From: Victivallales bacterium
Lineage (GTDB): Bacteria > Verrucomicrobiota > Lentisphaeria > Victivallales > JAUVCU01
DNA: 64,000 nucleotides
Assembly (NCBI GenBank): GCA_029934175.1
Contig: JAOZMT010000001.1
Span: 19,286 to 83,285 of the forward strand
Reading direction: 5' to 3'
The notes under the pieces were generated by a model. It saw only the letters and a list, made by a program, of their open reading frames with translations. It was not told the DNA's origin and did not search any database. The translations under genes and the position numbers were made by a program. Numbering within the stretch: position 1 is the stretch's first letter; the number at the start of each line of letters is the position of its first letter. Positions 1 through 64,000 of the stretch are shown piece by piece.

Positions 1-1
1 G

Positions 2-2014
2 AAAAAGATAGCTGTTCAAGAACTTTCCAAAATGGGTGAAGGTATGGCATATTATGTTGAACAGATTAAAAAAGCAGAAGATCCTTTAACTGCTATAATG
101 ACGGCGGTTGGAGTGTTAGGATTAGTAATGTATGATTTAAATGAAAGAGTAGAAGAGAGTAAAGATAGAGTAGAAAAACTTCATGAATCATTGAAAGAAA
201 AGTTAAATAAGAGTGTAGATGAACTTTTCGATGAATTAAAAGATTTAGTAATGTGTTGGTTGAATTTTAATAGAGCATTAAAAGAAGAAGAAGTAAAAAA
301 ATTGACTGATTCTTTAGATAAAATGACTAAAATTTTGAGAGCAATAGGAACTGATATATCTCCTAAAGTTATAATACAACTTAAGAAAATTTTCCTTTGG
401 ATTATACAATTAGCTAAAGCTGGGAAATTGTCATCAGCTGATCTTAGAACAGTTGTAGTTTCCTTACAGCAATTAATTTTAGCCATTCCAGAAGATAAAC
501 GTGCTGGAGTTCTTAATTGGTTTGCTAATATGTTGAAATTACTTGTAAGAATGGGAGTAATTGGCAAGAAAGATTTTGTGGAAATGGCTAAGGCATTGAG
601 ACAATGGGCAGCTTTATTACCAGATGAACAAGCTATAAGATTTCTTACAGTATTGATGGATTTGTGCCGTCAAATGGGCGTATTTGAGCAAGTATTTGGT
701 GAATTAGGAAAGACTATGATGAAAGTTCCAATTGCTGATCAATTGAAAAAATTACGTGATGAATTGACTAAGCTAGAGCCATTTGAAGCTTATACAAGAA
801 TTAGGATTAGACAGATTAATAGAGAAATTGCTGCAATGAGAAGACAGCGTCAAGAATATCAGAGACACGTTAATGCGTTGAATGTATTGATAGGTATGAA
901 ACAGAATTGGATGCGGACAAGCATTCAGGCTTCTGAAGAAGCTTTTGCTGCTGAAGAAAGAAGATGGATGCGTTGGGAAGGATTAACACAACAAGAAATA
1001 AAGACAGCAGAACAAGCAGAAAGATTAGTTAGTTATGCCCATCGTAGAGAATCAAGAGCGCAAGATTTGTATGTTAAGGCATTGGATTATAGGGAAAAAG
1101 CCTTAAGTTATTATCGTAAAGCGGCAGATTATGCAAGGAAAGGCGATGTACAAGCTGCTAGAGCTGCATTATCACAGGCTAATTTCTTCTGGCAAACATC
1201 CGAGCAATATTATAGTTTGACTGAAAGAAATTTACAACGTGCCATTTCAATACTTCAGCAAATTCCAGAAGGATTGAAGACGCCAGAAGTACAACAATTT
1301 ATAGATATGTTGAGAGATGATCTTGATGAGATTGCAGAAAAACGTGCTAGAGACATTGAAGATATTAAAGATGCTGAATCAGATAGTCTTGATATGCTTA
1401 TGCGTGAACGTGAAGAATATGAAAAACTTATTGATCAACTTGATAAAGAGATAGAACGTCAAGAAAAAATAGTAAAGAAATTTCAAGATGCATTGGATAA
1501 TATTTCATTACTTAGAACTGAATTTGAAGCAATCCAAAAAATAAAAGATATATATCCAAAAGTTGATTTCAGAGATTTAAATCAATTAATGAAAATTTTG
1601 GAAGATTATATAAAGAAATTGCAAAAGGCATTAGAATTACAGAAACAATTAGGAAAGACAAAACCAACTACACCGCCAACTGGTATGCAATTAGGTGGTT
1701 TAGTAACTGGATTTGGAACTGGCGATAGAATTCCAGCATTGTTAGAACCTGGTGAATTTGTATTGAAAAAGAAAGTTGTTGAATCATATGGTTTGAAATT
1801 CTTAAATGCCTTGAATAATTTACAATTTCCAAAAGAAATGTTTAGACCTTATCAAGGCGGTGGTGAAGTCCAAACAATTGAAGGAGTTAAAAGAACTGTG
1901 AATCTCAATTTAGTAATTGGAACAGAAACATTTCCAGTGGTGACTTCTGAAGAGGTTGCCAATAAATTAGAGAAATTTTTAACAAGAAAAAGATTAGTTG
2001 GAAGAAATGCTTAG
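2..2014 (+). CDS. tail tape-measure-like protein, 5'-truncated by the window edge
   Basis: The frame is open from nt 2 through the first ATG at 32, so the ORF probably starts upstream. Long E/K/R/Q/L-rich coiled-coil-type sequence. The Gly-rich C-terminal block GGLVTGFGTGDRIPALLEPGEFVLKK..FLNALNN resembles TMP C-termini. It lies directly upstream of baseplate and fibre genes. Confidence 0.55.
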   Translation, partial: KKIAVQELSKMGEGMAYYVEQIKKAEDPLTAIMTAVGVLGLVMYDLNERVEESKDRVEKLHESLKEKLNKSVDELFDELKDLVMCWLNFNRALKEEEVKKLTDSLDKMTKILRAIGTDISPKVIIQLKKIFLWIIQLAKAGKLSSADLRTVVVSLQQLILAIPEDKRAGVLNWFANMLKLLVRMGVIGKKDFVEMAKALRQWAALLPDEQAIRFLTVLMDLCRQMGVFEQVFGELGKTMMKVPIADQLKKLRDELTKLEPFEAYTRIRIRQINREIAAMRRQRQEYQRHVNALNVLIGMKQNWMRTSIQASEEAFAAEERRWMRWEGLTQQEIKTAEQAERLVSYAHRRESRAQDLYVKALDYREKALSYYRKAADYARKGDVQAARAALSQANFFWQTSEQYYSLTERNLQRAISILQQIPEGLKTPEVQQFIDMLRDDLDEIAEKRARDIEDIKDAESDSLDMLMREREEYEKLIDQLDKEIERQEKIVKKFQDALDNISLLRTEFEAIQKIKDIYPKVDFRDLNQLMKILEDYIKKLQKALELQKQLGKTKPTTPPTGMQLGGLVTGFGTGDRIPALLEPGEFVLKKKVVESYGLKFLNALNNLQFPKEMFRPYQGGGEVQTIEGVKRTVNLNLVIGTETFPVVTSEEVANKLEKFLTRKRLVGRNA

Positions 2015-2017
2015 AAT

Positions 2018-2046
2018 TTGCAAAAGTTCAAGTTTTATGTTATAAA
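2018..2046 (+). promoter_or_regulatory. sigma70-like promoter TTGCAA-N17-TATAAA with TGT extended -10
   Basis: TTGCAA at 2018-2023, a 17-nt spacer ending in TGT, and TATAAA at 2041-2046. It sits about 30 nt upstream of the ORF 2076 start. Confidence 0.4.
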
Positions 2047-2075
2047 GAAGAAATAAAAAGTGGAGGTTTTTAACA

Positions 2076-2654
2076 ATGGCAGCAACAGTAGCAGTAGAAG
2101 AATTAAATGGCCCAGAAAGTCCAGGCCCAACTGCAAATGAAATTACAAGTGCCAGATTTTGTACTGCTGACACATACAATCCTGGTTTAAATTATCCAAT
2201 TCCAATTCCTGATTCAGGTTTTCATTATAGTTATTGGAAGAATCATAGGATAAAATTTACAGGTAGTTTTACAAAGATTAATAATATTAGATGGTATTGC
2301 GATGGTACTATTGGATGGACATTGGGAACTAATGGTGAAGTTCGTGTTGGCGTAAGGGATACTGGTGATAATGGATGTCCTGATTCCGATTATCAGCAAG
2401 CAGATGGAACCCAAGGTACAACAGGTCATCCAATAGAAGACGCTACAAATGGACATGCTTACTATAAGAATCAGACGGATAAAGTTAAAAATGTAGAAAA
2501 TTATACTTCTTCTAATCCGTTAGTAGTGGATACTACGGATTATACATCAGAAGGACATAGTAAACATGTAGTGCTACAGTGCAAAGTGGCATCGGACGCC
2601 AGCCACGGGCAACAAAGTTCAGAGACTTTGACTTGGATTTGGGATGAAATATAA
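2076..2654 (+). CDS. hypothetical virion/tail structural protein
   Basis: 192-aa ORF. GGAGG at 2062-2066 lies 9 nt before the ATG. It has its own promoter and is followed by a strong hairpin. No family recognised. Confidence 0.7.
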   Translation: MAATVAVEELNGPESPGPTANEITSARFCTADTYNPGLNYPIPIPDSGFHYSYWKNHRIKFTGSFTKINNIRWYCDGTIGWTLGTNGEVRVGVRDTGDNGCPDSDYQQADGTQGTTGHPIEDATNGHAYYKNQTDKVKNVENYTSSNPLVVDTTDYTSEGHSKHVVLQCKVASDASHGQQSSETLTWIWDEI

Positions 2655-2730
2655 TTGATATATCTAGAATTTCTGAAAATATCATTTAGAATAACCTGCA
2701 ATTGAATAGAATAAAGAATTCATAACTTCA

Positions 2731-2770
2731 GTCCCATTCTATAATCCAAGTCGGGTTATCAGAATGGGAC
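2731..2770 (+). terminator. long RNA hairpin (attenuator/terminator-like, no U-tract)
   Basis: Perfect 10-bp stem GTCCCATTCT / AGAATGGGAC. The 20-nt loop can pair further (ATAA/TTAT). It lies in the intergenic gap between ORF 2076 and ORF 2790. Confidence 0.3.
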
Positions 2771-2789
2771 GGATTATTGTCTATAAACA

Positions 2790-3164
2790 ATGGTAAAAAT
2801 TGACACAATAGAATTACCAGACCTAATTTGGGTAGATGAATTTGATTATCTATCCACATCTTCTTCCAAAGATAGAACTTTGGGATATAATGTCCTAGTC
2901 TGGTCTTCCAAGAATAAATTCCAAAGAAATATTACATTGCAAGGTGATGAAAATAGAGCTTGGCTGACAAGGAAACAAGTAAAAGAATTGGAAAAATTAG
3001 CTTCTATTCCAGATGCTGTATTTGATTTTGAATATAATGGGAAAAAATATAAAGTTAGATTCAGACATGAAGATGTTCCAATTGAAGTATATCCAATTTT
3101 GCCAAGAACTAATCCAGATGATAAAGATTATTATTATGGAACTATAAGATTACAAGAGGTTTAG
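2790..3164 (+). CDS. small tail-associated protein, stand-alone copy of the C-terminal domain of ORF 3172
   Basis: The whole 124 aa aligns by eye with the last ~125 aa of ORF 3172 (LIW.DEF, WLTRKQV, ASIP, YNGK.Y.VRFR.ED.P, PILPR.N..D.DYYYGTI.L). Confidence 0.75.
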   Translation: MVKIDTIELPDLIWVDEFDYLSTSSSKDRTLGYNVLVWSSKNKFQRNITLQGDENRAWLTRKQVKELEKLASIPDAVFDFEYNGKKYKVRFRHEDVPIEVYPILPRTNPDDKDYYYGTIRLQEV

Positions 3165-3171
3165 TTTTTTT

Positions 3172-4770
3172 ATGGGGTGGTTAAGTAATTGGCAATATAG
3201 AAAAAAAATTACCATTCAAGGACAATCAGGTGCTGGAACTGATTATCAAGTACTACTCAAAGTTGGAGAAAGTTCTGGCGCTTCAGGATATGATTTTCAT
3301 GTAGAAGGGCACTCAGCTAATTTTCCAAGTGATAAGAACCAATCTGGCGATTTACGTTTCACTAAAAGCGATGGTACTACTTTACTAAAATTTTGGGTAG
3401 AAAAAGTAGAAGGAACATCTCCTAATCGTGTAGCATATTGCTGGGTAAAAATTGAAGATAATCTTGATAATAATGTAGATATTTATTGCTATTATGGTAA
3501 TTCTAGTACAACTAATGTAAGTAGTGGTGATGATACTTTCCTATTATTTGATGATTTTAATGGTTCTAATTTAGATACGAATAAATGGAATGAGCTTAAC
3601 TCAGGACCTTTATCATTTAGTAATAGTATAATGAGCATAAAAAGTGATACTGAAAATACGAATCATGATATTTATTCGAAAGATGCATTTTCTTATGGAC
3701 ATTGTTTGAGAGGACGGGTGGCAATTAAACAGAAAACATGTTTTGCTTTTGAAAATTCCAATCATACTGAAGGTGTTTTGGAATGGTATGATGCTAGTGA
3801 TAATTGGAACTTTGGTGTTAGAACAGGTGGATCACTTAATTTTGATAGTCTTGGCAGCGCAGATATTGGTGCGTGGCATATAGATGAAATTATATACAAA
3901 TCAGGTGAAGGAAAATTACGTCGAGATGGCGTTGATAAAGCTACTAAAACTTCAGGAGTACCTACTATTGCCCTTCCTGTTAATAGTCGGAGTTGGTCAA
4001 GTACGAACGAGATACAAGTTGATTGGATCGCTGTTCGTAAGTATATTTCTCCAGAACCATCCTTTTCTTCAGCTTCAGGTGAAGAAAAAGAAGTAACAGA
4101 AACTTACGCAATTAATGTATTATTGCAGAATTTAGAGAATAAAAATTATAATATAGATTTATTAGTAAAGAAAATTTTGGATAAAAATTATGATATAAGC
4201 ACATTATTGCAAAAAATTATATATAAGAATTATAATATAAGTTCGTTACTACAAGAATTAATAAGTAAAAATTATGATATAAATTTGTTAATACAACATC
4301 TAAATATTTCTTTTGATTGTTTAATTAATGCTTTATTTCAAGCTACAAAATCATATTCGTATAATCTTGAAATTTCGTTATTTGATACTAATTATATCTT
4401 TTTTGATGGCATGATATTGCAATTAATTTGGAATGATGAGTTTAATAATTCAGAAATAGACGCAATTAAGCGATTGACTTTAGCACAAAGTTATAATATT
4501 CAAGAATTTAATGTATGTGAAAAACCAATTACTTTGGAAGCTACGGAAAATCAAGGTTGGTTAACTAGAAAACAGGTAGAAATGCTTTATCAAAAGGCAT
4601 CAATTCCAAATAAGACATATCCATTGATATATAATGGAAAGCATTATTTAGTTAGATTTAGATGGGAAGATCCACCAGTTATTGATGTAACGCCTATTTT
4701 GCCAAGGCCAAATATGGCAGATGATGATTACTATTATGGAACCATAAAATTAATGCAAATATTAAGATAA
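3172..4770 (+). CDS. DUF2341 + LamG-like fibre/adhesin protein
   Basis: The N-terminus W.YRKKITI..GDLRF..WVK..YCYYGN matches the DUF2341 signature. It is followed by a DDFNGSNLDTNKW concanavalin/LamG-like region and the linker RKYISPEPSFSSAS. Then come four 14-aa KNY.I..LL repeats and a C-terminal ORF2790-like domain. Confidence 0.85.
   Translation: MGWLSNWQYRKKITIQGQSGAGTDYQVLLKVGESSGASGYDFHVEGHSANFPSDKNQSGDLRFTKSDGTTLLKFWVEKVEGTSPNRVAYCWVKIEDNLDNNVDIYCYYGNSSTTNVSSGDDTFLLFDDFNGSNLDTNKWNELNSGPLSFSNSIMSIKSDTENTNHDIYSKDAFSYGHCLRGRVAIKQKTCFAFENSNHTEGVLEWYDASDNWNFGVRTGGSLNFDSLGSADIGAWHIDEIIYKSGEGKLRRDGVDKATKTSGVPTIALPVNSRSWSSTNEIQVDWIAVRKYISPEPSFSSASGEEKEVTETYAINVLLQNLENKNYNIDLLVKKILDKNYDISTLLQKIIYKNYNISSLLQELISKNYDINLLIQHLNISFDCLINALFQATKSYSYNLEISLFDTNYIFFDGMILQLIWNDEFNNSEIDAIKRLTLAQSYNIQEFNVCEKPITLEATENQGWLTRKQVEMLYQKASIPNKTYPLIYNGKHYLVRFRWEDPPVIDVTPILPRPNMADDDYYYGTIKLMQILR
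3190..3558 (+). repeat. DUF2341 cassette, DNA-level copy 1 of 4
   Basis: Long runs are identical in nucleotide sequence to 6228-6593 and 7227-7595 (for example ggtgctggaactgattatcaagtactact, gaaagttctggcgcttcaggatatgattttcatgt). Confidence 0.9.
4100..4345 (+). repeat. tandem 42-bp (14-aa) intragenic repeats KNY(N/D)I..LL......
   Basis: Four consecutive KNY-initiated 14-residue units are visible in the translation, with flanking degenerate units. Confidence 0.8.
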
Positions 4771-4787
4771 AATGGAGGTTTAAAATC

Positions 4788-6188
4788 ATGGCAATATCTA
4801 GATCAGATATTGTATTTGTAAAATCAGAAACAGTTACAGATAGCAATACAAATGGTGGCAGAAAAAGTTATATTGAAATTCCCAATAGGACGAAGTATAA
4901 TTTATTTCCACGTGTGACTAAACCTGAGAGAGATAATGGAATTACAAGATACAGAAAAGAATTTATTTGGAATAAAAATGCTGATAATGAAAGTGTTTTC
5001 GGTGCTATGATTTACTTGCTATTTCCTTCACCCGCAAATGATAGATTTTATTTAGCTTTAGGAACACAGACTGATGTTCAAGGCGATATAGATGATAGTT
5101 ATAAATGGTATTCAGGTGGAAAATTAAATGCTGATGTAACTGCTGGTTCGCAGCAAATCCAAATCTTATTTGAAAGTAATGATGTTTATATTGACAATGA
5201 CCTTTACATTGCGATTTCTTCACAATTCAAAACAAACCAGACTATAGATAGTGGTGTTAAACCGTTTGATCCAGTCTATTATAATGGAAGTAAATGGATA
5301 AAGCAATCTGCACCAAGCCCATCTCAAGAAGATAATTATCCTTATGGAACATATTTGGGCAATAATGTAGTTTTCACTTATCATTCTGAAGGTCATATTG
5401 AATATATAAAAACTGCTAATGACAAATATGAAAATGAAAATTTAAGCGGTTCAGGTTCTGGCCCTTATACTGGACAAAATGGTGGAAAATTATTACATCC
5501 ACCAATAAAAAAACAGACTGTTACTGTTAAATATGCATTTAATGGTATTGATTATGAAGCTACTGATGATGGTAATGGAAACATTACTGGGACAAATGTT
5601 TCAGATGGTAGCGTAAATTATGAAACTGGTGAAATTAGTATAACATTTTCCGATACACCAGATTCTACGCCAACAGTTGATTATTATAAAAGATGCTATA
5701 CTTGGTCTGGTAATGTTTGTACCATAAATCTTGCGGATCAAGTTGCTAATAGTTATAATGCAGACAATACTTATTGTGGCATTTGTCTATCACTTGGCGA
5801 AATAAAAACAAGTCTTTCAGATGTAACTGTGAATTCTGCAAATGGTAATTTTGATGAATCAAAAGTTTCATTAGATAATCAGGGGACTGTGGAAGATACT
5901 TGGACTTTAACTTTTACAGATAGTTCACATTTTACATGTAGTGGTTCACTTGAAGGAAATGTAGGTACAGGAACAATTACATCTAATTTTTCACCAACAA
6001 ATACCAATACATCTAAACCATATTTTACAATAGATTCTACCGCTTGGTCTGGAAGTTTTGAAGCCAATGATAAAATTACATTTAAGACACATCCTTCTGC
6101 CAAAGGAATTTGGTTGAAAGAAGTTGTACCAGCAGGCTCAGATGCATATAGTAACAATGGTATTCTCATGGAAGTTTATATTGAATAA
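4788..6188 (+). CDS. hypothetical tail/baseplate structural protein
   Basis: 466-aa ORF with GGAGG 9 nt upstream. Ser/Thr/Asn/Gly-rich beta-type composition. It is embedded between fibre genes. Confidence 0.75.
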   Translation: MAISRSDIVFVKSETVTDSNTNGGRKSYIEIPNRTKYNLFPRVTKPERDNGITRYRKEFIWNKNADNESVFGAMIYLLFPSPANDRFYLALGTQTDVQGDIDDSYKWYSGGKLNADVTAGSQQIQILFESNDVYIDNDLYIAISSQFKTNQTIDSGVKPFDPVYYNGSKWIKQSAPSPSQEDNYPYGTYLGNNVVFTYHSEGHIEYIKTANDKYENENLSGSGSGPYTGQNGGKLLHPPIKKQTVTVKYAFNGIDYEATDDGNGNITGTNVSDGSVNYETGEISITFSDTPDSTPTVDYYKRCYTWSGNVCTINLADQVANSYNADNTYCGICLSLGEIKTSLSDVTVNSANGNFDESKVSLDNQGTVEDTWTLTFTDSSHFTCSGSLEGNVGTGTITSNFSPTNTNTSKPYFTIDSTAWSGSFEANDKITFKTHPSAKGIWLKEVVPAGSDAYSNNGILMEVYIE

Positions 6189-6209
6189 ATTTGATTGGGA
6201 GGATTAGAA

Positions 6210-9200
6210 TTGAGTTGGTTATCCGATTGGCAATATAGAAAAAAAATCACAATACAAGGCCAATCTGGTGCTGGAACTGATTATCAAGTACTACTAAAAG
6301 TAGGTGAAAGTTCTGGCGCTTCAGGATATGATTTTCATGTGGAAGGCCATTCAGCTAATTTCCCTAGTGATACTAACCAATCTGGTGATTTAAGGTTCAC
6401 TAAAAGCGATGGTACTACTTTACTAAAATTTTGGGTAGAAAAAGTAGAAGGAACATCACCTAATCGTGTAGCATATTGCTGGGTAAAAATTGCTGATAAT
6501 TTAGATAACAATGTAAATATTTATTGTTATTATGGTAATCCTAATGCTGACAATGTAAGTAATGGTGATGATACTTTCATTTTCTTTGATGATGCCTCAT
6601 CCAATAAATCAGCTAATTATGAGTGGGTGGACATTTATGACACTCCATTCTCACCCGTGTTGTTTTATGACTCGGCAAATAAGGAATATGATCTGTCCCA
6701 TTCTGATCACGATAATGAATTTCTCAAAATCAAGGATGTGGCAATATCCAATGTTTGTGCCAGAGCCAAGTTCAAGATCACTGATTCAGAACCTACTAAT
6801 CCAAACGATCAATTTGGTTTTTTTCTAAGACATTCTGGCCTTGCAAGGCCTAATGATAAGGGTTATCTTCTTCGATTCAATAGATTCACCGAGCCAAATC
6901 GTATTAGTATTCATGCAGAAGATGGCGGAATTAATGAGACGAGCCTTGCAACAGCTAATCTTTCCGAAAATATCAATTTAAATGATTTTTATGAATTTGA
7001 AGCTAAAGTTTATGGAAATAATTTTTCTTGTTCAATAAGAAAATTGGATGGCACTGAATTAGCTTCTACATCTGCATCTGATTCTACGTATAATTATGAT
7101 AAAATTGCTGTACAATTTGCTTATCATCAAACTACTAAAGTTTCATTCAAGGATTTAATTATTAGAAAATACATTTCTCCAGAACCATCTTTCTCTTCAG
7201 CTTCAAGTGAATTAAATACAAGTAATTGGAATTATAGAAAAAAAATTACCATTCAAGGACAATCTGGTGCTGGAACTGATTATCAAGTACTACTAAAAGT
7301 AGGTGAAAGTTCTGGCGCTTCAGGATGCGATTTTCACGTAGAAGGCCATTCTGCTAACTTTCCAAACGATACTAATCAGTCTGGCGATTTGCGTTTCACT
7401 AAAAGTGATGGTACTACTCTATTAAGCTTTTGGGTAGAAAAAGTTGAAGGCACATCACCTAATCGTGTAGCATATTGTTGGGTAAAAATTACTGACAATC
7501 TTGATAATAATGTAGATATTTACTGTTATTATGGTAATTCTGGTGCAACTAATATAAGTAATGGTGATGATACTTTCATTTTCTTTGATGATTTTCAGGG
7601 TTCATCACTTGATTCTAACAAATGGGACGGTGATGGCAGTTATTCAGTGGCCGATGGCCATATTACCTTGCAGGCAGGTGGAAATATAAAGTCGAAGAAT
7701 GAATTTGCAATGGAGAACACTACAGTTGAAGCGTTGGTCAAAGTCGATTCTAACTACAGATTGTTACTTGCATATATGGAGCGCAAAGTTCAGTATGATG
7801 TGCCTGGCTCATCTTTTGGAGAATGGCAGTTATGGGATAATAGTGGAAACAAATTAGATCATTTTGATGGATTAGATCCTACTGTTGGTTCATATCAATG
7901 GTGGAAATTACGATATCTTTCGAACGAAATTAAAATTTACTTGGATGCTGATTATGTTGGTAATTTTTCCGATTCTTATAGAACAACTTCTAAAGTTGAA
8001 GCTTATCATTGGTATTCTGGAACAACAGAAATTGATCAATGTCGTATAAGAAAATATATTTCTCCAGAACCATCTTTTCTTTCAGTTTCTACTGAACAAT
8101 TAAATAAATTGAATGTAACCGATTGGCAATATAGAAAGAAAATCACCATCCAAGGCCAATCTGGCGCTGGAACTAATTATCAGGTATTGCTTAAAGTAGG
8201 AGAAAGTCTTGCTCCATCTAGTGCTGATGATAACTTTGATGATAATATAATAAATACTTATTTATGGAAGAAGATAATACATGGCAATAATGTAAAAATA
8301 GAAGAGAAGAATGGAAGGATAGAAGCTTCAATAACTGCTACTGAAGGAACGAATTATGGTCTTTTACAAAGTAAATTTCATTTATCTGGTGATTTTGATA
8401 TCCAAATAGATTTTTCAAATTTAAATCTAGAAAATAAAAATTTCACATTTGCTCGTGGTTTCGAAGTAGTAGTCGATTCATTAAATTATGCCTATTGTCA
8501 ATTGCAGTATGCAAGTGGTACTGGACGAGCATATCATGCTGGAATTAAAGTTAATGGAAATGAAACTTATAATGATATATCTTCAAGTCATACTTCTGGT
8601 AAATTTCGAATTACCAGACAAGGTCAGACATTAACTTGTTATTATTGGGATGGTTCTGATTGGCAGCAGATTCATCAAAGAACAGATTTTTCTACTGAAA
8701 ATGTTTATGTAAATACTTGTTATGTATATAATACTAATCAATGTGGTCAAGTTTCAGTTCATTTTGATAATTTTAAAGTCAATGAAGGAACAATTTTAAA
8801 TTTAAAGCCATTTGATTTTGACGTAGAAAGTCATTCTGCTAACTTTCCTAATGCTAATGATAATTTCGACGATAATATAATAGATAGTTATCTATGGAGA
8901 AAAATAATAAGTGGTAATGTTACTTTAGAAGAGCAAAATGGAAGAATAGAAGCTTCAATATCAGCAACGTCTGGAACTAATACTGGTAAATTAAGAAGTA
9001 AATTTTTCTTGTCTGGTAATTTTGATATCCAAATAGATTTTTCAAATTTGAATTTAGAAAGTAAGGAATTCGGTTTCATACGTCTAGCAATAACTGTTGA
9101 TAGTGACAATTATGCTTATTGCCAAAGAGAATATAGAAATTCTTATGGTCATAATTATTATGCTGGGATTAAAATCAATGGCAGCGAAACCGATGGTCAT

Positions 9201-12200
9201 GTAAGCACGTCTGATACTTCTGGCAAACTTCGAATCACCAGACAAGGTCAAACATTAACTTGTTATTATTGGGATGGTTCTAGTTGGCAACAAATTCATC
9301 AAAGAACAGGCTTTTCGACTAATGATGTCTCAATATCGATTTGTGAAATATATAGTTCTGCTGATCATCCTCAAATATCAGCTTACTTTGACAATTTTAA
9401 AATTAATGAGGGAACAGTTTTAAAGCCGTCAAGCGGTGATTTAAGATTTACAAAAGATGATGAAGTCACTCTATTAGACTTTTGGGTAGAAAAAGTAGAA
9501 GGGACAAGTCCTAATAGAATAGCTTATGTATGGGTAAAAATTTTAGATAATTTAGATAACAATGTGAATATTTATTGCTACTATGGTAATCCTAATGCTA
9601 ATAATGTAAGTAATGGTGATAATACATTTATTTTCTTTGATGATTTTGAAGGAACAGATATTGATACTAATAAATGGACTTTTGTTCAAGGTACTCAAGG
9701 TAATGGAAATTATTCGGTATGGGCTAGTGTTTTAAGCTGGACTCATTTGCCATTTGGAATAAAATACGCTCATGCTGCTTTAGGCAATGCTGCATTACGT
9801 GCACGATACTATCAATTGAATCCAACTGATCATGGCTCTGGTCTTGTTTGGAGAAATGACGTAGAGAATAAGGCAATATTTAATATTTGGAGAGATACAA
9901 ATGATTTGGTTAGGCTTATTGAGACTAATCAAACTGCGCATGATGTTAGTGATAATTTAACTTCTTGGGGTATTCTTGAATTTCTAAAAGATCAAAATGA
10001 CAATATTTCAATCTATTTAAATAGTCGCCAGCAGAATGGATCTTATATCAATTCTTATGATTTAGATGCACTTTATATAGGAAATCGAGGAGAAGCTTCT
10101 TCTTATGATGCCTCGGATTTTAAGTTTGATTGGATATTAATACGTAAGTACATTTCTCCAGAGCCTTTGTTTAGTTCGGTAGGAAATGAGGAAGGAATTG
10201 GAGTTGAAACATATTCTTATAACTATCAGGCCGATTCATTTATAATTCGTTGTATTGATTCAAGTTTGCCATTAGATTCGTTACTTTATCCTTTCCAAAG
10301 AAAATTAGTAAGGAGATCCGATGGTTCTTTTATTGCAGTTTACCATAAGGAAATTAATAATGTTTGTCAAATTTTCTTGGCTTCATCTAATGATAATGGT
10401 ATTACTTGGTCTTCCATACAAATAACAAATAGTTCTTATGATCAAAAATATCCAGCAGTAATAGTAGATACGGAAGATGATGTTCACTTAGTGTGGTTAT
10501 CACAAATTGATTCTAATACTTATAAAATTGCATATGAGTGTCAGTTAAATGGGCAATGGCAAGATACAGAAATTATTGGAGACGCTGTTGAAAATTCAGC
10601 ACCGACAATTACTTTTTCTAATAAAAATGATAATATAATTTACGTAAGTTGGCATAGTCTTGGCAATGAAATTTCTATAAGAAAAAAAATAAATGATTCT
10701 TGGCAATCACCGCATGAATTTTCAACGGGAATTGAACAATTATTTCCATGTATTACAGTTGATAATGATGCGAAATATCATTTAGTCTGGTCTATAAAAA
10801 AAGCGGAAGACCAACCTTATCAAATAGTCTATTCGAATGAAAATAGGTTTCCAGATAAAGATGTACTTGCAGAATCAGAAGGAAATAATTATCCCATAAT
10901 TTTAATCGATTTGAATAATAATATATATGTTTGTTGGCGTGATAAAGGATATGGTAATAATCCTAATTATTATAATATAGTCTATAGAAAAAATGATGGT
11001 AATGGATGGACTAATATTCAAAATATTTCGGATGAAGACCATAATCAATTAGCACCTTCTGCTTCTGCTACAATTGAAAATGATATTTATGCAGTTTGGT
11101 CTGGACTTGGATGGCAAAATAATCCAACATTTTACAATATACAGTATAGAAAATCTGGCCAATCAATTCAATCGGTAACCGATATAGATAGACATCAATG
11201 GTTTCCTAATACTATTTATTCATTATATCCAAAAGTATTTGGAATACACACTAATGTTCCAAAGCAAGGATTTGGTTTTATTTGGCTAGACGATATATAT
11301 CTGAAATTTTACAATTTCAATTTGGATTGGCAATCAGCAATTTGGAAACATTATTCTGTCGATGTTTTATTAGTAAATAAAACAACTAATTTATTAGATG
11401 TTTTATTACGAAAGTTTTTTACTTTAGATTATTCACTAGATTTATTATTGGAGAAACATATTGGTACTATTATTAAAGAAGATGTCACTAATGAAAATCT
11501 TAAATCACAAAGAAGATTAATTAGAAAAGATAATAATTTATACTGTGTTTACATATATAATAATCAGTTATATTTGGCTACTTCTGATGATAATGGCCAA
11601 ACTTGGACAGAAGGACAAGTTACAAATGAAAGTAATCCACAGTCTGAACCTGATATTGCAGTAGATAGTGAAGGATATATTCATATTGTTTGGGTCAATA
11701 ATGGTAATATTTATTATATTAGAAGAATTGAAGAAGGATTTAATACACCTATTCAAATAACTACTGAAGGTGATCAACATTCACCTATAATTATTATTGA
11801 TGCAAATGATAACGGTTATATAACTTGGTATGGAAAAACTAATAATACTTATAACATTTATATTGCTTATTTAAATACGGCTACAGGTCAGATCACGAAT
11901 ATAGAACAAATAACTAACAATAATTTATATGATCAAATCAATCCAATCTTAGCAATAGATGGCTCTTATTTACATCTTATTTGGACAGGAAAAGGTTATG
12001 GTTCTAATCCAAATTTCTATAATTTGCAATATAAACGCAAAGCTTTAGATGGTAATTGGTATCCACAAGAGAACATTACTGATAAACCTTATGATCAAAA
12101 TTTTCCTTCTGCAATTGTGGATTTAGATGGAAATTTAAATGTTGTTTGGCAAGGCAAAGGTTGGGGAAACAATCCAAATACTTGGAATATAATTTTTAGA

Positions 12201-15200
12201 AAACGTACTGCTGCAACTTCGGTCTGGGAAGATGAAGAAATAATTACTGATAAAGCAGAAGATCAAATTCAACCTTCAATAAGTGTAGATAGTTATTCTA
12301 ACATTAATGTCATTTGGACTGGAAAAGCATGGGGATTATTTACGAATCATTTTAATATTCAATATAAACAAAAAACTGCAAGTGCTTGGTCTTCAATAAG
12401 ACATATAACTGATACTTCAAATGATCATTATTGGCCAAATTTTATTTCTAGTATTTATCCAATAATTGATGAAGTACATACTAACATTCCCAAAACAGGT
12501 TATGCTTTTAGTTGGATAGATAAAAGTGATTTAAGATATTATGTTAGTTCAGATTTAGAATGGGAAATACCAGAAAATAAATTTTTGATTGCACAAAATA
12601 TAGATTATTTAGGACAACATCCTTTAGCAAGAGATTCCGATGGAAGATTATGGATTGCATATTCTAAAAAAATAGGTGATTATTATCATATTTTTGTTGC
12701 ATATTCAGAAGATAATGGAAAAACATGGATTGAAGAACAGATTACATCAGGAAATAGGCATCAGAAATATAGCTCCATTGTAATAGATTCATTGAATAAT
12801 ATACATTTGGTTTACTTAGATTGTACGGATCAGTTAAATATTTGTTATAAAAAAGGAAAATTTGGAAATTGGTCAGATGCTGAAATAATAGATACTAGTT
12901 TAGAAGAATTTAATCCAATAACTATTGCAATAGATAGTCAAGATAATATTCATGTTGCATGGAAAAAGTTTGATACTACGGAAAATTTGACCTATATAGC
13001 ATATAAGAAGAAAACCGAAAGTGGATGGCAAAATCTAGAAGAAGCAAGTCCTAAGCATAATTATGATGATTATCCTTACATTGCCATTGATGATAATGAT
13101 AATGTGCACTTAGTTTTTACGGGAAAATATGGGATAAATGGCCATTCCAATGTCCAATATAGAAAAAGGACTAGTTCTGGTTGGCAATCTAGAATAGCTC
13201 TTGAGAATGTAGATTATGAAAGTGAAAATTGTTATCTTTGCTTAGATGATGATGGAAATATTTACGTGTCTTGGAATAGTGGTGCAAATATTTATACTAG
13301 AAGCTATATAAATGGCGAATGGAAAGATAAATATAAACTTACCAATTTGCCAGAAGGAACAGATTTGGTTTCCAAAATTCCCACTTTATCTTCAACCAAG
13401 GGTGGGAAAATACATGTAATATATATAGGAATGACAGAAGATTCGCCGACGCCAATGTATTATCATTCAGAAAAATCTGTAGCAACAACTGATTGGTCTG
13501 ATTCTGAAAATATTTTGGATATATATTCATATTATGAAGGGCCAGAGAGATTGATTTGGGCAAATTGGCCGCAAATATCTTATTTTAAGCCTAATAGACC
13601 AAAATCTGGTTATGCTTTTGTTTATGAAGATTTATTTAATAAGGAATTATGGTTTTTTAGAAGTTTAGATTTGAAATGGGATAAGTTTACTACTGCGACT
13701 GAAAGATTTATACTTTCTTATATCAAATGTAATTTATTAACTGAATCTTCTGTAAATTATCAAGTGGATTTACTGAATTTAAAAGAAAAGTTATGTCAAT
13801 ATAATGTTGATAGTTATTTATGTCTTGCTAAATTATTGAACATTGAAGCATTATTATTAAAGGAACTTTATAAATCTTATGATATAGATTTAAAATTTGT
13901 TGGGATGAAAAAATTAAATGTAAATACTTGCTTGCGCAAGCCAAACATATTAGAATATAATATTGATATGTTCATTATAAAAGATGGTGTGATTTTTTCA
14001 GAAACATTATTAAAAGGTAAAGCAGACTATAATTATTTTTTAGATACTTTGATTCAAGAATTAAATAAAACTTCAAATTATAATGAAGATGTCCTTTTGA
14101 AAATTGAAAAAAGTATAAATCTAAATATAGATTCAATTTTAAAACCTACTAAAAGCTTTGATTTAGACATTTTGTTAAAAGGTTTCGGAATAGTATTGAA
14201 TTATCCAATTGATATGTGTATTAATGATACATATATTTCACAGTTTAATATCGATTCAATTTTGAGTACTTTTGGTAATAAATCTTATTCGGTTGATATG
14301 TTAATTCCAACATTGAACCGTAATGTGATTTCAATTGATATGATTATATCAAATAAATTTACAAAGTCACTTTCATTATCTAATTCTTTAGTTTATAATT
14401 TTAAATCAACCGTTCTTCTACCTTTCTTATTAGATTTAAGAAATGTTTTAATTAATGAATTACTTTCACCAAAATACAAAGGATTTTATTTGAGAAATTC
14501 AATAGCTAATGTTGATATTTTTAAGTCATTGAGTTTAGTTAATAGCTATGAAAAATTTGCAGCAAATCAATCATTGATAAATGAATTGTCAGAAGTATTA
14601 AATAAAATCTTGTATTTATTAAACGCATTGGCCAATATTAATATTGAAAATCGTCAATTTATTGTTAATTCATTACAGCAATTAGTAAAAACTAATCAAT
14701 TACAAAATGAATTAGGTGATGCTTTTTCTTCGATATTAGCGATTTTGAATGATTTAGTTAAACCAATAAGTAAGACAGAAACGATATCTTCTGATATCCT
14801 AAATTATTTAGTAACAAATCAATCATTAAGAAATGAGCTTTCGTATTTGTATCCTTCAGAGCAACAAATAGAAGGAGAAGAAATTTGTACAAGATTTTTG
14901 GAATATAACGATTGGGATATCAAATTAGACGGAACTTCTATAAAAGATAAAGTAACAGAAATTAATGTTTATAGAAGGGAAAGTGAAATTTTCAATCATA
15001 TAGAACTTACAATAGTTGATCCTAAGTTATTTAAGCAATGTGATCCATATTATAATAGTGGATTAGAAAGAATTGAACTAAGGACTAATGACAAAACTAT
15101 GAAATTTTTACTTGAAAGTAGAGAAGGTTCCGAAGAAAATCGTGAATTTAGTATTTGGGGAAGATGCAAAGCAGCAATCTTATCAGAACCATTTTCCATA

Positions 15201-16301
15201 AAAACTAGCTATGTAATTAAAGATAAGAAAGCAAGTGAAATAGCAAAAGAACTTGCAGGAAGTATTGATGTAGATTGGCAAATTTATGATTTTTATGTGA
15301 AAGAATTTACTTATGAAGGCTATCCAATTGACGGAATTTCAAGATTAGCAGAAGTAATAGGTGGTATAGTAAGAACAAAATCTGATGGTTCATTGTTAGT
15401 TAGGTACAAATTTCCAGTAAGACCTAAAGATTTACAAAATGTTAATGCAGTTTATGAATTAGATAGATATTCCAATTTAGTTTCGCTTGACTATAGCGAA
15501 GAAGCGGCGCTGTACGATTCAGTAGAAGTTCGTGGTGCTGATTATTCGGAAATGCAAACTTATTTTTCAATTGAAACAGATAAGACTTGTTTTGAAATAG
15601 GAAAAGAAGATGCAATATTAAGAGTTTATAAATATCCATTTGATGTTGACTATACTGTTTTTTCAACAGATGGGGAAATTACTAAGATAAGCTCTAATAA
15701 AACAGAAGAAATTACAGAAAATATTAATATTGAAAATGAATCTGGAAGTACATCTAAATATATTGATATTTTGACTTCATATGAATGGATAGGTAATATT
15801 AAGAAGAAAAATGAGAAAGAACCTTTGGGAAGTATTGAATTTGATGGAAATAATATTCAATGTACTAATTGTGCAGGCGCTTATCTAAGAGTTAATTATA
15901 AGACTAAATATGATGAATGGAAATTATCATGTGATAAAGAGACGGAAGTTAAATCTATTGTAATTGTTCCAGAAGGTGAAACTGTTGTTTTGAATGTTGT
16001 TATTGGTGACGGGAATAGACCTGCATCTCCAATTCAAGATGAATTGATTACTGAAGAATATATGGCAGTATTAAGAGGACAGGCATTTCTTGATGATAAT
16101 TATTATCAAAAAATAAAACATACTGTGAAGTTACCATATGTAGATATAGAAGATGGTCAAGTTGTTTCATTAGCTGATGATTATTATAATTTATATGGCA
16201 ATTATTTAGTAAAGCAAAGCGATATTAATATTACATTAGAAGAAGATACTTTGAAAATTTGGCTTTCGCTAAATATTGAGAAGTATAGAAAGGTGCTGTA
16301 A
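6210..16301 (+). CDS. giant modular tail fibre / adhesin fused to a hub-like C-terminal domain (3363 aa from TTG 6210)
   Basis: Uninterrupted ORF. GGGAGGA at 6197-6203 is followed by TTG at 6210. That start gives (M)SWLSDWQYRKK, colinear with MGWLSNWQYRKK of ORF 3172; the track start at 6195 is also TTG. Contents in order: four DUF2341+LamG-like modules each ending in RKYISPEP, three propeller units with Asp-boxes S.D.G.TW, a 13-15-aa repeat shaft, and a C-terminal ~470 aa gpD/gp27-like region. Confidence 0.9.
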   Translation: MSWLSDWQYRKKITIQGQSGAGTDYQVLLKVGESSGASGYDFHVEGHSANFPSDTNQSGDLRFTKSDGTTLLKFWVEKVEGTSPNRVAYCWVKIADNLDNNVNIYCYYGNPNADNVSNGDDTFIFFDDASSNKSANYEWVDIYDTPFSPVLFYDSANKEYDLSHSDHDNEFLKIKDVAISNVCARAKFKITDSEPTNPNDQFGFFLRHSGLARPNDKGYLLRFNRFTEPNRISIHAEDGGINETSLATANLSENINLNDFYEFEAKVYGNNFSCSIRKLDGTELASTSASDSTYNYDKIAVQFAYHQTTKVSFKDLIIRKYISPEPSFSSASSELNTSNWNYRKKITIQGQSGAGTDYQVLLKVGESSGASGCDFHVEGHSANFPNDTNQSGDLRFTKSDGTTLLSFWVEKVEGTSPNRVAYCWVKITDNLDNNVDIYCYYGNSGATNISNGDDTFIFFDDFQGSSLDSNKWDGDGSYSVADGHITLQAGGNIKSKNEFAMENTTVEALVKVDSNYRLLLAYMERKVQYDVPGSSFGEWQLWDNSGNKLDHFDGLDPTVGSYQWWKLRYLSNEIKIYLDADYVGNFSDSYRTTSKVEAYHWYSGTTEIDQCRIRKYISPEPSFLSVSTEQLNKLNVTDWQYRKKITIQGQSGAGTNYQVLLKVGESLAPSSADDNFDDNIINTYLWKKIIHGNNVKIEEKNGRIEASITATEGTNYGLLQSKFHLSGDFDIQIDFSNLNLENKNFTFARGFEVVVDSLNYAYCQLQYASGTGRAYHAGIKVNGNETYNDISSSHTSGKFRITRQGQTLTCYYWDGSDWQQIHQRTDFSTENVYVNTCYVYNTNQCGQVSVHFDNFKVNEGTILNLKPFDFDVESHSANFPNANDNFDDNIIDSYLWRKIISGNVTLEEQNGRIEASISATSGTNTGKLRSKFFLSGNFDIQIDFSNLNLESKEFGFIRLAITVDSDNYAYCQREYRNSYGHNYYAGIKINGSETDGHVSTSDTSGKLRITRQGQTLTCYYWDGSSWQQIHQRTGFSTNDVSISICEIYSSADHPQISAYFDNFKINEGTVLKPSSGDLRFTKDDEVTLLDFWVEKVEGTSPNRIAYVWVKILDNLDNNVNIYCYYGNPNANNVSNGDNTFIFFDDFEGTDIDTNKWTFVQGTQGNGNYSVWASVLSWTHLPFGIKYAHAALGNAALRARYYQLNPTDHGSGLVWRNDVENKAIFNIWRDTNDLVRLIETNQTAHDVSDNLTSWGILEFLKDQNDNISIYLNSRQQNGSYINSYDLDALYIGNRGEASSYDASDFKFDWILIRKYISPEPLFSSVGNEEGIGVETYSYNYQADSFIIRCIDSSLPLDSLLYPFQRKLVRRSDGSFIAVYHKEINNVCQIFLASSNDNGITWSSIQITNSSYDQKYPAVIVDTEDDVHLVWLSQIDSNTYKIAYECQLNGQWQDTEIIGDAVENSAPTITFSNKNDNIIYVSWHSLGNEISIRKKINDSWQSPHEFSTGIEQLFPCITVDNDAKYHLVWSIKKAEDQPYQIVYSNENRFPDKDVLAESEGNNYPIILIDLNNNIYVCWRDKGYGNNPNYYNIVYRKNDGNGWTNIQNISDEDHNQLAPSASATIENDIYAVWSGLGWQNNPTFYNIQYRKSGQSIQSVTDIDRHQWFPNTIYSLYPKVFGIHTNVPKQGFGFIWLDDIYLKFYNFNLDWQSAIWKHYSVDVLLVNKTTNLLDVLLRKFFTLDYSLDLLLEKHIGTIIKEDVTNENLKSQRRLIRKDNNLYCVYIYNNQLYLATSDDNGQTWTEGQVTNESNPQSEPDIAVDSEGYIHIVWVNNGNIYYIRRIEEGFNTPIQITTEGDQHSPIIIIDANDNGYITWYGKTNNTYNIYIAYLNTATGQITNIEQITNNNLYDQINPILAIDGSYLHLIWTGKGYGSNPNFYNLQYKRKALDGNWYPQENITDKPYDQNFPSAIVDLDGNLNVVWQGKGWGNNPNTWNIIFRKRTAATSVWEDEEIITDKAEDQIQPSISVDSYSNINVIWTGKAWGLFTNHFNIQYKQKTASAWSSIRHITDTSNDHYWPNFISSIYPIIDEVHTNIPKTGYAFSWIDKSDLRYYVSSDLEWEIPENKFLIAQNIDYLGQHPLARDSDGRLWIAYSKKIGDYYHIFVAYSEDNGKTWIEEQITSGNRHQKYSSIVIDSLNNIHLVYLDCTDQLNICYKKGKFGNWSDAEIIDTSLEEFNPITIAIDSQDNIHVAWKKFDTTENLTYIAYKKKTESGWQNLEEASPKHNYDDYPYIAIDDNDNVHLVFTGKYGINGHSNVQYRKRTSSGWQSRIALENVDYESENCYLCLDDDGNIYVSWNSGANIYTRSYINGEWKDKYKLTNLPEGTDLVSKIPTLSSTKGGKIHVIYIGMTEDSPTPMYYHSEKSVATTDWSDSENILDIYSYYEGPERLIWANWPQISYFKPNRPKSGYAFVYEDLFNKELWFFRSLDLKWDKFTTATERFILSYIKCNLLTESSVNYQVDLLNLKEKLCQYNVDSYLCLAKLLNIEALLLKELYKSYDIDLKFVGMKKLNVNTCLRKPNILEYNIDMFIIKDGVIFSETLLKGKADYNYFLDTLIQELNKTSNYNEDVLLKIEKSINLNIDSILKPTKSFDLDILLKGFGIVLNYPIDMCINDTYISQFNIDSILSTFGNKSYSVDMLIPTLNRNVISIDMIISNKFTKSLSLSNSLVYNFKSTVLLPFLLDLRNVLINELLSPKYKGFYLRNSIANVDIFKSLSLVNSYEKFAANQSLINELSEVLNKILYLLNALANINIENRQFIVNSLQQLVKTNQLQNELGDAFSSILAILNDLVKPISKTETISSDILNYLVTNQSLRNELSYLYPSEQQIEGEEICTRFLEYNDWDIKLDGTSIKDKVTEINVYRRESEIFNHIELTIVDPKLFKQCDPYYNSGLERIELRTNDKTMKFLLESREGSEENREFSIWGRCKAAILSEPFSIKTSYVIKDKKASEIAKELAGSIDVDWQIYDFYVKEFTYEGYPIDGISRLAEVIGGIVRTKSDGSLLVRYKFPVRPKDLQNVNAVYELDRYSNLVSLDYSEEAALYDSVEVRGADYSEMQTYFSIETDKTCFEIGKEDAILRVYKYPFDVDYTVFSTDGEITKISSNKTEEITENINIENESGSTSKYIDILTSYEWIGNIKKKNEKEPLGSIEFDGNNIQCTNCAGAYLRVNYKTKYDEWKLSCDKETEVKSIVIVPEGETVVLNVVIGDGNRPASPIQDELITEEYMAVLRGQAFLDDNYYQKIKHTVKLPYVDIEDGQVVSLADDYYNLYGNYLVKQSDINITLEEDTLKIWLSLNIEKYRKVL
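6228..6593 (+). repeat. DUF2341 cassette, DNA-level copy 2
   Basis: Near-identical nucleotide runs shared with 3190-3558 and 7227-7595. Confidence 0.9.
7227..7595 (+). repeat. DUF2341 cassette, DNA-level copy 3
   Basis: Near-identical nucleotide runs shared with 3190-3558 and 6228-6593. It is preceded by the conserved linker coding for RKYISPEPSFSSAS. Confidence 0.9.
8124..9646 (+). repeat. DUF2341 cassette copy 4, split into three pieces by two tandem paralogous ~195-aa inserts
   Basis: The DUF2341 pieces are 8124-8207 (WQYRKKITI..VGES), 8808-8852 (PFDFDVESHSANFPN) and 9432-9646 (SGDLRFTKDDE..YCYYGN..FFDDF). The inserts 8208-8807 and 8853-9431 both run DNFDDNII..YLW.KII .. RITRQGQTLTCYYWDGS.WQQIHQRT .. 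FDNFK.NEGT. Confidence 0.85.
10270..13685 (+). repeat. three tandem ~355-aa BNR/sialidase-like beta-propeller modules (approximate limits 10270-11335, 11497-12570, 12586-13685)
   Basis: Each unit has one canonical Asp-box (SSNDNGITWS, TSDDNGQTWT, YSEDNGKTWI). Each also has repeated blades of the form D..(D/N)..H(L/I)VW and G(K/L)G(Y/W)G.NPN.(Y/W)N(I/L).(Y/F)(R/K)K. Confidence 0.75.
13700..14870 (+). repeat. ~390-aa array of short-period (13-15 aa) repeats, core (N/S)Y.(V/I)D.(L/I)(L/I)
   Basis: The translation shows NYQVDLL, QYNVDSYL, SYDIDLKF, EYNIDMFI, NLNIDSIL, SFDLDILL, NYPIDMCI, QFNIDSIL, SYSVDMLI and VISIDMII at regular spacing. Shorter versions occur at 11350-11465 and 4100-4345. Confidence 0.7.
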
Positions 16302-16302
16302 A

Positions 16303-16536
16303 ATGAAATTATTAGATTTAATCAAACCAGAAATAATAGAAAATGGTACAATTATTGCATATAGTGGTTCAAATTATTTAGTTAAAATTGGAAATAATAC
16401 AGTTAAAGCATTTGGTGCTAAAGGTTTTCAGGTTAATGATAATGTTGTTGTTGGAAAAGTTAATGATCAATATTTAATCTTGACAAAAACTTCTTCTTTT
16501 GCTAAGAAAATTAAGACAATAAGAATTCAAGGGTGA
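16303..16536 (+). CDS. small beta-rich baseplate protein (possibly gpV/spike OB-like)
   Basis: The ATG at 16303 lies 1 nt after the giant ORF stop; the track start at 16276 overlaps that ORF. The pattern G.I...........VK.G......F...GF.V.D.V.VGKV resembles small spike/OB proteins. The family call is weak. Confidence 0.6.
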   Translation: MKLLDLIKPEIIENGTIIAYSGSNYLVKIGNNTVKAFGAKGFQVNDNVVVGKVNDQYLILTKTSSFAKKIKTIRIQG

Positions 16537-16542
16537 TAAGAA

Positions 16543-17046
16543 ATGGCTAATGGGAATAATGTTAATAATATTGCAAAAGCCAGTATAGTTTTAACTTTTG
16601 CAGCTTCTTGTGCAGCTGAAGATCATTTTATTAATGTAGAAATGGATGATGAAAAGAACCAAGGTAAAACATGTTTTTTATATGGTGAAAAGATTTATTT
16701 CCGTGTGTTTACAAGTCCAAAGGATATGAATATAAGATTGGAATCAAGTGATGGTTCAATTTTTAATGAGGGAACAGATTATTTTGAATATGAAGAAGAT
16801 ATTCAATTTCCTAATACAAATGAAGCTAATACACAATATCCAGTAGATTCAGTAATTTGGGATGATTGGCTTGGTAATTCTTTAGGATCAATATCAATTT
16901 CTAACACTACAATAAGGACAAGTAAAACTGGAGTAGCGATTTTGAAATTGAGATATCGTGTATCATATCGTTCGTACGCAATAACGGTAGGTCCAAGGAA
17001 TTATGATGAGTATCCCATTTTGGTTTATATTGAGGAGATATTATAA
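16543..17046 (+). CDS. hypothetical baseplate/tail protein
   Basis: 167-aa ORF, co-directional and tightly packed, with its stop overlapping the next start (TAATG). Confidence 0.7.
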   Translation: MANGNNVNNIAKASIVLTFAASCAAEDHFINVEMDDEKNQGKTCFLYGEKIYFRVFTSPKDMNIRLESSDGSIFNEGTDYFEYEEDIQFPNTNEANTQYPVDSVIWDDWLGNSLGSISISNTTIRTSKTGVAILKLRYRVSYRSYAITVGPRNYDEYPILVYIEEIL

Positions 17047-17780
17047 TGGCTGCTAGAACTTCTATTGAATTAAGATTCTCCAAAGTTTGCGAGATTAGTG
17101 AGGGTAGATTCGTTTTGGAGCTTGATGATGAAGTAAATGAAAATAAGAGCATATTTGTACCAAAAGTAGATACTGCATATATAAGATTATTTCCATGTTG
17201 CCTAATGCCTACATTGAGAAGTAATTTAGGAACAGTTTCATTAGTAAGTTCTTCTATTCCAAGAACTATTGAACAAGATATTGCTTTTAGAAGAACTAAG
17301 ACTGCTAGTTTGTCATATCCATTATTTGAGTTAATAAGTTGGACTTGGCTTGGCAGAACTTACCCAGAAAATATTACATTAACAATAACTAATTGGGATA
17401 TTACAGCATCAGAAGAAGTTTCTGGAATAGCTAGGATAACTTATATTAGTTATTTTGATAGGATAGCATTGTCAGGTGTCAATCAAGAAGCGGAAGTCTT
17501 AGTTGAAGCAATTAAAGAGTCTATGTATGGTTCAATAATTGTTAACTTTAAAGTAGAAGAAGTTCCAGTTTATTTAACAGTTCGGGATGCCTGTACTAGA
17601 TTACCCATAGAAGATGTTTCAGTATATGTAGATGGAAAATTTGTTGGTGTAACTTCTGCTAATGGACAAATTAATTTGGGTAAATTAAGAACGGGTAAAC
17701 ATTCTTTAAAAATGGTTAAATTCGGCTATCAATCAAGTGATGAAGATATGATAGCTAATGATTACTTTGTGGTAGAATAA
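17046..17780 (+). CDS. hypothetical baseplate protein with a CarboxypepD_reg-like C-terminal beta-sandwich
   Basis: GAGGAG RBS. The C-terminus VYLTVRDA.T..PI.DV.VYVDGKFVGVT.ANGQI.LG.L..GKH.L.. .K.GY resembles carboxypeptidase-regulatory-like domains. Confidence 0.6.
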   Translation: MAARTSIELRFSKVCEISEGRFVLELDDEVNENKSIFVPKVDTAYIRLFPCCLMPTLRSNLGTVSLVSSSIPRTIEQDIAFRRTKTASLSYPLFELISWTWLGRTYPENITLTITNWDITASEEVSGIARITYISYFDRIALSGVNQEAEVLVEAIKESMYGSIIVNFKVEEVPVYLTVRDACTRLPIEDVSVYVDGKFVGVTSANGQINLGKLRTGKHSLKMVKFGYQSSDEDMIANDYFVVE

Positions 17781-17782
17781 TT

Positions 17783-19411
17783 ATGGCAACTAGAAGGAAT
17801 ATAACAGCATATTTGTGTCCAGAACCTTGGAAACCAACAGGAATATGTTCTTATGGTAGATGCCAAGAAAGTACAAGTTCGGAAAGAGTCCTAGACAACC
17901 AAAGAAAATTAAAACAGATAAATCTTCAAAGTTATCTGATTGGTGAAGGTTACAATATTGGAAATAGATTTGATGCTTATTTATTGCCTTCTGATAAGGA
18001 TGTAGTTGATTGTTTATTTTGTATTCCAGCTTGTGATGAAATAAGGCAGGGCGAAGGCGATATAGAAAATTTCTCACATCAGATTTTAAATTCTTTTAAT
18101 AATCTTCGTAAAACACATCCTGAAGAATGTATACAGCCGTGTTTTGAATTAGTTTTAGATTCAAATGCTTGTTCAGCTGCTCAATGGTTTTGCAATGATA
18201 TGATAATAAAAAATTATTGTTGTCCAAAGAATGGTATTGACAGTTTGGGAAGAACACCGAAAGTAAGATTGCAAAATTATGGTTGTAGAGTTATCAATAA
18301 TTATGAAATAGTTGATTACATAGAATATAGTGAACAGGATGTTTCAATTGAACAAGTAGCAAATGATTTTATAACTAATTGGTCAAATACTCCTTCAATA
18401 AGAAAACAAATAATGTATTCGCATTATAATGCAATAGGTGTTGGATTACAAAAAGAAACGCATGTAATAAATTATAAACCAGTATTTAAATACATTGCTG
18501 TAATAGATTTAATCTATTTACATCCAAATGATAGACAATTATATGATGTGCCATTGCCAACATTAGAATGTGCAACAGAGTGTTTGCAGAAGATTCATTG
18601 GTATCAAAAATCATATACAGTAGAAAATGTTGAACGTCCTTTGCCATATATAGTTTGTGAAGTTCCGATTCCAAGGAACTGTGCAATTGAAAAGATGGAA
18701 TTTAGATTTGAAGAATCACCTTGCTATGCAGTATTTAAACCAGATTTGACTAAAATTCCAGATGAAAGAAAAACTATACCATCCAATAATTCTTTGCGTT
18801 TTGTTTGGGAAAAAGAAAAAGCAGATCCATTGGTTGATATGGGAATTATGAATGAGGGTAAGACTTGGTTTATTGTGTGGGCATTGAAAAATAGTGCTTG
18901 TTTAATACCAGGTGAATATATGATAGTTTATGTATGGTTAAAAGGATTTGAAAGTCAATGCAATCCTTTCATTTGGGCAATTAATTGGTTTGAAACACCC
19001 TGCTGGACTTCTGGAATAGTGCAAGGTTGTGGTTTATTAGATGAAGAAGGAAATGTTATAGAAGGTGGATTAGGGCATTCATTTCATAGTGATTGGGTGG
19101 GCGATGAAAGATTAAGATGGTTAATATCATATAAAGGACAAAAAGAATTGTATTGGTTGAAATGCTCTGATTTTGCAGAATATAAAATTGGTGATAGAGT
19201 GTTCATACAAAAGCAAGGGCTTTCTAAAGTTTTAAATTACGATGGAACTGAAGCAGAGCCTGATCCAGCTTGTCGTTGGCCTTATCCATGGCATAACGAA
19301 TTTCCAATGAACCAAAAGGATGGTAGTCCACCCATATTGAGTGATTCTAATGTTTCATATACGCTTGATCCATCAAATGATATAATAGTTCCACAGAAAT
19401 TTTATGCATAG
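17783..19411 (+). CDS. Cys-rich tail protein with a CAP/SCP (PR-1)-like domain
   Basis: 542 aa with many Cys residues. The central block ..FNNLRKTHP..L..D...C.AAQW....M......H.. ..ITNWSNTPSIRKQIMYSHYNAIGVG resembles the CAP-domain tail motif W..S.gH..ni....y...GvG. Confidence 0.5.
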   Translation: MATRRNITAYLCPEPWKPTGICSYGRCQESTSSERVLDNQRKLKQINLQSYLIGEGYNIGNRFDAYLLPSDKDVVDCLFCIPACDEIRQGEGDIENFSHQILNSFNNLRKTHPEECIQPCFELVLDSNACSAAQWFCNDMIIKNYCCPKNGIDSLGRTPKVRLQNYGCRVINNYEIVDYIEYSEQDVSIEQVANDFITNWSNTPSIRKQIMYSHYNAIGVGLQKETHVINYKPVFKYIAVIDLIYLHPNDRQLYDVPLPTLECATECLQKIHWYQKSYTVENVERPLPYIVCEVPIPRNCAIEKMEFRFEESPCYAVFKPDLTKIPDERKTIPSNNSLRFVWEKEKADPLVDMGIMNEGKTWFIVWALKNSACLIPGEYMIVYVWLKGFESQCNPFIWAINWFETPCWTSGIVQGCGLLDEEGNVIEGGLGHSFHSDWVGDERLRWLISYKGQKELYWLKCSDFAEYKIGDRVFIQKQGLSKVLNYDGTEAEPDPACRWPYPWHNEFPMNQKDGSPPILSDSNVSYTLDPSNDIIVPQKFYA

Positions 19412-19421
19412 GTGAAGATTT

Positions 19422-21614
19422 ATGCCAAGACTTGAAGCAGAAGATGCAACATATCCAGTAATGAGACATGATTTTAAATGGGCTAGAATTACAAAAATTG
19501 ATTATAGTTTAGATATATGCGATATAGTAATTTTAGATAAAAATAAAAATGAAACTAATGAAAAGTATAGTAATGTGCCTATTTTTTATCATTGCGAACC
19601 AAATGCTAAACGAAATGCTAATGGTTCATTGGAAAATGCTTCATTTGCATTTGAATTAAATGATGATGTTTTGGTAAGGTTTGAAGATGATCAGCCAATT
19701 GTAGTTGCAAGATTAGATGGATTAAAACCTTGTTTAAAAGGATTTTTATTTCTCCATGGATTCGATTATGATAAAGTGATTTTCTCCGAAGTGGAAGGTG
19801 AATTTATTGAAGGTGAATCTACTACTTGTAGTGATGGTGGCGAAGGTATAGTTGCAAAATATGAACCAGATAAAAAACTATTATATCATGATGCTAGAAA
19901 GTGTTGGTCAGGAACGATTACAGGAAATTCATCTGGCGCAATAGGTACTATTGCAAGTTGCGAATATCCACATTATATATGGCATCCTGAAGAAGTGCCT
20001 AGTTATACCGAATATACTAAAAAAACAGAACCTAGATTTCCAGTAGAAGAAATTTGTGCACATGGTTGTGGTTCGCATTTCGGCGGTTGCGGGAGAAGTT
20101 GGTCAAAGACTTATGAGGGTGTTACTTTAACAGCTTTCTTATGGGACCCTGGTACAGGAGTTCCTGTATGGTCTGTAGCAGCAACACGTGGGAATAAACA
20201 ATTATTATTCAAACATGGCAATATGGAATACACTTTTTATCATCCAAATGGTTCGCCTAGGTATAAATGGGAAACAGATACGGATTTGAGAACTTGTCAT
20301 ATTGGATTTGATATTTGGGAAGAAAACGGTCATATCATGGTTGGAATAGCCAATGATGACGGTGGCGTTTTCATATTTAAATTAAATGGCGAATATTTAG
20401 AAATGCAAAATACGCCATTTTCACATTTTAAAAGTTGGTGGGCTGAAAATAAATGTAAGAGAACACCACAATGGTATTGTTATGATGTAGCAGAAAAACA
20501 TTTCAGATTAATAGGATATGATGGCCCAAAATATAAATTATATTGGTGTTGGTTTGGACAAAATACTTATTATGAGGAATATGTAAAGACGGGTGAAATT
20601 ATTGAGAGAAAATTAGGAAATTGGCCCACAGATAATGATGGTATGATTTTGGATGCGATTTGGCATCCATTAGAAAGAGAAGTTTATTGGTATTATAAGA
20701 CAGGTCAGAAATATGATGACCAAGGTGTTCAGATTTATCGTGATGAGCCAGCAAGAGGTTATGTATATCATACTAATGCACTTACAATAATTCATTATAG
20801 ATGGACTGAAGGTGGTAGTTTTGAACCCGTTAATCCTTGGCCATGTCTTTGTTTATGGGGACCAGAATCATATCCAGTTTCAACGCCTTGGGGTATTTTG
20901 ACTGCATATTGCATAGGTGTTACTAGTCAAGGCGGTTGCTGGGGCTATGGTGGTCGAACGGAAAAGAAATATCATGCTGGACATAAAACTATTATATATC
21001 ATGGTAAGTGCACAATAGGAAATTCACATTATGATTTAGGTCAAAGTGAATATTATGATAATTGTCTTACAATAAGTGCAAAATGTTGGGCAGGAAGCAG
21101 ACCAAATCCGAGTCAATATGAAGGTGAAAATTCTATAGGATGTCATGAGATAACTTGTGGGCCATGCCAAGGGGACCCTAAGACTTGTTATATTTATGGA
21201 ATAACAAGTTATGCTTCATATGGCGCAAAACCTGAATGTATTTCAACTTCGCAAAAGGATATTTATTTATCTTATTGGCAATTCAATCAAGAAGGTGGAA
21301 TTTCAGCGGTGTATGTTAGGATTCCATATAAGGTTGAAGAAGATGAAAAAGGAAATAAGCAATGTGTTAGAGATGATGAAAATGCTACTGAACATGTAAT
21401 AGGTAGTAAAGTGATAGCAGAAACAAATGCAGGTGATCAATTTCCTTGGGATGATGGTTGGGAAGCTATTCTATTAAAAGGAACTACTGAATCTGGAATT
21501 GTTAAAAATCATGTAGCATATAGGATTAAAGATAAAGATGAATTTTTAATTAAGCCGAGTGGCAAGAGATTTTCAGGTATTAGAGCATTTTACCAAAAGT
21601 TAACGCCCGCATAA
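19422..21614 (+). CDS. Trp/Cys/Gly-rich tail tip protein, N-terminus spike-OB-like
   Basis: 730-aa ORF with an AGGTGA RBS. The N-terminal ~110 aa (ARITKIDYS.DICDIVI....YSNVPIFYHC....FELNDDVLVRFEDDQPIVVARLDG) resembles gpV/gp5 OB spikes. The rest is unassigned. Confidence 0.6.
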   Translation: MPRLEAEDATYPVMRHDFKWARITKIDYSLDICDIVILDKNKNETNEKYSNVPIFYHCEPNAKRNANGSLENASFAFELNDDVLVRFEDDQPIVVARLDGLKPCLKGFLFLHGFDYDKVIFSEVEGEFIEGESTTCSDGGEGIVAKYEPDKKLLYHDARKCWSGTITGNSSGAIGTIASCEYPHYIWHPEEVPSYTEYTKKTEPRFPVEEICAHGCGSHFGGCGRSWSKTYEGVTLTAFLWDPGTGVPVWSVAATRGNKQLLFKHGNMEYTFYHPNGSPRYKWETDTDLRTCHIGFDIWEENGHIMVGIANDDGGVFIFKLNGEYLEMQNTPFSHFKSWWAENKCKRTPQWYCYDVAEKHFRLIGYDGPKYKLYWCWFGQNTYYEEYVKTGEIIERKLGNWPTDNDGMILDAIWHPLEREVYWYYKTGQKYDDQGVQIYRDEPARGYVYHTNALTIIHYRWTEGGSFEPVNPWPCLCLWGPESYPVSTPWGILTAYCIGVTSQGGCWGYGGRTEKKYHAGHKTIIYHGKCTIGNSHYDLGQSEYYDNCLTISAKCWAGSRPNPSQYEGENSIGCHEITCGPCQGDPKTCYIYGITSYASYGAKPECISTSQKDIYLSYWQFNQEGGISAVYVRIPYKVEEDEKGNKQCVRDDENATEHVIGSKVIAETNAGDQFPWDDGWEAILLKGTTESGIVKNHVAYRIKDKDEFLIKPSGKRFSGIRAFYQKLTPA

Positions 21615-22085
21615 AATTTTTAAATCTTTCGGCATTTTCGGATAAAATTTCAATAATGCCAATTGTCTTTTATGATTTAATATAAACTTACTACTGGAAT
21701 GGAATCCTATTTTTAACCAAGTATTGTTCTTGATTAAAGCATTGGTAATTTGTATCAAACCATATTGCATTGCCAAACTATCTAATAATCGCAAATACAT
21801 TAAGTAATTTTCTTCATCTATTTCACACTTAATACCCAATTCAATTTTATACCTAGCATTGGGATAAACAACTATTTTGTTTATATTCAAAGATTCATCG
21901 CTACTAGTTCTAAATTCAGGTAACAATCTTTTTTGCACTTCATCCATATCTGTTGTGATATTAACAGTGGTGTGATCTTTCCATACTTCAATTTCACTAT
22001 TCTTAATGGAAGCATAACAGATTAATTCTTTATCACTTATTTTTTTAGGCGTTAATTCCTCGCTTCTAACAATGATTTTGTTCAT
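21600..22085 (-). CDS. hypothetical protein (very weak dUTPase/dCTP-deaminase-like beta-barrel resemblance)
   Basis: The start was moved to the ATG at 22085, which overlaps the upstream stop (ATGA). The 3' end overlaps the end of the convergent gene 19422-21614 by 15 nt. Confidence 0.6.
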   Translation of the reverse strand: MNKIIVRSEELTPKKISDKELICYASIKNSEIEVWKDHTTVNITTDMDEVQKRLLPEFRTSSDESLNINKIVVYPNARYKIELGIKCEIDEENYLMYLRLLDSLAMQYGLIQITNALIKNNTWLKIGFHSSSKFILNHKRQLALLKFYPKMPKDLKILCGR

Positions 22086-22648
22086 AGAATGCCACCCCAA
22101 TTTCTGGAAATTTCAATAATCTTATATGCCATTTGTTTTGCAATTTCTGTATTAACATTTCTTTTTCCTTCTTCAGTTTCCATTTCTGGTATATAAACTT
22201 CTTCAAATGGAAGATGAAATTCATCTAGATATTTCTTTATATAGTAAACAATTTCCGCATCTTCTTTTTTATTTCTAATTAAAAATGTGTAAATATCATA
22301 TTTGACTATGTTATATTTTACTTTATTATAAATTAAATTAAAATATTTTTTTTCTAAAGTTATCTTGCTATATGCTAAGGAATCAATGAATGTTCTATCT
22401 GTAATAATTGAATAATTTTTCCAAATGTCAAATTTAAAATATTCCATTTCATTAATTAACCATTCCCATCTAAAAGTCATTTCTTGATTGGAATATAATA
22501 AAGTTTTAGCATCTTTTTGCAAAATATCTAAAAATGATCTGGCTACTTCAGGAAGGAAAATGAAGTCTTTCAATAAATCATTTTCTTTTAATAAGTTGAA
22601 CAATGTAGTCTTTCCAACATTATGACTGCCAGATAATGAAAAAATCAT
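22082..22648 (-). CDS. P-loop NTPase, AAA_28/NadR-kinase-like
   Basis: N-terminal Walker A GSHNVGKTT. The downstream PEVAR and ITDRTF..SLAY pattern is typical of small nucleotide/nucleoside kinase-like ATPases. AGGTGA RBS. Confidence 0.6.
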   Translation of the reverse strand: MIFSLSGSHNVGKTTLFNLLKENDLLKDFIFLPEVARSFLDILQKDAKTLLYSNQEMTFRWEWLINEMEYFKFDIWKNYSIITDRTFIDSLAYSKITLEKKYFNLIYNKVKYNIVKYDIYTFLIRNKKEDAEIVYYIKKYLDEFHLPFEEVYIPEMETEEGKRNVNTEIAKQMAYKIIEISRNWGGIL

Positions 22649-22727
22649 TTTGCTTCACCTATTTTAGATAGGATTTCACATAATTTTTTTAAGCAAGTTT
22701 TGAAAGATTTATCAACTATTATTGGAT

Positions 22728-22868
22728 CTACATAATCCAAGGTTTTTCTGCATAATTCCATTCTAAAAACAATAATGAATATTTATTATTGTTTTCAACT
22801 ATTTCAAATAACTTTTTATTTTTACAATCTCTTGTAATTAAAATTACATTTCCTAATTCATTTTTCAT
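22728..22868 (-). CDS. hypothetical small protein
   Basis: The start was moved to the ATG at 22868 (AGGAA RBS 7 nt upstream), just after the upstream stop at 22879. Confidence 0.45.
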   Translation of the reverse strand: MKNELGNVILITRDCKNKKLFEIVENNNKYSLLFLEWNYAEKPWIM

Positions 22869-22878
22869 TGTTTTTTCC

Positions 22879-23070
22879 TTAGATATTAATATCATTTTTA
22901 CAATGAGATAAAAGAATCTTTGCAAACAATGCTCTCATTCTAATCACTTTATCATTTGAACGAACAGCTTGCCTAATACATTCTTCTGGAGATAAATTGT
23001 GTTCTTTACAATACTGTTTCAATAAATTCTTATGAAATATAGGAAATTTAATTTTTTGGATATAACTCAT
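22879..23070 (-). CDS. ribbon-helix-helix (CopG/Arc-like) DNA-binding protein
   Basis: The N-terminal strand-helix-helix pattern IKFPIFHKNLLKQYCKEHNLSPEECIRQAV fits the fold. The call comes from sequence pattern only. Confidence 0.45.
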   Translation of the reverse strand: MSYIQKIKFPIFHKNLLKQYCKEHNLSPEECIRQAVRSNDKVIRMRALFAKILLSHCKNDINI

Positions 23071-23309
23071 TTTAACCTCCCTTCTTTATAACCTTTAAAT
23101 ATATCAATCAATATTCCATTGGCTATTAATTTTTCTCTAAAATGATTAAAAAATTTTTTAATTTCTTTTTCAGAACTACTTTGGTAAATACAAATTTCTT
23201 TCTTATTCGATATAAATACTAATCTAAAATCATCACACCATCTTTTGATACAAATAATATTTCCATTTGCCAAATTTAATAAATTTCCATTTTGGCAGAT
23301 AATCCACAT
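23067..23309 (-). CDS. hypothetical protein
   Basis: 80-aa ORF, co-directional, with a 4-nt overlap with the downstream neighbour. Confidence 0.55.
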   Translation of the reverse strand: MWIICQNGNLLNLANGNIICIKRWCDDFRLVFISNKKEICIYQSSSEKEIKKFFNHFREKLIANGILIDIFKGYKEGRLK

Positions 23310-23311
23310 AG

Positions 23312-23773
23312 CTAAACTCCTTTGTAATTTTTGTAATTTTCTAATGCTTGTTTCAAATATTGCTTCATAACATTATCATCTAAATAACCATCAAATTCCG
23401 TACCAATTTTCTTTTCAAGTATCACTTCACCAGCTACTGCGTTCCAAATATCATTTGTTTCTCCGTGTGATATTCTAATACTCAATTTTCCCCATCTATA
23501 ACGTACATAGACCATTTTACCATTTGTTAATTTAATTTCCCATTGACTGGGACAGCATTCACATGTTCTTTTGATATACTGTATTTCCAAATCAGAACCA
23601 GAATCATAAATTTCCTTTAAAGATTTTTTTTCAATACCTTCAATGTAGTCTAAGGCAAATTTAACTCCATCAATGAATGACCTATTCCAAATGTGCTTTT
23701 CATCTTCCAATTCTTTGCATTCTTTTTTCAATTTTATAAATCTTTTCATTATTACAAAGAAGTCTATCTTCAT
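23312..23773 (-). CDS. hypothetical protein
   Basis: 153-aa ORF with AGGAG 7 nt upstream of the ATG. Confidence 0.65.
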   Translation of the reverse strand: MKIDFFVIMKRFIKLKKECKELEDEKHIWNRSFIDGVKFALDYIEGIEKKSLKEIYDSGSDLEIQYIKRTCECCPSQWEIKLTNGKMVYVRYRWGKLSIRISHGETNDIWNAVAGEVILEKKIGTEFDGYLDDNVMKQYLKQALENYKNYKGV

Positions 23774-23840
23774 TTTTAAACTCCTTAATTTAATTTATCT
23801 ATTATGTAAATTAATACAATTAAATATAAGATGCCAAATA

Positions 23841-24062
23841 TTATGGTTTCCATTTTCTAGTAAGTTCAGCTAATTTTATAATTTGCTCATCAGTCAAAGG
23901 AAAATTGAATATATTTACTTTTCCAGAGATAGTGGCAATTTTTTCTCCATTTAAATAAATTTTTGCATTATCTTTATCATATATTACATTGATAACAATA
24001 TTTTTATTTGTATTATTGAGAAGCTCCCCTATTAACCATTCAACAATTTGTTTTTTTAACAT
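23841..24062 (-). CDS. hypothetical protein
   Basis: The start was moved to the ATG at 24062 (AGGAG RBS, MLKKQIVEW...). The track start at 24140 lies inside the upstream gene. Confidence 0.55.
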   Translation of the reverse strand: MLKKQIVEWLIGELLNNTNKNIVINVIYDKDNAKIYLNGEKIATISGKVNIFNFPLTDEQIIKLAELTRKWKP

Positions 24063-24270
24063 TATTATTCTCCTTAATTTCTTTTTTTTCTGGAAATAAC
24101 CCCCAATAAAATCGACCCCAGTAATTGTCCAATACATCAAAAATCTCTATAGGAACTTCACAATTTTCAAAAGAATTGGTTTCTTCGTTATACTGACCTA
24201 ATTTAATACCAAGCTTTTCTAAAAACTCCTTATCTTTATAATCAGCTATTATCCATCCTTTATATTTCAT
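24040..24270 (-). CDS. hypothetical protein
   Basis: 76-aa ORF immediately downstream of lon. Confidence 0.55.
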   Translation of the reverse strand: MKYKGWIIADYKDKEFLEKLGIKLGQYNEETNSFENCEVPIEIFDVLDNYWGRFYWGLFPEKKEIKENNNVKKTNC

Positions 24271-24278
24271 TTTTTCTC

Positions 24279-26501
24279 CTATTTTTCAAAACAAAATTCA
24301 AAAACTTCTTCTATGCTTTTAACAAATTTGATATTGATTTTAGATTTTGTTTCTTCATCTATATCTGCTAAGTCAAATTTATTTCCAACTGGAATTAAGA
24401 CATTTTTAATTCCTTCTCTAACAGCAGCAGTTATCTTTTCCTGTAATCCGCCAATTGGCAATACCTTTCCAGTTAAGCTCAATTCACCTGTCATTGCGAT
24501 GTCTTCCTTAACTTTTTGTTGTTTAACTGCCGATAATACAGCAGTTGCAATAGCAATTCCAGCAGAAGGCCCATCTTTTGGAACAGCTCCTGGTATAGCA
24601 TGGATGTAAATGTCAACATCATTTGGCCAATCTTTATATAATCTTTTAACATTAGCGATAGCAATATTTACACTTTCCTTGATAACATCCTTCAAATTAC
24701 CACTTATGTGAATTTTTTGTTTTTCTTCTTCTTTTGGAACTAATGTCACTTCAATGGGTAATATACTACCGCCTGTTCCAGATACTGCTAGGCCGTTTAC
24801 GATGCCAATTCCTTCTAATTTATATTTATAGATTGGTTTTTGTAAATAATATTTCACATCATCTTTCGTTATTATTTCCTTTTTAATTCCTTTTTCAAAA
24901 TAGTCTTTTAATGCTTTTCTCAAAATAGTTCTAATTTTTTCATCTAATTTTCTAACGCCAGCTTCATTGGTATATTCTTTGATAACTTTAATAATAGCTT
25001 CATCTTCAAATCTAATATCAAATAACTTATCAATTCCAACTTCTTTCTTCTCTTTTGGAATTATATAATCTTTTGCAATATATAATTTTTCAATATCTGT
25101 ATAGCCATTTAATTCTATAACTTCCAATCTATCTAATAGGATTGGATTAACATTTTCAATATAATTACCTGTTAAAATAAATAATACTTTACTTAAATCA
25201 AATGGTACTTCTAACCAATGATCTCTAAATTCACGATTTACAGCAGGATCAAGAATTTCCAAAAGAGCAGCTTGTGGATCGCCATGTATTGAATATCGTC
25301 CGACTTTATCTATCTCATCTAATATTATTACAGGATTTTTAGATTTAGCCAAATGAATTCTTTGCATAATTACGCCTGCGCTAGAACCAACGTAGGTTCT
25401 GCGAAAACCTTTTAGAAAATGTGGATCAGAAACTCCACCCAATGATATTTGAATGCATTTTCTTCCTAGTGCTTTTGCAATTGATTGCGCCAAAGTAGTT
25501 TTTCCACATCCCATTGGGCCTATAAAAGTTAAAATATTAGATTTTGGCCCTTTTACTTTCCAAACAGCTAAATATTCTAAAATTCTTTCTTTTGCTTTTT
25601 CCATTCCATAATGTGTTTTATTTAAATGTTCTTTAATTGAATTTAAATCTAAATTATCTTCTGTATAAGTATTCCAAGGCAATTCAAGAACAAAATTAAT
25701 ATAATCTTCAATATTGCCAGCTTCAGGTGAATTTTCATTTATGGCAGTTAATCTTTCAATTTCCCTATCAAGTTTATCTTTAACTTCTTTTGGAAGTATG
25801 TTTTGTTTTTCTTTGATTTTTTTCTTTAATTCTTCTACTCTCTTTTCAATACCAAGCTCCTTTTTTATAACTTCCATTTGTGCATGAAGAAAGTTTTTCT
25901 TTCCCCATTCTTCCAATTTCTTTTGTGTTTTCATTTGAAGTTCTTTTTTCCATTCAATTGCCTTATTTTCTTTTAAAATATAAAATAATAATTTTTCAAC
26001 TTTAATCTTTATGCTCCTTTCAAATAGAATTTCCTTTCTTGCTTCCATATCTGGGAGATATCCAGTTAATAGATGGATTCTATCCAAGAATGTATATTTT
26101 CCATCAGAGATAATATCAGGATTGATTCTAATGATATTAGCGATTTTATTGATATAATCTTGTTGTTCTAATAGCATTAAATTATATGCCTTTTCTTCTT
26201 CTTCATTTATATCCCAATTGAGTTCAAATTCATAAATAAAACCATCTTCTTTAATTTCAGCAACATATCTCACAACTAGAAATAAGTTAATAAATTCATC
26301 TATTGTTAAAAATTCAGAAATAACACCTTTGTTTTCTTCATATTCAAGAAAAATTTTAAATTGCTTTTCCTTTCCAAAAAAATCAATTAATTTATTTTCA
26401 CCTTTGATTCTAGTTGTTTGGAAAGGACAAGCAATAATTGTAGAAGGAATGACTGGCACTTCAATGACTTTGTCTTTATCTTTTAATTTTGCTACTTTCA
26501 T
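24279..26501 (-). CDS. lon: ATP-dependent Lon protease (LonA type, full length)
   Basis: Walker A GPMGCGKTT and Walker B VIILDEIDK. Catalytic Ser motif PKDGPSAGIA and Lys motif PIGGLQEKITAA. LonA-like N-domain with the MEVIKKELG helix. AGGAG RBS. Confidence 0.92.
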   Translation of the reverse strand: MKVAKLKDKDKVIEVPVIPSTIIACPFQTTRIKGENKLIDFFGKEKQFKIFLEYEENKGVISEFLTIDEFINLFLVVRYVAEIKEDGFIYEFELNWDINEEEEKAYNLMLLEQQDYINKIANIIRINPDIISDGKYTFLDRIHLLTGYLPDMEARKEILFERSIKIKVEKLLFYILKENKAIEWKKELQMKTQKKLEEWGKKNFLHAQMEVIKKELGIEKRVEELKKKIKEKQNILPKEVKDKLDREIERLTAINENSPEAGNIEDYINFVLELPWNTYTEDNLDLNSIKEHLNKTHYGMEKAKERILEYLAVWKVKGPKSNILTFIGPMGCGKTTLAQSIAKALGRKCIQISLGGVSDPHFLKGFRRTYVGSSAGVIMQRIHLAKSKNPVIILDEIDKVGRYSIHGDPQAALLEILDPAVNREFRDHWLEVPFDLSKVLFILTGNYIENVNPILLDRLEVIELNGYTDIEKLYIAKDYIIPKEKKEVGIDKLFDIRFEDEAIIKVIKEYTNEAGVRKLDEKIRTILRKALKDYFEKGIKKEIITKDDVKYYLQKPIYKYKLEGIGIVNGLAVSGTGGSILPIEVTLVPKEEEKQKIHISGNLKDVIKESVNIAIANVKRLYKDWPNDVDIYIHAIPGAVPKDGPSAGIAIATAVLSAVKQQKVKEDIAMTGELSLTGKVLPIGGLQEKITAAVREGIKNVLIPVGNKFDLADIDEETKSKINIKFVKSIEEVFEFCFEK

Positions 26502-26541
26502 AAATCTTCTCCTATGAGAAATTTTTGAAAAATAAAAATTT

Positions 26542-26715
26542 TTACCATACTATTGATATTGATTCAAGAACCACTTTTTTGCCACACCATTGGCATTTGT
26601 ATGGAGGTTTATCTATATAGATATTTTTTCCTGTCCATTGTTCGCAATATGGGCAATAAACATTTCCATTGATGCTTATATTTGGCTGCCAATAGACTTT
26701 TTTTATGTTTTTCAT
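26542..26715 (-). CDS. zinc-ribbon protein (57 aa)
   Basis: The start was moved to the ATG at 26715 (GGAGG RBS). Two CxxC pairs are present (CPYC .. CQWC). Confidence 0.6.
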   Translation of the reverse strand: MKNIKKVYWQPNISINGNVYCPYCEQWTGKNIYIDKPPYKCQWCGKKVVLESISIVW

Positions 26716-26752
26716 ATTATACCTCCTATGAAATTTTTTATGCTTTATAAAA

Positions 26753-26780
26753 ATATAACAATTTTTCACACAAAAGTCAA
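26753..26780 (-). promoter_or_regulatory. sigma70-type promoter TTGACT-N17-TATATT with TGT extended -10
   Basis: Read on the - strand, in the gap between SNF2 and the zinc-ribbon/lon genes. Confidence 0.55.
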
Positions 26781-26795
26781 TAGGAATTCTCTAAA

Positions 26796-28289
26796 TTATT
26801 TAGTAGATTCAATGCTTCTAATTTTGTTAATAAATTTGGATAAAATTCGCATATTTACTTTTCTTTTTTCTTTTAAAGTTTTCAACATGAATTCATCTAT
26901 TAAGTTTTTTGTAATATAATAATCCACATATACTGGTTTTTTCTGTCCATATCTATGTAATCTAGCAATACATTGTTTAATTGAACTTGGACTCCACGAC
27001 AATTCACAAAAAATCATTCTATTGCATACATCTTGTAGATTTAATCCATATTTTGCTGTTTCAATTTGTGCTATCAATAAATTTTTTTCATTTTTAAATT
27101 TTCTAATAATTTCATCTCTATTTGAAGCATTTCCTAGCAGAACGACACAATCATCTGGAAAATGATGTGCTAGTATTAATGCAGTTTCTCTAAACCAAAC
27201 CCAAACTATTATTTTTTCATTATTCTTTAGAATTTCTTTAATTTTTTCAATGACCTTATTTATTTTTGAACTTCCAAAATGTTTTATTTTATCATCCAAT
27301 TTAATCCATCCGCTACTAACTTCCATTTCCTTTATCAATCTGTTTTTTATAACTTGTAATTGCGCATCTTCATCTTCAAATATCAATCTTCTAATGTCAT
27401 TTGCTAAAATATATTGTTGCTTGGAAGGTTTTTCAAAAATATAATTTTGTATTAATTTTGCATCTAACGACATTTCCTTTCCCTTCATTACTATACTGTT
27501 GCTTAATACTTTTTTATTTAAATCTTCTTTTGCCCAAGGTCTAACTTTATAAATTGTATATTTACTCGTTCTAACACTATAAAAATAGTATTGCATAAAT
27601 GTATGATAATTGTATGGAAAAGTCCAAGGATTGATAATTGATAATTGCGTAAATAAATCATTTGGTCTATTCATTATTGGTGTTCCACTCAAAATGTATC
27701 TATATTTGATAGGTTTTATTAATCTAATCAATCTTCTGAATGTTTGACTTCTAATGTTTTTTATCCTAGTGCTTTCATCAATAACAATTACTTTTGAATT
27801 TGCATTTTTTAATTTATAAAAAGATTCGGGTATTAATATGCGTTCATAATTAGTTACAATAATACATTGTTTATCTGGTATTTCTTCTTCAGGATAAAGT
27901 ATAACTGGAAATTTTAAATCAAAAAATTTATTCAATTCGCTTTTCCATTGTGCTTTAATAGTCTTTGGACATAAGATTAATCCATTTCCATTGGTTTTTA
28001 TCATCCTATTTATCATTGCAATTGAACTGATATAAGTCTTACCACTTCCAACTTCCAAAAATAAAGCGGCACGAGCGTGCTTCAATACAAACTTGATTAT
28101 TGGAATTTGATAGTCTAAAGGTGGTGTTTTGAGAAAATTAGGCAATTCTATAGATGATTCAAATTTTCCTTGATTGAATAGTTTACAATCATGTTGGTAA
28201 GTTTTAGCCCATTTTTTTAGCTTTACTAAATCAATTTTTTCATCTTCAATTAAATTAGCTCTATGTTTTAAGTTATAGATGCTTAACAT
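26796..28289 (-). CDS. SNF2-family DNA-dependent ATPase/helicase
   Basis: Motif I EVGSGKTY, motif II VIDESTRIKN, motif III LSGTPIMNRPNDLF, motif V KYGLNLQ and motif VI WSPSSIKQCIARLHRYGQKKPV. Confidence 0.9.
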   Translation of the reverse strand: MLSIYNLKHRANLIEDEKIDLVKLKKWAKTYQHDCKLFNQGKFESSIELPNFLKTPPLDYQIPIIKFVLKHARAALFLEVGSGKTYISSIAMINRMIKTNGNGLILCPKTIKAQWKSELNKFFDLKFPVILYPEEEIPDKQCIIVTNYERILIPESFYKLKNANSKVIVIDESTRIKNIRSQTFRRLIRLIKPIKYRYILSGTPIMNRPNDLFTQLSIINPWTFPYNYHTFMQYYFYSVRTSKYTIYKVRPWAKEDLNKKVLSNSIVMKGKEMSLDAKLIQNYIFEKPSKQQYILANDIRRLIFEDEDAQLQVIKNRLIKEMEVSSGWIKLDDKIKHFGSSKINKVIEKIKEILKNNEKIIVWVWFRETALILAHHFPDDCVVLLGNASNRDEIIRKFKNEKNLLIAQIETAKYGLNLQDVCNRMIFCELSWSPSSIKQCIARLHRYGQKKPVYVDYYITKNLIDEFMLKTLKEKRKVNMRILSKFINKIRSIESTK

Positions 28290-28308
28290 TTTTGTTGATT
28301 ATCTATCC

Positions 28309-28380
28309 TTAATAGATTATTCTTCCTTTCCAAAGCCAAAGAATTATTGCTATCCAAATTAGTATTGCTAAAATTTGCAT
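28309..28380 (-). CDS. 23-aa hydrophobic micro-protein (MQILAILIWIAIILWLWKGRIIY)
   Basis: Not in the track. GGAGGG lies 5 nt upstream inside the preceding gene end. Single TM-like segment. Confidence 0.4.
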   Translation of the reverse strand: MQILAILIWIAIILWLWKGRIIY

Positions 28381-28381
28381 T

Positions 28382-28747
28382 TTATCCCTCCAAAAAAATA
28401 TCATCCACTTCAATGATATTACTATTAAATAAATCAAAATTTCCGACTTTCATCATGGATTCTTTAATTTTCCTTTTCCATTCAAGGACCATTTCTGATG
28501 GCACTTCTTTTGCTAAAGGACAACCTTTGCATTGCTTTCTTAGCATCATTAATGCGCAAGTTCTTCGCCAATCTTCCGTTTTCACTCGGAATTTGTGTCT
28601 TTTGCACTCAAACCAAGGATAATCGGGTTCAATTATTTTAATTTTTCTTAATGGCAAAGTAACAGGATCATAATTTTTAGGCATTTTCTTTCCATATACT
28701 ATTTTATTTCCTTCTTCATCTTCAATATAATCAACGTATTTTTTCAT
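28382..28747 (-). CDS. hypothetical protein
   Basis: 121-aa ORF with a GGAGG RBS (aaGGAGGttactATG). Confidence 0.65.
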   Translation of the reverse strand: MKKYVDYIEDEEGNKIVYGKKMPKNYDPVTLPLRKIKIIEPDYPWFECKRHKFRVKTEDWRRTCALMMLRKQCKGCPLAKEVPSEMVLEWKRKIKESMMKVGNFDLFNSNIIEVDDIFLEG

Positions 28748-28757
28748 AGTAACCTCC

Positions 28758-28946
28758 TTAGTAATGGATAGTTACTATTTTATCATCTTCATATACGACT
28801 ACCATTTGACTGGCTTGTATTCTCTTAGTATATTTTTCTCTTATTATTATGACTTCCCAATATGGATCATTCGGCTCTGGCGGATGAACCATAACTTGAT
28901 CTCCGTCTTTCCAATCTATGCCATAACATAGCGTTTTTCCTATCAT
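28758..28946 (-). CDS. hypothetical protein
   Basis: 62-aa ORF with an AGGAG RBS. Confidence 0.55.
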   Translation of the reverse strand: MIGKTLCYGIDWKDGDQVMVHPPEPNDPYWEVIIIREKYTKRIQASQMVVVYEDDKIVTIHY

Positions 28947-28969
28947 TTTTTATCTCCTTATTTTCAGTA

Positions 28970-29167
28970 TTATTCATCACTTAGCTTTATAGTAAAAGTA
29001 ACTAACTGCAAACCTATTGTGATTAGTAAAGTATCTAAAACGGTAACTTTTATTCCAATATAATGTGAAAGAACCTTTAATAAAAGAAAAATTCCCAAAA
29101 TCTTATTGAAAATGCGAGAATTAAATTCAACTAAGTCTTTATTAAGATTAGCCTTTATCCTTAACAT
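28970..29167 (-). CDS. small membrane protein
   Basis: The start was moved to the ATG at 29167 (GAAGGAG RBS). Two hydrophobic segments. Confidence 0.5.
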   Translation of the reverse strand: MLRIKANLNKDLVEFNSRIFNKILGIFLLLKVLSHYIGIKVTVLDTLLITIGLQLVTFTIKLSDE

Positions 29168-29188
29168 CTTTGTCTCCTTCATGGCCCA

Positions 29189-29386
29189 TCAAAAATATTC
29201 CTTCTGCATAGCAATTTCTGGTGTATCAAACATTTTCGCTTTAGGATTTCTAATCACTCTATACTCATATACTCTATTGCATTCCAAACATAATACGGCA
29301 AAATAGTCATCCCAAGGCAATAATAATCTATGTTTAGTTTCTCTTTTACAATATGGACATTTTCTTATAAAATCATAGTCTTTCAT
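29189..29386 (-). CDS. zinc-ribbon protein
   Basis: CPYC .. CLEC pairs. 65 aa. Confidence 0.55.
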   Translation of the reverse strand: MKDYDFIRKCPYCKRETKHRLLLPWDDYFAVLCLECNRVYEYRVIRNPKAKMFDTPEIAMQKEYF

Positions 29387-29387
29387 T

Positions 29388-29579
29388 TTACTCTTCTCCG
29401 ATTATTTTTTTATATATTTTAATTAATGATAGGGAATGAGTTAATGCTACACCAATATAAATTATTGCTAATCCTAAACGATTAAGCCAACTTTGCATAA
29501 TTGTTACTTCTGTAACTTTCCAGCCAAGCCATATAAGTATGATTCCTAATATAATTGCAATGTAAGCTTTAACTTTCAT
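29388..29579 (-). CDS. small membrane protein (2 TM)
   Basis: 63 aa, with hydrophobic stretches AYIAIILGIILIWLGW and LGLAIIYIGVALTHSL. Confidence 0.55.
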   Translation of the reverse strand: MKVKAYIAIILGIILIWLGWKVTEVTIMQSWLNRLGLAIIYIGVALTHSLSLIKIYKKIIGEE

Positions 29580-29739
29580 AATTTTTCTCCTTTTTCATTT
29601 TTTCAATTTTTAATAATGTATCGGCAATATTATCCAAAACTTCATAATACTCATTTAATTCATTTCTCATTCTAATAATATTTTCTTCTATTCTTTGTAC
29701 TATTTCAAGAATTTCTTTTATTTTACAATTTTTCTCCAT
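29569..29739 (-). CDS. 56-aa coiled-coil protein
   Basis: Not in the track. ATG at 29739 with GGAG 10 nt upstream. Its stop overlaps the next start. Sequence MEKNCKIKEILEIVQRIEENIIRMRNELNEYYEVL... Confidence 0.4.
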   Translation of the reverse strand: MEKNCKIKEILEIVQRIEENIIRMRNELNEYYEVLDNIADTLLKIEKMKKEKNYES

Positions 29740-29980
29740 AACATTCACACTCCTTTATTATTTTGTGATATTCATTAAGCTCTTTTAACAATCTAATAAA
29801 TGCATCTATGAAACGTATATCCATTTTTAAATCAACTTCTGTGGAAAGATTATCCGTTCCTTTTATGTAGATGTAATCTTTATCCACTTCAATATCTAAT
29901 TCCAAGACAAAATTACTTTTTTCCCTTTGTATATTAGCAATATATTTGTGTGACTTTTTTCTTATTTCTAATTTTGCCAT
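29723..29980 (-). CDS. hypothetical protein
   Basis: 85-aa ORF, co-directional. Confidence 0.55.
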   Translation of the reverse strand: MAKLEIRKKSHKYIANIQREKSNFVLELDIEVDKDYIYIKGTDNLSTEVDLKMDIRFIDAFIRLLKELNEYHKIIKECECYGEKL

Positions 29981-30003
29981 TTTATACCTTCTTTTTTATT
30001 TTT

Positions 30004-30708
30004 TTATGGCCATTCGGCAATTATTTCCCATTTTTTAAGTAAATAAAATTTTCCTTCTTTATCTATTATTAAACTTGTACAGCTATCCAACATATCACCC
30101 AATTGGAAAATTACATGTCCACTTTCTCTTTTTATAATTCCACACCAGTGCGTGTGTCCAAAAATTAAATTTTTATTTGCTTTGTAAGCATTATTCAATA
30201 CTTTTTTAACTGTAATATCATAAATTTTTTGCTTTTGTCCATATTTAGCTTTTCCTGGAGTAACAAAATATGGTATTAACCAACTAAAAAATTTATATAA
30301 CCATACATGTTTACATATAGGATCAAATTGATGTCCATGTAAGATACAGAATGTAGTTTCATTAACAGATATATAATCTCTATCGCTATCAGTATAAGAT
30401 GGAAGCCCAAAAACTTTGCCAGATTCCATGTCGTGATTTCCTCTTAATAAAAATAGTCTATTTAGCTGCTTTAATTTCCTTAGTAAGCCTATTTCAATAA
30501 TACCTTTTTTTCTAACTTCATCTTCCTTACATTCTATTAATTCAAAAACATCACCTAACCCATAGACCTTAGCTTTGCTATAGTCTATAACCTTCATAAG
30601 CCATTCGGTAAAAAATTCATTATTTCTTGGAATGTGACTGTCACTGAAAAACATTTTTTCAGCGTTTTTTAGAAGCTCTTTAATTTTCATTTCAATCAAT
30701 TCCTCCAT
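30004..30708 (-). CDS. calcineurin-like metallophosphoesterase (LpxH / Mre11-SbcD-type motif set)
   Basis: Motifs SDSH, GLGDVFE, RGNHD, LHGHQFD and GHTHW occur in the canonical order. The start abuts the Ku stop. Confidence 0.8.
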   Translation of the reverse strand: MEELIEMKIKELLKNAEKMFFSDSHIPRNNEFFTEWLMKVIDYSKAKVYGLGDVFELIECKEDEVRKKGIIEIGLLRKLKQLNRLFLLRGNHDMESGKVFGLPSYTDSDRDYISVNETTFCILHGHQFDPICKHVWLYKFFSWLIPYFVTPGKAKYGQKQKIYDITVKKVLNNAYKANKNLIFGHTHWCGIIKRESGHVIFQLGDMLDSCTSLIIDKEGKFYLLKKWEIIAEWP

Positions 30709-31416
30709 TTATTTTTTTCCATTGAGAGATTCCTTTAATAAATCAACAAGACTTGTTGCTACCTTTCCATTTTTCTTTTTAGCCCTTTTCTTTCTATTTG
30801 TCAAATCTAAGGCTACCTGTTTTATAAATTCTCCCTTGTCAAAAAATGTGTATTCTTCCTTGTTTTTTTCCTTTACAATTCTATCAAAAAGTTCTTTTTC
30901 TTTTTTTGTCACTTTTACTTTTGGAATTTCAATTTTGATATCCCTAATTGGCCTTATCCGTGCCATGAGTAACTGTCCATCAGATGGAAATACAACAACA
31001 TTAGTTATGTTTCCTCTTAAAATCATATGGCCTAACCATTTATAATTAGCTATTAGACTTATCAATTTATCATCTTTTTCTGCTTCCAATAGATATAACT
31101 CACCCGCAAAAAGCAATGGATTGATTTCTTTTATTGTTTTAATCAAATTGATTACTTTGCCTTCATGCTTTAGCTGATTCAAATCTTCTTTATCAAAGAA
31201 AACTAACTTTTCATCATCTAATTTGATTCCTTTCAATATCTCTGTAACTTCTTTTCCACAATTTCCACAAACCTTAACATATCTCACTCTTTCTTTGCAG
31301 CAAGATGAATATTCATGAAAAACATTTCCATTAATGTCTTCATTTAATTTGTAAACGCCAACATTAGTACTTATTAAATCATTTACCTTAATTTTTAATG
31401 TTGCTATCTTTTTCAT
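30709..31416 (-). CDS. ku: Ku-like DNA end-binding protein
   Basis: Colinear with bacterial Ku (for example B. subtilis YkoV). The matches are VRYVKVCGNCGKEV..ILKG (vs IKYEKVCTNCEKTL..IVKG), FFDKEDLNQL, INLIKTIKEINPLLF and LLMARIRP.RDI. GGAGG RBS. Confidence 0.8.
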   Translation of the reverse strand: MKKIATLKIKVNDLISTNVGVYKLNEDINGNVFHEYSSCCKERVRYVKVCGNCGKEVTEILKGIKLDDEKLVFFDKEDLNQLKHEGKVINLIKTIKEINPLLFAGELYLLEAEKDDKLISLIANYKWLGHMILRGNITNVVVFPSDGQLLMARIRPIRDIKIEIPKVKVTKKEKELFDRIVKEKNKEEYTFFDKGEFIKQVALDLTNRKKRAKKKNGKVATSLVDLLKESLNGKK

Positions 31417-31436
31417 TTTTTACCTCCTTATTTTTC

Positions 31437-31464
31437 TAATAATCATTATTGATTTAAAAGTCAA
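31437..31464 (-). promoter_or_regulatory. conserved early promoter TTGACT-N13-TGATTATTA
   Basis: The - strand reads ggcTTGACTtttaaatcaataaTGATTATTA. It overlaps the vWA gene stop, upstream of ku. Confidence 0.65.
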
Positions 31465-33182
31465 GCCTTGCTTAAAATTTCATTTAAATTTTTGACATAG
31501 GCATCAAATGTTGGAGAAAGATATTTTTTAAAATACCTCATTAGTCTTGGAATATGTATTTTTCCCACTTGATCTAGAGCCAACTTTTTCCTTATCAATA
31601 AAAATATAATGTTTTGATTGTAACCAATCATTTTATCTATTCTTTCTAACTCATAAGGATAAAAATGCATATCTGTTAGAATTATAAATAATTTTTCATC
31701 GCTATCATTTAATCTATTTATTTCTTGCTCAACTTTGCTATATGAAGTTCCACCACCAACATCTTTGAAAAATTCTTCTACATTTCCTTTTTTATTCCAT
31801 CTATATACTTTAGTATTGAATTTATAAAGTTCAAAATTATCCAAATCAGCATTTTTCTTAAAGGCTTTGACTGTTATTATCGCCCATTTGATTTGTTCAG
31901 GTGTCATGCTACTGCTTATATCAACAAAAAGATAAATCTTCTTTTCTTCCGCTTCAATAATTTCCATTTCAAATAAATTTGTAATATCTTTAGTAAACCA
32001 ATTTTCTAATTCATTGGTTAAATGGATACCATTTTCAAGCTTTTGCCTAACTTCCTTTGGAATTATCTTTATTTTTTCTATACTCTCTTCATTCTTTTTG
32101 GTTAATCTTAAATTCCTATAATCATATATAGTTCTAAACAAATTAGTAATATCTTCAAAGCCTACGTTTCCGTTAACCATTGTTCTGTTAACGCTTGCCA
32201 ATTTATATTTTAATTTATTAGCTTTCTTTCTTATATCTTCAAATTTAGAATAGCTTCCTATTTCCAATAGTTTGTAAAGGTCAAGTAATTGTTCACTGAT
32301 TTTAATATTAAATGCTCTTTCAAATTCGTCTTTTGAAATTAATTTATCTTCAAGATTTTGTTCCAATAAACGATTAAGTAATACTTTATATTGACTAACT
32401 TGTGTTCTAATTTGCAAATTTTTTGATGGATCTTGTTTTTCATCCATTTCAGCTTTTACCACTGCTGCAATTTTTTTCAAATCTTCTTTTTCTTCTTCTG
32501 TAAATAACTGACTTTTGTTTATATCTGTATTAGTTACAATTTCTTTTGACTTTTTCTTTCTTTCTTTTGGAATTTCAATTTCCAAAAATCCTAAAATGTC
32601 ATGTGCAAGTTCGATTTCTTTATCTATGGACAATTTTTTAAATCTTAAAAAGTTTATAGCTTTACCAAACTTTTTGACTATTTCATAAGCAATTGCTTTT
32701 GCTTGATTATCAAAACTAATATCTGGATAACAATAGTATAGATAAAGATGTAACAACACATTTATATACAAAGGATTTTTCTTAAAGGCTTCCAAATTAT
32801 CTTCAATTACCTTTCGTGTAGCAAAATATCTAATTTTAGCCAAATTAGTATCTTTTAACTCCTTTTCCATCAAAGTTTTAGTATCAACTTTAATATCTTC
32901 TAATACATTAACAGTGAATTTTAATGCACTTGAACATCTATTTGCCAATTTCATTTGATAAGATACTGGCGTATATAAGATATGCGCTCTTTCATGGAAT
33001 AATAGGTGTAATAGAATTTGCCTATTTGCGTCATCAATTTCTGCATTTAAATATTTTTCAGGAATATAGATAATTCTTTCTTTCAAATCGGTTTTTGGTG
33101 TATCTTTTGTGGCTATTATGTTTACATCTTCACTTTTAGTAAATGTATTAAAGATATATCTTAGACTTTCTAAATTATTCAT
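31461..33182 (-). CDS. metallopeptidase-like + vWA domain protein (DUF2201-type partner of AAA+ ATPase)
   Basis: N-terminal HExxH (LFHERAHILY). C-terminal MIDAS elements DISSSM, GGGTSY and ILTDMH. Its start overlaps the AAA+ gene stop (ATGA). Confidence 0.75.
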   Translation of the reverse strand: MNNLESLRYIFNTFTKSEDVNIIATKDTPKTDLKERIIYIPEKYLNAEIDDANRQILLHLLFHERAHILYTPVSYQMKLANRCSSALKFTVNVLEDIKVDTKTLMEKELKDTNLAKIRYFATRKVIEDNLEAFKKNPLYINVLLHLYLYYCYPDISFDNQAKAIAYEIVKKFGKAINFLRFKKLSIDKEIELAHDILGFLEIEIPKERKKKSKEIVTNTDINKSQLFTEEEKEDLKKIAAVVKAEMDEKQDPSKNLQIRTQVSQYKVLLNRLLEQNLEDKLISKDEFERAFNIKISEQLLDLYKLLEIGSYSKFEDIRKKANKLKYKLASVNRTMVNGNVGFEDITNLFRTIYDYRNLRLTKKNEESIEKIKIIPKEVRQKLENGIHLTNELENWFTKDITNLFEMEIIEAEEKKIYLFVDISSSMTPEQIKWAIITVKAFKKNADLDNFELYKFNTKVYRWNKKGNVEEFFKDVGGGTSYSKVEQEINRLNDSDEKLFIILTDMHFYPYELERIDKMIGYNQNIIFLLIRKKLALDQVGKIHIPRLMRYFKKYLSPTFDAYVKNLNEILSKA

Positions 33183-34303
33183 TTTATTGTCCTTATTTTA
33201 GTTGTTATTGCCGATTCTTTTGGAAGTTCACCTACAAGCCATCTCCACCAATCATCTTCAATTATTATGTCTTTTTTCATTTCTTTGTAATAATCTTTTA
33301 ATTTATCTATTGTTTTTTCTACTTTTTTCTTTTTCTCTTTCTCTTCTTCTTTAAGTAGTAACGTTTGCAACTTTTTCATGGCTTCGTCTTCTTCATTTAG
33401 CATTGCCTTATTTACAAAGGCAATTTCAAATGCTTCTTTTTTACTAAATCCAATATCTCGCAGTGATTGATATTGTTTTATAGTTCTAATACTGTACATG
33501 GTACGCATTTCGTTTCTATTAATCATTTTGACTGCTTCAATATAAAATCTTAAGATATCATCTTCAATCTTAAATTTTGTTGATAACTCTTTATCTGTAA
33601 AATGTGGAAATTTAATTATGATTAATCTATCTAGAAAAGCTGCATTAAAATTATTCGTACCGATATATCTCATATTTTTTTGGTTACATGCAAAAGCAAT
33701 TCTACATTCAGGATGAATTTTAACAGTTTTTCTAAGCTCAGGTATAAATAAGCTTCTATTTTCTGTCATTTCGTGAAACCTAAATGCAGCTTTGGCTGGC
33801 AATGCATTTATTTCATCAAATAAAATTAAGGATGGATTTTGTAGAAAATCAACCATTAATCCTGCTTCAAATGTAGTTTCATTATTTCTAATTTCCCTAA
33901 ATCCCAACAAATGATTAAATTTACTATTATCATCTAGACTTATTATTAAGCATGGCAAATTATGCTTGTAAGCATAATATCTGCAAGCATAAGTTTTTCC
34001 TGTGCCAGTTTCGCCAACCAAGAGTGCCATCTTATTAGCTTCCAAAATAGCATCCAACTTATTATCTATATCTCTGTGAATATAGTCTTTAAATTCGTCT
34101 TCATTTGGGATATAGACGTCTAATGGTTTAGAATGTACTTTACTTAAATGTTCATATGCTTCTTTTTCTTTGATGAATTTTCTATTGATAAGGCTGACTG
34201 TTGATTGACTAATGTTTAACTCTTCTGCTATATCCTTTTGTTTATAACCTTTTAATAGCATTTCTATTATTTTTTCCCTTTTTTTCTCTTTTATTTTTTT
34301 CAT
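33179..34303 (-). CDS. HTH-fused AAA+ ATPase (AAA_5 / MoxR-CbbQ-CobS-like)
   Basis: N-terminal sigma-r4/LuxR-like HTH (KQKDIAEELNISQSTVSLINRKF). Walker A VGETGTGKTY and Walker B LILFDEINA. GGAG RBS and ATGA coupling on both sides. Confidence 0.8.
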   Translation of the reverse strand: MKKIKEKKREKIIEMLLKGYKQKDIAEELNISQSTVSLINRKFIKEKEAYEHLSKVHSKPLDVYIPNEDEFKDYIHRDIDNKLDAILEANKMALLVGETGTGKTYACRYYAYKHNLPCLIISLDDNSKFNHLLGFREIRNNETTFEAGLMVDFLQNPSLILFDEINALPAKAAFRFHEMTENRSLFIPELRKTVKIHPECRIAFACNQKNMRYIGTNNFNAAFLDRLIIIKFPHFTDKELSTKFKIEDDILRFYIEAVKMINRNEMRTMYSIRTIKQYQSLRDIGFSKKEAFEIAFVNKAMLNEEDEAMKKLQTLLLKEEEKEKKKKVEKTIDKLKDYYKEMKKDIIIEDDWWRWLVGELPKESAITTKIRTIK

Positions 34304-34794
34304 TTTATCACTCCTTTCTCTTCTACTAAATAATCATTCTTTATTTCAATGTCAAGAGGTAAATATACTATCAATTTGTTTTTGGTTATATGCTCCAAAA
34401 ATCGTTTTGCCTTTTCATCATTATTTGGTGCTTGCCACCTAGTGGAATGACATAATTTCCTTATTTGTTCTCTACATTTATTTAATGTTTTCCATCTTTC
34501 AGCTAATATTTTTCTTTCCTTACTATTTTTTGGCAATTTTCGTAATTGGTTGTTTAGTTCTGTAATTTCTTCTTTCCATTGATTCTTCAATTTTATTAAT
34601 TTTTCTCTAACTGCTAACCACTTAAATACTCCTCTAGCTAGAAGTATCATATATGTTAGTCTTTCATCAATACCAAATAGATTTTCAAAGTCTCTAGCTA
34701 TATATCTAGGCTTATTTTGTTTAAAACTATTTATCGTTTTTGGATTTAACTCAAATATTTTTTCCATATCTTTCATACTAATCAGTTTCATCAA
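34300..34794 (-). CDS. hypothetical protein
   Basis: 164-aa ORF with a GGAGG RBS (aaGGAGGattgATG). Confidence 0.65.
   Translation of the reverse strand: MMKLISMKDMEKIFELNPKTINSFKQNKPRYIARDFENLFGIDERLTYMILLARGVFKWLAVREKLIKLKNQWKEEITELNNQLRKLPKNSKERKILAERWKTLNKCREQIRKLCHSTRWQAPNNDEKAKRFLEHITKNKLIVYLPLDIEIKNDYLVEEKGVIK
34328..34355 (-). promoter_or_regulatory. conserved early promoter TTGACA-N13-TGATTATTT
   Basis: The - strand reads TTGACAttgaaataaagaaTGATTATTT. It lies in the 3' end of ORF 34300-34794, upstream of the AAA+ gene. Confidence 0.6.
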
Positions 34795-34944
34795 TCCTCC
34801 TTTCTTTAAAAATTTCTTTATAGGTTAATTAAACAATAATCCCAAATTCTATAACCTTTATGGATTAGGGCAAATGGATTTGGGTGTTCATTAACTTTAA
34901 TTACAATTGCAGTTCCAAGAGGTTTGTCCCCTCTTACCCAAATT

Positions 34945-35496
34945 TTAAACCAACTTCCAGACATTTGGGTAGAATGCATCGTTGGAACTATTGTTGCATT
35001 TTTTCCTCCATTTAATTTTTTTTATTTCCTTAAAAACATTTCTAAACCATAATGTTGATTCACAATCCCAACCATATAAGCTTGGATTACTGTACCTTGT
35101 TTCTTTCTCGCCTTCCTCGGTTAACATCACTCCATCATAGTATTTGGCAATTTCTTCCCAATCTAATGGTGCAAGTAAACCCGATAAAGAGTCTGCCTTT
35201 GCCCACATAAATCTTTCGCAAAGATATTTAAGATCATCAAATGAATTTATGATAAACACATTTACATCTTCTTTCGGAATTAAAAGGAAAAAGTTGATGC
35301 CTTTAATCCATTCTGGTTGTTCTTTTATACACCATTTTACCCAAGCACTTGGATATTCATCGTTTGGAGTATATGTTGATGTCCATAAACCACCAATTGG
35401 TTTAGCTGGATACCAATCTATGTTTTTAACAGGTAATATTTTTCCAAATTCTTTCTTTCTAGTGCAAAATAATTGTGGTTTAATAATCTTAAACAT
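34945..35496 (-). CDS. hypothetical Trp-rich protein
   Basis: 183-aa ORF, adjacent to 35498-35884 (2-nt gap). Confidence 0.6.
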   Translation of the reverse strand: MFKIIKPQLFCTRKKEFGKILPVKNIDWYPAKPIGGLWTSTYTPNDEYPSAWVKWCIKEQPEWIKGINFFLLIPKEDVNVFIINSFDDLKYLCERFMWAKADSLSGLLAPLDWEEIAKYYDGVMLTEEGEKETRYSNPSLYGWDCESTLWFRNVFKEIKKIKWRKKCNNSSNDAFYPNVWKLV

Positions 35497-35497
35497 A

Positions 35498-35884
35498 TTA
35501 CCAAGCCTTATGCCAAGTAATAGGAGATGTATTTATATCTGTTTGTCTAATAACTTTCCAATTATTGATTCTAGCTTTATGGAAAATATCCATTAGCGTG
35601 TGTATTTGATTCGGATAGGTACAGTCTAAAACAAATCCTAAATGCCAATAATCAACATGCGCATCATCTACTCCATAACAATCTACCCTATCCTTATACA
35701 ACATAAATTTAACTATGCCTTCATATACTATTCTATCTTTCTTATTCAAAACTGTGAGTTTATCGCCCTGTTTAATTTCCAAATTTCCAATCCTTAATCC
35801 TATATCCTTACCTAAAAGCTCAAAATCTATATTTGGCCTTTTGTTTAACTTCCTTAAGTATTTATTATCTAAAAATTCATTCAT
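35498..35884 (-). CDS. small beta-rich protein, paralogue of 48013-48333
   Basis: Shares the pattern ..G..I.......KI.F.G...F..Y.D......DD.HLGFV....... with ORF 48013-48333. Both lie downstream of an amidoligase-amidotransferase pair. Confidence 0.65.
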   Translation of the reverse strand: MNEFLDNKYLRKLNKRPNIDFELLGKDIGLRIGNLEIKQGDKLTVLNKKDRIVYEGIVKFMLYKDRVDCYGVDDAHVDYWHLGFVLDCTYPNQIHTLMDIFHKARINNWKVIRQTDINTSPITWHKAW

Positions 35885-35885
35885 C

Positions 35886-36260
35886 TTAATTCTCCTTTAA
35901 ATATATTTCTTCTTCTAATGTTTTAATTTCTTCTTTGAGTTTTTTCAATCTGCTTATTTTATCTTTTCTAGCTTTTTCTTCTTTGTCAGCTTTAATAGCT
36001 TTTGCAATTTCAAAGAGAAAATCATAAAATTCATCCATTTGACTAGAAGAGTAAAAATCAGGTAAACCATTAAAGTCCTTTACAATAGCAATAAAAACTT
36101 TCTTATTGTCAATAGCATCCTTAAGTAATGGAAAAAACGTATATTTGATTCTCATTGCCCAATCTATTTTGTGACATAAATTCTCAAGTGCAACATCTGT
36201 AAAATTGCGTTTTTCTACTTTATCAAATTCTTTTTTGATTAAACTTGAAAATCTATCCAT
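35886..36260 (-). CDS. hypothetical protein with a C-terminal coiled coil
   Basis: 124-aa ORF with a GGAGG RBS and its own promoter. Confidence 0.65.
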   Translation of the reverse strand: MDRFSSLIKKEFDKVEKRNFTDVALENLCHKIDWAMRIKYTFFPLLKDAIDNKKVFIAIVKDFNGLPDFYSSSQMDEFYDFLFEIAKAIKADKEEKARKDKISRLKKLKEEIKTLEEEIYLKEN

Positions 36261-36272
36261 CTTAAACCTCCT

Positions 36273-37028
36273 TTACATTAAATAATCATTCTTTAATAGA
36301 AAGTCAATATATGTTTTCAAAGATTCTTTATAAAAGTTTTGTGTATCTAATTTCACTATTCCTGGTGCAGTATTAACATCTAATACCCAAATGATATTAT
36401 CATCATCGATAGCAATATCTATGCCTGCAAAATCTAATCCACAAGCCAATAATGCTTTTTTAGCCATTTGACTTATTTCTGGAATATTATCAATCTTTCT
36501 AAATTCATATCTATTTATTGCAGAATTTCTTATAATAAATGTATCATGTTTAATATCTCTAGGTATTTTCTCATAAGTCAAGTAATTAAATTCTTTGTTT
36601 GATAACTTAGATATATGAACTCTAAACTCTCTGGCTATTGGAATACATCTGCTAAAAATGGAAATTTTAACTTTTCTTTCTTTAATAATTTTAAGATCAT
36701 GCCTAGACATTAATAAAATTATACCATTCCCACCTTCACTATAATTTTTATATGCATAAATGGGAAAGTTATCTGCATTCAAACAATAAGGCGTTCTAAC
36801 CCTATTCTTTTTCATATAATAATAAAATAATCTCCTATTCTTTGCCACTTCAATAGCAAAGGCATTATTGATTTCAACATGTATAGTATTTATTTTTTTA
36901 GTGCTATTTCCAAATCTAATAATAATATCTTCATTTTTCAATAAGCTATCACTATTGCCATATGTATAATTACAATCTAATAAACTTGCCAATTTTTCTC
37001 CACTTTCGTTACTTGTTAGCACCATCAT
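36273..37028 (-). CDS. ATP-grasp ligase (RimK-like)
   Basis: PIYAYKNYSEGGNGIILL, REFRVHI, IIRNSAINRYEF and the C-terminal AKKALLACGLDFAGIDIAID..IIWVLDVNTAPGI follow the RimK/ATP-grasp motif order. Confidence 0.7.
   Translation of the reverse strand: MMVLTSNESGEKLASLLDCNYTYGNSDSLLKNEDIIIRFGNSTKKINTIHVEINNAFAIEVAKNRRLFYYYMKKNRVRTPYCLNADNFPIYAYKNYSEGGNGIILLMSRHDLKIIKERKVKISIFSRCIPIAREFRVHISKLSNKEFNYLTYEKIPRDIKHDTFIIRNSAINRYEFRKIDNIPEISQMAKKALLACGLDFAGIDIAIDDDNIIWVLDVNTAPGIVKLDTQNFYKESLKTYIDFLLKNDYLM
36279..36307 (-). promoter_or_regulatory. conserved early promoter TTGACT-N13-TGATTATTT
   Basis: The - strand reads TTGACTttctattaaagaaTGATTATTT. It overlaps the 3' end of the ATP-grasp gene. Confidence 0.6.
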
Positions 37029-37314
37029 CTTTCAACTCCTTTTCTATTTCCTTTTTTATTCTATCCATTTCCTTTTGGAATTCATTGCCATGTCCTTTGA
37101 CTTTCAAATGTGCTAATTCATGTGCTAGCGTTTCAATAACATCTTCTTCTTTTTTTGCATATTTGGCGTTTAATAGAATTTCTATACCATTAGTTTGGAG
37201 ATTCCTAGTGCAAACTCCTCTAATGTTTTTATCCAATTGTGTACTAATATGAATATCTACTTTCTCTTTGGTTATCTTTTCAGCTATTTCTTTTAATTTC
37301 ATCCACCTTAACAT
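37009..37314 (-). CDS. SprT/WLM-like zinc metalloprotease (minimal)
   Basis: HELAHLKVKGHGNEF fits the HExxHxxxxxH zincin motif. 101 aa. Confidence 0.6.
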   Translation of the reverse strand: MLRWMKLKEIAEKITKEKVDIHISTQLDKNIRGVCTRNLQTNGIEILLNAKYAKKEEDVIETLAHELAHLKVKGHGNEFQKEMDRIKKEIEKELKDDGANK

Positions 37315-37315
37315 A

Positions 37316-38005
37316 TTAATTCTCCTTAATTGGAACTAATTTACCTGTTTTATTGTCTATTTTATATTTTTTTACATGATTGCTATGATGATGACCATAT
37401 CCATAACCTCCATATTCATAGCCGCCACCATATGTATAAACTTTAGTTCCAAAATAAGAAGCATTACTAAAATAGATTCCTTTCTCTTCAATAAAATTAC
37501 CATATAGTATTAGCTTATATGGCAAAAGTATAATAAATTTACCAGTATCAATAGTTTCCATGTAGTTTAAACCCAAAATACTCAATAAAGTTGCAACAGC
37601 TCTACTATCTGAGAACTCTCCATCAGGGAATTTAATCCCTTTTCTTATGCAATAATAAGCTACTAAGTTTAATTTTTCTCTCCAATTTGATATCACTCCA
37701 TTATGGAATAAAACACCTTTTCTAGTTTTGCCTTCAAGTGGATTTTCTAGACTGATCTTAAATGGATGCGTTAATTCTGGAGTTTTCCCACCAGATGTAC
37801 CTGTTCTAAAATGTACAACATGTGGAAAATGACTAAAATCTTTGTAAAATTCCTTAAAGCTTTCCAAATTCATAAATCCTTTCTTGAAATATACTAATCC
37901 TTTCTTTTGCCATCCTATGCCTATTCCATCACTGTTTGTGATGAAACAGTTTTTTAGCTCTTCATTATTTAACTTTCTATATTTGCAATAAGCTATTATA
38001 CACAT
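37316..38005 (-). CDS. class II (Ntn) glutamine amidotransferase-like protein, copy 1
   Basis: The start was moved to the RBS-supported ATG at 38005 (GGAGGttaaaATG). That gives MCIIAY, with the Cys2 nucleophile typical of Ntn amidotransferases. Most positions are identical by eye to ORF 47011-47694. Confidence 0.7.
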   Translation of the reverse strand: MCIIAYCKYRKLNNEELKNCFITNSDGIGIGWQKKGLVYFKKGFMNLESFKEFYKDFSHFPHVVHFRTGTSGGKTPELTHPFKISLENPLEGKTRKGVLFHNGVISNWREKLNLVAYYCIRKGIKFPDGEFSDSRAVATLLSILGLNYMETIDTGKFIILLPYKLILYGNFIEEKGIYFSNASYFGTKVYTYGGGYEYGGYGYGHHHSNHVKKYKIDNKTGKLVPIKEN

Positions 38006-38006
38006 T

Positions 38007-39494
38007 TTAACCTCCAAAATTTATTTTGATATATCTCCTTAATGGTTTGAATATTTTTGCAACATCATCCAAGTTTTGCCTTAAGTGCCATGCAATTCCA
38101 ACTTTGCGTTTATCATTTTCAGTATATGTGTGAGATATGCGTTTGTAACCTTTAACTCTAATTCCTGACGTTACTTTTCCTCTATTTTCTCTCAATCCAA
38201 ATAATACTAACTTTACTGGCTTTTTCAATCTTAATGTTTTTGCCCAATCTGCTACTTTATTTGCAATTTTGTGATTCCATTCGTCTGCAAAGATAATTTC
38301 CAAAGGAAATGTCTTTTTTCTTCTTGTGTTATTTAACTTAAGTTTCCAAAATTGGAGAATGCTATATGGTGGTTTTGGCGGATTATTTATGAATTCTAAA
38401 AACATTGCGGCTTCTTTTCGTGTTAATTTTGCTATTTTTACATAATCATCCTCAGTTGGTGGATCATTGTATTCTATTTGCTTTCCCTTTGTAGCCAATT
38501 TGGTTAAGTTTTTTATAATCTTCATTGAGATTCTGGCGATTTCTGGATGTGCAAAGATAGCCGCACTTGGTGTACGATATTCAAAACCCCAGTCTTTAGT
38601 TTCAAAACTAGATAGTTCACCGTAACCTTCTCTATAACATAATCTGTTCGTTCTCTTTCCTAAAAAGTCATCATAAGCGGTTAAAAGTGGATATGATGGC
38701 GTAACAGGTTTAACTTTTGTACCAAACTTAAATCCTACATGAATATGTCCACCTAACGGCGCTTCATTTGCAATTTGAACATCAAACCCATCGTCTTTAA
38801 CCCGCTTTAATAATCGCTTTATGTTACTTATTACGATTCTAGGATTTGATGATGGATCTGGTCTTAATTCTAGCTGTGTACCAGCTCCATCACAACCTAT
38901 TGGATTTTCTAAGCTATCGTATACATCTCTTGCCCTTACCCAAGTATTTCTCCTTATCATAAATTCTGGATCACATCCTAAAGTAATATCAATTTTTACT
39001 TTTGGATTTTTGGCCTTTTCTACTTTGCAATTTGGCCAATTAGTATCAATGCCTAACACTCTTACTATTGCCTTCAATGCCTTGTATGCGTGTGTTAAAT
39101 TATCATATTTGTGAGTAAAATCAGTTAATAAAAGTACCTTGTGTTTAGGTAAATAATGTCCAACAAAAATTCCATTAATTTTTAACTTGATTGTATCTAC
39201 AATCTCAAAGCCAGTAAAATTATTTGTCCAATCATGGAAAATGCTTACTTGATTAAAAAATTCATCATCTATATGAATATCAATCAAAGCAAAGGGCCTA
39301 AGTCTTATCCCATTATTTTCTGCATAGATATAAACACTAAATGGTGAGTCAAGCCAAGCGGTGCAATGATTTGCAAAAAGTCTTATATATGGAAATTTCT
39401 GTGCGTAACGCCTAATAAATGATGGCAAAGCTTCAGATGGACTTCTTACGTATCTAGCCCTATCTCTTGTCAATTCTAATCTTAGTCTTTTCAT
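38007..39494 (-). CDS. glutamine-synthetase-fold carboxylate-amine ligase (Amidoligase_2-like), copy 1
   Basis: Ordered motifs GCDPEF, GCDGAGTQLELRP, GGHIHVG and WGFEYRTPSA resemble the metal/ATP ligand pattern of GS-like amidoligases. Paralogue of 45557-46996. GGAGG RBS. Confidence 0.55.
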   Translation of the reverse strand: MKRLRLELTRDRARYVRSPSEALPSFIRRYAQKFPYIRLFANHCTAWLDSPFSVYIYAENNGIRLRPFALIDIHIDDEFFNQVSIFHDWTNNFTGFEIVDTIKLKINGIFVGHYLPKHKVLLLTDFTHKYDNLTHAYKALKAIVRVLGIDTNWPNCKVEKAKNPKVKIDITLGCDPEFMIRRNTWVRARDVYDSLENPIGCDGAGTQLELRPDPSSNPRIVISNIKRLLKRVKDDGFDVQIANEAPLGGHIHVGFKFGTKVKPVTPSYPLLTAYDDFLGKRTNRLCYREGYGELSSFETKDWGFEYRTPSAAIFAHPEIARISMKIIKNLTKLATKGKQIEYNDPPTEDDYVKIAKLTRKEAAMFLEFINNPPKPPYSILQFWKLKLNNTRRKKTFPLEIIFADEWNHKIANKVADWAKTLRLKKPVKLVLFGLRENRGKVTSGIRVKGYKRISHTYTENDKRKVGIAWHLRQNLDDVAKIFKPLRRYIKINFGG

Positions 39495-39515
39495 TTCTAC
39501 CTCCTTTCATTTTTT

Positions 39516-39779
39516 TTATGCTCCAATTGAACATCTACCACACCAAGCCCAGTTGTTACCAACTTTTGGATCAATCACTATGTATTTAGCTTCATTTCCA
39601 CAATCACAACATTTAAATTCTTTACATTCTTCACAAATTGCCTTTGCCCACTTGTCTAGTTCATATAAATAAACTACCCTACCAACCATATAATAAGTTT
39701 TTAAAAATTTATCTGGTATATAAACTAATATAGTTTTCCTTTTGTCAATGCTTCCATCCCATATTTTTACTCTTATCAT
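39516..39779 (-). CDS. Cys-rich zinc-binding small protein
   Basis: CEECKEFKCCDC .. WCGRC. 87 aa. AGGAGG RBS. Confidence 0.6.
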   Translation of the reverse strand: MIRVKIWDGSIDKRKTILVYIPDKFLKTYYMVGRVVYLYELDKWAKAICEECKEFKCCDCGNEAKYIVIDPKVGNNWAWCGRCSIGA

Positions 39780-39808
39780 CTTTACCTCCTTTTTTGATTC
39801 TTACTTTT

Positions 39809-39837
39809 CAAATAATCATTTTTCACTTCAATGTCAA
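39809..39837 (-). promoter_or_regulatory. conserved early promoter TTGACA-N13-TGATTATTT
   Basis: The - strand reads TTGACAttgaagtgaaaaaTGATTATTT, in the gap upstream of ORF 39516-39779. Confidence 0.65.
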
Positions 39838-39843
39838 GACCTT

Positions 39844-40506
39844 TTATAACCAAATCCCATAATTAAATGTAAAATTGATTTTATTTCCATTCTTATTCTT
39901 TTGTGCAATTTCTCTATCTTTCTTTTTGATTTTTATCCAATCTACATGCTGACCATCTGTCCATACACTATTTTCATTTCTAACAATTAGCCCTTCATAT
40001 CCCAATTCGTATATCCACTTTTTAATCAACTGCTGCAATTCTTTCCAATCCATAACCATCCACATTGGTGCAATTCTTAAATGCTCAAAATGTTCTGTTA
40101 ATTTAGTATAATGACTAAAATAATTAAAAGTTTGCCTAGCATCAAAATTAGTTCTATCTAATTTTTGCAAAATCCCAAATAAAGCTAGATTCAAATCATC
40201 GCTAGCCTTGTTTCTTAGTAATTGATAAAAATCTTCTTTTGTTCTTCCTGCGCCATAGTATAACTCTGCCAAATAGATTCCATCTGGAAGGTTTAATTTT
40301 TTGAATTCATGCAATGCTGGATAATCCAATCTATATCTGCCGTATTTATCTTTATTAACGCTAAATACTGTATCCTTTCTTTTGATAATATATTGTAATT
40401 CACCGTCTAGTTTCAAAGATACATAACATGGAAATTTAATATTATGCTTTGACCCTCTAAATTTACATAATGGAAGCTTATAGTTCTTCTTGGAGAATGT
40501 TTTCAT
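39844..40506 (-). CDS. minimal ATP-dependent DNA/RNA ligase (nucleotidyltransferase domain only)
   Basis: Motif I SLKLDGE, motif III GIYLAELYY, motif IV YEGLIVRN and motif V DWIKIKKK. Only ~30 aa follow motif V, so no OB domain is apparent. The start was moved to the GGAGG-supported ATG at 40506. Confidence 0.7.
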   Translation of the reverse strand: MKTFSKKNYKLPLCKFRGSKHNIKFPCYVSLKLDGELQYIIKRKDTVFSVNKDKYGRYRLDYPALHEFKKLNLPDGIYLAELYYGAGRTKEDFYQLLRNKASDDLNLALFGILQKLDRTNFDARQTFNYFSHYTKLTEHFEHLRIAPMWMVMDWKELQQLIKKWIYELGYEGLIVRNENSVWTDGQHVDWIKIKKKDREIAQKNKNGNKINFTFNYGIWL

Positions 40507-40681
40507 TTTTACCTCCATAAATTTCATCGGCTTCAATCTCTATATATAATCTCCTATACAACTGATATAATTTCCAATGTTTCAAGTTTAAATCGTTCCT
40601 ATTTAATTGGTCCTCAATCTCTTTTTCATAAAATTTTACAAATGCACAAGTCATTTCCTTGTATGTTTGCTTTCCATTCAT
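40478..40681 (-). CDS. hypothetical protein
   Basis: The start was moved to the ATG at 40681 (GGGAGG RBS). Confidence 0.5.
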   Translation of the reverse strand: MNGKQTYKEMTCAFVKFYEKEIEDQLNRNDLNLKHWKLYQLYRRLYIEIEADEIYGGKNENILQEEL

Positions 40682-40734
40682 TTGGACCTCCCATCTTTGC
40701 ATTGCATGAATTACAAAGATTTTTATCCTTCATT

Positions 40735-40944
40735 TTAATTTACTGGATAATTATTATCCAATAATCCAAAAATACATACTAAATAGCCTGCTATTTTTTC
40801 AGCTGGCACTTTAAAAAAAGCACACCATTTAATAGCCCTAACCACCTTTTCTGGTGGAATGTTGCGTCTTTCTAATTCACCGATAACACTGGGAAGATCC
40901 CAACTTGAATTGGCAATGAGTTTTTTTATTTCTCTCTTATTCAT
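40735..40944 (-). CDS. hypothetical protein
   Basis: 69-aa ORF with a GGAGG RBS. Confidence 0.6.
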   Translation of the reverse strand: MNKREIKKLIANSSWDLPSVIGELERRNIPPEKVVRAIKWCAFFKVPAEKIAGYLVCIFGLLDNNYPVN

Positions 40945-40955
40945 TTTAGCCTCCT

Positions 40956-41129
40956 TTAATTTAATAATGATTCAATTACTATAGCACTATCCACTATTTG
41001 CTCTGCTCTCTCTTTTGGTATTTCATAGTCTTTTATCAATTCGTCTATAACTTCTTGGATTTGTCTTTTTGCTTCATCTTCACTTACATTATATTTTTTT
41101 GCTAATTTTTTAATTAAATTCTTTTTCAT
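40956..41129 (-). CDS. 57-aa helical protein (MKKNLIKKLAKKYNVSEDEAKRQIQEVIDEL...)
   Basis: Not in the track. GGAGGT RBS 5 nt upstream. A conserved promoter sits directly upstream. Confidence 0.55.
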   Translation of the reverse strand: MKKNLIKKLAKKYNVSEDEAKRQIQEVIDELIKDYEIPKERAEQIVDSAIVIESLLN

Positions 41130-41149
41130 CTTTTACCTCCTTACTTTCT

Positions 41150-41177
41150 TAGTAATCATTTTAAATGTAAAAGTCAA
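41150..41177 (-). promoter_or_regulatory. conserved early promoter TTGACT-N13-TGATTACTA
   Basis: The - strand reads TTGACTtttacatttaaaaTGATTACTA. Confidence 0.6.
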
Positions 41178-42331
41178 TACTCCAAAAACATAATTTTATC
41201 GTTCAATTTATTGATTGGAATTTTTCCTATTATACTGGACCTTTCCTTTCTCACTAACTCAAAATCTTTGATATAATTTTCATAGCCCTTTGGAATTCTT
41301 ATCAAAATCTTTGCAACTTTCTTAGGTTTTTCTTGAACCTTTTGTTGTGTAGGCAATATATTATTACTCTCTTCTCTTTTAATCAATTCCCCTTCCTTAT
41401 CAAATAACTCATATTTGTAAAGAGTATCTTTTTCAAAATATACCTTAACTTTTTTAACATTATCTTTTAAAGATTCTAACAACATATTAATTTTCTTTTC
41501 CTTTTCATTACTAATGCTGCAAACTTTTATCTCTTTATCTTGTATCTTTAAATAGGTTTCAACTATTGGTTTTTCCCTTTTATCTTTTTCAATTTGATAT
41601 ATAGTAATTCCATCAGGACAACTAACTGATATACTATTATTTTCTCCAAAGATTACGTCATATTTTATTATTTTATTTCCTTTCAAAACAAGCTTCAATT
41701 CCTTCATATTCTTAATCCAATCATATCTTTTTTTAAGTATTTCATAAGCTTTTTGTGCCTTAAAAGAATAGCTTGGAATTGGTTTACCATCTTCAAATGC
41801 TTTAATAACTACATCTTCTTTTTTCTCAATGTCTTCAATTACTTTCTGTATTATCAAACCGCTAATAAATGTCACTCTATATTTGATTATTTTCCCATTG
41901 GAAAGCCAAACTTTTAAATGTTTAACTTTGTTGGATTTTTCTAAATTGAATAATAAATCGTTAATTTTTTCAATCTCTGTTCCAATTGGCCAAATTTTGA
42001 ATTCCACGCCAGTGAAGGTTACCATGTGCGCTTCAATAACTGGTAAATTAACAAAATCATTTTTTACTCCAATCTCAAGCTCTTTTCCATCTTTGTATCT
42101 GATTTTATAATAATAAACATAATAATCATCACCTTTGGTAGGTTTTTTTGCATAGAGTTTTGCTGATTCAGAGTCTTTTCTTTCTAATTGTGCTTTTAAA
42201 AAAGGACATATATTTTTTAATATAGCTCTACTTATATAAGAACAAGTGGTAGCATCAATCAACATATTTTCTTCTTTGCAAAAAATTTTTATTTTTTGTT
42301 TTATTTCTGGTTTTATTTCTGTTGTAGCCAT
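41174..42331 (-). CDS. hypothetical protein with three internal repeats
   Basis: 385 aa. Repeat cores are VKHLKVWLSNGKIIKYRVTF, MKELKLVLKGNKIIKYDVIF and VKKVKVYFEKDTLYKYELFD. GGGAGG RBS. Confidence 0.7.
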   Translation of the reverse strand: MATTEIKPEIKQKIKIFCKEENMLIDATTCSYISRAILKNICPFLKAQLERKDSESAKLYAKKPTKGDDYYVYYYKIRYKDGKELEIGVKNDFVNLPVIEAHMVTFTGVEFKIWPIGTEIEKINDLLFNLEKSNKVKHLKVWLSNGKIIKYRVTFISGLIIQKVIEDIEKKEDVVIKAFEDGKPIPSYSFKAQKAYEILKKRYDWIKNMKELKLVLKGNKIIKYDVIFGENNSISVSCPDGITIYQIEKDKREKPIVETYLKIQDKEIKVCSISNEKEKKINMLLESLKDNVKKVKVYFEKDTLYKYELFDKEGELIKREESNNILPTQQKVQEKPKKVAKILIRIPKGYENYIKDFELVRKERSSIIGKIPINKLNDKIMFLEY

Positions 42332-42332
42332 T

Positions 42333-42566
42333 TTAGCCTCCCTTTAAAATAATTTGCCTAAACCAACGGTGTAAACAACAACAAATTCCCTTTTCCGCAT
42401 AGATTTTTAATCCAATGATTTTTTTGTCTTCTGTATCTCCTCTTGTATAAAGCATCTCATCTAATTCTTTATCTAATTCTGCTAATTCTTTCCAATGTTG
42501 ATGCTTCATTTTTTCATAAAGTGCTTGCCTTTGCTGTTGCCCTAACTTATTTAAAATTTCCTTCAT
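42333..42566 (-). CDS. hypothetical protein, apparently leaderless mRNA
   Basis: The ATG at 42566 lies 7-8 nt downstream of the promoter -10 element. There is no RBS. Confidence 0.55.
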   Translation of the reverse strand: MKEILNKLGQQQRQALYEKMKHQHWKELAELDKELDEMLYTRGDTEDKKIIGLKIYAEKGICCCLHRWFRQIILKGG

Positions 42567-42573
42567 ATCTTTT

Positions 42574-42601
42574 TAATAATCATTTTGAATATAAAAGTCA
42601 A
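42574..42601 (-). promoter_or_regulatory. conserved early promoter TTGACT-N13-TGATTATTA
   Basis: The - strand reads TTGACTtttatattcaaaaTGATTATTAaaaagatATG. Confidence 0.65.
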
Positions 42602-42609
42602 TCCTTTTT

Positions 42610-42996
42610 TTAAAAAAATTGATTCAAATAATCAACTATTGCCTTTTCAGTTTTCGGCATCCTTTTCAATTTAGGTCTTACTAACTTTGTTTTTTTCTTA
42701 GAACTTTCCAAGGCAGTCCTTAATTTTGCAAAACTGTCCATAATCGTTTCATTTTCCATCCAACCCAATTCCTTCCATGCTTGCCTTAAATTTTCTGCCG
42801 CTTCTGGATACCTTTTCCAATAAAAATTGGATACAAGCCCTAAAGGTTTACATTTAATATAAATAGCATTAATAACCTCACTTTCACTAAATCCTTCTTT
42901 TTGCCATTCTTCTTTGATTTTTAATAGATGTTTTTTCATTTGTTCTTTAGACATATAGGCTTTCAAGCCAATTGGCCTACCTTTTAATGTTTTCAT
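42610..42996 (-). CDS. hypothetical protein
   Basis: 128-aa ORF with a GGGGAGG RBS. Confidence 0.65.
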   Translation of the reverse strand: MKTLKGRPIGLKAYMSKEQMKKHLLKIKEEWQKEGFSESEVINAIYIKCKPLGLVSNFYWKRYPEAAENLRQAWKELGWMENETIMDSFAKLRTALESSKKKTKLVRPKLKRMPKTEKAIVDYLNQFF

Positions 42997-43297
42997 CTTT
43001 CACCTCCCCAATGCCTACAAGGCTAAATTCATTGATTTTTATTTTTATGTTTTTATTTGCTTGATTAATTTTTTCAAAGATTTTTCTTATTAAATCAGTG
43101 ACATTCCAAAAAACTATGTCTTCTGTAAATTCTTTATCTTTATTACCAATATCTACTTGGATATTGTCAAAGTAAATATAAGCTTTGCAATATATTGAAC
43201 CTTGATACTTTTTCCCTTTATTAGTTTTATTATCTTCTTTTTTATAATGTTCAAAAAACTCTAACCAGTGATCAACATAATCTTTTTTATTTTGCAT
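42977..43297 (-). CDS. hypothetical protein
   Basis: The start was moved to the ATG at 43297 (GGGAGG RBS), 1 nt after the upstream stop. Confidence 0.6.
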   Translation of the reverse strand: MQNKKDYVDHWLEFFEHYKKEDNKTNKGKKYQGSIYCKAYIYFDNIQVDIGNKDKEFTEDIVFWNVTDLIRKIFEKINQANKNIKIKINEFSLVGIGEVKDENIKR

Positions 43298-43298
43298 T

Positions 43299-43520
43299 TT
43301 AAACCTCCCTTCTAATGCCTTTTCCTTCTTTACTATCTTTATCCAAAATAGCGTCAATTTCTTTACACACTTGAGTTAACGCAGAATTGATTTTTAACCA
43401 ATTGTCATCTTCTACTAACAATTCTTTTTCCTTTCCACTACGGGAAATTATTAAACTACAATCGGTGCAGCCTATTTGTCCTATTTTTATCTCATAATTA
43501 TGTATTTTAAATAAAAGCAT
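43299..43520 (-). CDS. hypothetical protein
   Basis: 73-aa ORF with a GGAGG RBS. Confidence 0.6.
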   Translation of the reverse strand: MLLFKIHNYEIKIGQIGCTDCSLIISRSGKEKELLVEDDNWLKINSALTQVCKEIDAILDKDSKEGKGIRREV

Positions 43521-43521
43521 T

Positions 43522-43668
43522 TTAAACCTCCTTTAAATCTATTAAATAGCCTAATATAAGGAAAAGCCACATAAGTGCAAACATTCTTAAATCGTGGTAG
43601 ATTAAGTAACCTATTGCACTGCCTATACATAAAATATCTGGCAATAACCTAATAAATAATTTAATCAT
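43522..43668 (-). CDS. 48-aa membrane protein
   Basis: Not in the track. GGAGGAAAG lies directly upstream. ATGA overlap with the upstream ORF. Sequence MIKLFIRLLPDILCIGSAIGYLIYHDLRMFALMWLFLILGYLIDLKEV. Confidence 0.5.
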   Translation of the reverse strand: MIKLFIRLLPDILCIGSAIGYLIYHDLRMFALMWLFLILGYLIDLKEV

Positions 43669-43835
43669 CTTTCCTCCTTGTAAATTTTTGCTTTATATAA
43701 AAAACAATAGACATAATCCTTGCCAGTTTTAAAATCTGTTTTTGGATTTCCGCCAAAACGGCAATAGTGACACTTCAAAAAACTAACTCCCATTTCTCTT
43801 TGAAACCTATAAATATTTTTCATTTTGAACTTCAT
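43665..43835 (-). CDS. 56-aa Cys-containing small protein
   Basis: Not in the track. GGAGAG RBS. Sequence MKFKMKNIYRFQREMGVSFLKCHYCRFGGNPKTDF... Confidence 0.45.
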   Translation of the reverse strand: MKFKMKNIYRFQREMGVSFLKCHYCRFGGNPKTDFKTGKDYVYCFLYKAKIYKEER

Positions 43836-43861
43836 TTTTAACTCTCCTTTTTGCTAATTTC

Positions 43862-44086
43862 CTAATAAAGCCTTAAGATACATTCTGCATTATTTGCCCT
43901 CTCACCAATATATTCTTCTGCAACTTTTTTAGCATATTTAACTAATACATTCCCAGGAACTCCAAATGGAAGCCCGTATAAATGGGCAGGGCAATAAAAA
44001 TAGATTCTATCAATCCTTAAACCCCTGACCTTTTTTGCTATTGTCTTTTCTTCTTTGTTAAATTCTATCTCTACTTTATATGCCAT
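43862..44086 (-). CDS. hypothetical protein
   Basis: 74-aa ORF with a GGAGG RBS. Confidence 0.6.
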   Translation of the reverse strand: MAYKVEIEFNKEEKTIAKKVRGLRIDRIYFYCPAHLYGLPFGVPGNVLVKYAKKVAEEYIGERANNAECILRLY

Positions 44087-44097
44087 TTTTTTCCTCC

Positions 44098-44328
44098 TTA
44101 AATGTAATATTTTATTTCCTTTTTAAACTTTTTAAAGAATGGGCTATGAGATGGAGGCATGCGTTTTAATGCAAAAATTAATAGTGCCATTCTGAAAGTG
44201 ATAAAATGTTCTTCATCCGTATCTAAATTCTTTTTGGCTTCTTCAATTAATTCATTCCATTCGTTCTTTAAATCCTTAATAAACACTTTTAGTCCGTACT
44301 CTCTTTCAAATAAATTTTTGAGTGACAT
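44098..44328 (-). CDS. hypothetical protein
   Basis: The start was moved to the ATG at 44328 (GGAGG RBS, MSLKNLFE...). Confidence 0.55.
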   Translation of the reverse strand: MSLKNLFEREYGLKVFIKDLKNEWNELIEEAKKNLDTDEEHFITFRMALLIFALKRMPPSHSPFFKKFKKEIKYYI

Positions 44329-44380
44329 TTTAAACCTCCTTTTTCTCATAATAAGATGCTTTAATAATTATAAACTAATC

Positions 44381-44608
44381 CTATATTATATGGACTTGAT
44401 TTTTGCCATTTATTGTAAAGGCCTCATACCATATACCATTAACTTTTATTCCTAAAGTTTTTCTTTTTTCCGTCTTGACTAAATAAACCATTGCATTCTT
44501 AGATTCATAATATGTACCATCTGGACGATAAAAATAAATGATTCCAAAAGCATCAACGGGTTTTAGAATTTCTTTGACTTTGATTCTTGGAGATATTATT
44601 TTATTCAT
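44381..44608 (-). CDS. hypothetical protein
   Basis: 75-aa ORF with a GGAGG RBS. Confidence 0.6.
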   Translation of the reverse strand: MNKIISPRIKVKEILKPVDAFGIIYFYRPDGTYYESKNAMVYLVKTEKRKTLGIKVNGIWYEAFTINGKNQVHII

Positions 44609-44630
44609 CTTAAACCTCCTTTTTCTTTTC

Positions 44631-44658
44631 TAATAATTATTTTAAACATGAAAGTCAA
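44631..44658 (-). promoter_or_regulatory. conserved early promoter variant TTGACT-N13-TAATTATTA
   Basis: The - strand reads TTGACTttcatgtttaaaaTAATTATTA. It overlaps the stop of ORF 44642-45031. Confidence 0.5.
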
Positions 44659-45031
44659 TAGTTACCTTAAACTTTTTAACAATTTTCCAAAAGTCCTGTT
44701 TATCCTTAAAGAAAAATAAATATTTATGCCATTCTTTTTCTTGACCTAATGACCAAGGTTTTGTTTCCATTCTTATGGAATATTTTTTTAAACAAAGAAA
44801 AAAATTAGATGATTCTTTATTTTTAGTTTTTTTAACTTTTAAAGTGCCATCCCATAAATTTCCTGTTATTTGTTCTAAATCATAATTTATATAGTCATCA
44901 AATGATCCAAAAGCTGCTTTAATAAACATACACATGTCACCAAAAAATGGCATTAAATCATATCTGGCCTGATCATGTTCTTTTATGATGAAAACCTTTT
45001 TTCCAATTTGTAGATTGTAATAAGATGCCAT
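44642..45031 (-). CDS. hypothetical protein, first gene of the leftward arm
   Basis: 129-aa ORF with a GGAG RBS, directly downstream of promoter 45051-45078. Confidence 0.65.
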   Translation of the reverse strand: MASYYNLQIGKKVFIIKEHDQARYDLMPFFGDMCMFIKAAFGSFDDYINYDLEQITGNLWDGTLKVKKTKNKESSNFFLCLKKYSIRMETKPWSLGQEKEWHKYLFFFKDKQDFWKIVKKFKVTIDFHV

Positions 45032-45050
45032 TTAAATCTCCTTTTCTTCT

Positions 45051-45078
45051 TAATAATCATTTCAAATATAAAAGTCAA
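45051..45078 (-). promoter_or_regulatory. conserved early promoter TTGACT-N13-TGATTATTA (leftward)
   Basis: The - strand reads TTGACTtttatatttgaaaTGATTATTAagaagaaaaGGAGatttaaATG. Confidence 0.7.
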
Positions 45079-45094
45079 TAGGAAAAGATAATGA

Positions 45095-45490
45095 TTAGAT
45101 AGACCTAATTTTTGCTGATTTTATCAATATTGTATTTGTGACTAAATCAACAATTTATTTTTTTGCCCATAAATTTGGGAAAAAAGAAAAGTTTGGATTC
45201 ATATTTTCCGAGAAAAAATTCATTTGCACTTCAAATAGAAAAGATTCGAGAAAAAGAAAATTTTTTGATTGAAAGGAAAAAGTTAGATGTTTCAAACAAT
45301 GTCTCATAAAACAAATTTAGTTGCACTTCAAATAAGAAAAGTTTTAATATTTTATTTTTTCTAAAGAGCAAGAGAAAGTTAGGTCTGCCAAAGTATCTTA
45401 GATTGGCCTAACAATGCATGGCGGGACTAACAATTAAATCTATGTCGAGAATTAGGTCTATCTAACATTGGCAATTGGACCTAATCGTAC
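45095..45490. repeat. iteron-like repeat cluster A in the divergent control region
   Basis: Copies of GTTAGKYC / RGNCTAAY in both orientations: agacctaat 45101, aagttagatg 45280, aagttaggtc 45376, ggcctaac 45405, ggactaac 45424, attaggtc 45451 and ggacctaat 45478. In addition, TTGCACTTCAAATA(A)GAAAAG occurs twice, at 45224 and 45321. Confidence 0.7.
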
Positions 45491-45500
45491 AAAGTGGGTA

Positions 45501-45528
45501 TTGACTGTAAGACCAATAATGATTATTT
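45501..45528 (+). promoter_or_regulatory. conserved early promoter TTGACT-N13-TGATTATTT (rightward)
   Basis: TTGACTgtaagaccaataaTGATTATTT. It lies inside the track's GTG-started ORF, which argues for the ATG at 45557 as the true start. Confidence 0.7.
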
Positions 45529-45556
45529 ACATCTTAGATTTAGTTTGGAGGTGATC

Positions 45557-46996
45557 ATGCAGAAGGTAGTCAAGCTAAAATTAGAGAATTCTTTTGATAC
45601 AAACGGTGCGGAGGCCTTGCCTAAGTTTTTAAGGACTTATGGCAAGGCTTTTTCTTTTATTAGAGGTTTTTATAATCATAGGGCTATAGATTATAAGTCA
45701 AAATCTGTTTATATATACCCTTATACCAGTATAACATATTGGTATTCTATAGTTATCCATTTTGATATTGATCTCCAATTTAATGGAGATCAAGAGGAGC
45801 TATTCTATGATTTAAGCTTAAACTATGCTTATAACAACATTAGTGATGGAATTTTAATAAAAAACAAAGGCAGGGTAATTGGCTATTATGATTTGAGATA
45901 TCAAAGATTGATCCTAAGTGACATTACCCATTATGATGATGAATTATATCTAAAAAATGCTTATATTGTTTTGAAAGCAATTACAAGATTTTTTAACTTA
46001 AAAAAGTTATGGCAAAGGAAATATATAGATATAACTGTTGGCTGTGATCCAGAATTTTGTTTGGTTGATAGATATGGTGATATTGTACATGCCAATGATT
46101 ACATTGACGATGATTATGGTGAAAATGAAATAGGTGTAGATGGTAGCGGAGATCAGTTAGAGCTTAGACCTGCACCAGGTACACCAAACCAGGTTATAAA
46201 TAACCTAAGAAGCTTGATCAAGCAAGTAAAAGAGGCAGGTTTTGGCATGGCGTTGACCGCTGATTTTAGTTTAGGCGGACATATTCATTTTGGTTTGGGT
46301 GGACAGGTGCATCCATCTAGAAGCTTACTAGATGTATTAGACGATTTTATTGGCATACCAACAAGGCATATGTGCGCCAGATATGGCTATGGTGCGCTAA
46401 GTAGTTATGAAACTAAGGAGTGGGGTTTTGAATATCGTACACCAAGTGCGGCTATCTTCTTATTTCCTAGCATTGCTAGGATAATTCTAAAATTGGCTAA
46501 AAATATAGTAGCAAAGGCAATAAAAAATCAAACGATTGCATACAATAATCCTCCACTATTAGAAGATTATGTAAAATTAGGTCTAACTAAGAATGAGGCC
46601 CAAAAACTATTAAATTTTTACAGCACCAAAAACTATTTGGGCTATAATGTGATTGGATATTGGCTAAATAATAAAAGGATGTATCAAAGAAAAACCTACC
46701 CATTGACATTGGAATTTGAGGATAGATGGAGCTTCTATACAAAGAAAAATCTCTTAGAATGGGCAAAGCATATGAAACTAAGAAGACCCATCACTTTAGT
46801 GTTATACGGACTTATGGAAAGTAGAGGAAAAGTGAACACGATAAAAATACCAGGGTATGGCGTAATACAACATGAGAAGAGTGAAAGTAGCGGCGGCTAT
46901 GCCATTGGTATATGTTATGACTTAAGGCAAGGCGCTAATGATTATAAGATTATTAGGGCAATTAGGAAATATTTAAGGGAAAAATTTAAGGTGTAA
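45557..46996 (+). CDS. GS-fold carboxylate-amine ligase (Amidoligase_2-like), copy 2
   Basis: GGAGG RBS then the ATG at 45557. Motifs GCDPEF, GVDGSGDQLELRP, GGHIHFG and WGFEYRTPSA. Colinear paralogue of 38007-39494. Confidence 0.55.
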   Translation: MQKVVKLKLENSFDTNGAEALPKFLRTYGKAFSFIRGFYNHRAIDYKSKSVYIYPYTSITYWYSIVIHFDIDLQFNGDQEELFYDLSLNYAYNNISDGILIKNKGRVIGYYDLRYQRLILSDITHYDDELYLKNAYIVLKAITRFFNLKKLWQRKYIDITVGCDPEFCLVDRYGDIVHANDYIDDDYGENEIGVDGSGDQLELRPAPGTPNQVINNLRSLIKQVKEAGFGMALTADFSLGGHIHFGLGGQVHPSRSLLDVLDDFIGIPTRHMCARYGYGALSSYETKEWGFEYRTPSAAIFLFPSIARIILKLAKNIVAKAIKNQTIAYNNPPLLEDYVKLGLTKNEAQKLLNFYSTKNYLGYNVIGYWLNNKRMYQRKTYPLTLEFEDRWSFYTKKNLLEWAKHMKLRRPITLVLYGLMESRGKVNTIKIPGYGVIQHEKSESSGGYAIGICYDLRQGANDYKIIRAIRKYLREKFKV

Positions 46997-47010
46997 AAGG
47001 GGGTAAAAAT

Positions 47011-47694
47011 ATGTGTATAATTGCTTACTGCAAGGAAAGAAAATTAAATTATAGTGAATTAACAAATTGCTGGTGTAATAACAATCATGGTGTCGGTGTA
47101 GCATGGCAAAGCAAAGGATTTGTTCACTTTAAAAAAGGATTTATGGAATTAAACGATTTTAAAGCATTCTATGATAAGTTTAATCATATTCCGCATGCTG
47201 TGCACTTCCGCACACAGACAAGTGGTGGTGTTTGCAAAGAATTAACTCATCCTTTTGTATTGGACTTTAAAAATCCTTTAGAAGGTAAAACTAAACAAGG
47301 CGTTTTATTTCATAATGGTATAATAACCGATTGGAGATCAAAGTTAGACATAATAGCTTATTACTGCATAAGAAAAAATAAAAAATTTCCTGTAGGTAAG
47401 ATGAGTGATAGCAGGGTAATGGCTATTTTAGTAAAGATTTTAGGCACGGGATATCTTGAATCTATAGCGGCTTATGATAGATTTTTGATTATGCGGCCTA
47501 ATGTTGTCACTTTATTAGGAGATTGGATAAAAGAAGATGGGATTTATTTTTCTAATTTAGATTATGAAGACTATAGTATCCTTTACAATAATACCGATTA
47601 TGATGATGATTTAGTCAGTTGTAGTTTTGGCTTTGAATGGGAAAAAACAAAGAAAAGGAGAAAGAAAAATGATAAAAGTTATCACAAAGTATAG
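47011..47694 (+). CDS. class II (Ntn) glutamine amidotransferase-like protein, copy 2
   Basis: Begins MCIIAYC. Colinear with 37316-38005 (HFRT.TSGG...ELTHPF, NPLEGKT..GVLFHNG, YYCIRK, SDSR, GIYFSN). Confidence 0.7.
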   Translation: MCIIAYCKERKLNYSELTNCWCNNNHGVGVAWQSKGFVHFKKGFMELNDFKAFYDKFNHIPHAVHFRTQTSGGVCKELTHPFVLDFKNPLEGKTKQGVLFHNGIITDWRSKLDIIAYYCIRKNKKFPVGKMSDSRVMAILVKILGTGYLESIAAYDRFLIMRPNVVTLLGDWIKEDGIYFSNLDYEDYSILYNNTDYDDDLVSCSFGFEWEKTKKRRKKNDKSYHKV

Positions 47695-47794
47695 AAAATG
47701 TTATTTGTGTGGTATTAGGAAAAAAATACTATATGAACACAAAGGTAATTTATACTGTAAAAAATGTTATAAATTGGTAAAGGGAGAAAAATGA
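47669..47794 (+). CDS. 41-aa zinc-ribbon protein
   Basis: Not in the track. AAGGAG RBS. CYLC .. CKKC. Its stop overlaps the next start (ATGA). Confidence 0.5.
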   Translation: MIKVITKYRKCYLCGIRKKILYEHKGNLYCKKCYKLVKGEK

Positions 47795-48000
47795 TAGATT
47801 TTATGGCATTTAAGAAGATATTAAATAGATATTGGATAAAAGTTATAGGGAATTATGTACCACACAATTTATCTATTGCTTTTTATGAAGCTTACCTAAA
47901 AACTTATCTTAAAAAAAGGATAAATGCTGAAGATTTTATAAAATTATTTTTTGTCTATGTGGGCAAAGGTAAAGGATTATACATAAATAAAAAAGCATAA
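47791..48000 (+). CDS. hypothetical protein
   Basis: 69-aa ORF with an AGGGAG RBS. Confidence 0.55.
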   Translation: MIDFMAFKKILNRYWIKVIGNYVPHNLSIAFYEAYLKTYLKKRINAEDFIKLFFVYVGKGKGLYINKKA

Positions 48001-48012
48001 AGGAGGTGCAAA

Positions 48013-48333
48013 ATGCACAAAATAAAATTAATCAATGATGGTGTAAGGATTAATGATAAAGATTATAAAATAGGGCATTATATCAAAGCAATAGACGATA
48101 AAGGTAAAATTAAATTTGTAGGCAGGATACAATTTAGGGCTTACTTAGATGGTGAAGGTTATATAGATGATCAACATTTGGGCTTTGTAGTGGAAGATAT
48201 TGATATTCCTCATATGCGGAGATATACCTTGATTGATTTGATAAATACAGGGTGGAAGCTTCATATTACTAAAACAAGACCCAAAGTAAAGGTTAAATTA
48301 ATAAAAGGCAAGACAATTTACAAGGAGGTATAA
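48013..48333 (+). CDS. small beta-rich protein, paralogue of 35498-35884
   Basis: Shared DD.HLGFV core and flanks. AGGAGG RBS. Confidence 0.65.
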   Translation: MHKIKLINDGVRINDKDYKIGHYIKAIDDKGKIKFVGRIQFRAYLDGEGYIDDQHLGFVVEDIDIPHMRRYTLIDLINTGWKLHITKTRPKVKVKLIKGKTIYKEV

Positions 48334-48582
48334 ATGCCTAATTGGCATATGATAAAGTTATTTAGCAAAATGAAAAAGTATCAAATTGGCATGATTAGTG
48401 CTAGGAGTAATTTTATGATGGAAAAACAAATAGAAAAATTGGAAATGGAAAGGAAATACAAAATAGATGATGAAGATATCTTAGTAAGAGAAGGGCTAAC
48501 AAGAGCAATGAACGATTGGCTTTTAGAGATTTTAAAAGCAAAAGAAGATTATTATGATAAAATAATAGCTAAGGAGGCATAG
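48334..48582 (+). CDS. hypothetical protein
   Basis: 82-aa ORF with an AGGAGG RBS. Confidence 0.6.
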   Translation: MPNWHMIKLFSKMKKYQIGMISARSNFMMEKQIEKLEMERKYKIDDEDILVREGLTRAMNDWLLEILKAKEDYYDKIIAKEA

Positions 48583-48584
48583 AG

Positions 48585-48797
48585 ATGACAGAAAAGCAGT
48601 TTAAAAAAACACCATTCTATCAAAGTGTTAAATTTTTGATTAAGGATATTGGTTTTGATCAATTTAAGAAAAGATACCTTGGTTTTGTTAAGAGTGCTGA
48701 GTTATGGCTGGAAATAGAAAAAATGAAAAAAGCCATTGATAAATTAGAAACTCAAGCCAATGATGTAATAAAAGATTACCAAAGACATATTACCTAA
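48585..48797 (+). CDS. hypothetical protein
   Basis: 70-aa ORF with an AGGAGG RBS. Confidence 0.6.
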   Translation: MTEKQFKKTPFYQSVKFLIKDIGFDQFKKRYLGFVKSAELWLEIEKMKKAIDKLETQANDVIKDYQRHIT

Positions 48798-48819
48798 ATT
48801 TTAAAAGGAGGTATAAAAA

Positions 48820-48996
48820 ATGAATAAACTAAACTTAATAGTTACGATAACTAGTAGATTAGAATTAGAAGACAAAGAAGGGTTTAAAGATGCGGTGTTG
48901 GAAAAGATAAGGGAAATGATCAATAACTACTATTGGCTAAGAGGCAAAAAATTTGATTTTACCTTAGAAGGCAAAATAACAAAAAAGGAGGCTTAA
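48820..48996 (+). CDS. 58-aa hypothetical protein
   Basis: Not in the track. AGGAGG RBS. Sequence MNKLNLIVTITSRLELEDKEGFKDAVLEKIREMINNYYWLRGKK... Confidence 0.55.
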   Translation: MNKLNLIVTITSRLELEDKEGFKDAVLEKIREMINNYYWLRGKKFDFTLEGKITKKEA

Positions 48997-48997
48997 A

Positions 48998-49210
48998 ATG
49001 ATAAAAGATTTGATCTTTAGGTGTAAAAAATGTAAGGCATTAAATGAGGTGTTAGATGCTAAAGATAAAGTTAGATGTGACAGGTGCGGCTTAGTGCACG
49101 ATTTGAGTGATTTGTTTAATGAAAAAGTGATAAAGGAAAAGGTAATTACCACAGAGATTTTTACCATAGATGGAAATTGCTTAAAAATAATAGAAAGGGA
49201 AAGGAGGTGA
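48998..49210 (+). CDS. zinc-ribbon protein
   Basis: CKKC .. CDRC. AGGAGG RBS. Confidence 0.6.
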   Translation: MIKDLIFRCKKCKALNEVLDAKDKVRCDRCGLVHDLSDLFNEKVIKEKVITTEIFTIDGNCLKIIERERR

Positions 49211-49214
49211 TAAC

Positions 49215-49568
49215 ATGGCAGAACCTACAACATTGGCAGTAGGTTTAAAGGCAAGTGAGTTAACAGAAGATGTTAGGGGAAGGTTATTTTATCTATCATC
49301 TAATTATGAGTGCCATTATGTAGATATCCTTGACTTTATACCAGGGAAATACGGAGACCAAAAAAGGGATAAAAAAGCAACAAGTGAGTATGAAAAAAGG
49401 ATTAGTGCCAGTGACAAATATTATGGCTTTGCAGTAGCACAAACGTGGAATGGAGTAATAAACTTAGATGATCCCCTCATACAAGACAGGATTAGGAAGG
49501 CAAAGGAATGGTTTAGGAAGGTGACGGGTAAAGAAGGCAAGATTTTATTAATAGGTGAACAAACATAA
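49215..49568 (+). CDS. hypothetical protein
   Basis: 117-aa ORF with an AGGAGG RBS. Confidence 0.65.
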   Translation: MAEPTTLAVGLKASELTEDVRGRLFYLSSNYECHYVDILDFIPGKYGDQKRDKKATSEYEKRISASDKYYGFAVAQTWNGVINLDDPLIQDRIRKAKEWFRKVTGKEGKILLIGEQT

Positions 49569-49583
49569 GAAAGGAGGTTTAAA

Positions 49584-49934
49584 ATGTTTAAAAATGATTT
49601 TTACAAAGAATATGTAATAAAAGAAGATGATGGTGAAAGGATTTTAGAAGGTAAATATAAAGAATATGGAGCTTTTTTGGTACTAGAAAAATTGAGTGAA
49701 TTAAAAATGCCTAGTCTATTAAAAAATCTAGTCTTGCAGTTAATGGAAAGAGATTATACTGATTTACAGGTTATCATTGACAATTTTAAAATCTCCAATG
49801 ATACTTGTGTCTTTAGTGGCAAAATCTATCATGACAATTTTACAGTAAATAGCAGTATAGAGATTTCCTTGACTATTGCTTATGATGTTTTTAAATATGA
49901 GATTACTCAAAGATATCATGGTGTTGTAGATTAA
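49584..49934 (+). CDS. hypothetical protein
   Basis: 116-aa ORF with an AGGAGG RBS. Confidence 0.65.
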   Translation: MFKNDFYKEYVIKEDDGERILEGKYKEYGAFLVLEKLSELKMPSLLKNLVLQLMERDYTDLQVIIDNFKISNDTCVFSGKIYHDNFTVNSSIEISLTIAYDVFKYEITQRYHGVVD

Positions 49935-49953
49935 AAAATTAGGAGGAACTAAA

Positions 49954-50115
49954 ATGAGGCATAAAATAAGAAAAATTTTACTAAGACTTAGGATTTATCC
50001 TAAATGTTTTAGTCCTTGTCCTCCATTCTATGATATATGCAACAGACAAGATTTAAGAAAGTTAAAATGTAGGTTATGCCAGGTAATTTATGACTGGTAC
50101 GATTACATTGAGTAA
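49954..50115 (+). CDS. 53-aa Cys-rich small protein
   Basis: Not in the track. AGGAGG RBS. Sequence MRHKIRKILLRLRIYPKCFSPCPPFYDICNRQDLRKLKCRLCQ... Confidence 0.5.
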   Translation: MRHKIRKILLRLRIYPKCFSPCPPFYDICNRQDLRKLKCRLCQVIYDWYDYIE

Positions 50116-50131
50116 AAATTAAAATTGGCTA

Positions 50132-50159
50132 TTGACTTTTAAACAAAGGATGATTATTG
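50132..50159 (+). promoter_or_regulatory. conserved early promoter TTGACT-N13-TGATTATTG
   Basis: TTGACTtttaaacaaaggaTGATTATTG. Confidence 0.65.
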
Positions 50160-50187
50160 TAATAGAAAAGGATAAAAGGAGGGTGAA

Positions 50188-50271
50188 ATGGATAAGGTGA
50201 ATTTGATTTTAACAGTAATGGTTTTTGGGCTAATTTTTTTGTTAATTGCTATATTAGATGGATTGTTATAA
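50188..50271 (+). CDS. 27-aa hydrophobic micro-protein (MDKVNLILTVMVFGLIFLLIAILDGLL)
   Basis: Not in the track. GGAGGG RBS. It is the first ORF after the promoter. Confidence 0.35.
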   Translation: MDKVNLILTVMVFGLIFLLIAILDGLL

Positions 50272-50284
50272 AGGAGGTATTAAA

Positions 50285-50488
50285 ATGAAAACTCACAAAG
50301 TAGCGGTCAAAAAAGCAAGTGATGAAGGGTGGAAAGTTAGATATACTAAGGATTTGAATGGCTTTATCAAAAACATGCTTAGTGAATACAAAACTATTGT
50401 CCTCAACATTGACCCTCAAGCTTTAGATTTTTATCCTAGTGAGAAAGTAGATGTAGCAATTACAATAGCAGATTTTTATTTAGGATAA
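50285..50488 (+). CDS. hypothetical protein
   Basis: The start was moved to the AGGAGG-supported ATG at 50285. Confidence 0.6.
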   Translation: MKTHKVAVKKASDEGWKVRYTKDLNGFIKNMLSEYKTIVLNIDPQALDFYPSEKVDVAITIADFYLG

Positions 50489-50500
50489 AGGAGGTGCACT

Positions 50501-50815
50501 ATGTTTAACCTTTTGCAAACTTTGCAAGATAAAAGGACGGGTAAATTGGTACTTTATCTAGGAGTGAAAGGTGAACATATGATAGGGAAGAGAGAGGATG
50601 GCAGAATTGTTAGAGATAAGACAGGGCGTCGATGGAAAGAGATCAGAGATGAAAAAGGTAGAATTTTGATTGGAAAGGAAGTGGATAAGTGGGAAATATA
50701 CGGCTATTATTTTGGGTGCGTAAAGCAAAGCTTGTGGGATAAGATGGGACCTGACATGAGCTTAAAAAAGTATGTAAAGGAGGCTAAAAATGCAAGTGGA
50801 AAAACTAACAGATAA
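50501..50815 (+). CDS. hypothetical basic protein
   Basis: 104-aa ORF with an AGGAGG RBS. Confidence 0.65.
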   Translation: MFNLLQTLQDKRTGKLVLYLGVKGEHMIGKREDGRIVRDKTGRRWKEIRDEKGRILIGKEVDKWEIYGYYFGCVKQSLWDKMGPDMSLKKYVKEAKNASGKTNR

Positions 50816-50963
50816 TATTTATTTCACTAATTATGGGCATAACACCAAAGGTAAAATTGTAACACTAAAAGACTTAAAAGAATGGGAAAGGGAAATAGTA
50901 AAGGTGCTAGAAGGTTTTGATATATGGCAGATAATCAAGGAAAAGGAGGTGATGCGTAAGTAA
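50790..50963 (+). CDS. 57-aa hypothetical protein
   Basis: Not in the track. AAGGAGG RBS inside the upstream gene end. It ends just before the terminator. Confidence 0.45.
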   Translation: MQVEKLTDNIYFTNYGHNTKGKIVTLKDLKEWEREIVKVLEGFDIWQIIKEKEVMRK

Positions 50964-50983
50964 GAAAAAGTAGGCGGCTTTTT

Positions 50984-51015
50984 GCCAAGGGCTTATTGTC
51001 CTTGGCATTTTTTTA
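50984..51015 (+). terminator. rho-independent terminator
   Basis: Stem GCCAAGG / CCTTGGC, a 9-nt loop, then ATTTTTTTA. Confidence 0.75.
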
Positions 51016-51056
51016 TGGCCAAACGCCAATTGAGTCAGGTAATTTTTTCCGATTAC

Positions 51057-51128
51057 TTGTCTTATCGGAGTTTTTGTCTGATATCCGATTTTCTTTTCTT
51101 TGTCGGAAGTCGGAATGTTTTGTCTGAT
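51057..51128. repeat. TTGTCTKAT direct repeats
   Basis: ttgtcttat 51057, ttgtctgat 51074 and ttgtctgat 51120, plus a degenerate tttgtcgga near 51100. Confidence 0.5.
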
Positions 51129-51134
51129 TGACAA

Positions 51135-51460
51135 TGTTTGATGGGCCTAAGTTTTCTGCCCAGAAAAAATTAGGTCTATTTAAGTTAGTTCAATTTGACA
51201 AAGTTTGTTTGGCCTAACTAAGTTAGTTCCACAAAACAAAGTTAGTTCGCTTCAATAAAGTTAGTTCAGTGGAACTAAGTTAGTTCGACCTAACAAAGTT
51301 AGAAAAAAAAACATAGTTCACTTCAATGAAAGTTAGTTCAATCTAACAATGTTTGTTAGGCCGAACTAACTTAGTTTGGCCTAATTAACTTTTTAAGACG
51401 GAACTAAGAATTTGTTCCAGAAAAGTTAGGCCTATCTAAGATTGTCTATTGGAACTTGTC
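51135..51460. repeat. iteron cluster B, including an array of AAGTTAGTTC with a 19-bp period
   Basis: AAGTTAGTTC starts at 51182, 51220, 51239, 51258, 51277 and 51330, and 51220-51277 are spaced exactly 19 bp apart. A degenerate unit is at 51296. Palindromes GAACTAAGTTAGTTC (51271) and GAACTAACTTAGTTT (51363) are present, along with GGCCTAAS copies. Confidence 0.85.
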
Positions 51461-51484
51461 GTTTAGTATTAAAATTTTAATATC

Positions 51485-51512
51485 TTGACAAGGTAAAAAA
51501 TGATGATTATTA
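51485..51512 (+). promoter_or_regulatory. conserved early promoter TTGACA-N13-TGATTATTA
   Basis: TTGACAaggtaaaaaatgaTGATTATTA, upstream of the ArdC-like gene. Confidence 0.65.
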
Positions 51513-51540
51513 GTTAAGAAAAAGCACAAGGAGGTTTAAG

Positions 51541-52458
51541 ATGAATAAGGTCTATCAAATAGTCAATGAAAAGATTTTGGAAGGTCTCCGTCAAGGTCAA
51601 ATACCTTGGCGCAAGCCATGGGCTGTTAATGATATCCTTACTTTCCATAGAAACGTTATAACTAAAAAACCCTATAGAGGAATAAACGTAATTTTACTTA
51701 GTTTGGCTTGCCAAAAAAATAGAGATTATCGTAAGTTATGGCTAACATATAGGCAAGCCAAACAATTAGGAGGTTTCATCTATAAAAACAGCAAGCCTCA
51801 ATTAGTGGTTTATTGGAGCTTATACATTAAACTAAATGGTAAGCTTGTAAAACTACAAGATATACAAGATTTTATCGATGATAATGAAGATAAGGAAATA
51901 ATACCAATTTTAAGATACTATAATGTTTTTAATGTTGCTAACTTAGGACCTGATGATTTAAGAGAAAAAATCATTAAAAAATTTGACAATATAGCTAATA
52001 ACACCAAAAAAATTAATCCTATCAATAGGGCAGAAAAAATTATCGAAAAGTATATTGATAAGCCTCCAATTTATCAAGAAGATATTGACAAAGCTTATTA
52101 TTCATTATTAAGAGATGAGATTCACTTGCCAAAAAGAGATTATTTTATTAGTGCGGAGGAATACTACTCTACCCTATTTCACGAAATGGTGCACTCTACT
52201 GGACATCCCAAACGTTTGGCAAGATTAAATAGCAATTATACCCATGAGGACTATAGTCTTGAGGAATTAACTGCCGAAATAGGAAGCGCTTACTTGCTAA
52301 ATATAGCTAACATTGACATTGAGGCAGTTACCAAAAACAACATTGCTTATATACAAAGTTGGTATAAGCAATTAAGTAATAATCCTAAATGGATAACTTG
52401 GGCCGCTAGTAGGGCCCAAAAGGCAGTTGATTACATTTTAGGCATAAAACAAGATTAA
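51541..52458 (+). CDS. ardC: ArdC-like antirestriction protein (ssDNA-binding N-domain + zincin metalloprotease)
   Basis: N-terminal WRKPW, YRGINVILL and TYRQAKQLGG. C-terminal HEMVHSTGH and EELTAEIGSAYL. AGGAGG RBS. Confidence 0.8.
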   Translation: MNKVYQIVNEKILEGLRQGQIPWRKPWAVNDILTFHRNVITKKPYRGINVILLSLACQKNRDYRKLWLTYRQAKQLGGFIYKNSKPQLVVYWSLYIKLNGKLVKLQDIQDFIDDNEDKEIIPILRYYNVFNVANLGPDDLREKIIKKFDNIANNTKKINPINRAEKIIEKYIDKPPIYQEDIDKAYYSLLRDEIHLPKRDYFISAEEYYSTLFHEMVHSTGHPKRLARLNSNYTHEDYSLEELTAEIGSAYLLNIANIDIEAVTKNNIAYIQSWYKQLSNNPKWITWAASRAQKAVDYILGIKQD

Positions 52459-52470
52459 AAAAAATTAAAT

Positions 52471-52508
52471 GGCATAGGAAATTTTAAAAATCCTATGCCA
52501 TTTTTTTA
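52471..52508 (+). terminator. rho-independent terminator
   Basis: Stem GGCATAGGA / TCCTATGCC, an 11-nt loop, then ATTTTTTTA. Confidence 0.8.
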
Positions 52509-52553
52509 TGCAAAAATCGTTCACTATGCAAAAATTATGCCAATATGCAAAAA
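52507..52553 (+). repeat. three direct TATGCAAAAA repeats (18-19 bp period)
   Basis: Starts at 52507, 52525 and 52544. Related ATGCAAAAAA copies occur at 54377 and 55937. Confidence 0.7.
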
Positions 52554-52588
52554 CTATGCCACGATAGAATATTTTAATAATGTTTAGT

Positions 52589-52840
52589 GGACCTAACTTT
52601 TGTGGAAAAAATCCTAGGCCGCTTCAATAAAGTTAGTTCACTTCAATAAACTTAAAGCACTTCAATAATGTTAGGTCGGCCTAACATTCTCCAAAGAAAG
52701 TTAGATTATGTAAAAAAATGTCAAGATTGCTAAACAAAGTTAGGCCCAGAAAACTTTGTTAGACGGCCTAAGAATGTCTATTGGAACTAACAAAGTTAGT
52801 CCAGGCATCTTCCGAACTAACTTTGTCTAATGGGCCTAAC
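52589..52840. repeat. iteron cluster C, including 3 x 19-bp tandem units CTTCAATAA-N-GTTAGKYC
   Basis: Units at 52622-52640, 52641-52659 and 52660-52678. Additional GTTAGKYC / RGNCTAAY copies and the near-palindrome GGAACTAACAAAGTTAGTCC are present. Confidence 0.85.
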
Positions 52841-52989
52841 ATTTGACAATTTATTATACTTTTGTGTCAATTTTGGCATATGTGTCAATTTAACACGCAC
52901 ACAACATAAGTATATTAAAGATATCCTTAATATATCTATGTTTTAATGTTGGCATAATGTTTGCATTAAATCCTAAGTGGGAGGCAAGG

Positions 52990-53133
52990 ATGAGGAAAAT
53001 AGCGGGGAATTTAACATATAAGGAGGCCATAGACCTTGTCTCTGAATTGTGGGGACAAGGTCTATATGAAGATGTAGACCTTATAAAGGCCAAGGATGGC
53101 CTTTATGAGGTTTATGTCTTAGATATTGACTAA
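52990..53133 (+). CDS. 47-aa hypothetical protein
   Basis: Not in the track. GGGAGG RBS. Preferred over the antisense track ORF 52890-53093. Confidence 0.45.
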   Translation: MRKIAGNLTYKEAIDLVSELWGQGLYEDVDLIKAKDGLYEVYVLDID

Positions 53134-53149
53134 AAAAGGAGGTGATAAA

Positions 53150-53341
53150 ATGAAAGTCCGCATCACAAAAAAACTATTGGCAGAGGTTCCTCAGGAAGTT
53201 AAAGAGATGTATCTTTTTTATAAAAAGTGCGTGGAGGAAGATTATAGAAGATACGGGTCCCCTGGCATTGGCGTTTATGCTTTGTACAAGTCCAGTAGGA
53301 GTAGAGTTATTGAAATTTTAAAACAAAAAAAATTAATTTGA
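53150..53341 (+). CDS. hypothetical protein
   Basis: The start was moved to the AGGAGG-supported ATG at 53150. Confidence 0.6.
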   Translation: MKVRITKKLLAEVPQEVKEMYLFYKKCVEEDYRRYGSPGIGVYALYKSSRSRVIEILKQKKLI

Positions 53342-53354
53342 AAGGAGGCAAAGA

Positions 53355-53486
53355 TGTACAAATTAATCAAATTAGATGTCTTCAAAGGCTTGGCAATAGT
53401 GGAAAGATTAAAGGATAACAAGACATTTGTAATTAACATTTACGTTTTAAATTTCCTAGCAAGTAACAAGCTATTAGTAAGCTAAG
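53355..53486 (+). CDS. 43-aa hypothetical protein
   Basis: Not in the track. AGGAGG RBS. Confidence 0.45.
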
Positions 53487-53497
53487 GAGGTGATAGA

Positions 53498-53680
53498 ATG
53501 AAATTGATAATTAAAGGCTTAGGATGGAATACAAGCTTAAATGTTAGGATTCATAATAAAGACGTAGTGATTAATAAAAACGATTTTGAAAAATTCTTAA
53601 AAATCTTAGCTTATACCCACGATATCATAAGTGGGGGGTTTGACTATGAATTTAAGGAGGTGATGAATAATGAAAAATAA
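53498..53680 (+). CDS. hypothetical protein
   Basis: 60-aa ORF with an AGGAGG RBS. Confidence 0.55.
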   Translation: MKLIIKGLGWNTSLNVRIHNKDVVINKNDFEKFLKILAYTHDIISGGFDYEFKEVMNNEK

Positions 53681-54011
53681 AATTTATATGTTAAATGCTA
53701 TTAGTCTTAACTTAGTCAATACTGATAAAGTAGATTTTTTTATGGTGAAGACGTCAATTGAAAGTGCCAAGGAATGGATGAAAGGAAAAACGGCTATTAG
53801 TGCTGTACGTCATGATCTCCAACACTTTGCTAGGGAAATAGCAAAGGATGCAAAGGAGTATAAAGAGGTTTCTGAGTTAAAGCTTGATACACCAATGGCT
53901 TATAATACCGTGGTAATACAGTATAAAGGTCCTAGATTGCCAGAAGGTGCAACAACATTGCCTCCTAATGCCAAATTGGAAATTTGGGAAGGTATCATTA
54001 GAGTATATTAA
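53670..54011 (+). CDS. DUF1874 / STIV-B116-like protein
   Basis: The pattern IYMLNAISLN .. ISAVRHD.. .. VVIQYKGPRLPEGATTLP resembles the DUF1874 family (G.RLPEG motif). The call comes from motif recall only. Confidence 0.45.
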   Translation: MKNKIYMLNAISLNLVNTDKVDFFMVKTSIESAKEWMKGKTAISAVRHDLQHFAREIAKDAKEYKEVSELKLDTPMAYNTVVIQYKGPRLPEGATTLPPNAKLEIWEGIIRVY

Positions 54012-54018
54012 ATTTTAA

Positions 54019-54057
54019 TTGGCATAGGGTTATTAATCCCTATGCCAATTTTTTTTT
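54019..54057 (+). terminator. rho-independent terminator
   Basis: Stem TTGGCATAGGG / CCCTATGCCAA, an 8-nt loop, then T9. The stem shares the GGCATAGG core with terminator 52471. Confidence 0.8.
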
Positions 54058-54091
54058 GTTCTGATTCATTAACTATATGGGAATCTTAAAT

Positions 54092-54346
54092 GTTAGGCCG
54101 ACCTATTATTTTAAATTTAAATGTCTAATTGACCTAATTTATGCCACTAAAATATAGTTAAACTCTACATCAAATAAAGTTAGGTCTATGCTAAATATTA
54201 AATTTAATATTTCTGTCTCACTAGACAATGTTAGATAGACCTAACAATTCCAGAAAAGGTAGGTGAATAAAGGGAAATAAAGCAATTGGCATGATTATTG
54301 CATAAGAAAATGTTAAGATATCTAAACAACGTTTAATGGGCCTAAC
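54092..54346. repeat. iteron cluster D
   Basis: gttaggccgacctat 54092, tgtctaattgacctaat 54122, aagttaggtc ~54178, gttagatagacctaac ~54229 and cgtttaatgggcctaac 54330. Confidence 0.7.
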
Positions 54347-54650
54347 ATATGCAATTTCCGTGCCAAGATAAACTGCATGCAAAAAATGTGCCAAAAGCAA
54401 AAAAACATTGGAAAAATGGGCGTTTTTTTCAGAAGTGCACGGGGGGCGGGCTGGCGACTTAGGCTCATTCTAAAATATATTTCATTTTTCCATTTTTTCC
54501 CTATTTCTTTTTTTTCTAGAACCTTTTCCAATTATAAATACATACTTGCCCACCAGAATGATGGGCAAGTGGAGGCATGGAGATGATGAAGGTGGCTAGA
54601 GAGCTATATATATTATAATACTTAATTTTCAAAAAGTCAATACCTTAATA

Positions 54651-54722
54651 TTAATCACTACCATATACGAAAATTAGAATGAAAATTAAAAGACATACAT
54701 ATGCTGTTATTGCTTCTGTCAT
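54651..54722 (-). CDS. 23-aa hydrophobic micro-protein (MTEAITAYVCLLIFILIFVYGSD)
   Basis: Not in the track. GGAGT RBS 8 nt upstream. Tandem paralogue of 54764-54838. Confidence 0.4.
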   Translation of the reverse strand: MTEAITAYVCLLIFILIFVYGSD

Positions 54723-54763
54723 ATTTTATCACTCCTTTTTTTAATTTTTAAAAAGTCCTTGAA

Positions 54764-54838
54764 TTAATCATTGCCATATATGAAAAGTAAAATTAAACCA
54801 TATATAAAAAGTAAAATTAAGATATATGTTTCTATCAT
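54764..54838 (-). CDS. 24-aa hydrophobic micro-protein (MIETYILILLFIYGLILLFIYGND)
   Basis: Not in the track. GGAGT RBS 7 nt upstream. It starts 20 nt downstream of the tRNA 3' end. Confidence 0.4.
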   Translation of the reverse strand: MIETYILILLFIYGLILLFIYGND

Positions 54839-54857
54839 TTTTTTACTCCTTCTTTAG

Positions 54858-54947
54858 CGGAGGGAGCAGGATTCGAACCTGCGAGAGCCCTTTTGGGACT
54901 CCAGCGGTTTTCAAGACCGCCGCCTTTAACCACTCGGCCACCCCTCC
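54858..54947 (-). tRNA. tRNA-Ser (anticodon UGA)
   Basis: The reverse complement folds as a cloverleaf.
- Acceptor stem GGAGGGG/TCCCTCC (one G-U).
- D arm GCC-GAGTGGTTAAA-GGC.
- Anticodon stem GCGGT/ACCGC with loop CTTGAAA.
- Long variable arm.
- T arm GCAGG-TTCGAAT-CCTGC.
- Discriminator G; no encoded CCA. Confidence 0.93.
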
Positions 54948-54988
54948 AAGGCAAGACCCGCTACGCAGTTCTTGCCTATGCAATTTTT

Positions 54989-55249
54989 CTAGAACCTTTT
55001 TCTTATCGGCCTTCTATAAATAATCTCATCTATCTTTTTCAATTGTTCTTTGGTCAATTTTGGATAATGGTCTTTTGGCAATTCAATATCTATGTCTAGT
55101 TTTGATTCTTGTTCTTTCCAATTTAAATATATAGCATACATTAGGATTAGTAAAGTAATTGGCCAAAAGGCAAATGAAATTGTTAATAAGACTGCTATTA
55201 GGAAGAATAGGGCCATGCCGCCTGCTATTAATCCAAAAATTGTTGTCAT
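54989..55249 (-). CDS. membrane protein (2 TM)
   Basis: 86 aa. ATGA overlap with the upstream ORF. Followed by the hairpin GGCAAGA/TCTTGCC (54950-54976) just before the tRNA. Confidence 0.6.
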   Translation of the reverse strand: MTTIFGLIAGGMALFFLIAVLLTISFAFWPITLLILMYAIYLNWKEQESKLDIDIELPKDHYPKLTKEQLKKIDEIIYRRPIRKRF

Positions 55250-55443
55250 TTTATTCCAATGTATTCAAATAATAATTTTTTATATTTTTTAAATGAATAG
55301 AAGCCATAGCAAAAGCCACAGGAGAAAAAATAATAAAGTTTGCCTTTTTCAATATGCCAGTTCCAAGGCCAAAAGAAAATTATTTCATCGCTATAATAGT
55401 TGAAATGAATTCCAAATTGGCTTATGCCCAAATATTTTATCAT
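55246..55443 (-). CDS. hypothetical aromatic-rich small protein
   Basis: 65 aa, with ATGA coupling at both ends. Confidence 0.5.
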   Translation of the reverse strand: MIKYLGISQFGIHFNYYSDEIIFFWPWNWHIEKGKLYYFFSCGFCYGFYSFKKYKKLLFEYIGIK

Positions 55444-55754
55444 TGTGTTAATTCCCTAAATTTTTTCATAGCTTTTTTGAAATTGCTAGTTCGTTTGATG
55501 ATTCCCTTGTTTCTGTGGTAGATTACATAAATGTCACGGGCGAAACGTCGATTTATTTTGTATAAACTGTAATATCCAATTCGTTTAATCAATATGATTT
55601 TGCTATGTTTTGCTGAGTGAGAATTTCGTGTACCAAAATATACAGTTAAAGGCATCGATGTACTAATACTACCGCCAGTATAACAATTAGCAAAGATAGT
55701 TCCAGACCAAAGGAAATTTAAAAGAATAGCTATAATTATAATTATTTTTTTCAT
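55440..55754 (-). CDS. secreted/periplasmic small protein
   Basis: N-terminal signal-like MKKIIIIIAILLNFLWSGTIFA. 104 aa. Confidence 0.6.
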   Translation of the reverse strand: MKKIIIIIAILLNFLWSGTIFANCYTGGSISTSMPLTVYFGTRNSHSAKHSKIILIKRIGYYSLYKINRRFARDIYVIYHRNKGIIKRTSNFKKAMKKFRELTQ

Positions 55755-55755
55755 T

Positions 55756-55857
55756 TTAAAATCTCCACCAAAAAAGTAAAAAATCTAATACTTCGTCTCC
55801 TGTTATTGTATCATCATCATTTGTATCTTTTAATATTTTTTCTTCAAAATTTTTCAT
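55756..55857 (-). CDS. 33-aa acidic micro-protein with a hydrophobic tail (MKNFEEKILKDTNDDDTITGDEVLDFLLFWWRF)
   Basis: Not in the track. AGGAG RBS 8 nt upstream. Its stop lies 1 nt before the next start. Resembles 58672-58782. Confidence 0.45.
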   Translation of the reverse strand: MKNFEEKILKDTNDDDTITGDEVLDFLLFWWRF

Positions 55858-55885
55858 TTAGAAACTCCTATAATCTTTTCTTATA

Positions 55886-55913
55886 ATATAAGCATTATTT
55901 CGGCTTATGTCAA
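55886..55913 (-). promoter_or_regulatory. promoter TTGACA-N13-TGCTTATAT (leftward)
   Basis: Same architecture as the conserved early promoter. Divergent from the promoter at 55980. Confidence 0.55.
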
Positions 55914-55979
55914 GTCTTAATTTTGATATTGACTTTATGCAAAAAATAATTTACATATTAGAAAAAAAATTATAGACTA

Positions 55980-56007
55980 TTGACTTTTCGATTAGAAATG
56001 ATTATAT
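55980..56007 (+). promoter_or_regulatory. conserved promoter TTGACT-N13-TGATTATAT (rightward)
   Basis: TTGACTtttcgattagaaaTGATTATAT. A second TTGACT at 55929 lies upstream. Confidence 0.6.
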
Positions 56008-56028
56008 TTTATAAAAAAGGAGGTTAAA

Positions 56029-56214
56029 ATGGACAGAGAATTAATAGAAAAAATAGATGAATTGGAAAAAAGAATAAGTAAAATTGATGAAAGGACATAT
56101 AGAATTTGGCAAAAATTATGTGAACTATTTAGAGAAGTAAAGGATGCAAAGCTTGAACATAAACAGATAATAAAATTAATAGAAATTTATGGCCCATCGC
56201 CAAGTCCTTTTTAA
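56029..56214 (+). CDS. small coiled-coil protein
   Basis: 61-aa ORF with an AGGAGG RBS. Confidence 0.6.
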   Translation: MDRELIEKIDELEKRISKIDERTYRIWQKLCELFREVKDAKLEHKQIIKLIEIYGPSPSPF

Positions 56215-56237
56215 TATTGCATGAAAGGAGGTATTAA

Positions 56238-56582
56238 ATGTTTTGGTTAATTCTTGCAATAGCGTGTACAGGTTTGTTTGCTTATGAATCCATTATAAAG
56301 AAATATGGAATTATTATCTGTTTTGCTAGCATTATAGGCTGGATGGCAGGTCCTTACATGATAGTAAAAGGTATATGGACATATCCTGATTTGCTATGCC
56401 AACTTAAGAAAATAGAATTACTCGAAAAAGAGAAGGCAGATATTGGACTTATTAATGTAGCCAAATTCAAATATAATCAATTGCTCAAAGAAGCTCGTTT
56501 TCATAAAACAAATCGCAATTCCTTAATTTTTAAACATGGTTATTTCATCTCTGACAAAATATTTGAACTAGATTATAAATAA
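56238..56582 (+). CDS. 2-TM membrane protein, tandem paralogue 1
   Basis: MFWLILAIACTGLF.. with C-terminal AR.HK.N......HG.FIS..IF.L, shared with the next ORF. AGGAGG RBS. Confidence 0.65.
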   Translation: MFWLILAIACTGLFAYESIIKKYGIIICFASIIGWMAGPYMIVKGIWTYPDLLCQLKKIELLEKEKADIGLINVAKFKYNQLLKEARFHKTNRNSLIFKHGYFISDKIFELDYK

Positions 56583-56593
56583 GGAGGTATAAA

Positions 56594-56974
56594 ATGTTTT
56601 GGCCATTATTTTTTGTAATTTGTATTTTAATTATGTCAAAATGTACCATTGGTTCTATATTGGATAAAAAACCATTACGATGGATTGGATTTGTAGCTTG
56701 TATAGGAATGCTTGCAGGTTTCACAGCAACGGTTGTGTTATTTGCAGATGGATTCACCACTTATAAAATACTAGTTCATAAGCTTAATAAAATACAAACA
56801 TTGACTATCAAGGGTGATACTGAAGCGGCCATACAAGTAAAAGCCGATTATATTTGCCGATTGACAAGAGCCCGTTATTATAAATCGAATCCATATATAG
56901 AATTTTTCACTCATGGTTCTTTCATTTCAAATGATATATTTAAACTACCAACATTTGGAGTAAAATATGATTGA
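56594..56974 (+). CDS. 2-TM membrane protein, tandem paralogue 2
   Basis: MFWPLFFVICILIM.. with the same C-terminal pattern. AGGAGG RBS. Confidence 0.65.
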   Translation: MFWPLFFVICILIMSKCTIGSILDKKPLRWIGFVACIGMLAGFTATVVLFADGFTTYKILVHKLNKIQTLTIKGDTEAAIQVKADYICRLTRARYYKSNPYIEFFTHGSFISNDIFKLPTFGVKYD

Positions 56975-56998
56975 TATCATCTTGTTTTACTAAATCTT

Positions 56999-57958
56999 TT
57001 ATAAATCATTAGCCAAAATTCTACTTCTTCTCGGTAAAAACCACCTATTATACCAATACTCCAAATTGTCTTTCAATGACAATAAAGTTTCACAAACATA
57101 AACACCACGAACTAATTTAGGAATTTTGAATGATAATTTGATTCCAGCTTCCTGTAAGTGATCATACATCCTAATTACATGTTCCGCCAATGCAGTCTTT
57201 TTTATTTTCCTATGTGGAAAATGTTTTTTGTAAAGTTTTTGAATTTCTTCTATGCATTCTTCAGGTAAGACTGAGTGTAAACCTTCTGTTAGTCCAAGAT
57301 ATTTCAAATTTCTCACTCTATTATACAATGATGATTTTCCAAATACAGAAGTTGTAAAGACTGCCTCTATATCAGTTCCATATTTTTCATTGAATATATT
57401 GATTATTTCTTTGCTTAATGCTACAAATACAGCTAATTTCCCAGAAAGGAATTTGGTTAATATTCCAAAACTGATGCAAACGGATAAATCAACAATTTTT
57501 TTATTAATAAATGAAAAATTAATTTTACCATATTTATTTTTAATCCATTCGGCTAATTGTTTATTCAAAACAGGTGAGCCATATTGTATATATGCCAATG
57601 GAATATTATCATGATATACAAGCAAATCTAATTGTCTTCCCACTCTACCTTTATAATACATAGATGATATATTGTTAATGAATAATCTTTTTGGAAAAGG
57701 CAAATCATATTCTTTAACTATAATTTTGTTTATATCAAAGGAATTGATTAGAGATTCTTGTAGTTTTGATATATTATTTAACCATACTTTTATTCGTGAA
57801 TCTTGTTTTTTAAATTGATTATAATATTCACGTTGTTCTTCTTTTGTTGATATTTCTTCTTTAATAATAGGTTTTTCATATATTGAGAATGAATACTTAA
57901 CTTTTTTTCTAACTATCTTATCTTTTGGCTTGCTTTTTATTAAATTGAAATAATGCAT
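56999..57958 (-). CDS. DUF4338-like protein (the family that includes Druantia DruA)
   Basis: The ordered pattern GR.GRQLDLLVYH...PLAYIQYGSP .. LS.K.LA .. KYGTDIEAVFTTSVFGKSSLYNRV.NLKYLGLTEG resembles the DUF4338 consensus (GR.lRyLv, ETFVd...f.GtcYkAaNW..lG.T.G). Motif recall only. Confidence 0.4.
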   Translation of the reverse strand: MHYFNLIKSKPKDKIVRKKVKYSFSIYEKPIIKEEISTKEEQREYYNQFKKQDSRIKVWLNNISKLQESLINSFDINKIIVKEYDLPFPKRLFINNISSMYYKGRVGRQLDLLVYHDNIPLAYIQYGSPVLNKQLAEWIKNKYGKINFSFINKKIVDLSVCISFGILTKFLSGKLAVFVALSKEIINIFNEKYGTDIEAVFTTSVFGKSSLYNRVRNLKYLGLTEGLHSVLPEECIEEIQKLYKKHFPHRKIKKTALAEHVIRMYDHLQEAGIKLSFKIPKLVRGVYVCETLLSLKDNLEYWYNRWFLPRRSRILANDL

Positions 57959-58114
57959 TACTTATTTAAGTTAAAAGGATGCTATTTTTAGCATTTTTCA
58001 GAAAGGAATCTATTATTATACAAGGTTTTGCTTTTTTTACACTTTTTACCTTTGCTCGTACATACTGTTTTCTTATTGGTGGAATCTTTACAATGACATC
58101 TTTCTCATAATAAT

Positions 58115-58525
58115 TTAAAAATTTAAATAGTCTTTTGCCCATTTAATCTTAGCTTTTTGGTTATTTTTTGGTGAAACTAAGCGAAGTGTTATAGCTGCTC
58201 TGCCTTGCTCGAATTCTTTAGAAGGTATATAATAACACTTATCAGTTGTTTCATCGTAAACAGCTATCCAATCGACAGTTTGTGAAGTATATTTTTTTGT
58301 TTTCCAATTATTAGTGGATCTACAAGAAACTATTATCGTTCTTCCATCTGATTTTACATATTTACATTGTAATCTCTCGAATTTTCCATTTTTTTCATCT
58401 TTCAGTACTAGCAGATCGAAATCCCAATCCTCACCATAAGGTATAGCTACTTTATAGCCTTTTTTTAATATGTCCGACATAATGGCAATTTCACCCATGT
58501 ATCCCTTTTGTTTTGATAAACCCAT
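58115..58525 (-). CDS. PD-(D/E)xK endonuclease (PF11645-like)
   Basis: KGYMGEIAI..DILKKGYKVAIPYGED.DFDLLV......FERLQCKYV fits the G.E ... D ... Q.K nuclease core. The ATG at 58525 with an AGGTGA RBS is preferred over the GTG at 58534. Confidence 0.6.
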   Translation of the reverse strand: MGLSKQKGYMGEIAIMSDILKKGYKVAIPYGEDWDFDLLVLKDEKNGKFERLQCKYVKSDGRTIIVSCRSTNNWKTKKYTSQTVDWIAVYDETTDKCYYIPSKEFEQGRAAITLRLVSPKNNQKAKIKWAKDYLNF

Positions 58526-58534
58526 ATTCTTCAC

Positions 58535-58672
58535 CTATAATTGAGCTACGCTGGCCAACTTATTTCTAATTTTTGACATGATGCCATTTCTCTTAGGAAA
58601 GACAATATAAAACACTCCTAATGGAATATCGTAATATTCCGATATCATCATTAATTCAAATAGTGATTTCAT
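58535..58672 (-). CDS. 45-aa micro-protein
   Basis: Not in the track. Its start overlaps the upstream stop (TAATG). Sequence MKSLFELMMISEYYDIPLGVFYIVFPKRNGIMSKIRNKLASVAQL. Confidence 0.4.
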   Translation of the reverse strand: MKSLFELMMISEYYDIPLGVFYIVFPKRNGIMSKIRNKLASVAQL

Positions 58673-58782
58673 TAGAAGATTCCAAATAATATTGGAATGA
58701 TTCGTGTTACATCATCCAATGTATCTTGATCATCATCATTGTCATCATCCCGCAGTACTCTTATAATCTTATCTTCTAACAT
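58672..58782 (-). CDS. 36-aa acidic micro-protein with a hydrophobic tail (MLEDKIIRVLRDDDNDDDQDTLDDVTRIIPILFGIF)
   Basis: Not in the track. GGAGG RBS 8 nt upstream. Confidence 0.45.
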   Translation of the reverse strand: MLEDKIIRVLRDDDNDDDQDTLDDVTRIIPILFGIF

Positions 58783-58797
58783 ATTTTTAACCTCCTA

Positions 58798-58929
58798 TCA
58801 AATAATTATCTTTTTTTTATCATAGCCAATTGGAATTCCTATAGGGCCTTTGCCTTTGCCACGGCCCAAGCCTCTCCCTTTACCTTTACTTCTAATTTTT
58901 GATCCTGGACATTTCTTTTTCTTTGCCAT
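58798..58929 (-). CDS. 43-aa highly basic Gly/Lys/Arg-rich micro-protein (MAKKKKCPGSKIRSKGKGRGLGRGKGKGPIGIPIGYDKKKIII)
   Basis: Not in the track. The ATG lies 2 nt after the methyltransferase stop (TAAAAATG). Confidence 0.4.
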   Translation of the reverse strand: MAKKKKCPGSKIRSKGKGRGLGRGKGKGPIGIPIGYDKKKIII

Positions 58930-58931
58930 TT

Positions 58932-59465
58932 TTATTCACCTTTGAAATTAATCTTTATATCACTTTCTATTTCATTGCCCCAACAATACCAACCAGCTCT
59001 CTTTCTTCTTGCAAATAATTCTAGCCTTGGTTTTGGACTAACTGGTTCTATCCATTCATATATTTCAATTGGCTTTTCACTATGTGCTTTAACTTTGGTT
59101 TGCAGAAAATTAGCCTTTTGGCAACGGAATGCTTTAACTTTTCCTTTTATTCCCAAAAGCAACATTTCAACTTGTCCTCTAAACCAAAATCCCATACCCA
59201 ATGACATAATCTTTCGCCAAAAGATAGCTGTTTTATATCTAAATCCCCATGTTTTCATAAGCTCCAATGCTTCAGGTAATAATGGAACGGTAGCCCAAAG
59301 CCATAAGATACAATCTTTATCTGCCAATTCATTTATTGGAAATGTCTTTAATTTTTCTAAACTTATAACAGGATATTTTTGAACCGCACTACTTTCCATT
59401 TGGAAACCTGTTCTCTCATTTTTGTATTGCCAAGGTGGATCTGCTAAAATTGTTCTGAATTTCAT
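58932..59465 (-). CDS. MT-A70-family N6-adenine DNA methyltransferase
   Basis: ILADPPWQY, LWLWAT, WGFRYKT..FW.K, HSEKP and ELFARR.R.GW.CWGNE. Confidence 0.88.
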   Translation of the reverse strand: MKFRTILADPPWQYKNERTGFQMESSAVQKYPVISLEKLKTFPINELADKDCILWLWATVPLLPEALELMKTWGFRYKTAIFWRKIMSLGMGFWFRGQVEMLLLGIKGKVKAFRCQKANFLQTKVKAHSEKPIEIYEWIEPVSPKPRLELFARRKRAGWYCWGNEIESDIKINFKGE

Positions 59466-59674
59466 ATTTTTTCAGCTAATAGTTTTTTAAGATATAATTT
59501 TGCTTCTTTGTCCAATTGTTCTTTATTTGTTTTATAAGCTTCTAAGACATTATTGAGTGTTATTTCAAAATCTCTTAATGCTTCTTTCAATGTTTTACCC
59601 GAACCCCATATTTTCAATTCATCACAATAGACGACATATTTATTGTTTTTTTTATATTTTTCCAATTTAATCAT
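59462..59674 (-). CDS. HicB-like / DUF1902-like small protein
   Basis: YVVYCDELKIWGSGKTLKEALRDFEITL resembles the HicB N-terminal fold signature. ATGA coupling to the methyltransferase gene. Confidence 0.4.
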   Translation of the reverse strand: MIKLEKYKKNNKYVVYCDELKIWGSGKTLKEALRDFEITLNNVLEAYKTNKEQLDKEAKLYLKKLLAEKI

Positions 59675-59807
59675 GCTTAATTAATCTACATCTAAAACAG
59701 ATTTTTGAAGGAAAAGATACATTTTTTTGTTTTCTTTTCCTAATGAGTCTTATCACAGGATGAGACCATTTATGGCCAAAAATAAAACATATAAATTTCT
59801 TATGCAT
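59667..59807 (-). CDS. small Cys/His protein (DUF1660-like GHKW .. CxRC)
   Basis: The start was moved to the ATG at 59807 (MHKKFICFIFGHKW...), which overlaps the upstream stop. Confidence 0.4.
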   Translation of the reverse strand: MHKKFICFIFGHKWSHPVIRLIRKRKQKNVSFPSKICFRCRLIKHD

Positions 59808-60039
59808 TATCAATGTTCTCCGATAGAATAGAAAGGACAATGCTAACAATTGAAATCAAAATGCTTATTACAAAACCAGCAGCTACTTTGGAAATATCAA
59901 GTCCTAAAGTATTTAATGCAAGTACAATTACTTCCGCAACCAAACAAATGCCCAAAACCAATGCAATAGGCCATGCTATTAAGGCAAGAGCGGTGAAAAA
60001 TAAATTGATTCCAGTAATTATTTGTTTTTTAGAAATCAT
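59800..60039 (-). CDS. membrane protein (2-3 TM)
   Basis: The start was moved to the GGAGG-supported ATG at 60039. Confidence 0.55.
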   Translation of the reverse strand: MISKKQIITGINLFFTALALIAWPIALVLGICLVAEVIVLALNTLGLDISKVAAGFVISILISIVSIVLSILSENIDNA

Positions 60040-60322
60040 TTTTGCCTCCACGATATAAAATTATAAGTATAAATAAAACTGTATGGAATAAAGCTGGAAT
60101 CAAATTTGCTACAAATAAATACCATAAATGGTTTATTAAACAACATAATCCATATAGAAAAAATGCAGTAAGCGATAATGCTAAAAATGGAATACTAAAT
60201 TCCTTAGAAGACTTTATTTTCAATGTCTTAATTATTTGAGGAATAGTTTCGACAGTCCACAATATACCTGCTAATAGGAATAACCACCAAAGTGTTAAAC
60301 TTGTATCATAAATCTTATCCAT
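60029..60322 (-). CDS. PQ-loop / SemiSWEET-like 3-TM membrane protein (possible holin role)
   Basis: 97 aa with three hydrophobic helices. ETIPQIIKTLKIKSSKEFSIPF matches the PQ-loop motif. Confidence 0.55.
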   Translation of the reverse strand: MDKIYDTSLTLWWLFLLAGILWTVETIPQIIKTLKIKSSKEFSIPFLALSLTAFFLYGLCCLINHLWYLFVANLIPALFHTVLFILIILYRGGKNDF

Positions 60323-60329
60323 AAACTTA

Positions 60330-60357
60330 TAATAAATTATTTTCCATTAAATGTCAA
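60330..60357 (-). promoter_or_regulatory. sigma70-type promoter TTGACA-N16-TTATTA
   Basis: Read on the - strand, upstream of the PQ-loop gene. It lacks the TG of the conserved family. Confidence 0.45.
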
Positions 60358-60467
60358 CTATTCTAAATAAGCATTCTGTTCACTAGCTATTAGCATGAAA
60401 TCATTTCCATCTTCATTAAGATACTCCAAAATTTTCTCTAATCTAGCGATTATTTCCAAAATTTTAA

Positions 60468-61124
60468 TTAAATTTTCCATAATAATCTTTCCTTTGTGGT
60501 TTTTAATGCTTCAAGATTAATATCACATCCGATAAATCTTCTTTTCATTTCTTGACACAAGACAACTACATTTCCACCACCTGTGAATGCATCTAAAACC
60601 AAATCGTTTTCTTTAGTTGTCATTTCTAAAATCCTTTTTACAACAGTTGGCGATATTTGTTCTTTATGATATAATTTGCCACGAGCACAATCATCCCATA
60701 AATCAGTCAAACCTTTTATTCTATTCCAATATTTAGGCGGCCTTTTTTTAGAAACCAACATTAAAATATTATAATGGTATGGAAGATATTTCCAAGACCA
60801 TCTAATTATGTTCTTAACACAAATGATATTTAAAACATCAAATTTATTTGAAAAATGTTTACTAAATTTATACATCATTATAGGTTGCCAAAAAACTGCT
60901 AGAATTCTATAAGGTTTTAAAATACGGTAAAATTCATTAGCTGTATCAAAAATAAATGTTTCTAATATTTCATCATTAGTTATTCTTTTATTATTTTTTA
61001 TTAAATAACTAAATGGATAATCAGCTATTATGCAATCTATACTTTCATTTTCAATTTCTTTAGTCAAATCTAATATATCGCTATGATAAATTTTCCCCAA
61101 TTTATTCTCAAAATATAATTTCAT
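60468..61124 (-). CDS. beta-class N4/N6 DNA methyltransferase with atypical motif IV (DYPF)
   Basis: N-terminal IIADYPF occupies the place of (D/S)PP(Y/F). C-terminal HKEQISPTVV and LDAFTGGGNVVV..RRFIGCDIN form the AdoMet motif I. Confidence 0.75.
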   Translation of the reverse strand: MKLYFENKLGKIYHSDILDLTKEIENESIDCIIADYPFSYLIKNNKRITNDEILETFIFDTANEFYRILKPYRILAVFWQPIMMYKFSKHFSNKFDVLNIICVKNIIRWSWKYLPYHYNILMLVSKKRPPKYWNRIKGLTDLWDDCARGKLYHKEQISPTVVKRILEMTTKENDLVLDAFTGGGNVVVLCQEMKRRFIGCDINLEALKTTKERLLWKI

Positions 61125-62008
61125 AATAGTTTTGGAACTACTCTTTTTAATCTTTCTTCGCCTATTTTACAATATTCTTCAAAAATATCAATACAAATGT
61201 AATTTCTTTTTAATAATTTAGCAGCTTTACAAGTTGTGCATGAACCTGCCAATGGGTCTAAAACTAAATCATCTTCATTAGTCCAAGTTCTTATATGATC
61301 AATAGCCAATTGTTCTGGAAATATAGCTGGATGTTTATATGCTATTTCATCTTTTGTAGAAAAACCATAACCAGTATTATATTTCCAGACGTTACGCCTA
61401 ATACTATATTCATGATAATTTATAAATTTTTTCCTAACTAACGTACCATCTTTCAATCTTTCACTTCGTTGTCCCCAAGGTTCTTTCCATTTTACTTTTC
61501 TATCCTTAATTGGATTAAATGTTTTTGGTGTTCCTTTTGAAATAACAAACATATATTCAAAGCATTGATAATATCTATTTTTCTCTGGAAAAGGCGCACT
61601 ATTTTTCATGTAAATCATTGTATCATGCAAATTGAAGCCAATTTCCTTAAAATATAATGCATATCTGAAAGATGTTCCAGATTCTGAACCATTTATTACT
61701 GCATCATTGCATACCCAAACTATTACACCACCGTCTTTCATTATTCTATATAACTCTTTGGACAATTGTTTAAATTTTTCAAAATTCCAGATTTTATTTA
61801 ATTCTTTTTCATTTGAAGTTTTGTAGAATCTAGTATTGTCGTAAGGGGGCGATGTAACGACTAAATCGATACATTCGTTTGGAAAAGTTTTCAATATTTC
61901 AACGCAATCGCCGCATATTATTTTGTTTTTTGTAAAATTCTTCATCGGCTTTGATGACACAGAGTAGGTTACAGGCATGTTTTGATATGCCTTCTTTAAT
62001 ACATTCAA
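61121..62008 (-). CDS. beta-class N4/N6 DNA methyltransferase (SPPY type)
   Basis: DLVVTSPPYDN, KHPAIFPEQL and LDPLAGSCTT..RNYICIDI. The track start at 62008 is TTG. Internal ATGs at 61978 and 61945 are alternatives, so the start is uncertain. Confidence 0.85.
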   Translation of the reverse strand: MNVLKKAYQNMPVTYSVSSKPMKNFTKNKIICGDCVEILKTFPNECIDLVVTSPPYDNTRFYKTSNEKELNKIWNFEKFKQLSKELYRIMKDGGVIVWVCNDAVINGSESGTSFRYALYFKEIGFNLHDTMIYMKNSAPFPEKNRYYQCFEYMFVISKGTPKTFNPIKDRKVKWKEPWGQRSERLKDGTLVRKKFINYHEYSIRRNVWKYNTGYGFSTKDEIAYKHPAIFPEQLAIDHIRTWTNEDDLVLDPLAGSCTTCKAAKLLKRNYICIDIFEEYCKIGEERLKRVVPKLL

Positions 62009-62088
62009 TAAAACATTTCTTATAAGTTTGTCTCCACAATTTATCCTTAGGTGCGTCAGGACTAAAAATAAAGTTTAAACAAACTAAA

Positions 62089-62301
62089 TTAATAATCAAA
62101 ATGATTCTCTTCATTATTTTGATTTGTGATTTTTAACATAGAATCCATAATTCTTTTTGCTTCTTCAAAATCAGTTGCAAAAACTATATATCTCTTATTT
62201 ATAGTATCATTTACCGCTTCGCAGTATGGGCCACTACCTGTATCATCGTTTGTTACAAAATAAATGTCATAATTCCTGTGAGTTCCTAAGAATTGTTTCA
62301 T
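62089..62301 (-). CDS. hypothetical protein
   Basis: 70-aa ORF with a GGAGG RBS. Confidence 0.6.
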   Translation of the reverse strand: MKQFLGTHRNYDIYFVTNDDTGSGPYCEAVNDTINKRYIVFATDFEEAKRIMDSMLKITNQNNEENHFDY

Positions 62302-62329
62302 TTTTACCTCCTAATCTTTCGATTTAACT

Positions 62330-62488
62330 TTATTTGTTTGAACGATTAAAAGATATTTCTCTTATGTTCTGTTTTAAATCATATCCTTGACCACTCCATT
62401 CGAAACCTAAATTTTCAAATGTCTGAATTATTTTCTTATCAAGTTCTTCGTCGATACTATCGTGAAAATACTTTACTATGAGTTTCAT
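62330..62488 (-). CDS. 52-aa hypothetical protein
   Basis: Not in the track. Its start overlaps the upstream stop (TAATG). Sequence MKLIVKYFHDSIDEELDKKIIQTFENLGFEWSGQGYDLKQ... Confidence 0.45.
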   Translation of the reverse strand: MKLIVKYFHDSIDEELDKKIIQTFENLGFEWSGQGYDLKQNIREISFNRSNK

Positions 62489-62706
62489 TATTTTTTACCT
62501 CCTATCTTTTGTTCGTAAATCATTTTCTTTTTCTTTTGTCTCTTATTTAATCTAATTGGCCCAAACAAATGTTTCATTTGATTCCAAATTTCATCAAATT
62601 TTTCTTTTTTACTTTTTTCCTTTTTTTTAATTATATACTTAATTTTGCCAAATTTAATTTCTCTTATTCCACCTTTGCCTACTCTTATCCTAGGATCAGT
62701 TTTCAT
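62488..62706 (-). CDS. highly basic small protein
   Basis: 72-aa Lys-rich ORF with no clear RBS. Confidence 0.45.
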   Translation of the reverse strand: MKTDPRIRVGKGGIREIKFGKIKYIIKKKEKSKKEKFDEIWNQMKHLFGPIRLNKRQKKKKMIYEQKIGGKK

Positions 62707-62723
62707 GTAAATATATTAATCAT

Positions 62724-63284
62724 TTAATCTCCATTTGTCAAGATGTCAAATTCTTCTGCTAAATACAATGATGTTAATTTAATATTCTTTTCGGCTAATT
62801 TTCGTTTGGCAATGCCATTTGATCTATCTATTACTGTAATGACTTTATTGACTTTATGTCCTAGTTTTTCCAATATATCTATTGCATTTAAAATAGAATT
62901 TCCTGTTGTAATAACATCATCAACAAGGTAAATTTTCAATCCTTTCATTAAGTAACCTTCTATTTGTTCTTCCAATCCATGATTTTTAGTTTTCGGTCTT
63001 ATATAAAAGCCATACATAAGATGACCTAAATCCCAACTTTTTAATATAATAGTAGATATTAATGGAATTGCACCTAAAGCCAAACCACCAATGCAACAAC
63101 AATTTTCCTTAATTAAGATATCTACTATTTGATTAATTATCAAATTGGCATATCTAGGATAAAAAAGAATTTTTTTAATGTTGAAATAGTAATTACTTTC
63201 CATTCCAGAAGAGAGTTTGACTTTTTTAAAGATTAACGCATTATTTTGAATAATTTGTTTCAAAAGATATTTCTCAAAATTCAT
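62724..63284 (-). CDS. type I phosphoribosyltransferase, orotate-PRTase (PyrE)-like
   Basis: PRPP loop IYLVDDVITTGNS. The N-terminus ALIF..V.LSSG..SNYYF and GGLALGAIPL resemble PyrE. Confidence 0.7.
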   Translation of the reverse strand: MNFEKYLLKQIIQNNALIFKKVKLSSGMESNYYFNIKKILFYPRYANLIINQIVDILIKENCCCIGGLALGAIPLISTIILKSWDLGHLMYGFYIRPKTKNHGLEEQIEGYLMKGLKIYLVDDVITTGNSILNAIDILEKLGHKVNKVITVIDRSNGIAKRKLAEKNIKLTSLYLAEEFDILTNGD

Positions 63285-63285
63285 T

Positions 63286-63837
63286 TTAAAATGGAAATCT
63301 ATTTATTAATTTTAAAATTCTGTTTAGCCAACCTTTCCCAAAAAATTTAAATTTCTTTAATTTCGTATAAAATTCTATTCTTTCTAATAAATATTCACAA
63401 CAAAAACGACATTTCATAACATCCAATAAAATATTTACAGTTGGAATAGTTTCTCTTTCACCAATGACTCCATCAACTTCAATCTTTCGAAATTTTAAAT
63501 CGCCATAATTTATTGGCATAAAGCTATTAATAGTCCTTTGCAATGTATAAATAGCTCTTTTCTTTCCAGCATTAACTGCAAAATCCATGACATAATAGTT
63601 AATTGGATAGTGAAGTTCTTTAATTTTTGATTTTATCCAATGATTTTCATAATAAAAATTATAAGCAATCTCTTTACATTTTTCTTTATCAAAATTTACT
63701 TCTTCAAATTTTTTAAAAATTTTAGGATGCCATTTTTGTGTAATACCATAAATAGTTAATCCCACATCATGAACATGATTTGAATAAAATCCTTCTGCTT
63801 CAACAATAAAATTAAAGATTTTATCAAAACTATTCAT
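63286..63837 (-). CDS. GH108-family lysozyme-like endolysin
   Basis: VEAEGFYSNHVHDVGLTIYGIT matches the GH108 N-terminal EGG-type motif. Also MDFAVNAG, LQRTIN, VDGVIGERT and a C-terminal F.GKGWLNR. The start was moved to the GGGAGG-supported ATG at 63837. Confidence 0.7.
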   Translation of the reverse strand: MNSFDKIFNFIVEAEGFYSNHVHDVGLTIYGITQKWHPKIFKKFEEVNFDKEKCKEIAYNFYYENHWIKSKIKELHYPINYYVMDFAVNAGKKRAIYTLQRTINSFMPINYGDLKFRKIEVDGVIGERETIPTVNILLDVMKCRFCCEYLLERIEFYTKLKKFKFFGKGWLNRILKLINRFPF

Positions 63838-64000
63838 ATTCTTCCTCCCAATACTCATCAATTTCCTGTTTTATTTTTATTTTTTCTTTTTTTCTATCGT
63901 ATTTAATCTTATTTTTATGAATCATCGTACCTTTATATGGTTTTTCTTCTGGAATCCTACTTCTTTTTAAAATTTTAACTAAATGTTCTCTTCTATTAGT
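63830..64000 (-). CDS. partial ORF running in from the right window edge (C-terminal 56 aa)
   Basis: The frame is open from nt 64000 to the TAG at 63830-63832. It overlaps the lysin start. Lys/Glu-rich. Confidence 0.35.
   Translation of the reverse strand, partial: TNRREHLVKILKRSRIPEEKPYKGTMIHKNKIKYDRKKEKIKIKQEIDEYWEEEYE

Follow-up and report, generated by a model that had tools for sequence, protein, structure and literature searches.

Putative operator sites at two divergent promoters and in arrays around ardC of a phage lineage known from metagenomes

The 525-bp control region at 45032-45556 divides the minus-strand gene 44642-45031 from the plus-strand gene 45557-46996 in the window, by which we mean the whole 64-kb stretch of DNA that was analysed. 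It holds two outward-facing promoters and, upstream of both, copies of a short palindrome that recurs at the ardC promoter and in three larger intergenic clusters. Our best explanation, in which we place about even confidence, is that these are the operator sites of a phage regulator serving both central promoters, the ardC promoter and the adjacent arrays. What the sequence shows are the sites, with their enrichment, conservation and spacing; the binding of a protein, which protein it is and whether it represses or activates are inferred. The initial annotation had proposed a replication origin or a repressor-controlled switch. Its broader idea of a regulatory control region is supported by phased distances between sites and promoters, nearly invariant operators and an upstream module shared with ardC, but both of its specific models fall short. 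We regard the region as a further instance of an already known class of element, here in a previously unstudied phage lineage.

The window has a GC content of approximately 30% and reads as a tailed-phage-like partial genome, of which the following genes give orientation:

32-2014: tape-measure-like protein (structural)
6195-16301: 3368-aa DUF2341/BNR protein (structural/lysis set)
63286-63861: GH108 lysin (lysis)
33179-34303: HTH-AAA_5 ATPase, a gene of the divergent arms
38007-39494, minus strand: phiEco32-like COOH-NH2 ligase, copy one
45557-46996, plus strand: phiEco32-like COOH-NH2 ligase (amidoligase), copy two, the first gene to the right of the control region
51541-52458: ArdC, a gene of the divergent arms

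The divergent arms also encode a Lon-like AAA+ protease, an SNF2 helicase, Ku, an ATP-dependent ligase, an ATP-grasp enzyme, three DNA methyltransferases and a DruA-like protein, while the scan of approximately 75 window proteins turned up neither a DNA polymerase nor an initiator, an integrase or a partition protein. The left neighbour of the control region (44642-45031, minus strand) matches no family, as is the case for other small proteins nearby, and unrelated genes take its place in relatives. A 227-aa neighbour gave a faint, non-significant match to gamma-glutamyl cyclotransferases; for a 573-aa neighbouring protein, PHROGs matched only a C-terminal HNH endonuclease, and the PDB gave no match. 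Ku, the HTH-AAA+ protein and the lack of a polymerase might hint at a Mu-like transposable phage.

Searches of GenBank phages and PLSDB plasmids by megablast and blastn returned no nucleotide match to the element, and searches of GTDB genomes with a DNA pattern and with a protein profile returned no relative of it. Exact-word scans of IMG/VR with the 16-mer operator and the 14-mer TTGCACTTCAAATA gave single chance matches only. The phage lineage is known from metagenomes alone: the relatives used for comparison are contigs from hydrothermal-type metagenomes, in which the right-hand gene has 56-96% amino acid identity to that of the window.

Divergent promoters and their flanking sites

The promoters and the sites between them are arranged as follows:

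45052-45078, minus strand: leftward promoter P_L (TTGACT at 45078-45073, a 12-nt spacer and ATGATTATT at 45060-45052), upstream of gene 44642-45031
45095-45110: operator O_L, TTAGATAGACCTAATT, a full TTAG-N6-CTAA site ending exactly 16 nt upstream of the P_L -35 box
45378-45431: variable middle TTAG sub-cluster (GTTAGGTC at 45378-45385, the full site TTAGATTGGCCTAA at 45398-45411 and GGACTAAC at 45424-45431)
45450-45485: composite operator O_R (AATTAGGTCTATCTAA at 45450-45465 and the proximal half-site GACCTAA at 45478-45484, the latter ending 16 nt upstream of the P_R -35 box)
45501-45527, plus strand: rightward promoter P_R (TTGACT at 45501-45506, ATGATTATT at 45519-45527), upstream of the COOH-NH2 ligase gene

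Both promoters, which the initial annotation had placed at about 45051-45078 and 45501-45528, match a strict pattern, TTGAY-N13-16-TGATTATT, that has nine members in the 64 kb against 0.21 expected. Nine matches were reached in none of 100 shuffles, and all nine members are oriented along the direction of their genes; a slightly variant tenth copy lies at 55981-56007. A generic sigma-70 scan did not pick up this family because its -10 element is TATTWA. P_L is present in all relatives compared.

Against an expectation of 3.0, the window contains 31 copies of the motif GTTAGKYC, of which 26 fall inside four clusters (45378-45431, 51184-51432, 52590-52840 and 54092-54346). The motif is the half-site of a palindrome, TTAG-N6-CTAA, which is itself found 16 times against 2.3 expected; TTAG-N2-CTAA can be discarded as the basic site, with one copy found and two expected. 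The density of the 7-mer core TTAGKYC is 26.9 per kb in the four intergenic clusters and 0.56 per kb elsewhere, a 48-fold difference. This confirms the earlier observation that the motif fills three other intergenic clusters, and disposes of the concern, raised with it, that coding DNA might carry the motif at equal density. The accompanying count of at least eight copies in the spacer needs qualification: the motif is enriched there, but the control region contains three copies of the strict consensus and six of the 7-mer core, and reaches approximately ten only when degenerate half-sites (TTAGATA, TTAGATT) are included. Across the window, L012 and L008, half-sites show preferred spacings (TTAG start to start) of 13, 17 and 32 bp head-to-head, 2 and 6 bp tail-to-tail, and 15, 19, 23 and 38 bp in direct orientation, a pattern suggesting that binding may be cooperative in multiple orientations.

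Exactly 16 nt separate the -35 box of P_L, and likewise that of P_R, from the CTAA end of the site next to it upstream, and O_L and 45450-45465 form a perfect 16-nt inverted pair that flanks the spacer. The packing of sites near the rightward -35 box, remarked on in the initial annotation, is real: attaggtctatctaacattggcaattggacctaat at 45451-45485 is nearly invariant in relatives. Three of the nine promoters (P_L, P_R and P_ardC) have sites close upstream, and a lone full site accompanies the internal promoter at 42601; since only a subset of the promoters is marked in this way, the sites are the mark of a regulon and not part of the promoter itself. P_ardC moreover has an upstream module of approximately 100 bp in common with P_R. 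The site thus behaves as in a regulon of dispersed operators under a global regulator such as KorB, omega or one like P1 C1, in that it recurs at promoters, is depleted elsewhere and keeps its position in relatives.

The intergenic region is kept in about ten related contigs. Hardly any change is seen in O_L or the composite O_R (TTAGGTCTATCTAACATTGRYARTTRGACCTAATC) across approximately ten genomes in which the flanking protein is only 56-65% identical, with a 2-nt change of O_L in L136. The 16-nt spacer from O_L to P_L is fixed in length and variable in sequence among relatives. O_R is separated from the P_R -35 box by 16 nt in the window lineage and by 26 nt in the others, which differ from it by an indel of exactly 10 bp, or one helical turn; with the additional 10 bases an AT palindrome becomes complete, TATTAAAATTTTAATAT, which is found before the ardC promoter too. 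The middle TTAG sites, by contrast with the invariant outer operators, turn over, being absent from L136, shortened in L134 and L138 and expanded in L012, and a 19-bp deletion has cost the window a further central site that most relatives possess. The architecture is not shared by amidoligase-bearing phages at greater distance, which are organised differently.

We propose that the region would act as a central transcription-control hub, with the two arms read outward from near-identical sigma-70-like promoters. The palindromic operator at each promoter (TTAGGTCTATCTAA, of the form TTAG-N6-CTAA) would bind a dimeric, sequence-specific protein with high affinity; the same protein would also occupy the weaker, evolutionarily fluid sites between O_L and O_R, and would fill the three larger arrays that lie between a terminator and the next transcription unit (ardC, small-gene operon). 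In this way the subset of promoters would come under joint control, the likeliest outcome being a shut-off of early and anti-defence expression, although activation from about -58 and -83 would be equally compatible with the geometry. Simple steric repression does not follow from the model, since both operators are positioned upstream of the -35 boxes, clear of the promoters. The inverted boundary operators may possibly be bridged, which the phase data do not support: in relatives, O_L and O_R are 301-395 bp apart, or 28.7-37.6 turns with mixed fractions, and with a helical phase that varies in this way a strict looping phase is unsupported.

Site arrays around ardC and the candidate binding protein

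The three other clusters lie to the right of the control region:

51133-51446: cluster 2, 16 TTAGKYC half-sites, between the terminator at 50983-51007 and the ardC promoter at 51485-51511
52580-52850: cluster 3, 10 half-sites, between ardC and a five-gene small-ORF operon
54085-54350: cluster 4, five half-sites, after the terminator at 54017-54050 and with a third TTAGATAGACCTAA copy at 54231-54244

Predicted terminators precede clusters 2 and 4, and a comparable hairpin was read in the sequence before cluster 3. Cluster 2 ends in inverted O-type sites, and its promoter-proximal part is 69% identical to 45387-45488; for the inverted O-type sites that bound the arrays the consensus is GACAATSTTWGATRGGCCTAA. 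True 19-bp tandem arrays were identified with TRF at 51198-51302, 51355-51391 and 52622-52674. Arrays of 10-16 sites on a 19-bp lattice resemble iterons or centromeres as much as they do operators.

The arrays might accordingly be read as an architectural or segregation element that loads a spreading protein of the ParB/KorB or omega type for compaction, insulation or partition, with promoter regulation as a side effect. Sites in all orientations, dense arrays with inverted O-type ends and the bracketing of whole transcription units speak for such an element, as does the folding of each array, taken as a single DNA strand, into one large hairpin, with z-scores of -7.7 and -4.7 for the window arrays and of -5.6 and -7.3 for those of relatives. 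Such scores will arise from any motif that occurs in both orientations, however, and they are therefore not independent evidence of a hairpin function. In addition, no ParA, ParB, CbiA or RHH-centromere protein was found among the window proteins scanned or in the gene lists of L008 and L012, and a plasmid lifestyle is not indicated. We consider this reading improbable.

Regarding the protein that might bind the sites, Pfam and PHROG searches of the small proteins near the arrays gave no match to a DNA-binding family, bar a weak STIV B116-like hit for 53670-54011, a gene that is not present in all relatives. An RHH gene adjoins the arrays in four relatives, but its orthologue is absent from the window, which excludes the RHH protein as the universal binder. 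The only clear HTH domain found clade-wide is that of the HTH-AAA_5 ATPase (33179-34303), which is 79% identical to its L008 homologue with the HTH conserved. Homologues of this ATPase are either approximately 80% identical, or approximately 36% identical and devoid of the HTH, with none in between. Conservation of the protein fits an unchanged DNA motif and proves nothing, leaving the ATPase a candidate binder only.

A bolder version gives this ATPase a central role. The TTAG sites, the arrays and the conserved block inside the control region (described below) would form a new type of multi-locus nucleoprotein switch, in which an oligomer of this lineage-specific HTH-AAA_5 fusion silences or fires the central promoters and the ardC/anti-defence cassettes en bloc. 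The oligomer would assemble on the clusters in an ATP-driven manner, like DnaA or enhancer-binding proteins, and might couple promoter control to the start of replication within the inner block. We think it doubtful that events take this form, and put it on a par with the architectural element.

Switch and origin models and known control regions

A repressor-controlled switch of the lambda type shares one feature with the region, namely divergent promoters with shared operators (P_L and P_R, with inverted operators between them). The operators of such a switch overlap the -35 or -10 boxes, but the sites here end at least 16 nt upstream of the -35. Nor is there a CI/Cro-like repressor pair flanking the region, the right gene being the amidoligase and the left gene lacking a family match, and the proteins scanned did not include an integrase. 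A repressor-controlled switch of this type is therefore not supported.

The other suggestion was a replication origin. Here the TTAG sites would be iterons for an initiator, the other three clusters would serve as auxiliary or handcuffing sites, and divergent transcription would help to open the inner block, in which replication would start. Several observations point this way: half-sites cluster with a 19-bp lattice spacing, and genuine tandem arrays of that period occur at 51198-51302 and 52622-52674; conservation of the non-coding block is higher than that of coding sequence; and the region coincides with the minimum of cumulative GC skew at approximately 45 kb. Moreover, no DNA polymerase or known initiator was recognised among the proteins scanned elsewhere in the 64 kb, and hence the origin of the phage is unplaced. 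The skew, to which the initial annotation had looked for a check on the origin, carries no independent signal: of eight blocks, seven have a skew whose sign matches the coding strand and one has a skew close to zero, and the 45-kb minimum, following the coding strand, is therefore no separate evidence.

The sequence of the region itself also argues against an origin. The AT-rich tracts that had been noted are present, but the region is 72.2% AT compared to 70.3% for the window and is not a minimum of duplex stability, and a distinctive unwinding element within it is rejected; its least stable 100-bp window lies only at the 97th percentile, its stability maximum ranks at the 89th-99th, and far less stable stretches occur elsewhere, at 4.1, 22.3, 54.6-54.8 and 55.9 kb. 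The repeats had been called iteron-like, but TRF finds no tandem array in 45032-45556, such 19-bp arrays being confined to clusters 2 and 3. No gene for an initiator, Rep, O, DnaA-like protein or helicase loader was recognised beside the region among the neighbour proteins scanned, and no promoter reads into the inner block. Finally, the fixed distance from site to -35 box is a need of promoter regulation and is not required by an origin. If the window has an origin at all, cluster 4 together with the very AT-rich stretch at 54.6-54.85 kb comes closer to the textbook form. We regard an origin in the control region as unlikely.

Known origins show where the resemblance begins and ends. The origin of lactococcal phage c2 lies in the intergenic region between divergent early and late genes and needs an ori transcript, and iteron origins with satellite clusters include P4 ori/crr, P1 incC/incA and SPP1 oriL/oriR. 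Our region shares with c2 the location between divergent transcription units, and with P4, P1 and SPP1 the several clusters of one short repeat and, in some arrays, the 19-bp periodicity. What it lacks are a promoter into the block, an AT-rich unwinding element, an adjacent initiator gene and a tandem array within the region.

Plasmid and phage regulatory networks offer parallels to the operator reading that we favour. In the KorB/KorA network of the IncP plasmid RK2, 12 palindromic OB sites, TTTAGCSGCTAAA, are distributed over the replicon. As in RK2, several promoter regions of the same replicon have a short TTAG...CTAA-like palindrome, its distance from the -35 box downstream of it being variable, and the sites coordinate a regulon with establishment genes in it. 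The likeness does not amount to membership of the KorB type. The site sequence and its spacer (N6) differ, no ParB-family protein was found here, and dense arrays of 5-16 half-sites take the place of single operators. The omega repressor of pSM19035/inc18 binds contiguous 7-bp heptads. Omega arrays likewise consist of short sites, whose orientation may be direct, head-to-head or tail-to-tail, and precede several promoters with varying repeat number; the half-sites here, however, are 7-12 bp long on a 19-bp lattice, and the RHH gene of relatives is absent from the window. The central control region of phi29, with promoters A2c, A2b and A3 controlled by p4 and p6, spans 219 bp. It resembles the present region as a set of divergent lytic-phage promoters with inverted-repeat sites upstream, where a multi-site complex sets early/late timing, but the two are not homologous in sequence or in their proteins, the present spacer measures approximately 420 bp, and the conserved block has no counterpart in phi29.

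For work on this phage lineage, the analysis provides three handles on regulation: a promoter consensus, a 14-16-bp operator, and a small regulon with the anti-restriction gene ardC among its members. Should the region be only a set of operators, it would be an ordinary, neatly resolved case of phage promoter control.

The conserved inner block

Between O_L and the middle sites lies a stretch whose conservation exceeds what operators would need. Its features are:

45111-45370: conserved non-coding inner block, with a 28-bp palindrome, T7-GCCCATAAATTTGGG-A6, at 45158-45186 and an old duplication of approximately 97 bp
45224-45243, plus strand: TTGCAC repeat copy 1, TTGCACTTCAAATAGAAAAG, the core of which is a small palindrome, TTTG-CACTT-CAAA
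45321-45341, plus strand: TTGCAC repeat copy 2, TTGCACTTCAAATAAGAAAAG, with a degenerate half-site, TTAGTTG, just before it

The block occurs once per genome and is limited to this clade. Compared between the window, L012 and L008, which represent the deepest three lineages, the left 320 bp of the region have 84-88% nucleotide identity (79-88% over approximately 300 bp), compared to 70% for the flanking gene and 77-80% for the next gene. An alignment of the inner block from eight sequences has a mean column identity of 86%, with variable patches alternating with invariant stretches of 40-100 bp. The conservation of these 260 bp goes beyond the needs of the operator model and is accounted for by none of the models considered here. 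Being conserved above its neighbouring genes and situated at a recombination junction, the block is a target in the search for a cis-acting function, be it an origin, an architectural element or something else.

That junction raises the option that the inner block is a shared homology linker for phage recombination, devoid of function beyond the promoters and operators. At least four unrelated first genes adjoin the same P_L, and L140 is a recombinant whose left gene and block are 97% window-like and whose right gene is 56% identical, with the junction at about 45345-45440. However, recombination alone does not keep a sequence in the absence of selection or very frequent exchange, the identity among the deepest lineages stands well above the 70% of the neighbouring gene, and the alternation of variable and invariant patches is footprint-like. 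A linker of this kind appears rather improbable to us.

It is also highly improbable that the block encodes a small non-coding RNA or a micro-protein. Such a product might be read into the high nucleotide conservation and into a two-sided change, in three related sequences, of the stem around TTGCACTTCAA. A structured RNA is nonetheless rejected on fold z-scores of -0.33 (plus strand) and -0.71 (minus strand); RNAalifold gave negligible covariation terms for the block (-1.4 and -0.9 kcal/mol), Rfam had no match to it even at E <= 1, and neither a promoter nor a terminator was found inside it. A small ORF is rejected on account of stops in all frames, in the window and in relatives, and of substitutions that fall evenly over codon positions without a 3-nt periodicity, in agreement with the initial annotation, which saw no credible ORF in the approximately 420-bp spacer. 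Phased A-tract bending was rejected as well, as the power at 10-11 bp lies at the 25th-62nd percentile of the window.

Two copies of TTGCACTTCAAATA(A)GAAAAG approximately 97 bp apart had been picked out in the initial annotation, and they correspond to the TTGCAC repeats at 45224-45243 and 45321-45341, which form part of the old internal duplication. Copy 1 is invariant in eight relatives and is similar to the CACTTCAATAAA portion of the 19-bp unit that makes up the arrays of clusters 2 and 3. Copy 2 was lost from L140 through a 51-bp deletion, and is therefore dispensable there.

Origin-like sequences and tandem repeats

The region at 45032-45556 is the ORF-free spacer between the two divergent promoters, leftward PL and rightward PR. 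On the sequence evidence, a textbook replication origin would fit 54430-54830 better than this spacer, making the former the better candidate. The features that bear on this comparison, together with the repeats around ardC (51541-52458), are as follows.

Repeats, hairpins and neighbouring features between 51 and 56 kb
51198-51302, 51355-51391 and 52622-52674: three 19-bp tandem arrays of a TTAG half-site, unit approximately AAAGTTAGTTCGCTTCAAT
near 52471-52499 and at 54017-54050: two terminator hairpins with a common stem, GGCATAGG/CCTATGCC
52507-52561: second repeat family, TATGCAAAAATTATGCCAA, period 19 bp, 2.9 copies
within 54430-54600: GC-rich island, cacggggggcgggctggcgac
54544-54570: hairpin with a 12-bp stem
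54774-54827: 24-bp tandem repeat
54857-54947, minus strand: tRNA-Ser
55755-56028: second divergent intergenic region
55981-56007: tenth promoter, variant TTGACT-N12-AATGATTATA, within the second divergent region

In a genome of 30% GC, the GC-rich island and the 12-bp-stem hairpin are followed by the DNA of lowest stability and highest AT content in the window (54600-54830), inside which the 24-bp repeat lies. This stretch of island, hairpin and AT-rich DNA adjoins the fourth intergenic cluster of TTAG sites (54085-54350) and the tRNA-Ser gene. Alternatively, 54430-54830 possibly encodes an RNA that lacks annotation.

The most iteron-like sequences of the window are the three 19-bp half-site arrays, which flank ardC and do not lie in 45032-45556. 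The second repeat family, together with the reuse of one stem by both terminator hairpins, suggests that the cassette boundaries have been duplicated. No TTAG sites are present in the second divergent intergenic region.

Comparison with related phages

In several related metagenomic phages, the TTAG arrays are immediately adjoined by a 61-aa ribbon-helix-helix-like gene, of which the window contains no orthologue. In contig L012 this gene occupies 13778-13963 on the minus strand, and L140, L141, L138 and L010 carry homologues. Comparison of L140 (5634-6279) with window positions 44917-45562 places a recombination junction within the intergenic region. On the left side, gene and block resemble the window at 97%, against an identity of only 56% for the right gene. 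Across the relatives, at least 4 unrelated genes lie downstream of PL.

Proteins encoded in the window

Selected coding regions
6195-16301: single ORF of 3368 aa, three DUF2341 domains and several BNR/sialidase-like repeats
30709-31416 and 39844-40536: Ku homologue and ATP-dependent DNA ligase, both on one arm
within 36273-39494 and 45557-47694: phiEco32-like COOH-NH2 ligases, a pair of paralogues
37009-37314: small protein, metalloprotease-like PHROG matches
48998-49210: small protein, weak matches to DUF5817/DUF5816 and TFIIB-like zinc ribbon (archaeal-type)
53670-54011: small protein, weak match to STIV B116-like (archaeal-type)

One COOH-NH2 ligase opens the right arm as its first gene. 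The ligases are accompanied by an ATP-grasp enzyme, the small protein at 37009-37314, whose counterpart in the related contig L008 is SprT-like, and a 227-aa protein that resembles gamma-glutamyl cyclotransferases only faintly. These proteins may together make up a system for peptide or base modification that is expressed early. The 64 kb as a whole yielded no DNA polymerase. Despite the weak archaeal-type matches, the promoters and the lysin look bacterial. The 3368-aa protein presumably serves as an adhesin or tail fibre of giant size.

Follow-up and report, generated by a model that had tools for sequence, protein, structure and literature searches.

Phase-locked arrays of a palindromic 19-bp site beside sigma-70-like promoters and sigma-54-type elements in a phage early region: candidate sites of transcription control

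An ArdC-like anti-restriction gene is flanked on both sides by arrays of short, evenly spaced repeats, raising the question of what such arrays do in DNA that, by its gene content, resembles a lytic tailed phage. The original prediction read them as initiator-binding iterons or as centromere-like parS arrays. The repeats, their surroundings and their counterparts in related contigs were analyzed for the whole 64-kb stretch of DNA containing this gene, termed the window.

Repeat unit, lattice and arrays

Exact copies of AAGTTAGTTC were detected at 51220, 51239, 51258 and 51277, spaced by 19 bp each, together with a degenerate unit at 51296 (AAGTTAGAAA) and more exact copies at 51182 and 51330. 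Two 15-bp palindromes (51272-51286 and 51363-51377), three CTTCAAT-type 19-bp units downstream of the gene, GGAACTAACAAAGTTAGTCC at 52781-52800 and the clusters at 45.1-45.5 kb and 54.1-54.35 kb were likewise present as first described. A reading as direct iterons was not supported, as the unit is a 19-bp palindrome, GRMCTAAC-WAA-GTTAGKYC (8-3-8), which is used in both orientations and abuts its neighbors. Half-site centers within a unit are 11 bp apart, placing both half-sites on the same face of the helix, and, as the units abut, half-site spacing alternates between 11 and 8 bp. Four arrays of TTAGKYC sites were located:

45375..45490: array 1, five sites (45379+, 45405-, 45424-, 45452+ and 45478-), with an outlier site at 45102-45108
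51144..51432: array 2, sixteen sites, including four exact AAGTTAGTTC units at 51220-51286; ten sites share one 19-bp phase over ~220 bp (51185-51407)
52590..52845: array 3, ten sites, including the three CTTCAAT-type units at 52622-52678; a 16-bp palindrome, GTTAGGTCGGCCTAAC, lies at 52670-52685
54092..54346: array 4, five sites, in a block that includes a 20-bp perfect palindrome

The half-site GTTAGKYC matched 31 times in the window against 3.0 ± 1.9 expected, an approximately tenfold enrichment, and 27 of these 31 matches lay inside four intergenic regions (45.38-45.49, 51.14-51.43, 52.59-52.85 and 54.09-54.35 kb) that make up 3.9% of the window. For TTAGKYC, 37 sites were found in 2.5 kb of intergenic DNA compared to 35 in the remaining 61.5 kb, while AAGTTAGTTC with up to one mismatch gave 20 matches against 6.3 ± 2.5 in shuffled sequence. 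A 19-bp register was held by 43 of the 118 site pairs lying within 120 bp in the window, compared to 6.0 ± 2.4 for random placement. When periods of 8 to 29 were scanned, 19 bp alone was prominent, and this period was independently called by TRF and by a repeat search. Sites in the same orientation are spaced by 19, 38, 57 or 76 bp, convergent pairs by 13+19n and divergent pairs by 2 or 6 (+19n), such that the lattice is valid in both orientations. Palindromes of 16 bp (GTTAGKYC-GRMCTAAC) recur within the arrays, and higher-order repeats of 38 bp and 57 bp point to recent duplication. The repeats are well above chance, and the original view that they are phased clusters of the sort bound by sequence-specific proteins is supported. 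The long imperfect palindrome of array 2 raised the idea of a plasmid-style, Frpo-like single-strand promoter, which was set aside, as this symmetry follows from the palindromic units; furthermore, tailed phages would be expected to introduce their DNA in double-stranded form.

The longest continuous lattice has up to ~12 units in the window and ~35 sites in a related contig (L176); contiguous units cover 120 to 290 bp and up to 660 bp, respectively, which is the form of a contiguous-repeat centromere array. One rival explanation is that the arrays are centromere-like or DNA-positioning sites of the ParR/parC, omega/parS, StbA/stbS or TubR/tubC type, coated by a small protein as a superhelical complex that would be moved or anchored in the cell and might also repress. 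The scale and contiguity (120 to 660 bp of abutting units in both orientations) are those of known centromeres, the recurrent 16-bp palindromes fit, and several arrays occupy promoter regions of one replicon in pSM19035 (PMC9499535) and R388 (bioRxiv 10.1101/2022.04.29.490116). However, no ParA, ParM, TubZ, ParB-type, actin-like or tubulin-like gene was found in the window or the syntenic contigs (L155-L159). A 385-aa protein was tried as a ParM- or TubZ-like motor and rejected, its sequence consisting of beta-rich repeats that are not actin- or tubulin-like. An integrase, repressor or plasmid-maintenance gene was not found either, in keeping with the lytic-phage-like gene content. The missing NTPase is not decisive, since StbA-type systems need none, and we consider a centromere unlikely. 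For the iteron or parS reading as a whole, the regular phasing stood, but rep or ParA/ParM/TubZ genes and binding-protein genes were absent from the 64-kb window and the syntenic contigs.

Terminators, promoters and sigma-54-type elements

The elements that adjoin the arrays are as follows:

45050..45078, minus strand: putative leftward sigma-70-like promoter, TTGACT-17-TATTAA, of an operon starting with a 129-aa gene (44642-45031)
45501..45529, plus strand: putative rightward sigma-70-like promoter, TTGACT-17-TATTTA, of an operon starting with a COOH-NH2 ligase gene (45557-46996)
50983..51007, plus strand: intrinsic terminator that ends the first rightward operon, directly before array 2
51426..51513, plus strand: promoter-proximal module, TTAGGCC-TATCTAAG-ATTGTCTATTGGAACT, then the A/T palindrome ATTAAAATTTTAAT (51468-51481) and the ArdC promoter
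51485-51490 (TTGACA), 17 bp and 51508-51513 (TATTAG), plus strand: ArdC sigma-70-like promoter
51541..52458, plus strand: ArdC-like anti-restriction gene, matching ArdcN and zincin metallopeptidase domains (Pfam, PHROGs)
52470..52507: terminator hairpin 3' of ArdC as read from its sequence, with an A-run before and a T-run after; identical in L034
52527..52561, minus strand: two tandem sigma-54-type elements, 19 bp apart, facing the ArdC terminator
52843..52891, plus strand: spacer from array 3 to the sigma-54-type promoter, with G(A/T)CAATTT copies at 52845, 52866 and 52884
52950..52965, plus strand: sigma-54-type promoter TGGCATAATGTTTGCA, 40 nt upstream of an ATG at 52990
54017..54050, plus strand: intrinsic terminator that closes the operon 52990-54011, directly before array 4
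54287-54302, plus strand: sigma-54-type element in the array 4 block
54350-54365 and 54378-54393, minus strand: two sigma-54-type elements converging on the plus-strand element at 54287

Terminators at 50983, 52470 and 54017 precede arrays 2, 3 and 4, respectively, the second of these looking bidirectional, and the promoters come after the arrays. The leftward and rightward early operons have divergent sigma-70-like promoters with array 1 between them; the leftward promoter is the inverted-repeat partner of the rightward and is invariant in three lineages. Each array occupies the predicted untranscribed gap between the intrinsic terminator of one operon and the next promoter. Rfam detected a tRNA and no other RNA, and the low energies returned by RNAalifold for cluster 4 on both strands are accounted for by the DNA palindromes.

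The promoter-proximal module was common to arrays 1 and 2 in all lineages. The distance from the proximal site pair to the -35 box was 59 bp in nine cases and 49 bp in two independent lineages, a difference of exactly one helical turn, although this 10-bp phasing argument is based on just two events; at the rightward promoter of the window, the proximal TTAGGTC lies 49 bp upstream of the -35 box. This preservation of helical phase between the last site pair and the -35 box points to transcription control.

Exact sigma-54-type elements, with -24 TGGCA and -12 TTGC blocks at canonical spacing, were found six times in the window against 0.04 expected, all of them beside arrays 3 and 4; array 1 is without such an element. 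Across nine loci, 36 elements had invariant -24 and -12 blocks and a variable N5 spacer, a pattern by which the elements are conserved in relatives. The putative promoter at 52950..52965 would drive an operon of five small genes (52990-54011), and the same arrangement was observed in L034, L155, L159, L171, L174, L176 and L179; the spacer between array 3 and this promoter was conserved in six lineages. In the nine loci, every gene-proximal plus-strand element is followed, 40 to 55 nt downstream, by a start codon that has a Shine-Dalgarno sequence. The tandem elements at 52527..52561 were kept in L034, L159, L171 and L179 with changed N5 spacers, and the convergent arrangement at 54287, 54350 and 54378 was kept in L157, L159, L176 and L179. 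Of the six elements in the window, four are oriented toward a terminator or one another and not toward a gene. A sigma-54 binding map of Escherichia coli describes sigma-54 holoenzyme occupying many sites in a transcriptionally inactive state (PMC4591121), and by analogy such occupancy could explain the oddly oriented elements. No GAFTGA-like motif or RpoN box was detected in six-frame translations of the window, and no GAFTGA-like motif in L155, L157 or L159; a bEBP may be encoded by the host.

The location of the arrays between terminators and promoters, the neighboring sigma-54-type elements and the helical phase to the -35 box argue for transcription control rather than a replication origin. 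Our tentatively preferred reading is that the arrays are cooperative regulator-binding sites (enhancers or operators) for early and accessory transcription units and double as points at which cassettes are exchanged. A single sequence-specific protein, probably dimeric and either phage or host derived, would bind the arrays cooperatively and help to set the output of these units, the resulting protein filament acting on RNA polymerase at the flanking promoters. The filament would be an enhancer (UAS) at sigma-54-type promoters and a face-of-helix-dependent activator or repressor at sigma-70-like promoters, and early genes, including the anti-restriction gene, would be switched together after DNA entry. 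Counting against this reading, the 5 to 35 sites over 120 to 660 bp far exceed known sigma-54 enhancers and ordinary operators and are nearer to the scale of centromeres, 19 bp does not correspond to an integral number of helical turns, and the sigma-70-like promoters are not covered by the arrays but lie downstream of them. In addition, no array-binding protein was identified among the ORFs scanned.

Conservation in relatives and exchange of cassettes

The original prediction depended on conservation of motif and phasing in related phages, and both were kept. Motif, lattice and array positions were retained in at least seven related metagenomic phage contigs, the relatives with arrays being L159/L172, L155-L158, L171, L174, L176, L179 and L180, whose neighboring proteins are only 55 to 60% identical. 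The same short motif is thus arrayed in four regions of the window at positions matching those in relatives, as in a global operator array. The array 1 region was kept in L159 and L157, and the array 4 block was nearly invariant across five lineages. Differences between the window and L034 consist of interchanges of GGCC, GACC and GAAC within the motif; as the intergenic regions are highly conserved throughout, constraint does not separate sites from spacers.

Beyond these relatives, array DNA had no near or distant match among INPHARED phages or PLSDB plasmids. In IMG/VR, a three-site degenerate pattern detected only unrelated tandem repeats, an exact two-unit pattern and a 21-mer gave no match, and 32 loci with ArdC homologues (≤41% identity) were without the array motif. 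Distant relatives found via a second ligase paralogue (L160-L162) or via a 128-aa protein (L163-L165) had neither arrays nor sigma-54-type elements, the latter result weakening the 128-aa protein as a candidate binder. Exact-protein look-ups to extend the window returned short contigs only.

L155, L157 and L176 lack ArdC; their arrays 2 and 3 are joined into one, with the sigma-54-type promoter downstream of it. By this comparison, ArdC is a cassette inserted into one ancestral array and not part of the repeat system, and the flanking arrays are not attributable to this gene. In the ancestral layout, a large array was located 100 to 700 bp upstream of a sigma-54-type promoter, and the ArdC cassette, with its own sigma-70-like promoter, entered it later. 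L159 carries a self-contained mini-cassette consisting of a promoter, a 23-aa ORF and a terminator, an extra mini-cassette is also present in L171, and L157 has a different insert. In all three cases (ArdC cassette, L159 mini-cassette and L157 insert) the breakpoints fall within arrays, as for PeSL-like border modules, and the number of units differs among lineages. As a by-product, accessory cassettes would be gained and lost by recombination at the repeated terminator-array-promoter modules.

These exchanges could be the whole explanation, with no dedicated binding function: repeat-rich terminator-promoter modules would spread by unequal crossing-over and persist by shuffling accessory genes. 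The differing breakpoints around the ArdC cassette, the other inserts, the variable number of units and the 38-bp and 57-bp higher-order repeats are consistent with this idea, and there is precedent in the PeSL cassettes of T4-type phages (PMC2839356, PMC4122927). In those phages, small non-essential early genes are bounded by repeated promoter-plus-terminator modules, which provide the breakpoints when such genes are inserted, deleted or replaced between close relatives. A PeSL is, however, a short promoter and stem-loop pair that lacks any long phased array of binding sites, whereas the modules described here extend over 400 to 900 bp and contain sigma-54-type promoters. The strict 8-3-8 palindromic unit, substitutions that keep to the motif, a lattice kept at 55 to 60% protein identity and a constant distance to the -35 box with its helical phasing are not accounted for by recombination alone, which we regard as quite improbable as the sole basis of the arrays.

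A packaging or DNA-entry role was also weighed, with the arrays as small-terminase (cosB-like) or injection-pause sites near a genome end and a conserved GC-rich island at 54437-54458 as the cleavage site. This island stands out in a genome of 30% GC, is conserved in five lineages, is separated from array 4 by 100 to 350 bp and has a TTAGGCY site at its end; transcription converges on it, and the presence of Ku-like and ligase genes suggests that the genome is linear and that its ends require joining. Arrays 1 to 3 are, however, 2 to 9 kb from the island, the window is without a terminase gene, no contig of a relative ends at the island and the idea is based on resemblance alone. Such a role is most improbable.

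Candidate binding proteins and known systems

No initiator, ParB or repressor gene was recognizable among ~75 ORFs scanned with Pfam or PHROGs, in agreement with the original prediction. The only DNA-binding-like matches among these ORFs were an HTH on a MoxR-like AAA+ protein, weak wHTH-like matches on a 57-aa protein, and zinc ribbons. The AAA+ protein (33179-34303) has an N-terminal HTH, is MoxR/midasin-like with weak MCM-like similarity and has a VWA protein as its partner. Neither the 385-aa nor the 128-aa protein had a match in PDB sequence searches, and confident AF2 models of a 63-aa protein (pLDDT 94.5) and the 128-aa protein (pLDDT 80) had no significant PDB match by Foldseek. Searches against proteins of known phages gave distant matches only. 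Ku-like and ligase genes are present in the window. An archaeal host, raised by archaeal MAG labels and Zn-ribbon matches, was judged unlikely because of the intrinsic-type terminators, the promoters with -35 boxes, the sigma-54 elements, a tRNA with a bacterial-type T-loop and a GH108 endolysin with a peptidoglycan-binding domain.

The lambda origin has four 19-bp repeats, and P1 incC/incA and F ori2/incC are 19-bp iterons flanking rep. The arrays could similarly be an iteron-type origin with copy-control arrays, several arrays representing origin and control as in P1 or F, with an unrecognised phage initiator binding the units and melting adjacent AT-rich DNA. Shared with the known origins are the 19-bp unit, the adjacent AT-rich DNA and, for P1 and F, a gene flanked by arrays. 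The phased 19-bp units form clusters in DNA predicted to be non-transcribed, AT-rich palindromes adjoin them (ATTAAAATTTTAAT at 51468-51481 and the 20-bp perfect palindrome of cluster 4), and promoters commonly adjoin origins, as in lambda, T7 and T4. Array 1 is at the strand switch and the minimum of cumulative GC skew, but the skew switch coincides with the switch in gene orientation and is, hence, uninformative alone. No other origin or initiator was recognized in the window, and the weak MCM-like similarity of the HTH-AAA+ protein would suit an initiator, but this protein is of MoxR/midasin type with a VWA partner, and the ~75 ORFs yielded no Rep, O, DnaA or RepA-like domain. The flanked gene is the dispensable ArdC and not an initiator, and the arrays fuse in its absence. 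There are, moreover, four arrays, with up to 35 sites, and in plasmid iterons direct repeats recur about every two helical turns, whereas these units are palindromes abutting at a 19-bp period in both orientations, unlike the iterons of RepA/RepE type. We consider an origin unlikely.

Transcription control, the preferred reading, has its nearest parallel in plasmid R388, in which the ardC promoter and its neighbors carry StbA-binding repeat arrays and are repressed by StbA and ArdK (PMC3937220; bioRxiv 10.1101/2022.04.29.490116). Arrays of stbDR are present in five promoters of that plasmid, including that of ardC (bioRxiv 10.1101/2022.04.29.490116). As with the window, one short motif is arrayed in several promoter regions of a mobile element (PMC3937220; PMC9723621), in contiguous, phased arrays of 2 to 10 copies bound cooperatively by a small HTH protein; the system governs genes needed right after DNA entry, and ArdK exemplifies one regulator reading direct and inverted repeats. 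The R388 unit is, however, a 9-bp direct repeat with an 11-bp period in place of a 19-bp palindrome with a 19-bp period, and the phage arrays have up to 35 sites and lie upstream of promoters rather than over them. R388 is also a plasmid, whereas this is a tailed phage that has sigma-54-type promoters and yielded no homologue of StbA, ArdK or KorA. In pSM19035, six parS sites of 7 to 10 heptads overlap promoters (PMC9499535), and these contiguous direct and inverted repeats, bound by omega (an RHH ParB), double as operators and centromeres, with contiguity being functionally required (PMC9499535, PMC2441792). Those heptads are 7 bp and non-palindromic, with 7 to 10 per array, and are accompanied by cognate delta (ParA) and omega genes, neither of which was found here.

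Activator sequences upstream of sigma-54 promoters are the binding sites of bEBPs such as NtrC, NifA and PspF. The phage elements resemble these systems in their exact, correctly spaced -24 GG and -12 GC blocks, in palindromic sites ~45 to 700 bp upstream and in an AT-rich spacer before the promoter. They differ in that known enhancers have 2 to 5 sites compared to 10 to 35 on a 19-bp lattice, the window is without a bEBP and some arrays serve sigma-70-like promoters. A bolder proposal, which we hold to be rather unlikely, is that these phages run part of their early anti-defense program from host sigma-54 via long 19-bp-lattice enhancers and a non-bEBP assembly factor. The HTH-MoxR-type AAA+ protein (33179-34303) would be a candidate for this factor, or a small phage protein might recruit a host activator. 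Oppositely oriented sigma-54 sites by terminators could then be parked-polymerase roadblocks or promoters of antisense or small RNAs.

In the literature searched, no account was found of a phage early region that uses sigma-54, or of phages with long phase-locked palindromic arrays coupled to sigma-54-type promoters. If the arrays were instead an origin or a centromere, they would imply a new family of initiator or segregation protein, as no known one is encoded nearby. If they are regulatory, phage early genes would be controlled by very long phase-locked arrays of one palindromic site together with sigma-54-type promoters. The leading-region logic of conjugative plasmids, in which repeat arrays set the anti-restriction burst after entry, would then extend to a virus. 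As the site is well defined and conserved, a direct search for its binding protein is feasible. The arrays also mark borders at which anti-defense and accessory cassettes are swapped, which helps in reading the hypervariable regions of uncultivated phage genomes.

Phased palindromic sites in four intergenic arrays

Re-reading of the window sequence confirmed every repeat of the original prediction, which had proposed iteron- or parS-like 19-bp arrays around the ArdC-like anti-restriction gene. Exact copies of AAGTTAGTTC were present at 51220, 51239, 51258 and 51277. Four more exact copies were located elsewhere: two at 51182 and 51330, and two on the minus strand, at 51363 and 52814. In general form the motif is W-W-W-G-TTAG-[G/T]-[T/C]-C-N-A. 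GTTAGKYC occurred 31 times in the window versus 3.0 ± 1.9 times in shuffled sequences, and 27 of these copies were located within four intergenic regions amounting to 3.9% of the window.

Arrays of sites, with the ArdC-like gene
45375-45490: array 1, flanked by two divergent sigma-70-like promoters
51144-51432: array 2, between an intrinsic terminator (50983) and the following promoter
51541-52458, plus strand: ArdC-like gene
52590-52845: array 3, between an intrinsic terminator (52470) and the following promoter
54092-54346: array 4, between an intrinsic terminator (54017) and the following promoter

The 19-bp period was recovered by Tandem Repeats Finder and by a repeat finder, with a single register spanning 51159-51405 with one slip. 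Within the window, 43 of the 118 site pairs separated by ≤120 bp were in the 19-bp register, versus 6.0 ± 2.4 for random placement, and no other period between 8 and 29 was prominent. In array 2, 10 of 16 sites shared one phase across about 220 bp. The repeat unit, GRMCTAAC-WAA-GTTAGKYC, is palindromic over its 19 bp, and neighbouring units abut, which accounts for all of the preferred spacings: 19, 38, 57 and 76 bp for sites in the same orientation, 13+19n for convergent sites and 6+19n for divergent sites. A 15-bp palindrome, GRMCTAA-G-TTAGKYC, gives rise to a second register, offset by 4 bp. Half-site centres are 11 bp apart inside a unit and 8 bp apart across adjacent units, the latter spacing resulting in recurring 16-bp palindromes such as GTTAGGTCGGCCTAAC (52670-52685). 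One half is degenerate in many units (CTTCAAT or CCAGAAAA), and both of these alternative halves are conserved.

Related metagenomic contigs were recovered by exact-protein and homologue look-ups and by one metagenome scan with a conserved 21-mer. L033 was identical to the window and L034 about 95% identical; the more distant relatives (L155-L158, L159/L172, L171, L174, L176, L179 and L180) were syntenic, with protein identities of about 55-95%. Motif and phasing were conserved: in every related contig recovered, the TTAGKYC arrays matched those of the window in position and lattice, and the sigma-54-type elements were arranged alike. Differences between the window and L034 consisted of GGCC/GACC/GAAC exchanges inside the motif. 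Each array is a conserved, phase-locked set of palindromic sites. Both arrays and sigma-54-type elements were absent from more distant phages sharing the ligase family or a 128-aa protein, and no sequence similar to the arrays was detected in the phage and plasmid collections INPHARED and PLSDB. The array sequence family has no known relative. An exact 21-mer, CTAAGAWTGTCTATTGGAACT, was also present in eight unrelated AT-rich metagenome contigs (L167-L170, L173, L175, L177 and L178), in which neither arrays nor sigma-54-type elements were found; by informal judgement, eight such matches probably exceed chance.

Terminators, promoters and the ArdC cassette

The region from 45.5 to 54 kb consists of rightward operons of small genes, and the placement of terminators and promoters indicates that transcription probably does not pass through any of the four arrays. 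Four sigma-70-like promoters have TATTGACW-N15-ATGATTATT in common. Arrays 1 and 2 share the same promoter-proximal end module in all lineages, in the order TTAGGYC-TATCTAAS-ATTG...ATTRGAMCT, the A/T palindrome ATTAAAATTTTAAT and then TTGACA. TTAG and the -35 box were 59 bp apart in nine cases and 49 bp apart in two independent cases with differing sequences, one being the window's array 1 and the other array 2 of L159/L171. The loss, twice, of exactly one helical turn would fit a protein held on one helix face relative to RNA polymerase, although two events are suggestive only. The divergent control region also contains two copies of GCACTTCAAATA about 100 bp apart (45226-45240 and 45325-45340), invariant in three lineages, and its left half is more conserved than the flanking genes.

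The ArdC-like gene was absent from L155, L157 and L176, in which array 2 was continuous with array 3; the breakpoints differed, being at or just past the -35 TTGACA. As read from these sequences, the arrays do not belong to ArdC. The gene, its sigma-70-like promoter, a terminator and two minus-strand sigma-54-type elements form a cassette that is an insertion within an array. The fused arrays indicate an ancestral order of terminator, one long array, spacer, sigma-54-type promoter and small genes. In L176 the long array is about 660 bp, with about 28-35 sites; the conserved spacer is about 100 bp. The arrays, in addition to lying between terminators and promoters of the sigma-54-type and sigma-70-like classes, therefore also mark the borders of variable cassettes. 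In this they resemble the PeSL modules of T4-type phages, mobile promoter and stem-loop cassettes that likewise border variable cassettes (PMC2839356, PMC4122927). A purely recombinational role for the arrays is improbable, being less likely than the segregational or origin roles discussed below.

Exact TGGCAY-N5-TTGCA elements numbered six in the window versus 0.04 expected, all inside 52527-54393; they are termed sigma-54-type from their -24/-12 sequence and were not part of the original prediction.

Sigma-54-type elements of the window
52527-52561, minus strand: two tandem elements directly after the ArdC terminator
52950-52965, plus strand: one element, 40 nt upstream of the ATG at 52990
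54287-54302, plus strand: one element in array 4, convergent within about 100 bp with the next two
54350-54393, minus strand: two elements, at 54350 and 54378

Four of the six face no gene. Nine related loci contained 36 elements, 28 of them distinct, with invariant -24/-12 blocks and a variable N5 spacer, and every gene-proximal element in these loci was followed, at +40 to +55, by a Shine-Dalgarno sequence and start codon. Transcription from the two tandem elements behind the ArdC terminator could yield a short antisense RNA, about 45-85 nt long, against the ardC 3' end. An extra mini-cassette was present between array 3 and the next promoter in L159 (12660-12830) and L171 (2459-2620), in which a 23-aa hydrophobic ORF (MLDFMILVFGLWGLGYLIYKICG) is preceded by a sigma-54-type promoter and a Shine-Dalgarno sequence and followed by a terminator. 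Its self-contained nature argues that the sigma-54-type elements are probably working promoters.

Several other features were observed around array 4. A block of about 140 bp (54097-54235) was nearly invariant in five lineages, against protein differences of up to 45%. It contains a perfect 20-bp palindrome, AAATATTAAATTTAATATTT, and gave low RNAalifold energies on both strands, which DNA palindromes would explain. A GC-rich island at 54437-54465 (GCACGGGGGGCGGGCTGGCGAC then TTAGGCT), in a genome of 30% GC, was conserved in five lineages at the meeting point of rightward and leftward transcription; it may represent a cos or pac site, or else belong to a structured RNA. That the arrays themselves are a packaging or entry signal tied to this conserved island (54437-54458) is the least probable of the roles considered, again ranking behind segregational and origin functions. 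A strong minus-strand sigma-70-like promoter (54640-54612) is directed at a hairpin (54570-54544), and three copies of a 24-bp unit, CCATATATRAAAAGTAAAATTAAA (54661-54821), adjoin the 3' end of a minus-strand tRNA-Ser(TGA) gene (54857-54947).

Candidate binding proteins and the role of the arrays

The window comes from a novel tailed phage whose GC content is about 30% and which has recognisable genes for a tape-measure protein, helicase, Ku-like protein, ATP-dependent ligase, Lon-like protease, methyltransferases and a GH108 endolysin. The original prediction had recognised no initiator, ParB or repressor gene, and examination of about 75 ORFs likewise revealed none, nor any ParA/ParB, actin-like, tubulin-like or sigma-54 enhancer-binding protein domain; GAFTGA and RpoN-box motifs were also looked for and not found. 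The only clear DNA-binding domain was an N-terminal HTH on a MoxR/midasin/CobS-like AAA+ ATPase (33179-34303, minus strand). Its partner, encoded by the adjacent gene (31461-33182, minus strand), is 573 aa long and has a VWA MIDAS motif (VDISSSM) in its C-terminal part, and the pair is 79% conserved in L155. Besides this HTH protein, four small proteins are speculative candidates for the array binder.

Candidate binders
40956-41129: 57-aa protein with weak wHTH matches
42610-42996: 128-aa protein, basic and very conserved
43665-43835: 56-aa protein, Cys-rich
53150-53341: 63-aa protein, always the first or second gene after a sigma-54-type promoter

For the 63-aa and 128-aa proteins AF2 gave confident models (pLDDT 94.5 and 80, respectively), neither of which had a significant match in the PDB. 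Retention of the same motif despite protein identities of 55-60% suggests that the binder comes from the host or, if phage-encoded, is under strong constraint.

Other genes of the window were of separate interest. Two paralogous modules (45557-47694, plus; 37316-39494, minus) each encode a phiEco32-like COOH-NH2 ligase and a 227/233-aa partner. Nearby, in a neighbourhood that includes 36273-37314 (minus), are an ATP-grasp protein resembling those of ribosomal S6 modification and a SprT-like protein, and the genes as a group may serve in peptide ligation or modification. A Ku-like DNA-end-binding protein (30709-31416) and an ATP-dependent DNA ligase (39844-40536; 92-94% identity across lineages) are encoded on the minus strand. 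Defence- or anti-defence-like loci, all minus strand (24279-26501, 56999-57958, 58115-58534, 58932-59465 and 60468-62008), specify a Lon/BrxL-like AAA+ protease, a DruA-like protein, a PD-(D/E)XK nuclease, an MT-A70 methyltransferase and two N6/N4 methyltransferases. The tail module contains a single 3368-aa ORF (6195-16301, plus).

Our leading, still tentative, reading is that a dimeric protein would coat the 19-bp lattice and control the adjacent promoters. It would serve the sigma-54-type promoters as an enhancer, and at the sigma-70-like promoters it would activate or repress in a phase-dependent way. Three points count against this reading: known enhancers and operators are much smaller than these arrays, the 19-bp period does not make up an integral number of helical turns, and four of the six sigma-54-type elements face no gene. 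In scale and contiguity the arrays resemble the centromere-like parS of pSM19035 (PMC9499535) and stbS of R388 (bioRxiv 10.1101/2022.04.29.490116), whose binding proteins are also repressors; that of R388 represses ardC (PMC3937220). A segregational role, dual or pure, and an iteron origin, which ranks marginally lower, are therefore kept as unlikely alternatives, although searches for the partner genes that would define them gave nothing. Literature searches found no phage precedent for arrays coupled to sigma-54-type promoters. The kind of element is already known, namely phased repeat arrays controlling mobile-element genes needed on entry; what is new is the variant, a 19-bp palindrome on a 19-bp lattice with up to 35 sites, present in a tailed phage and coupled to sigma-54-type elements.
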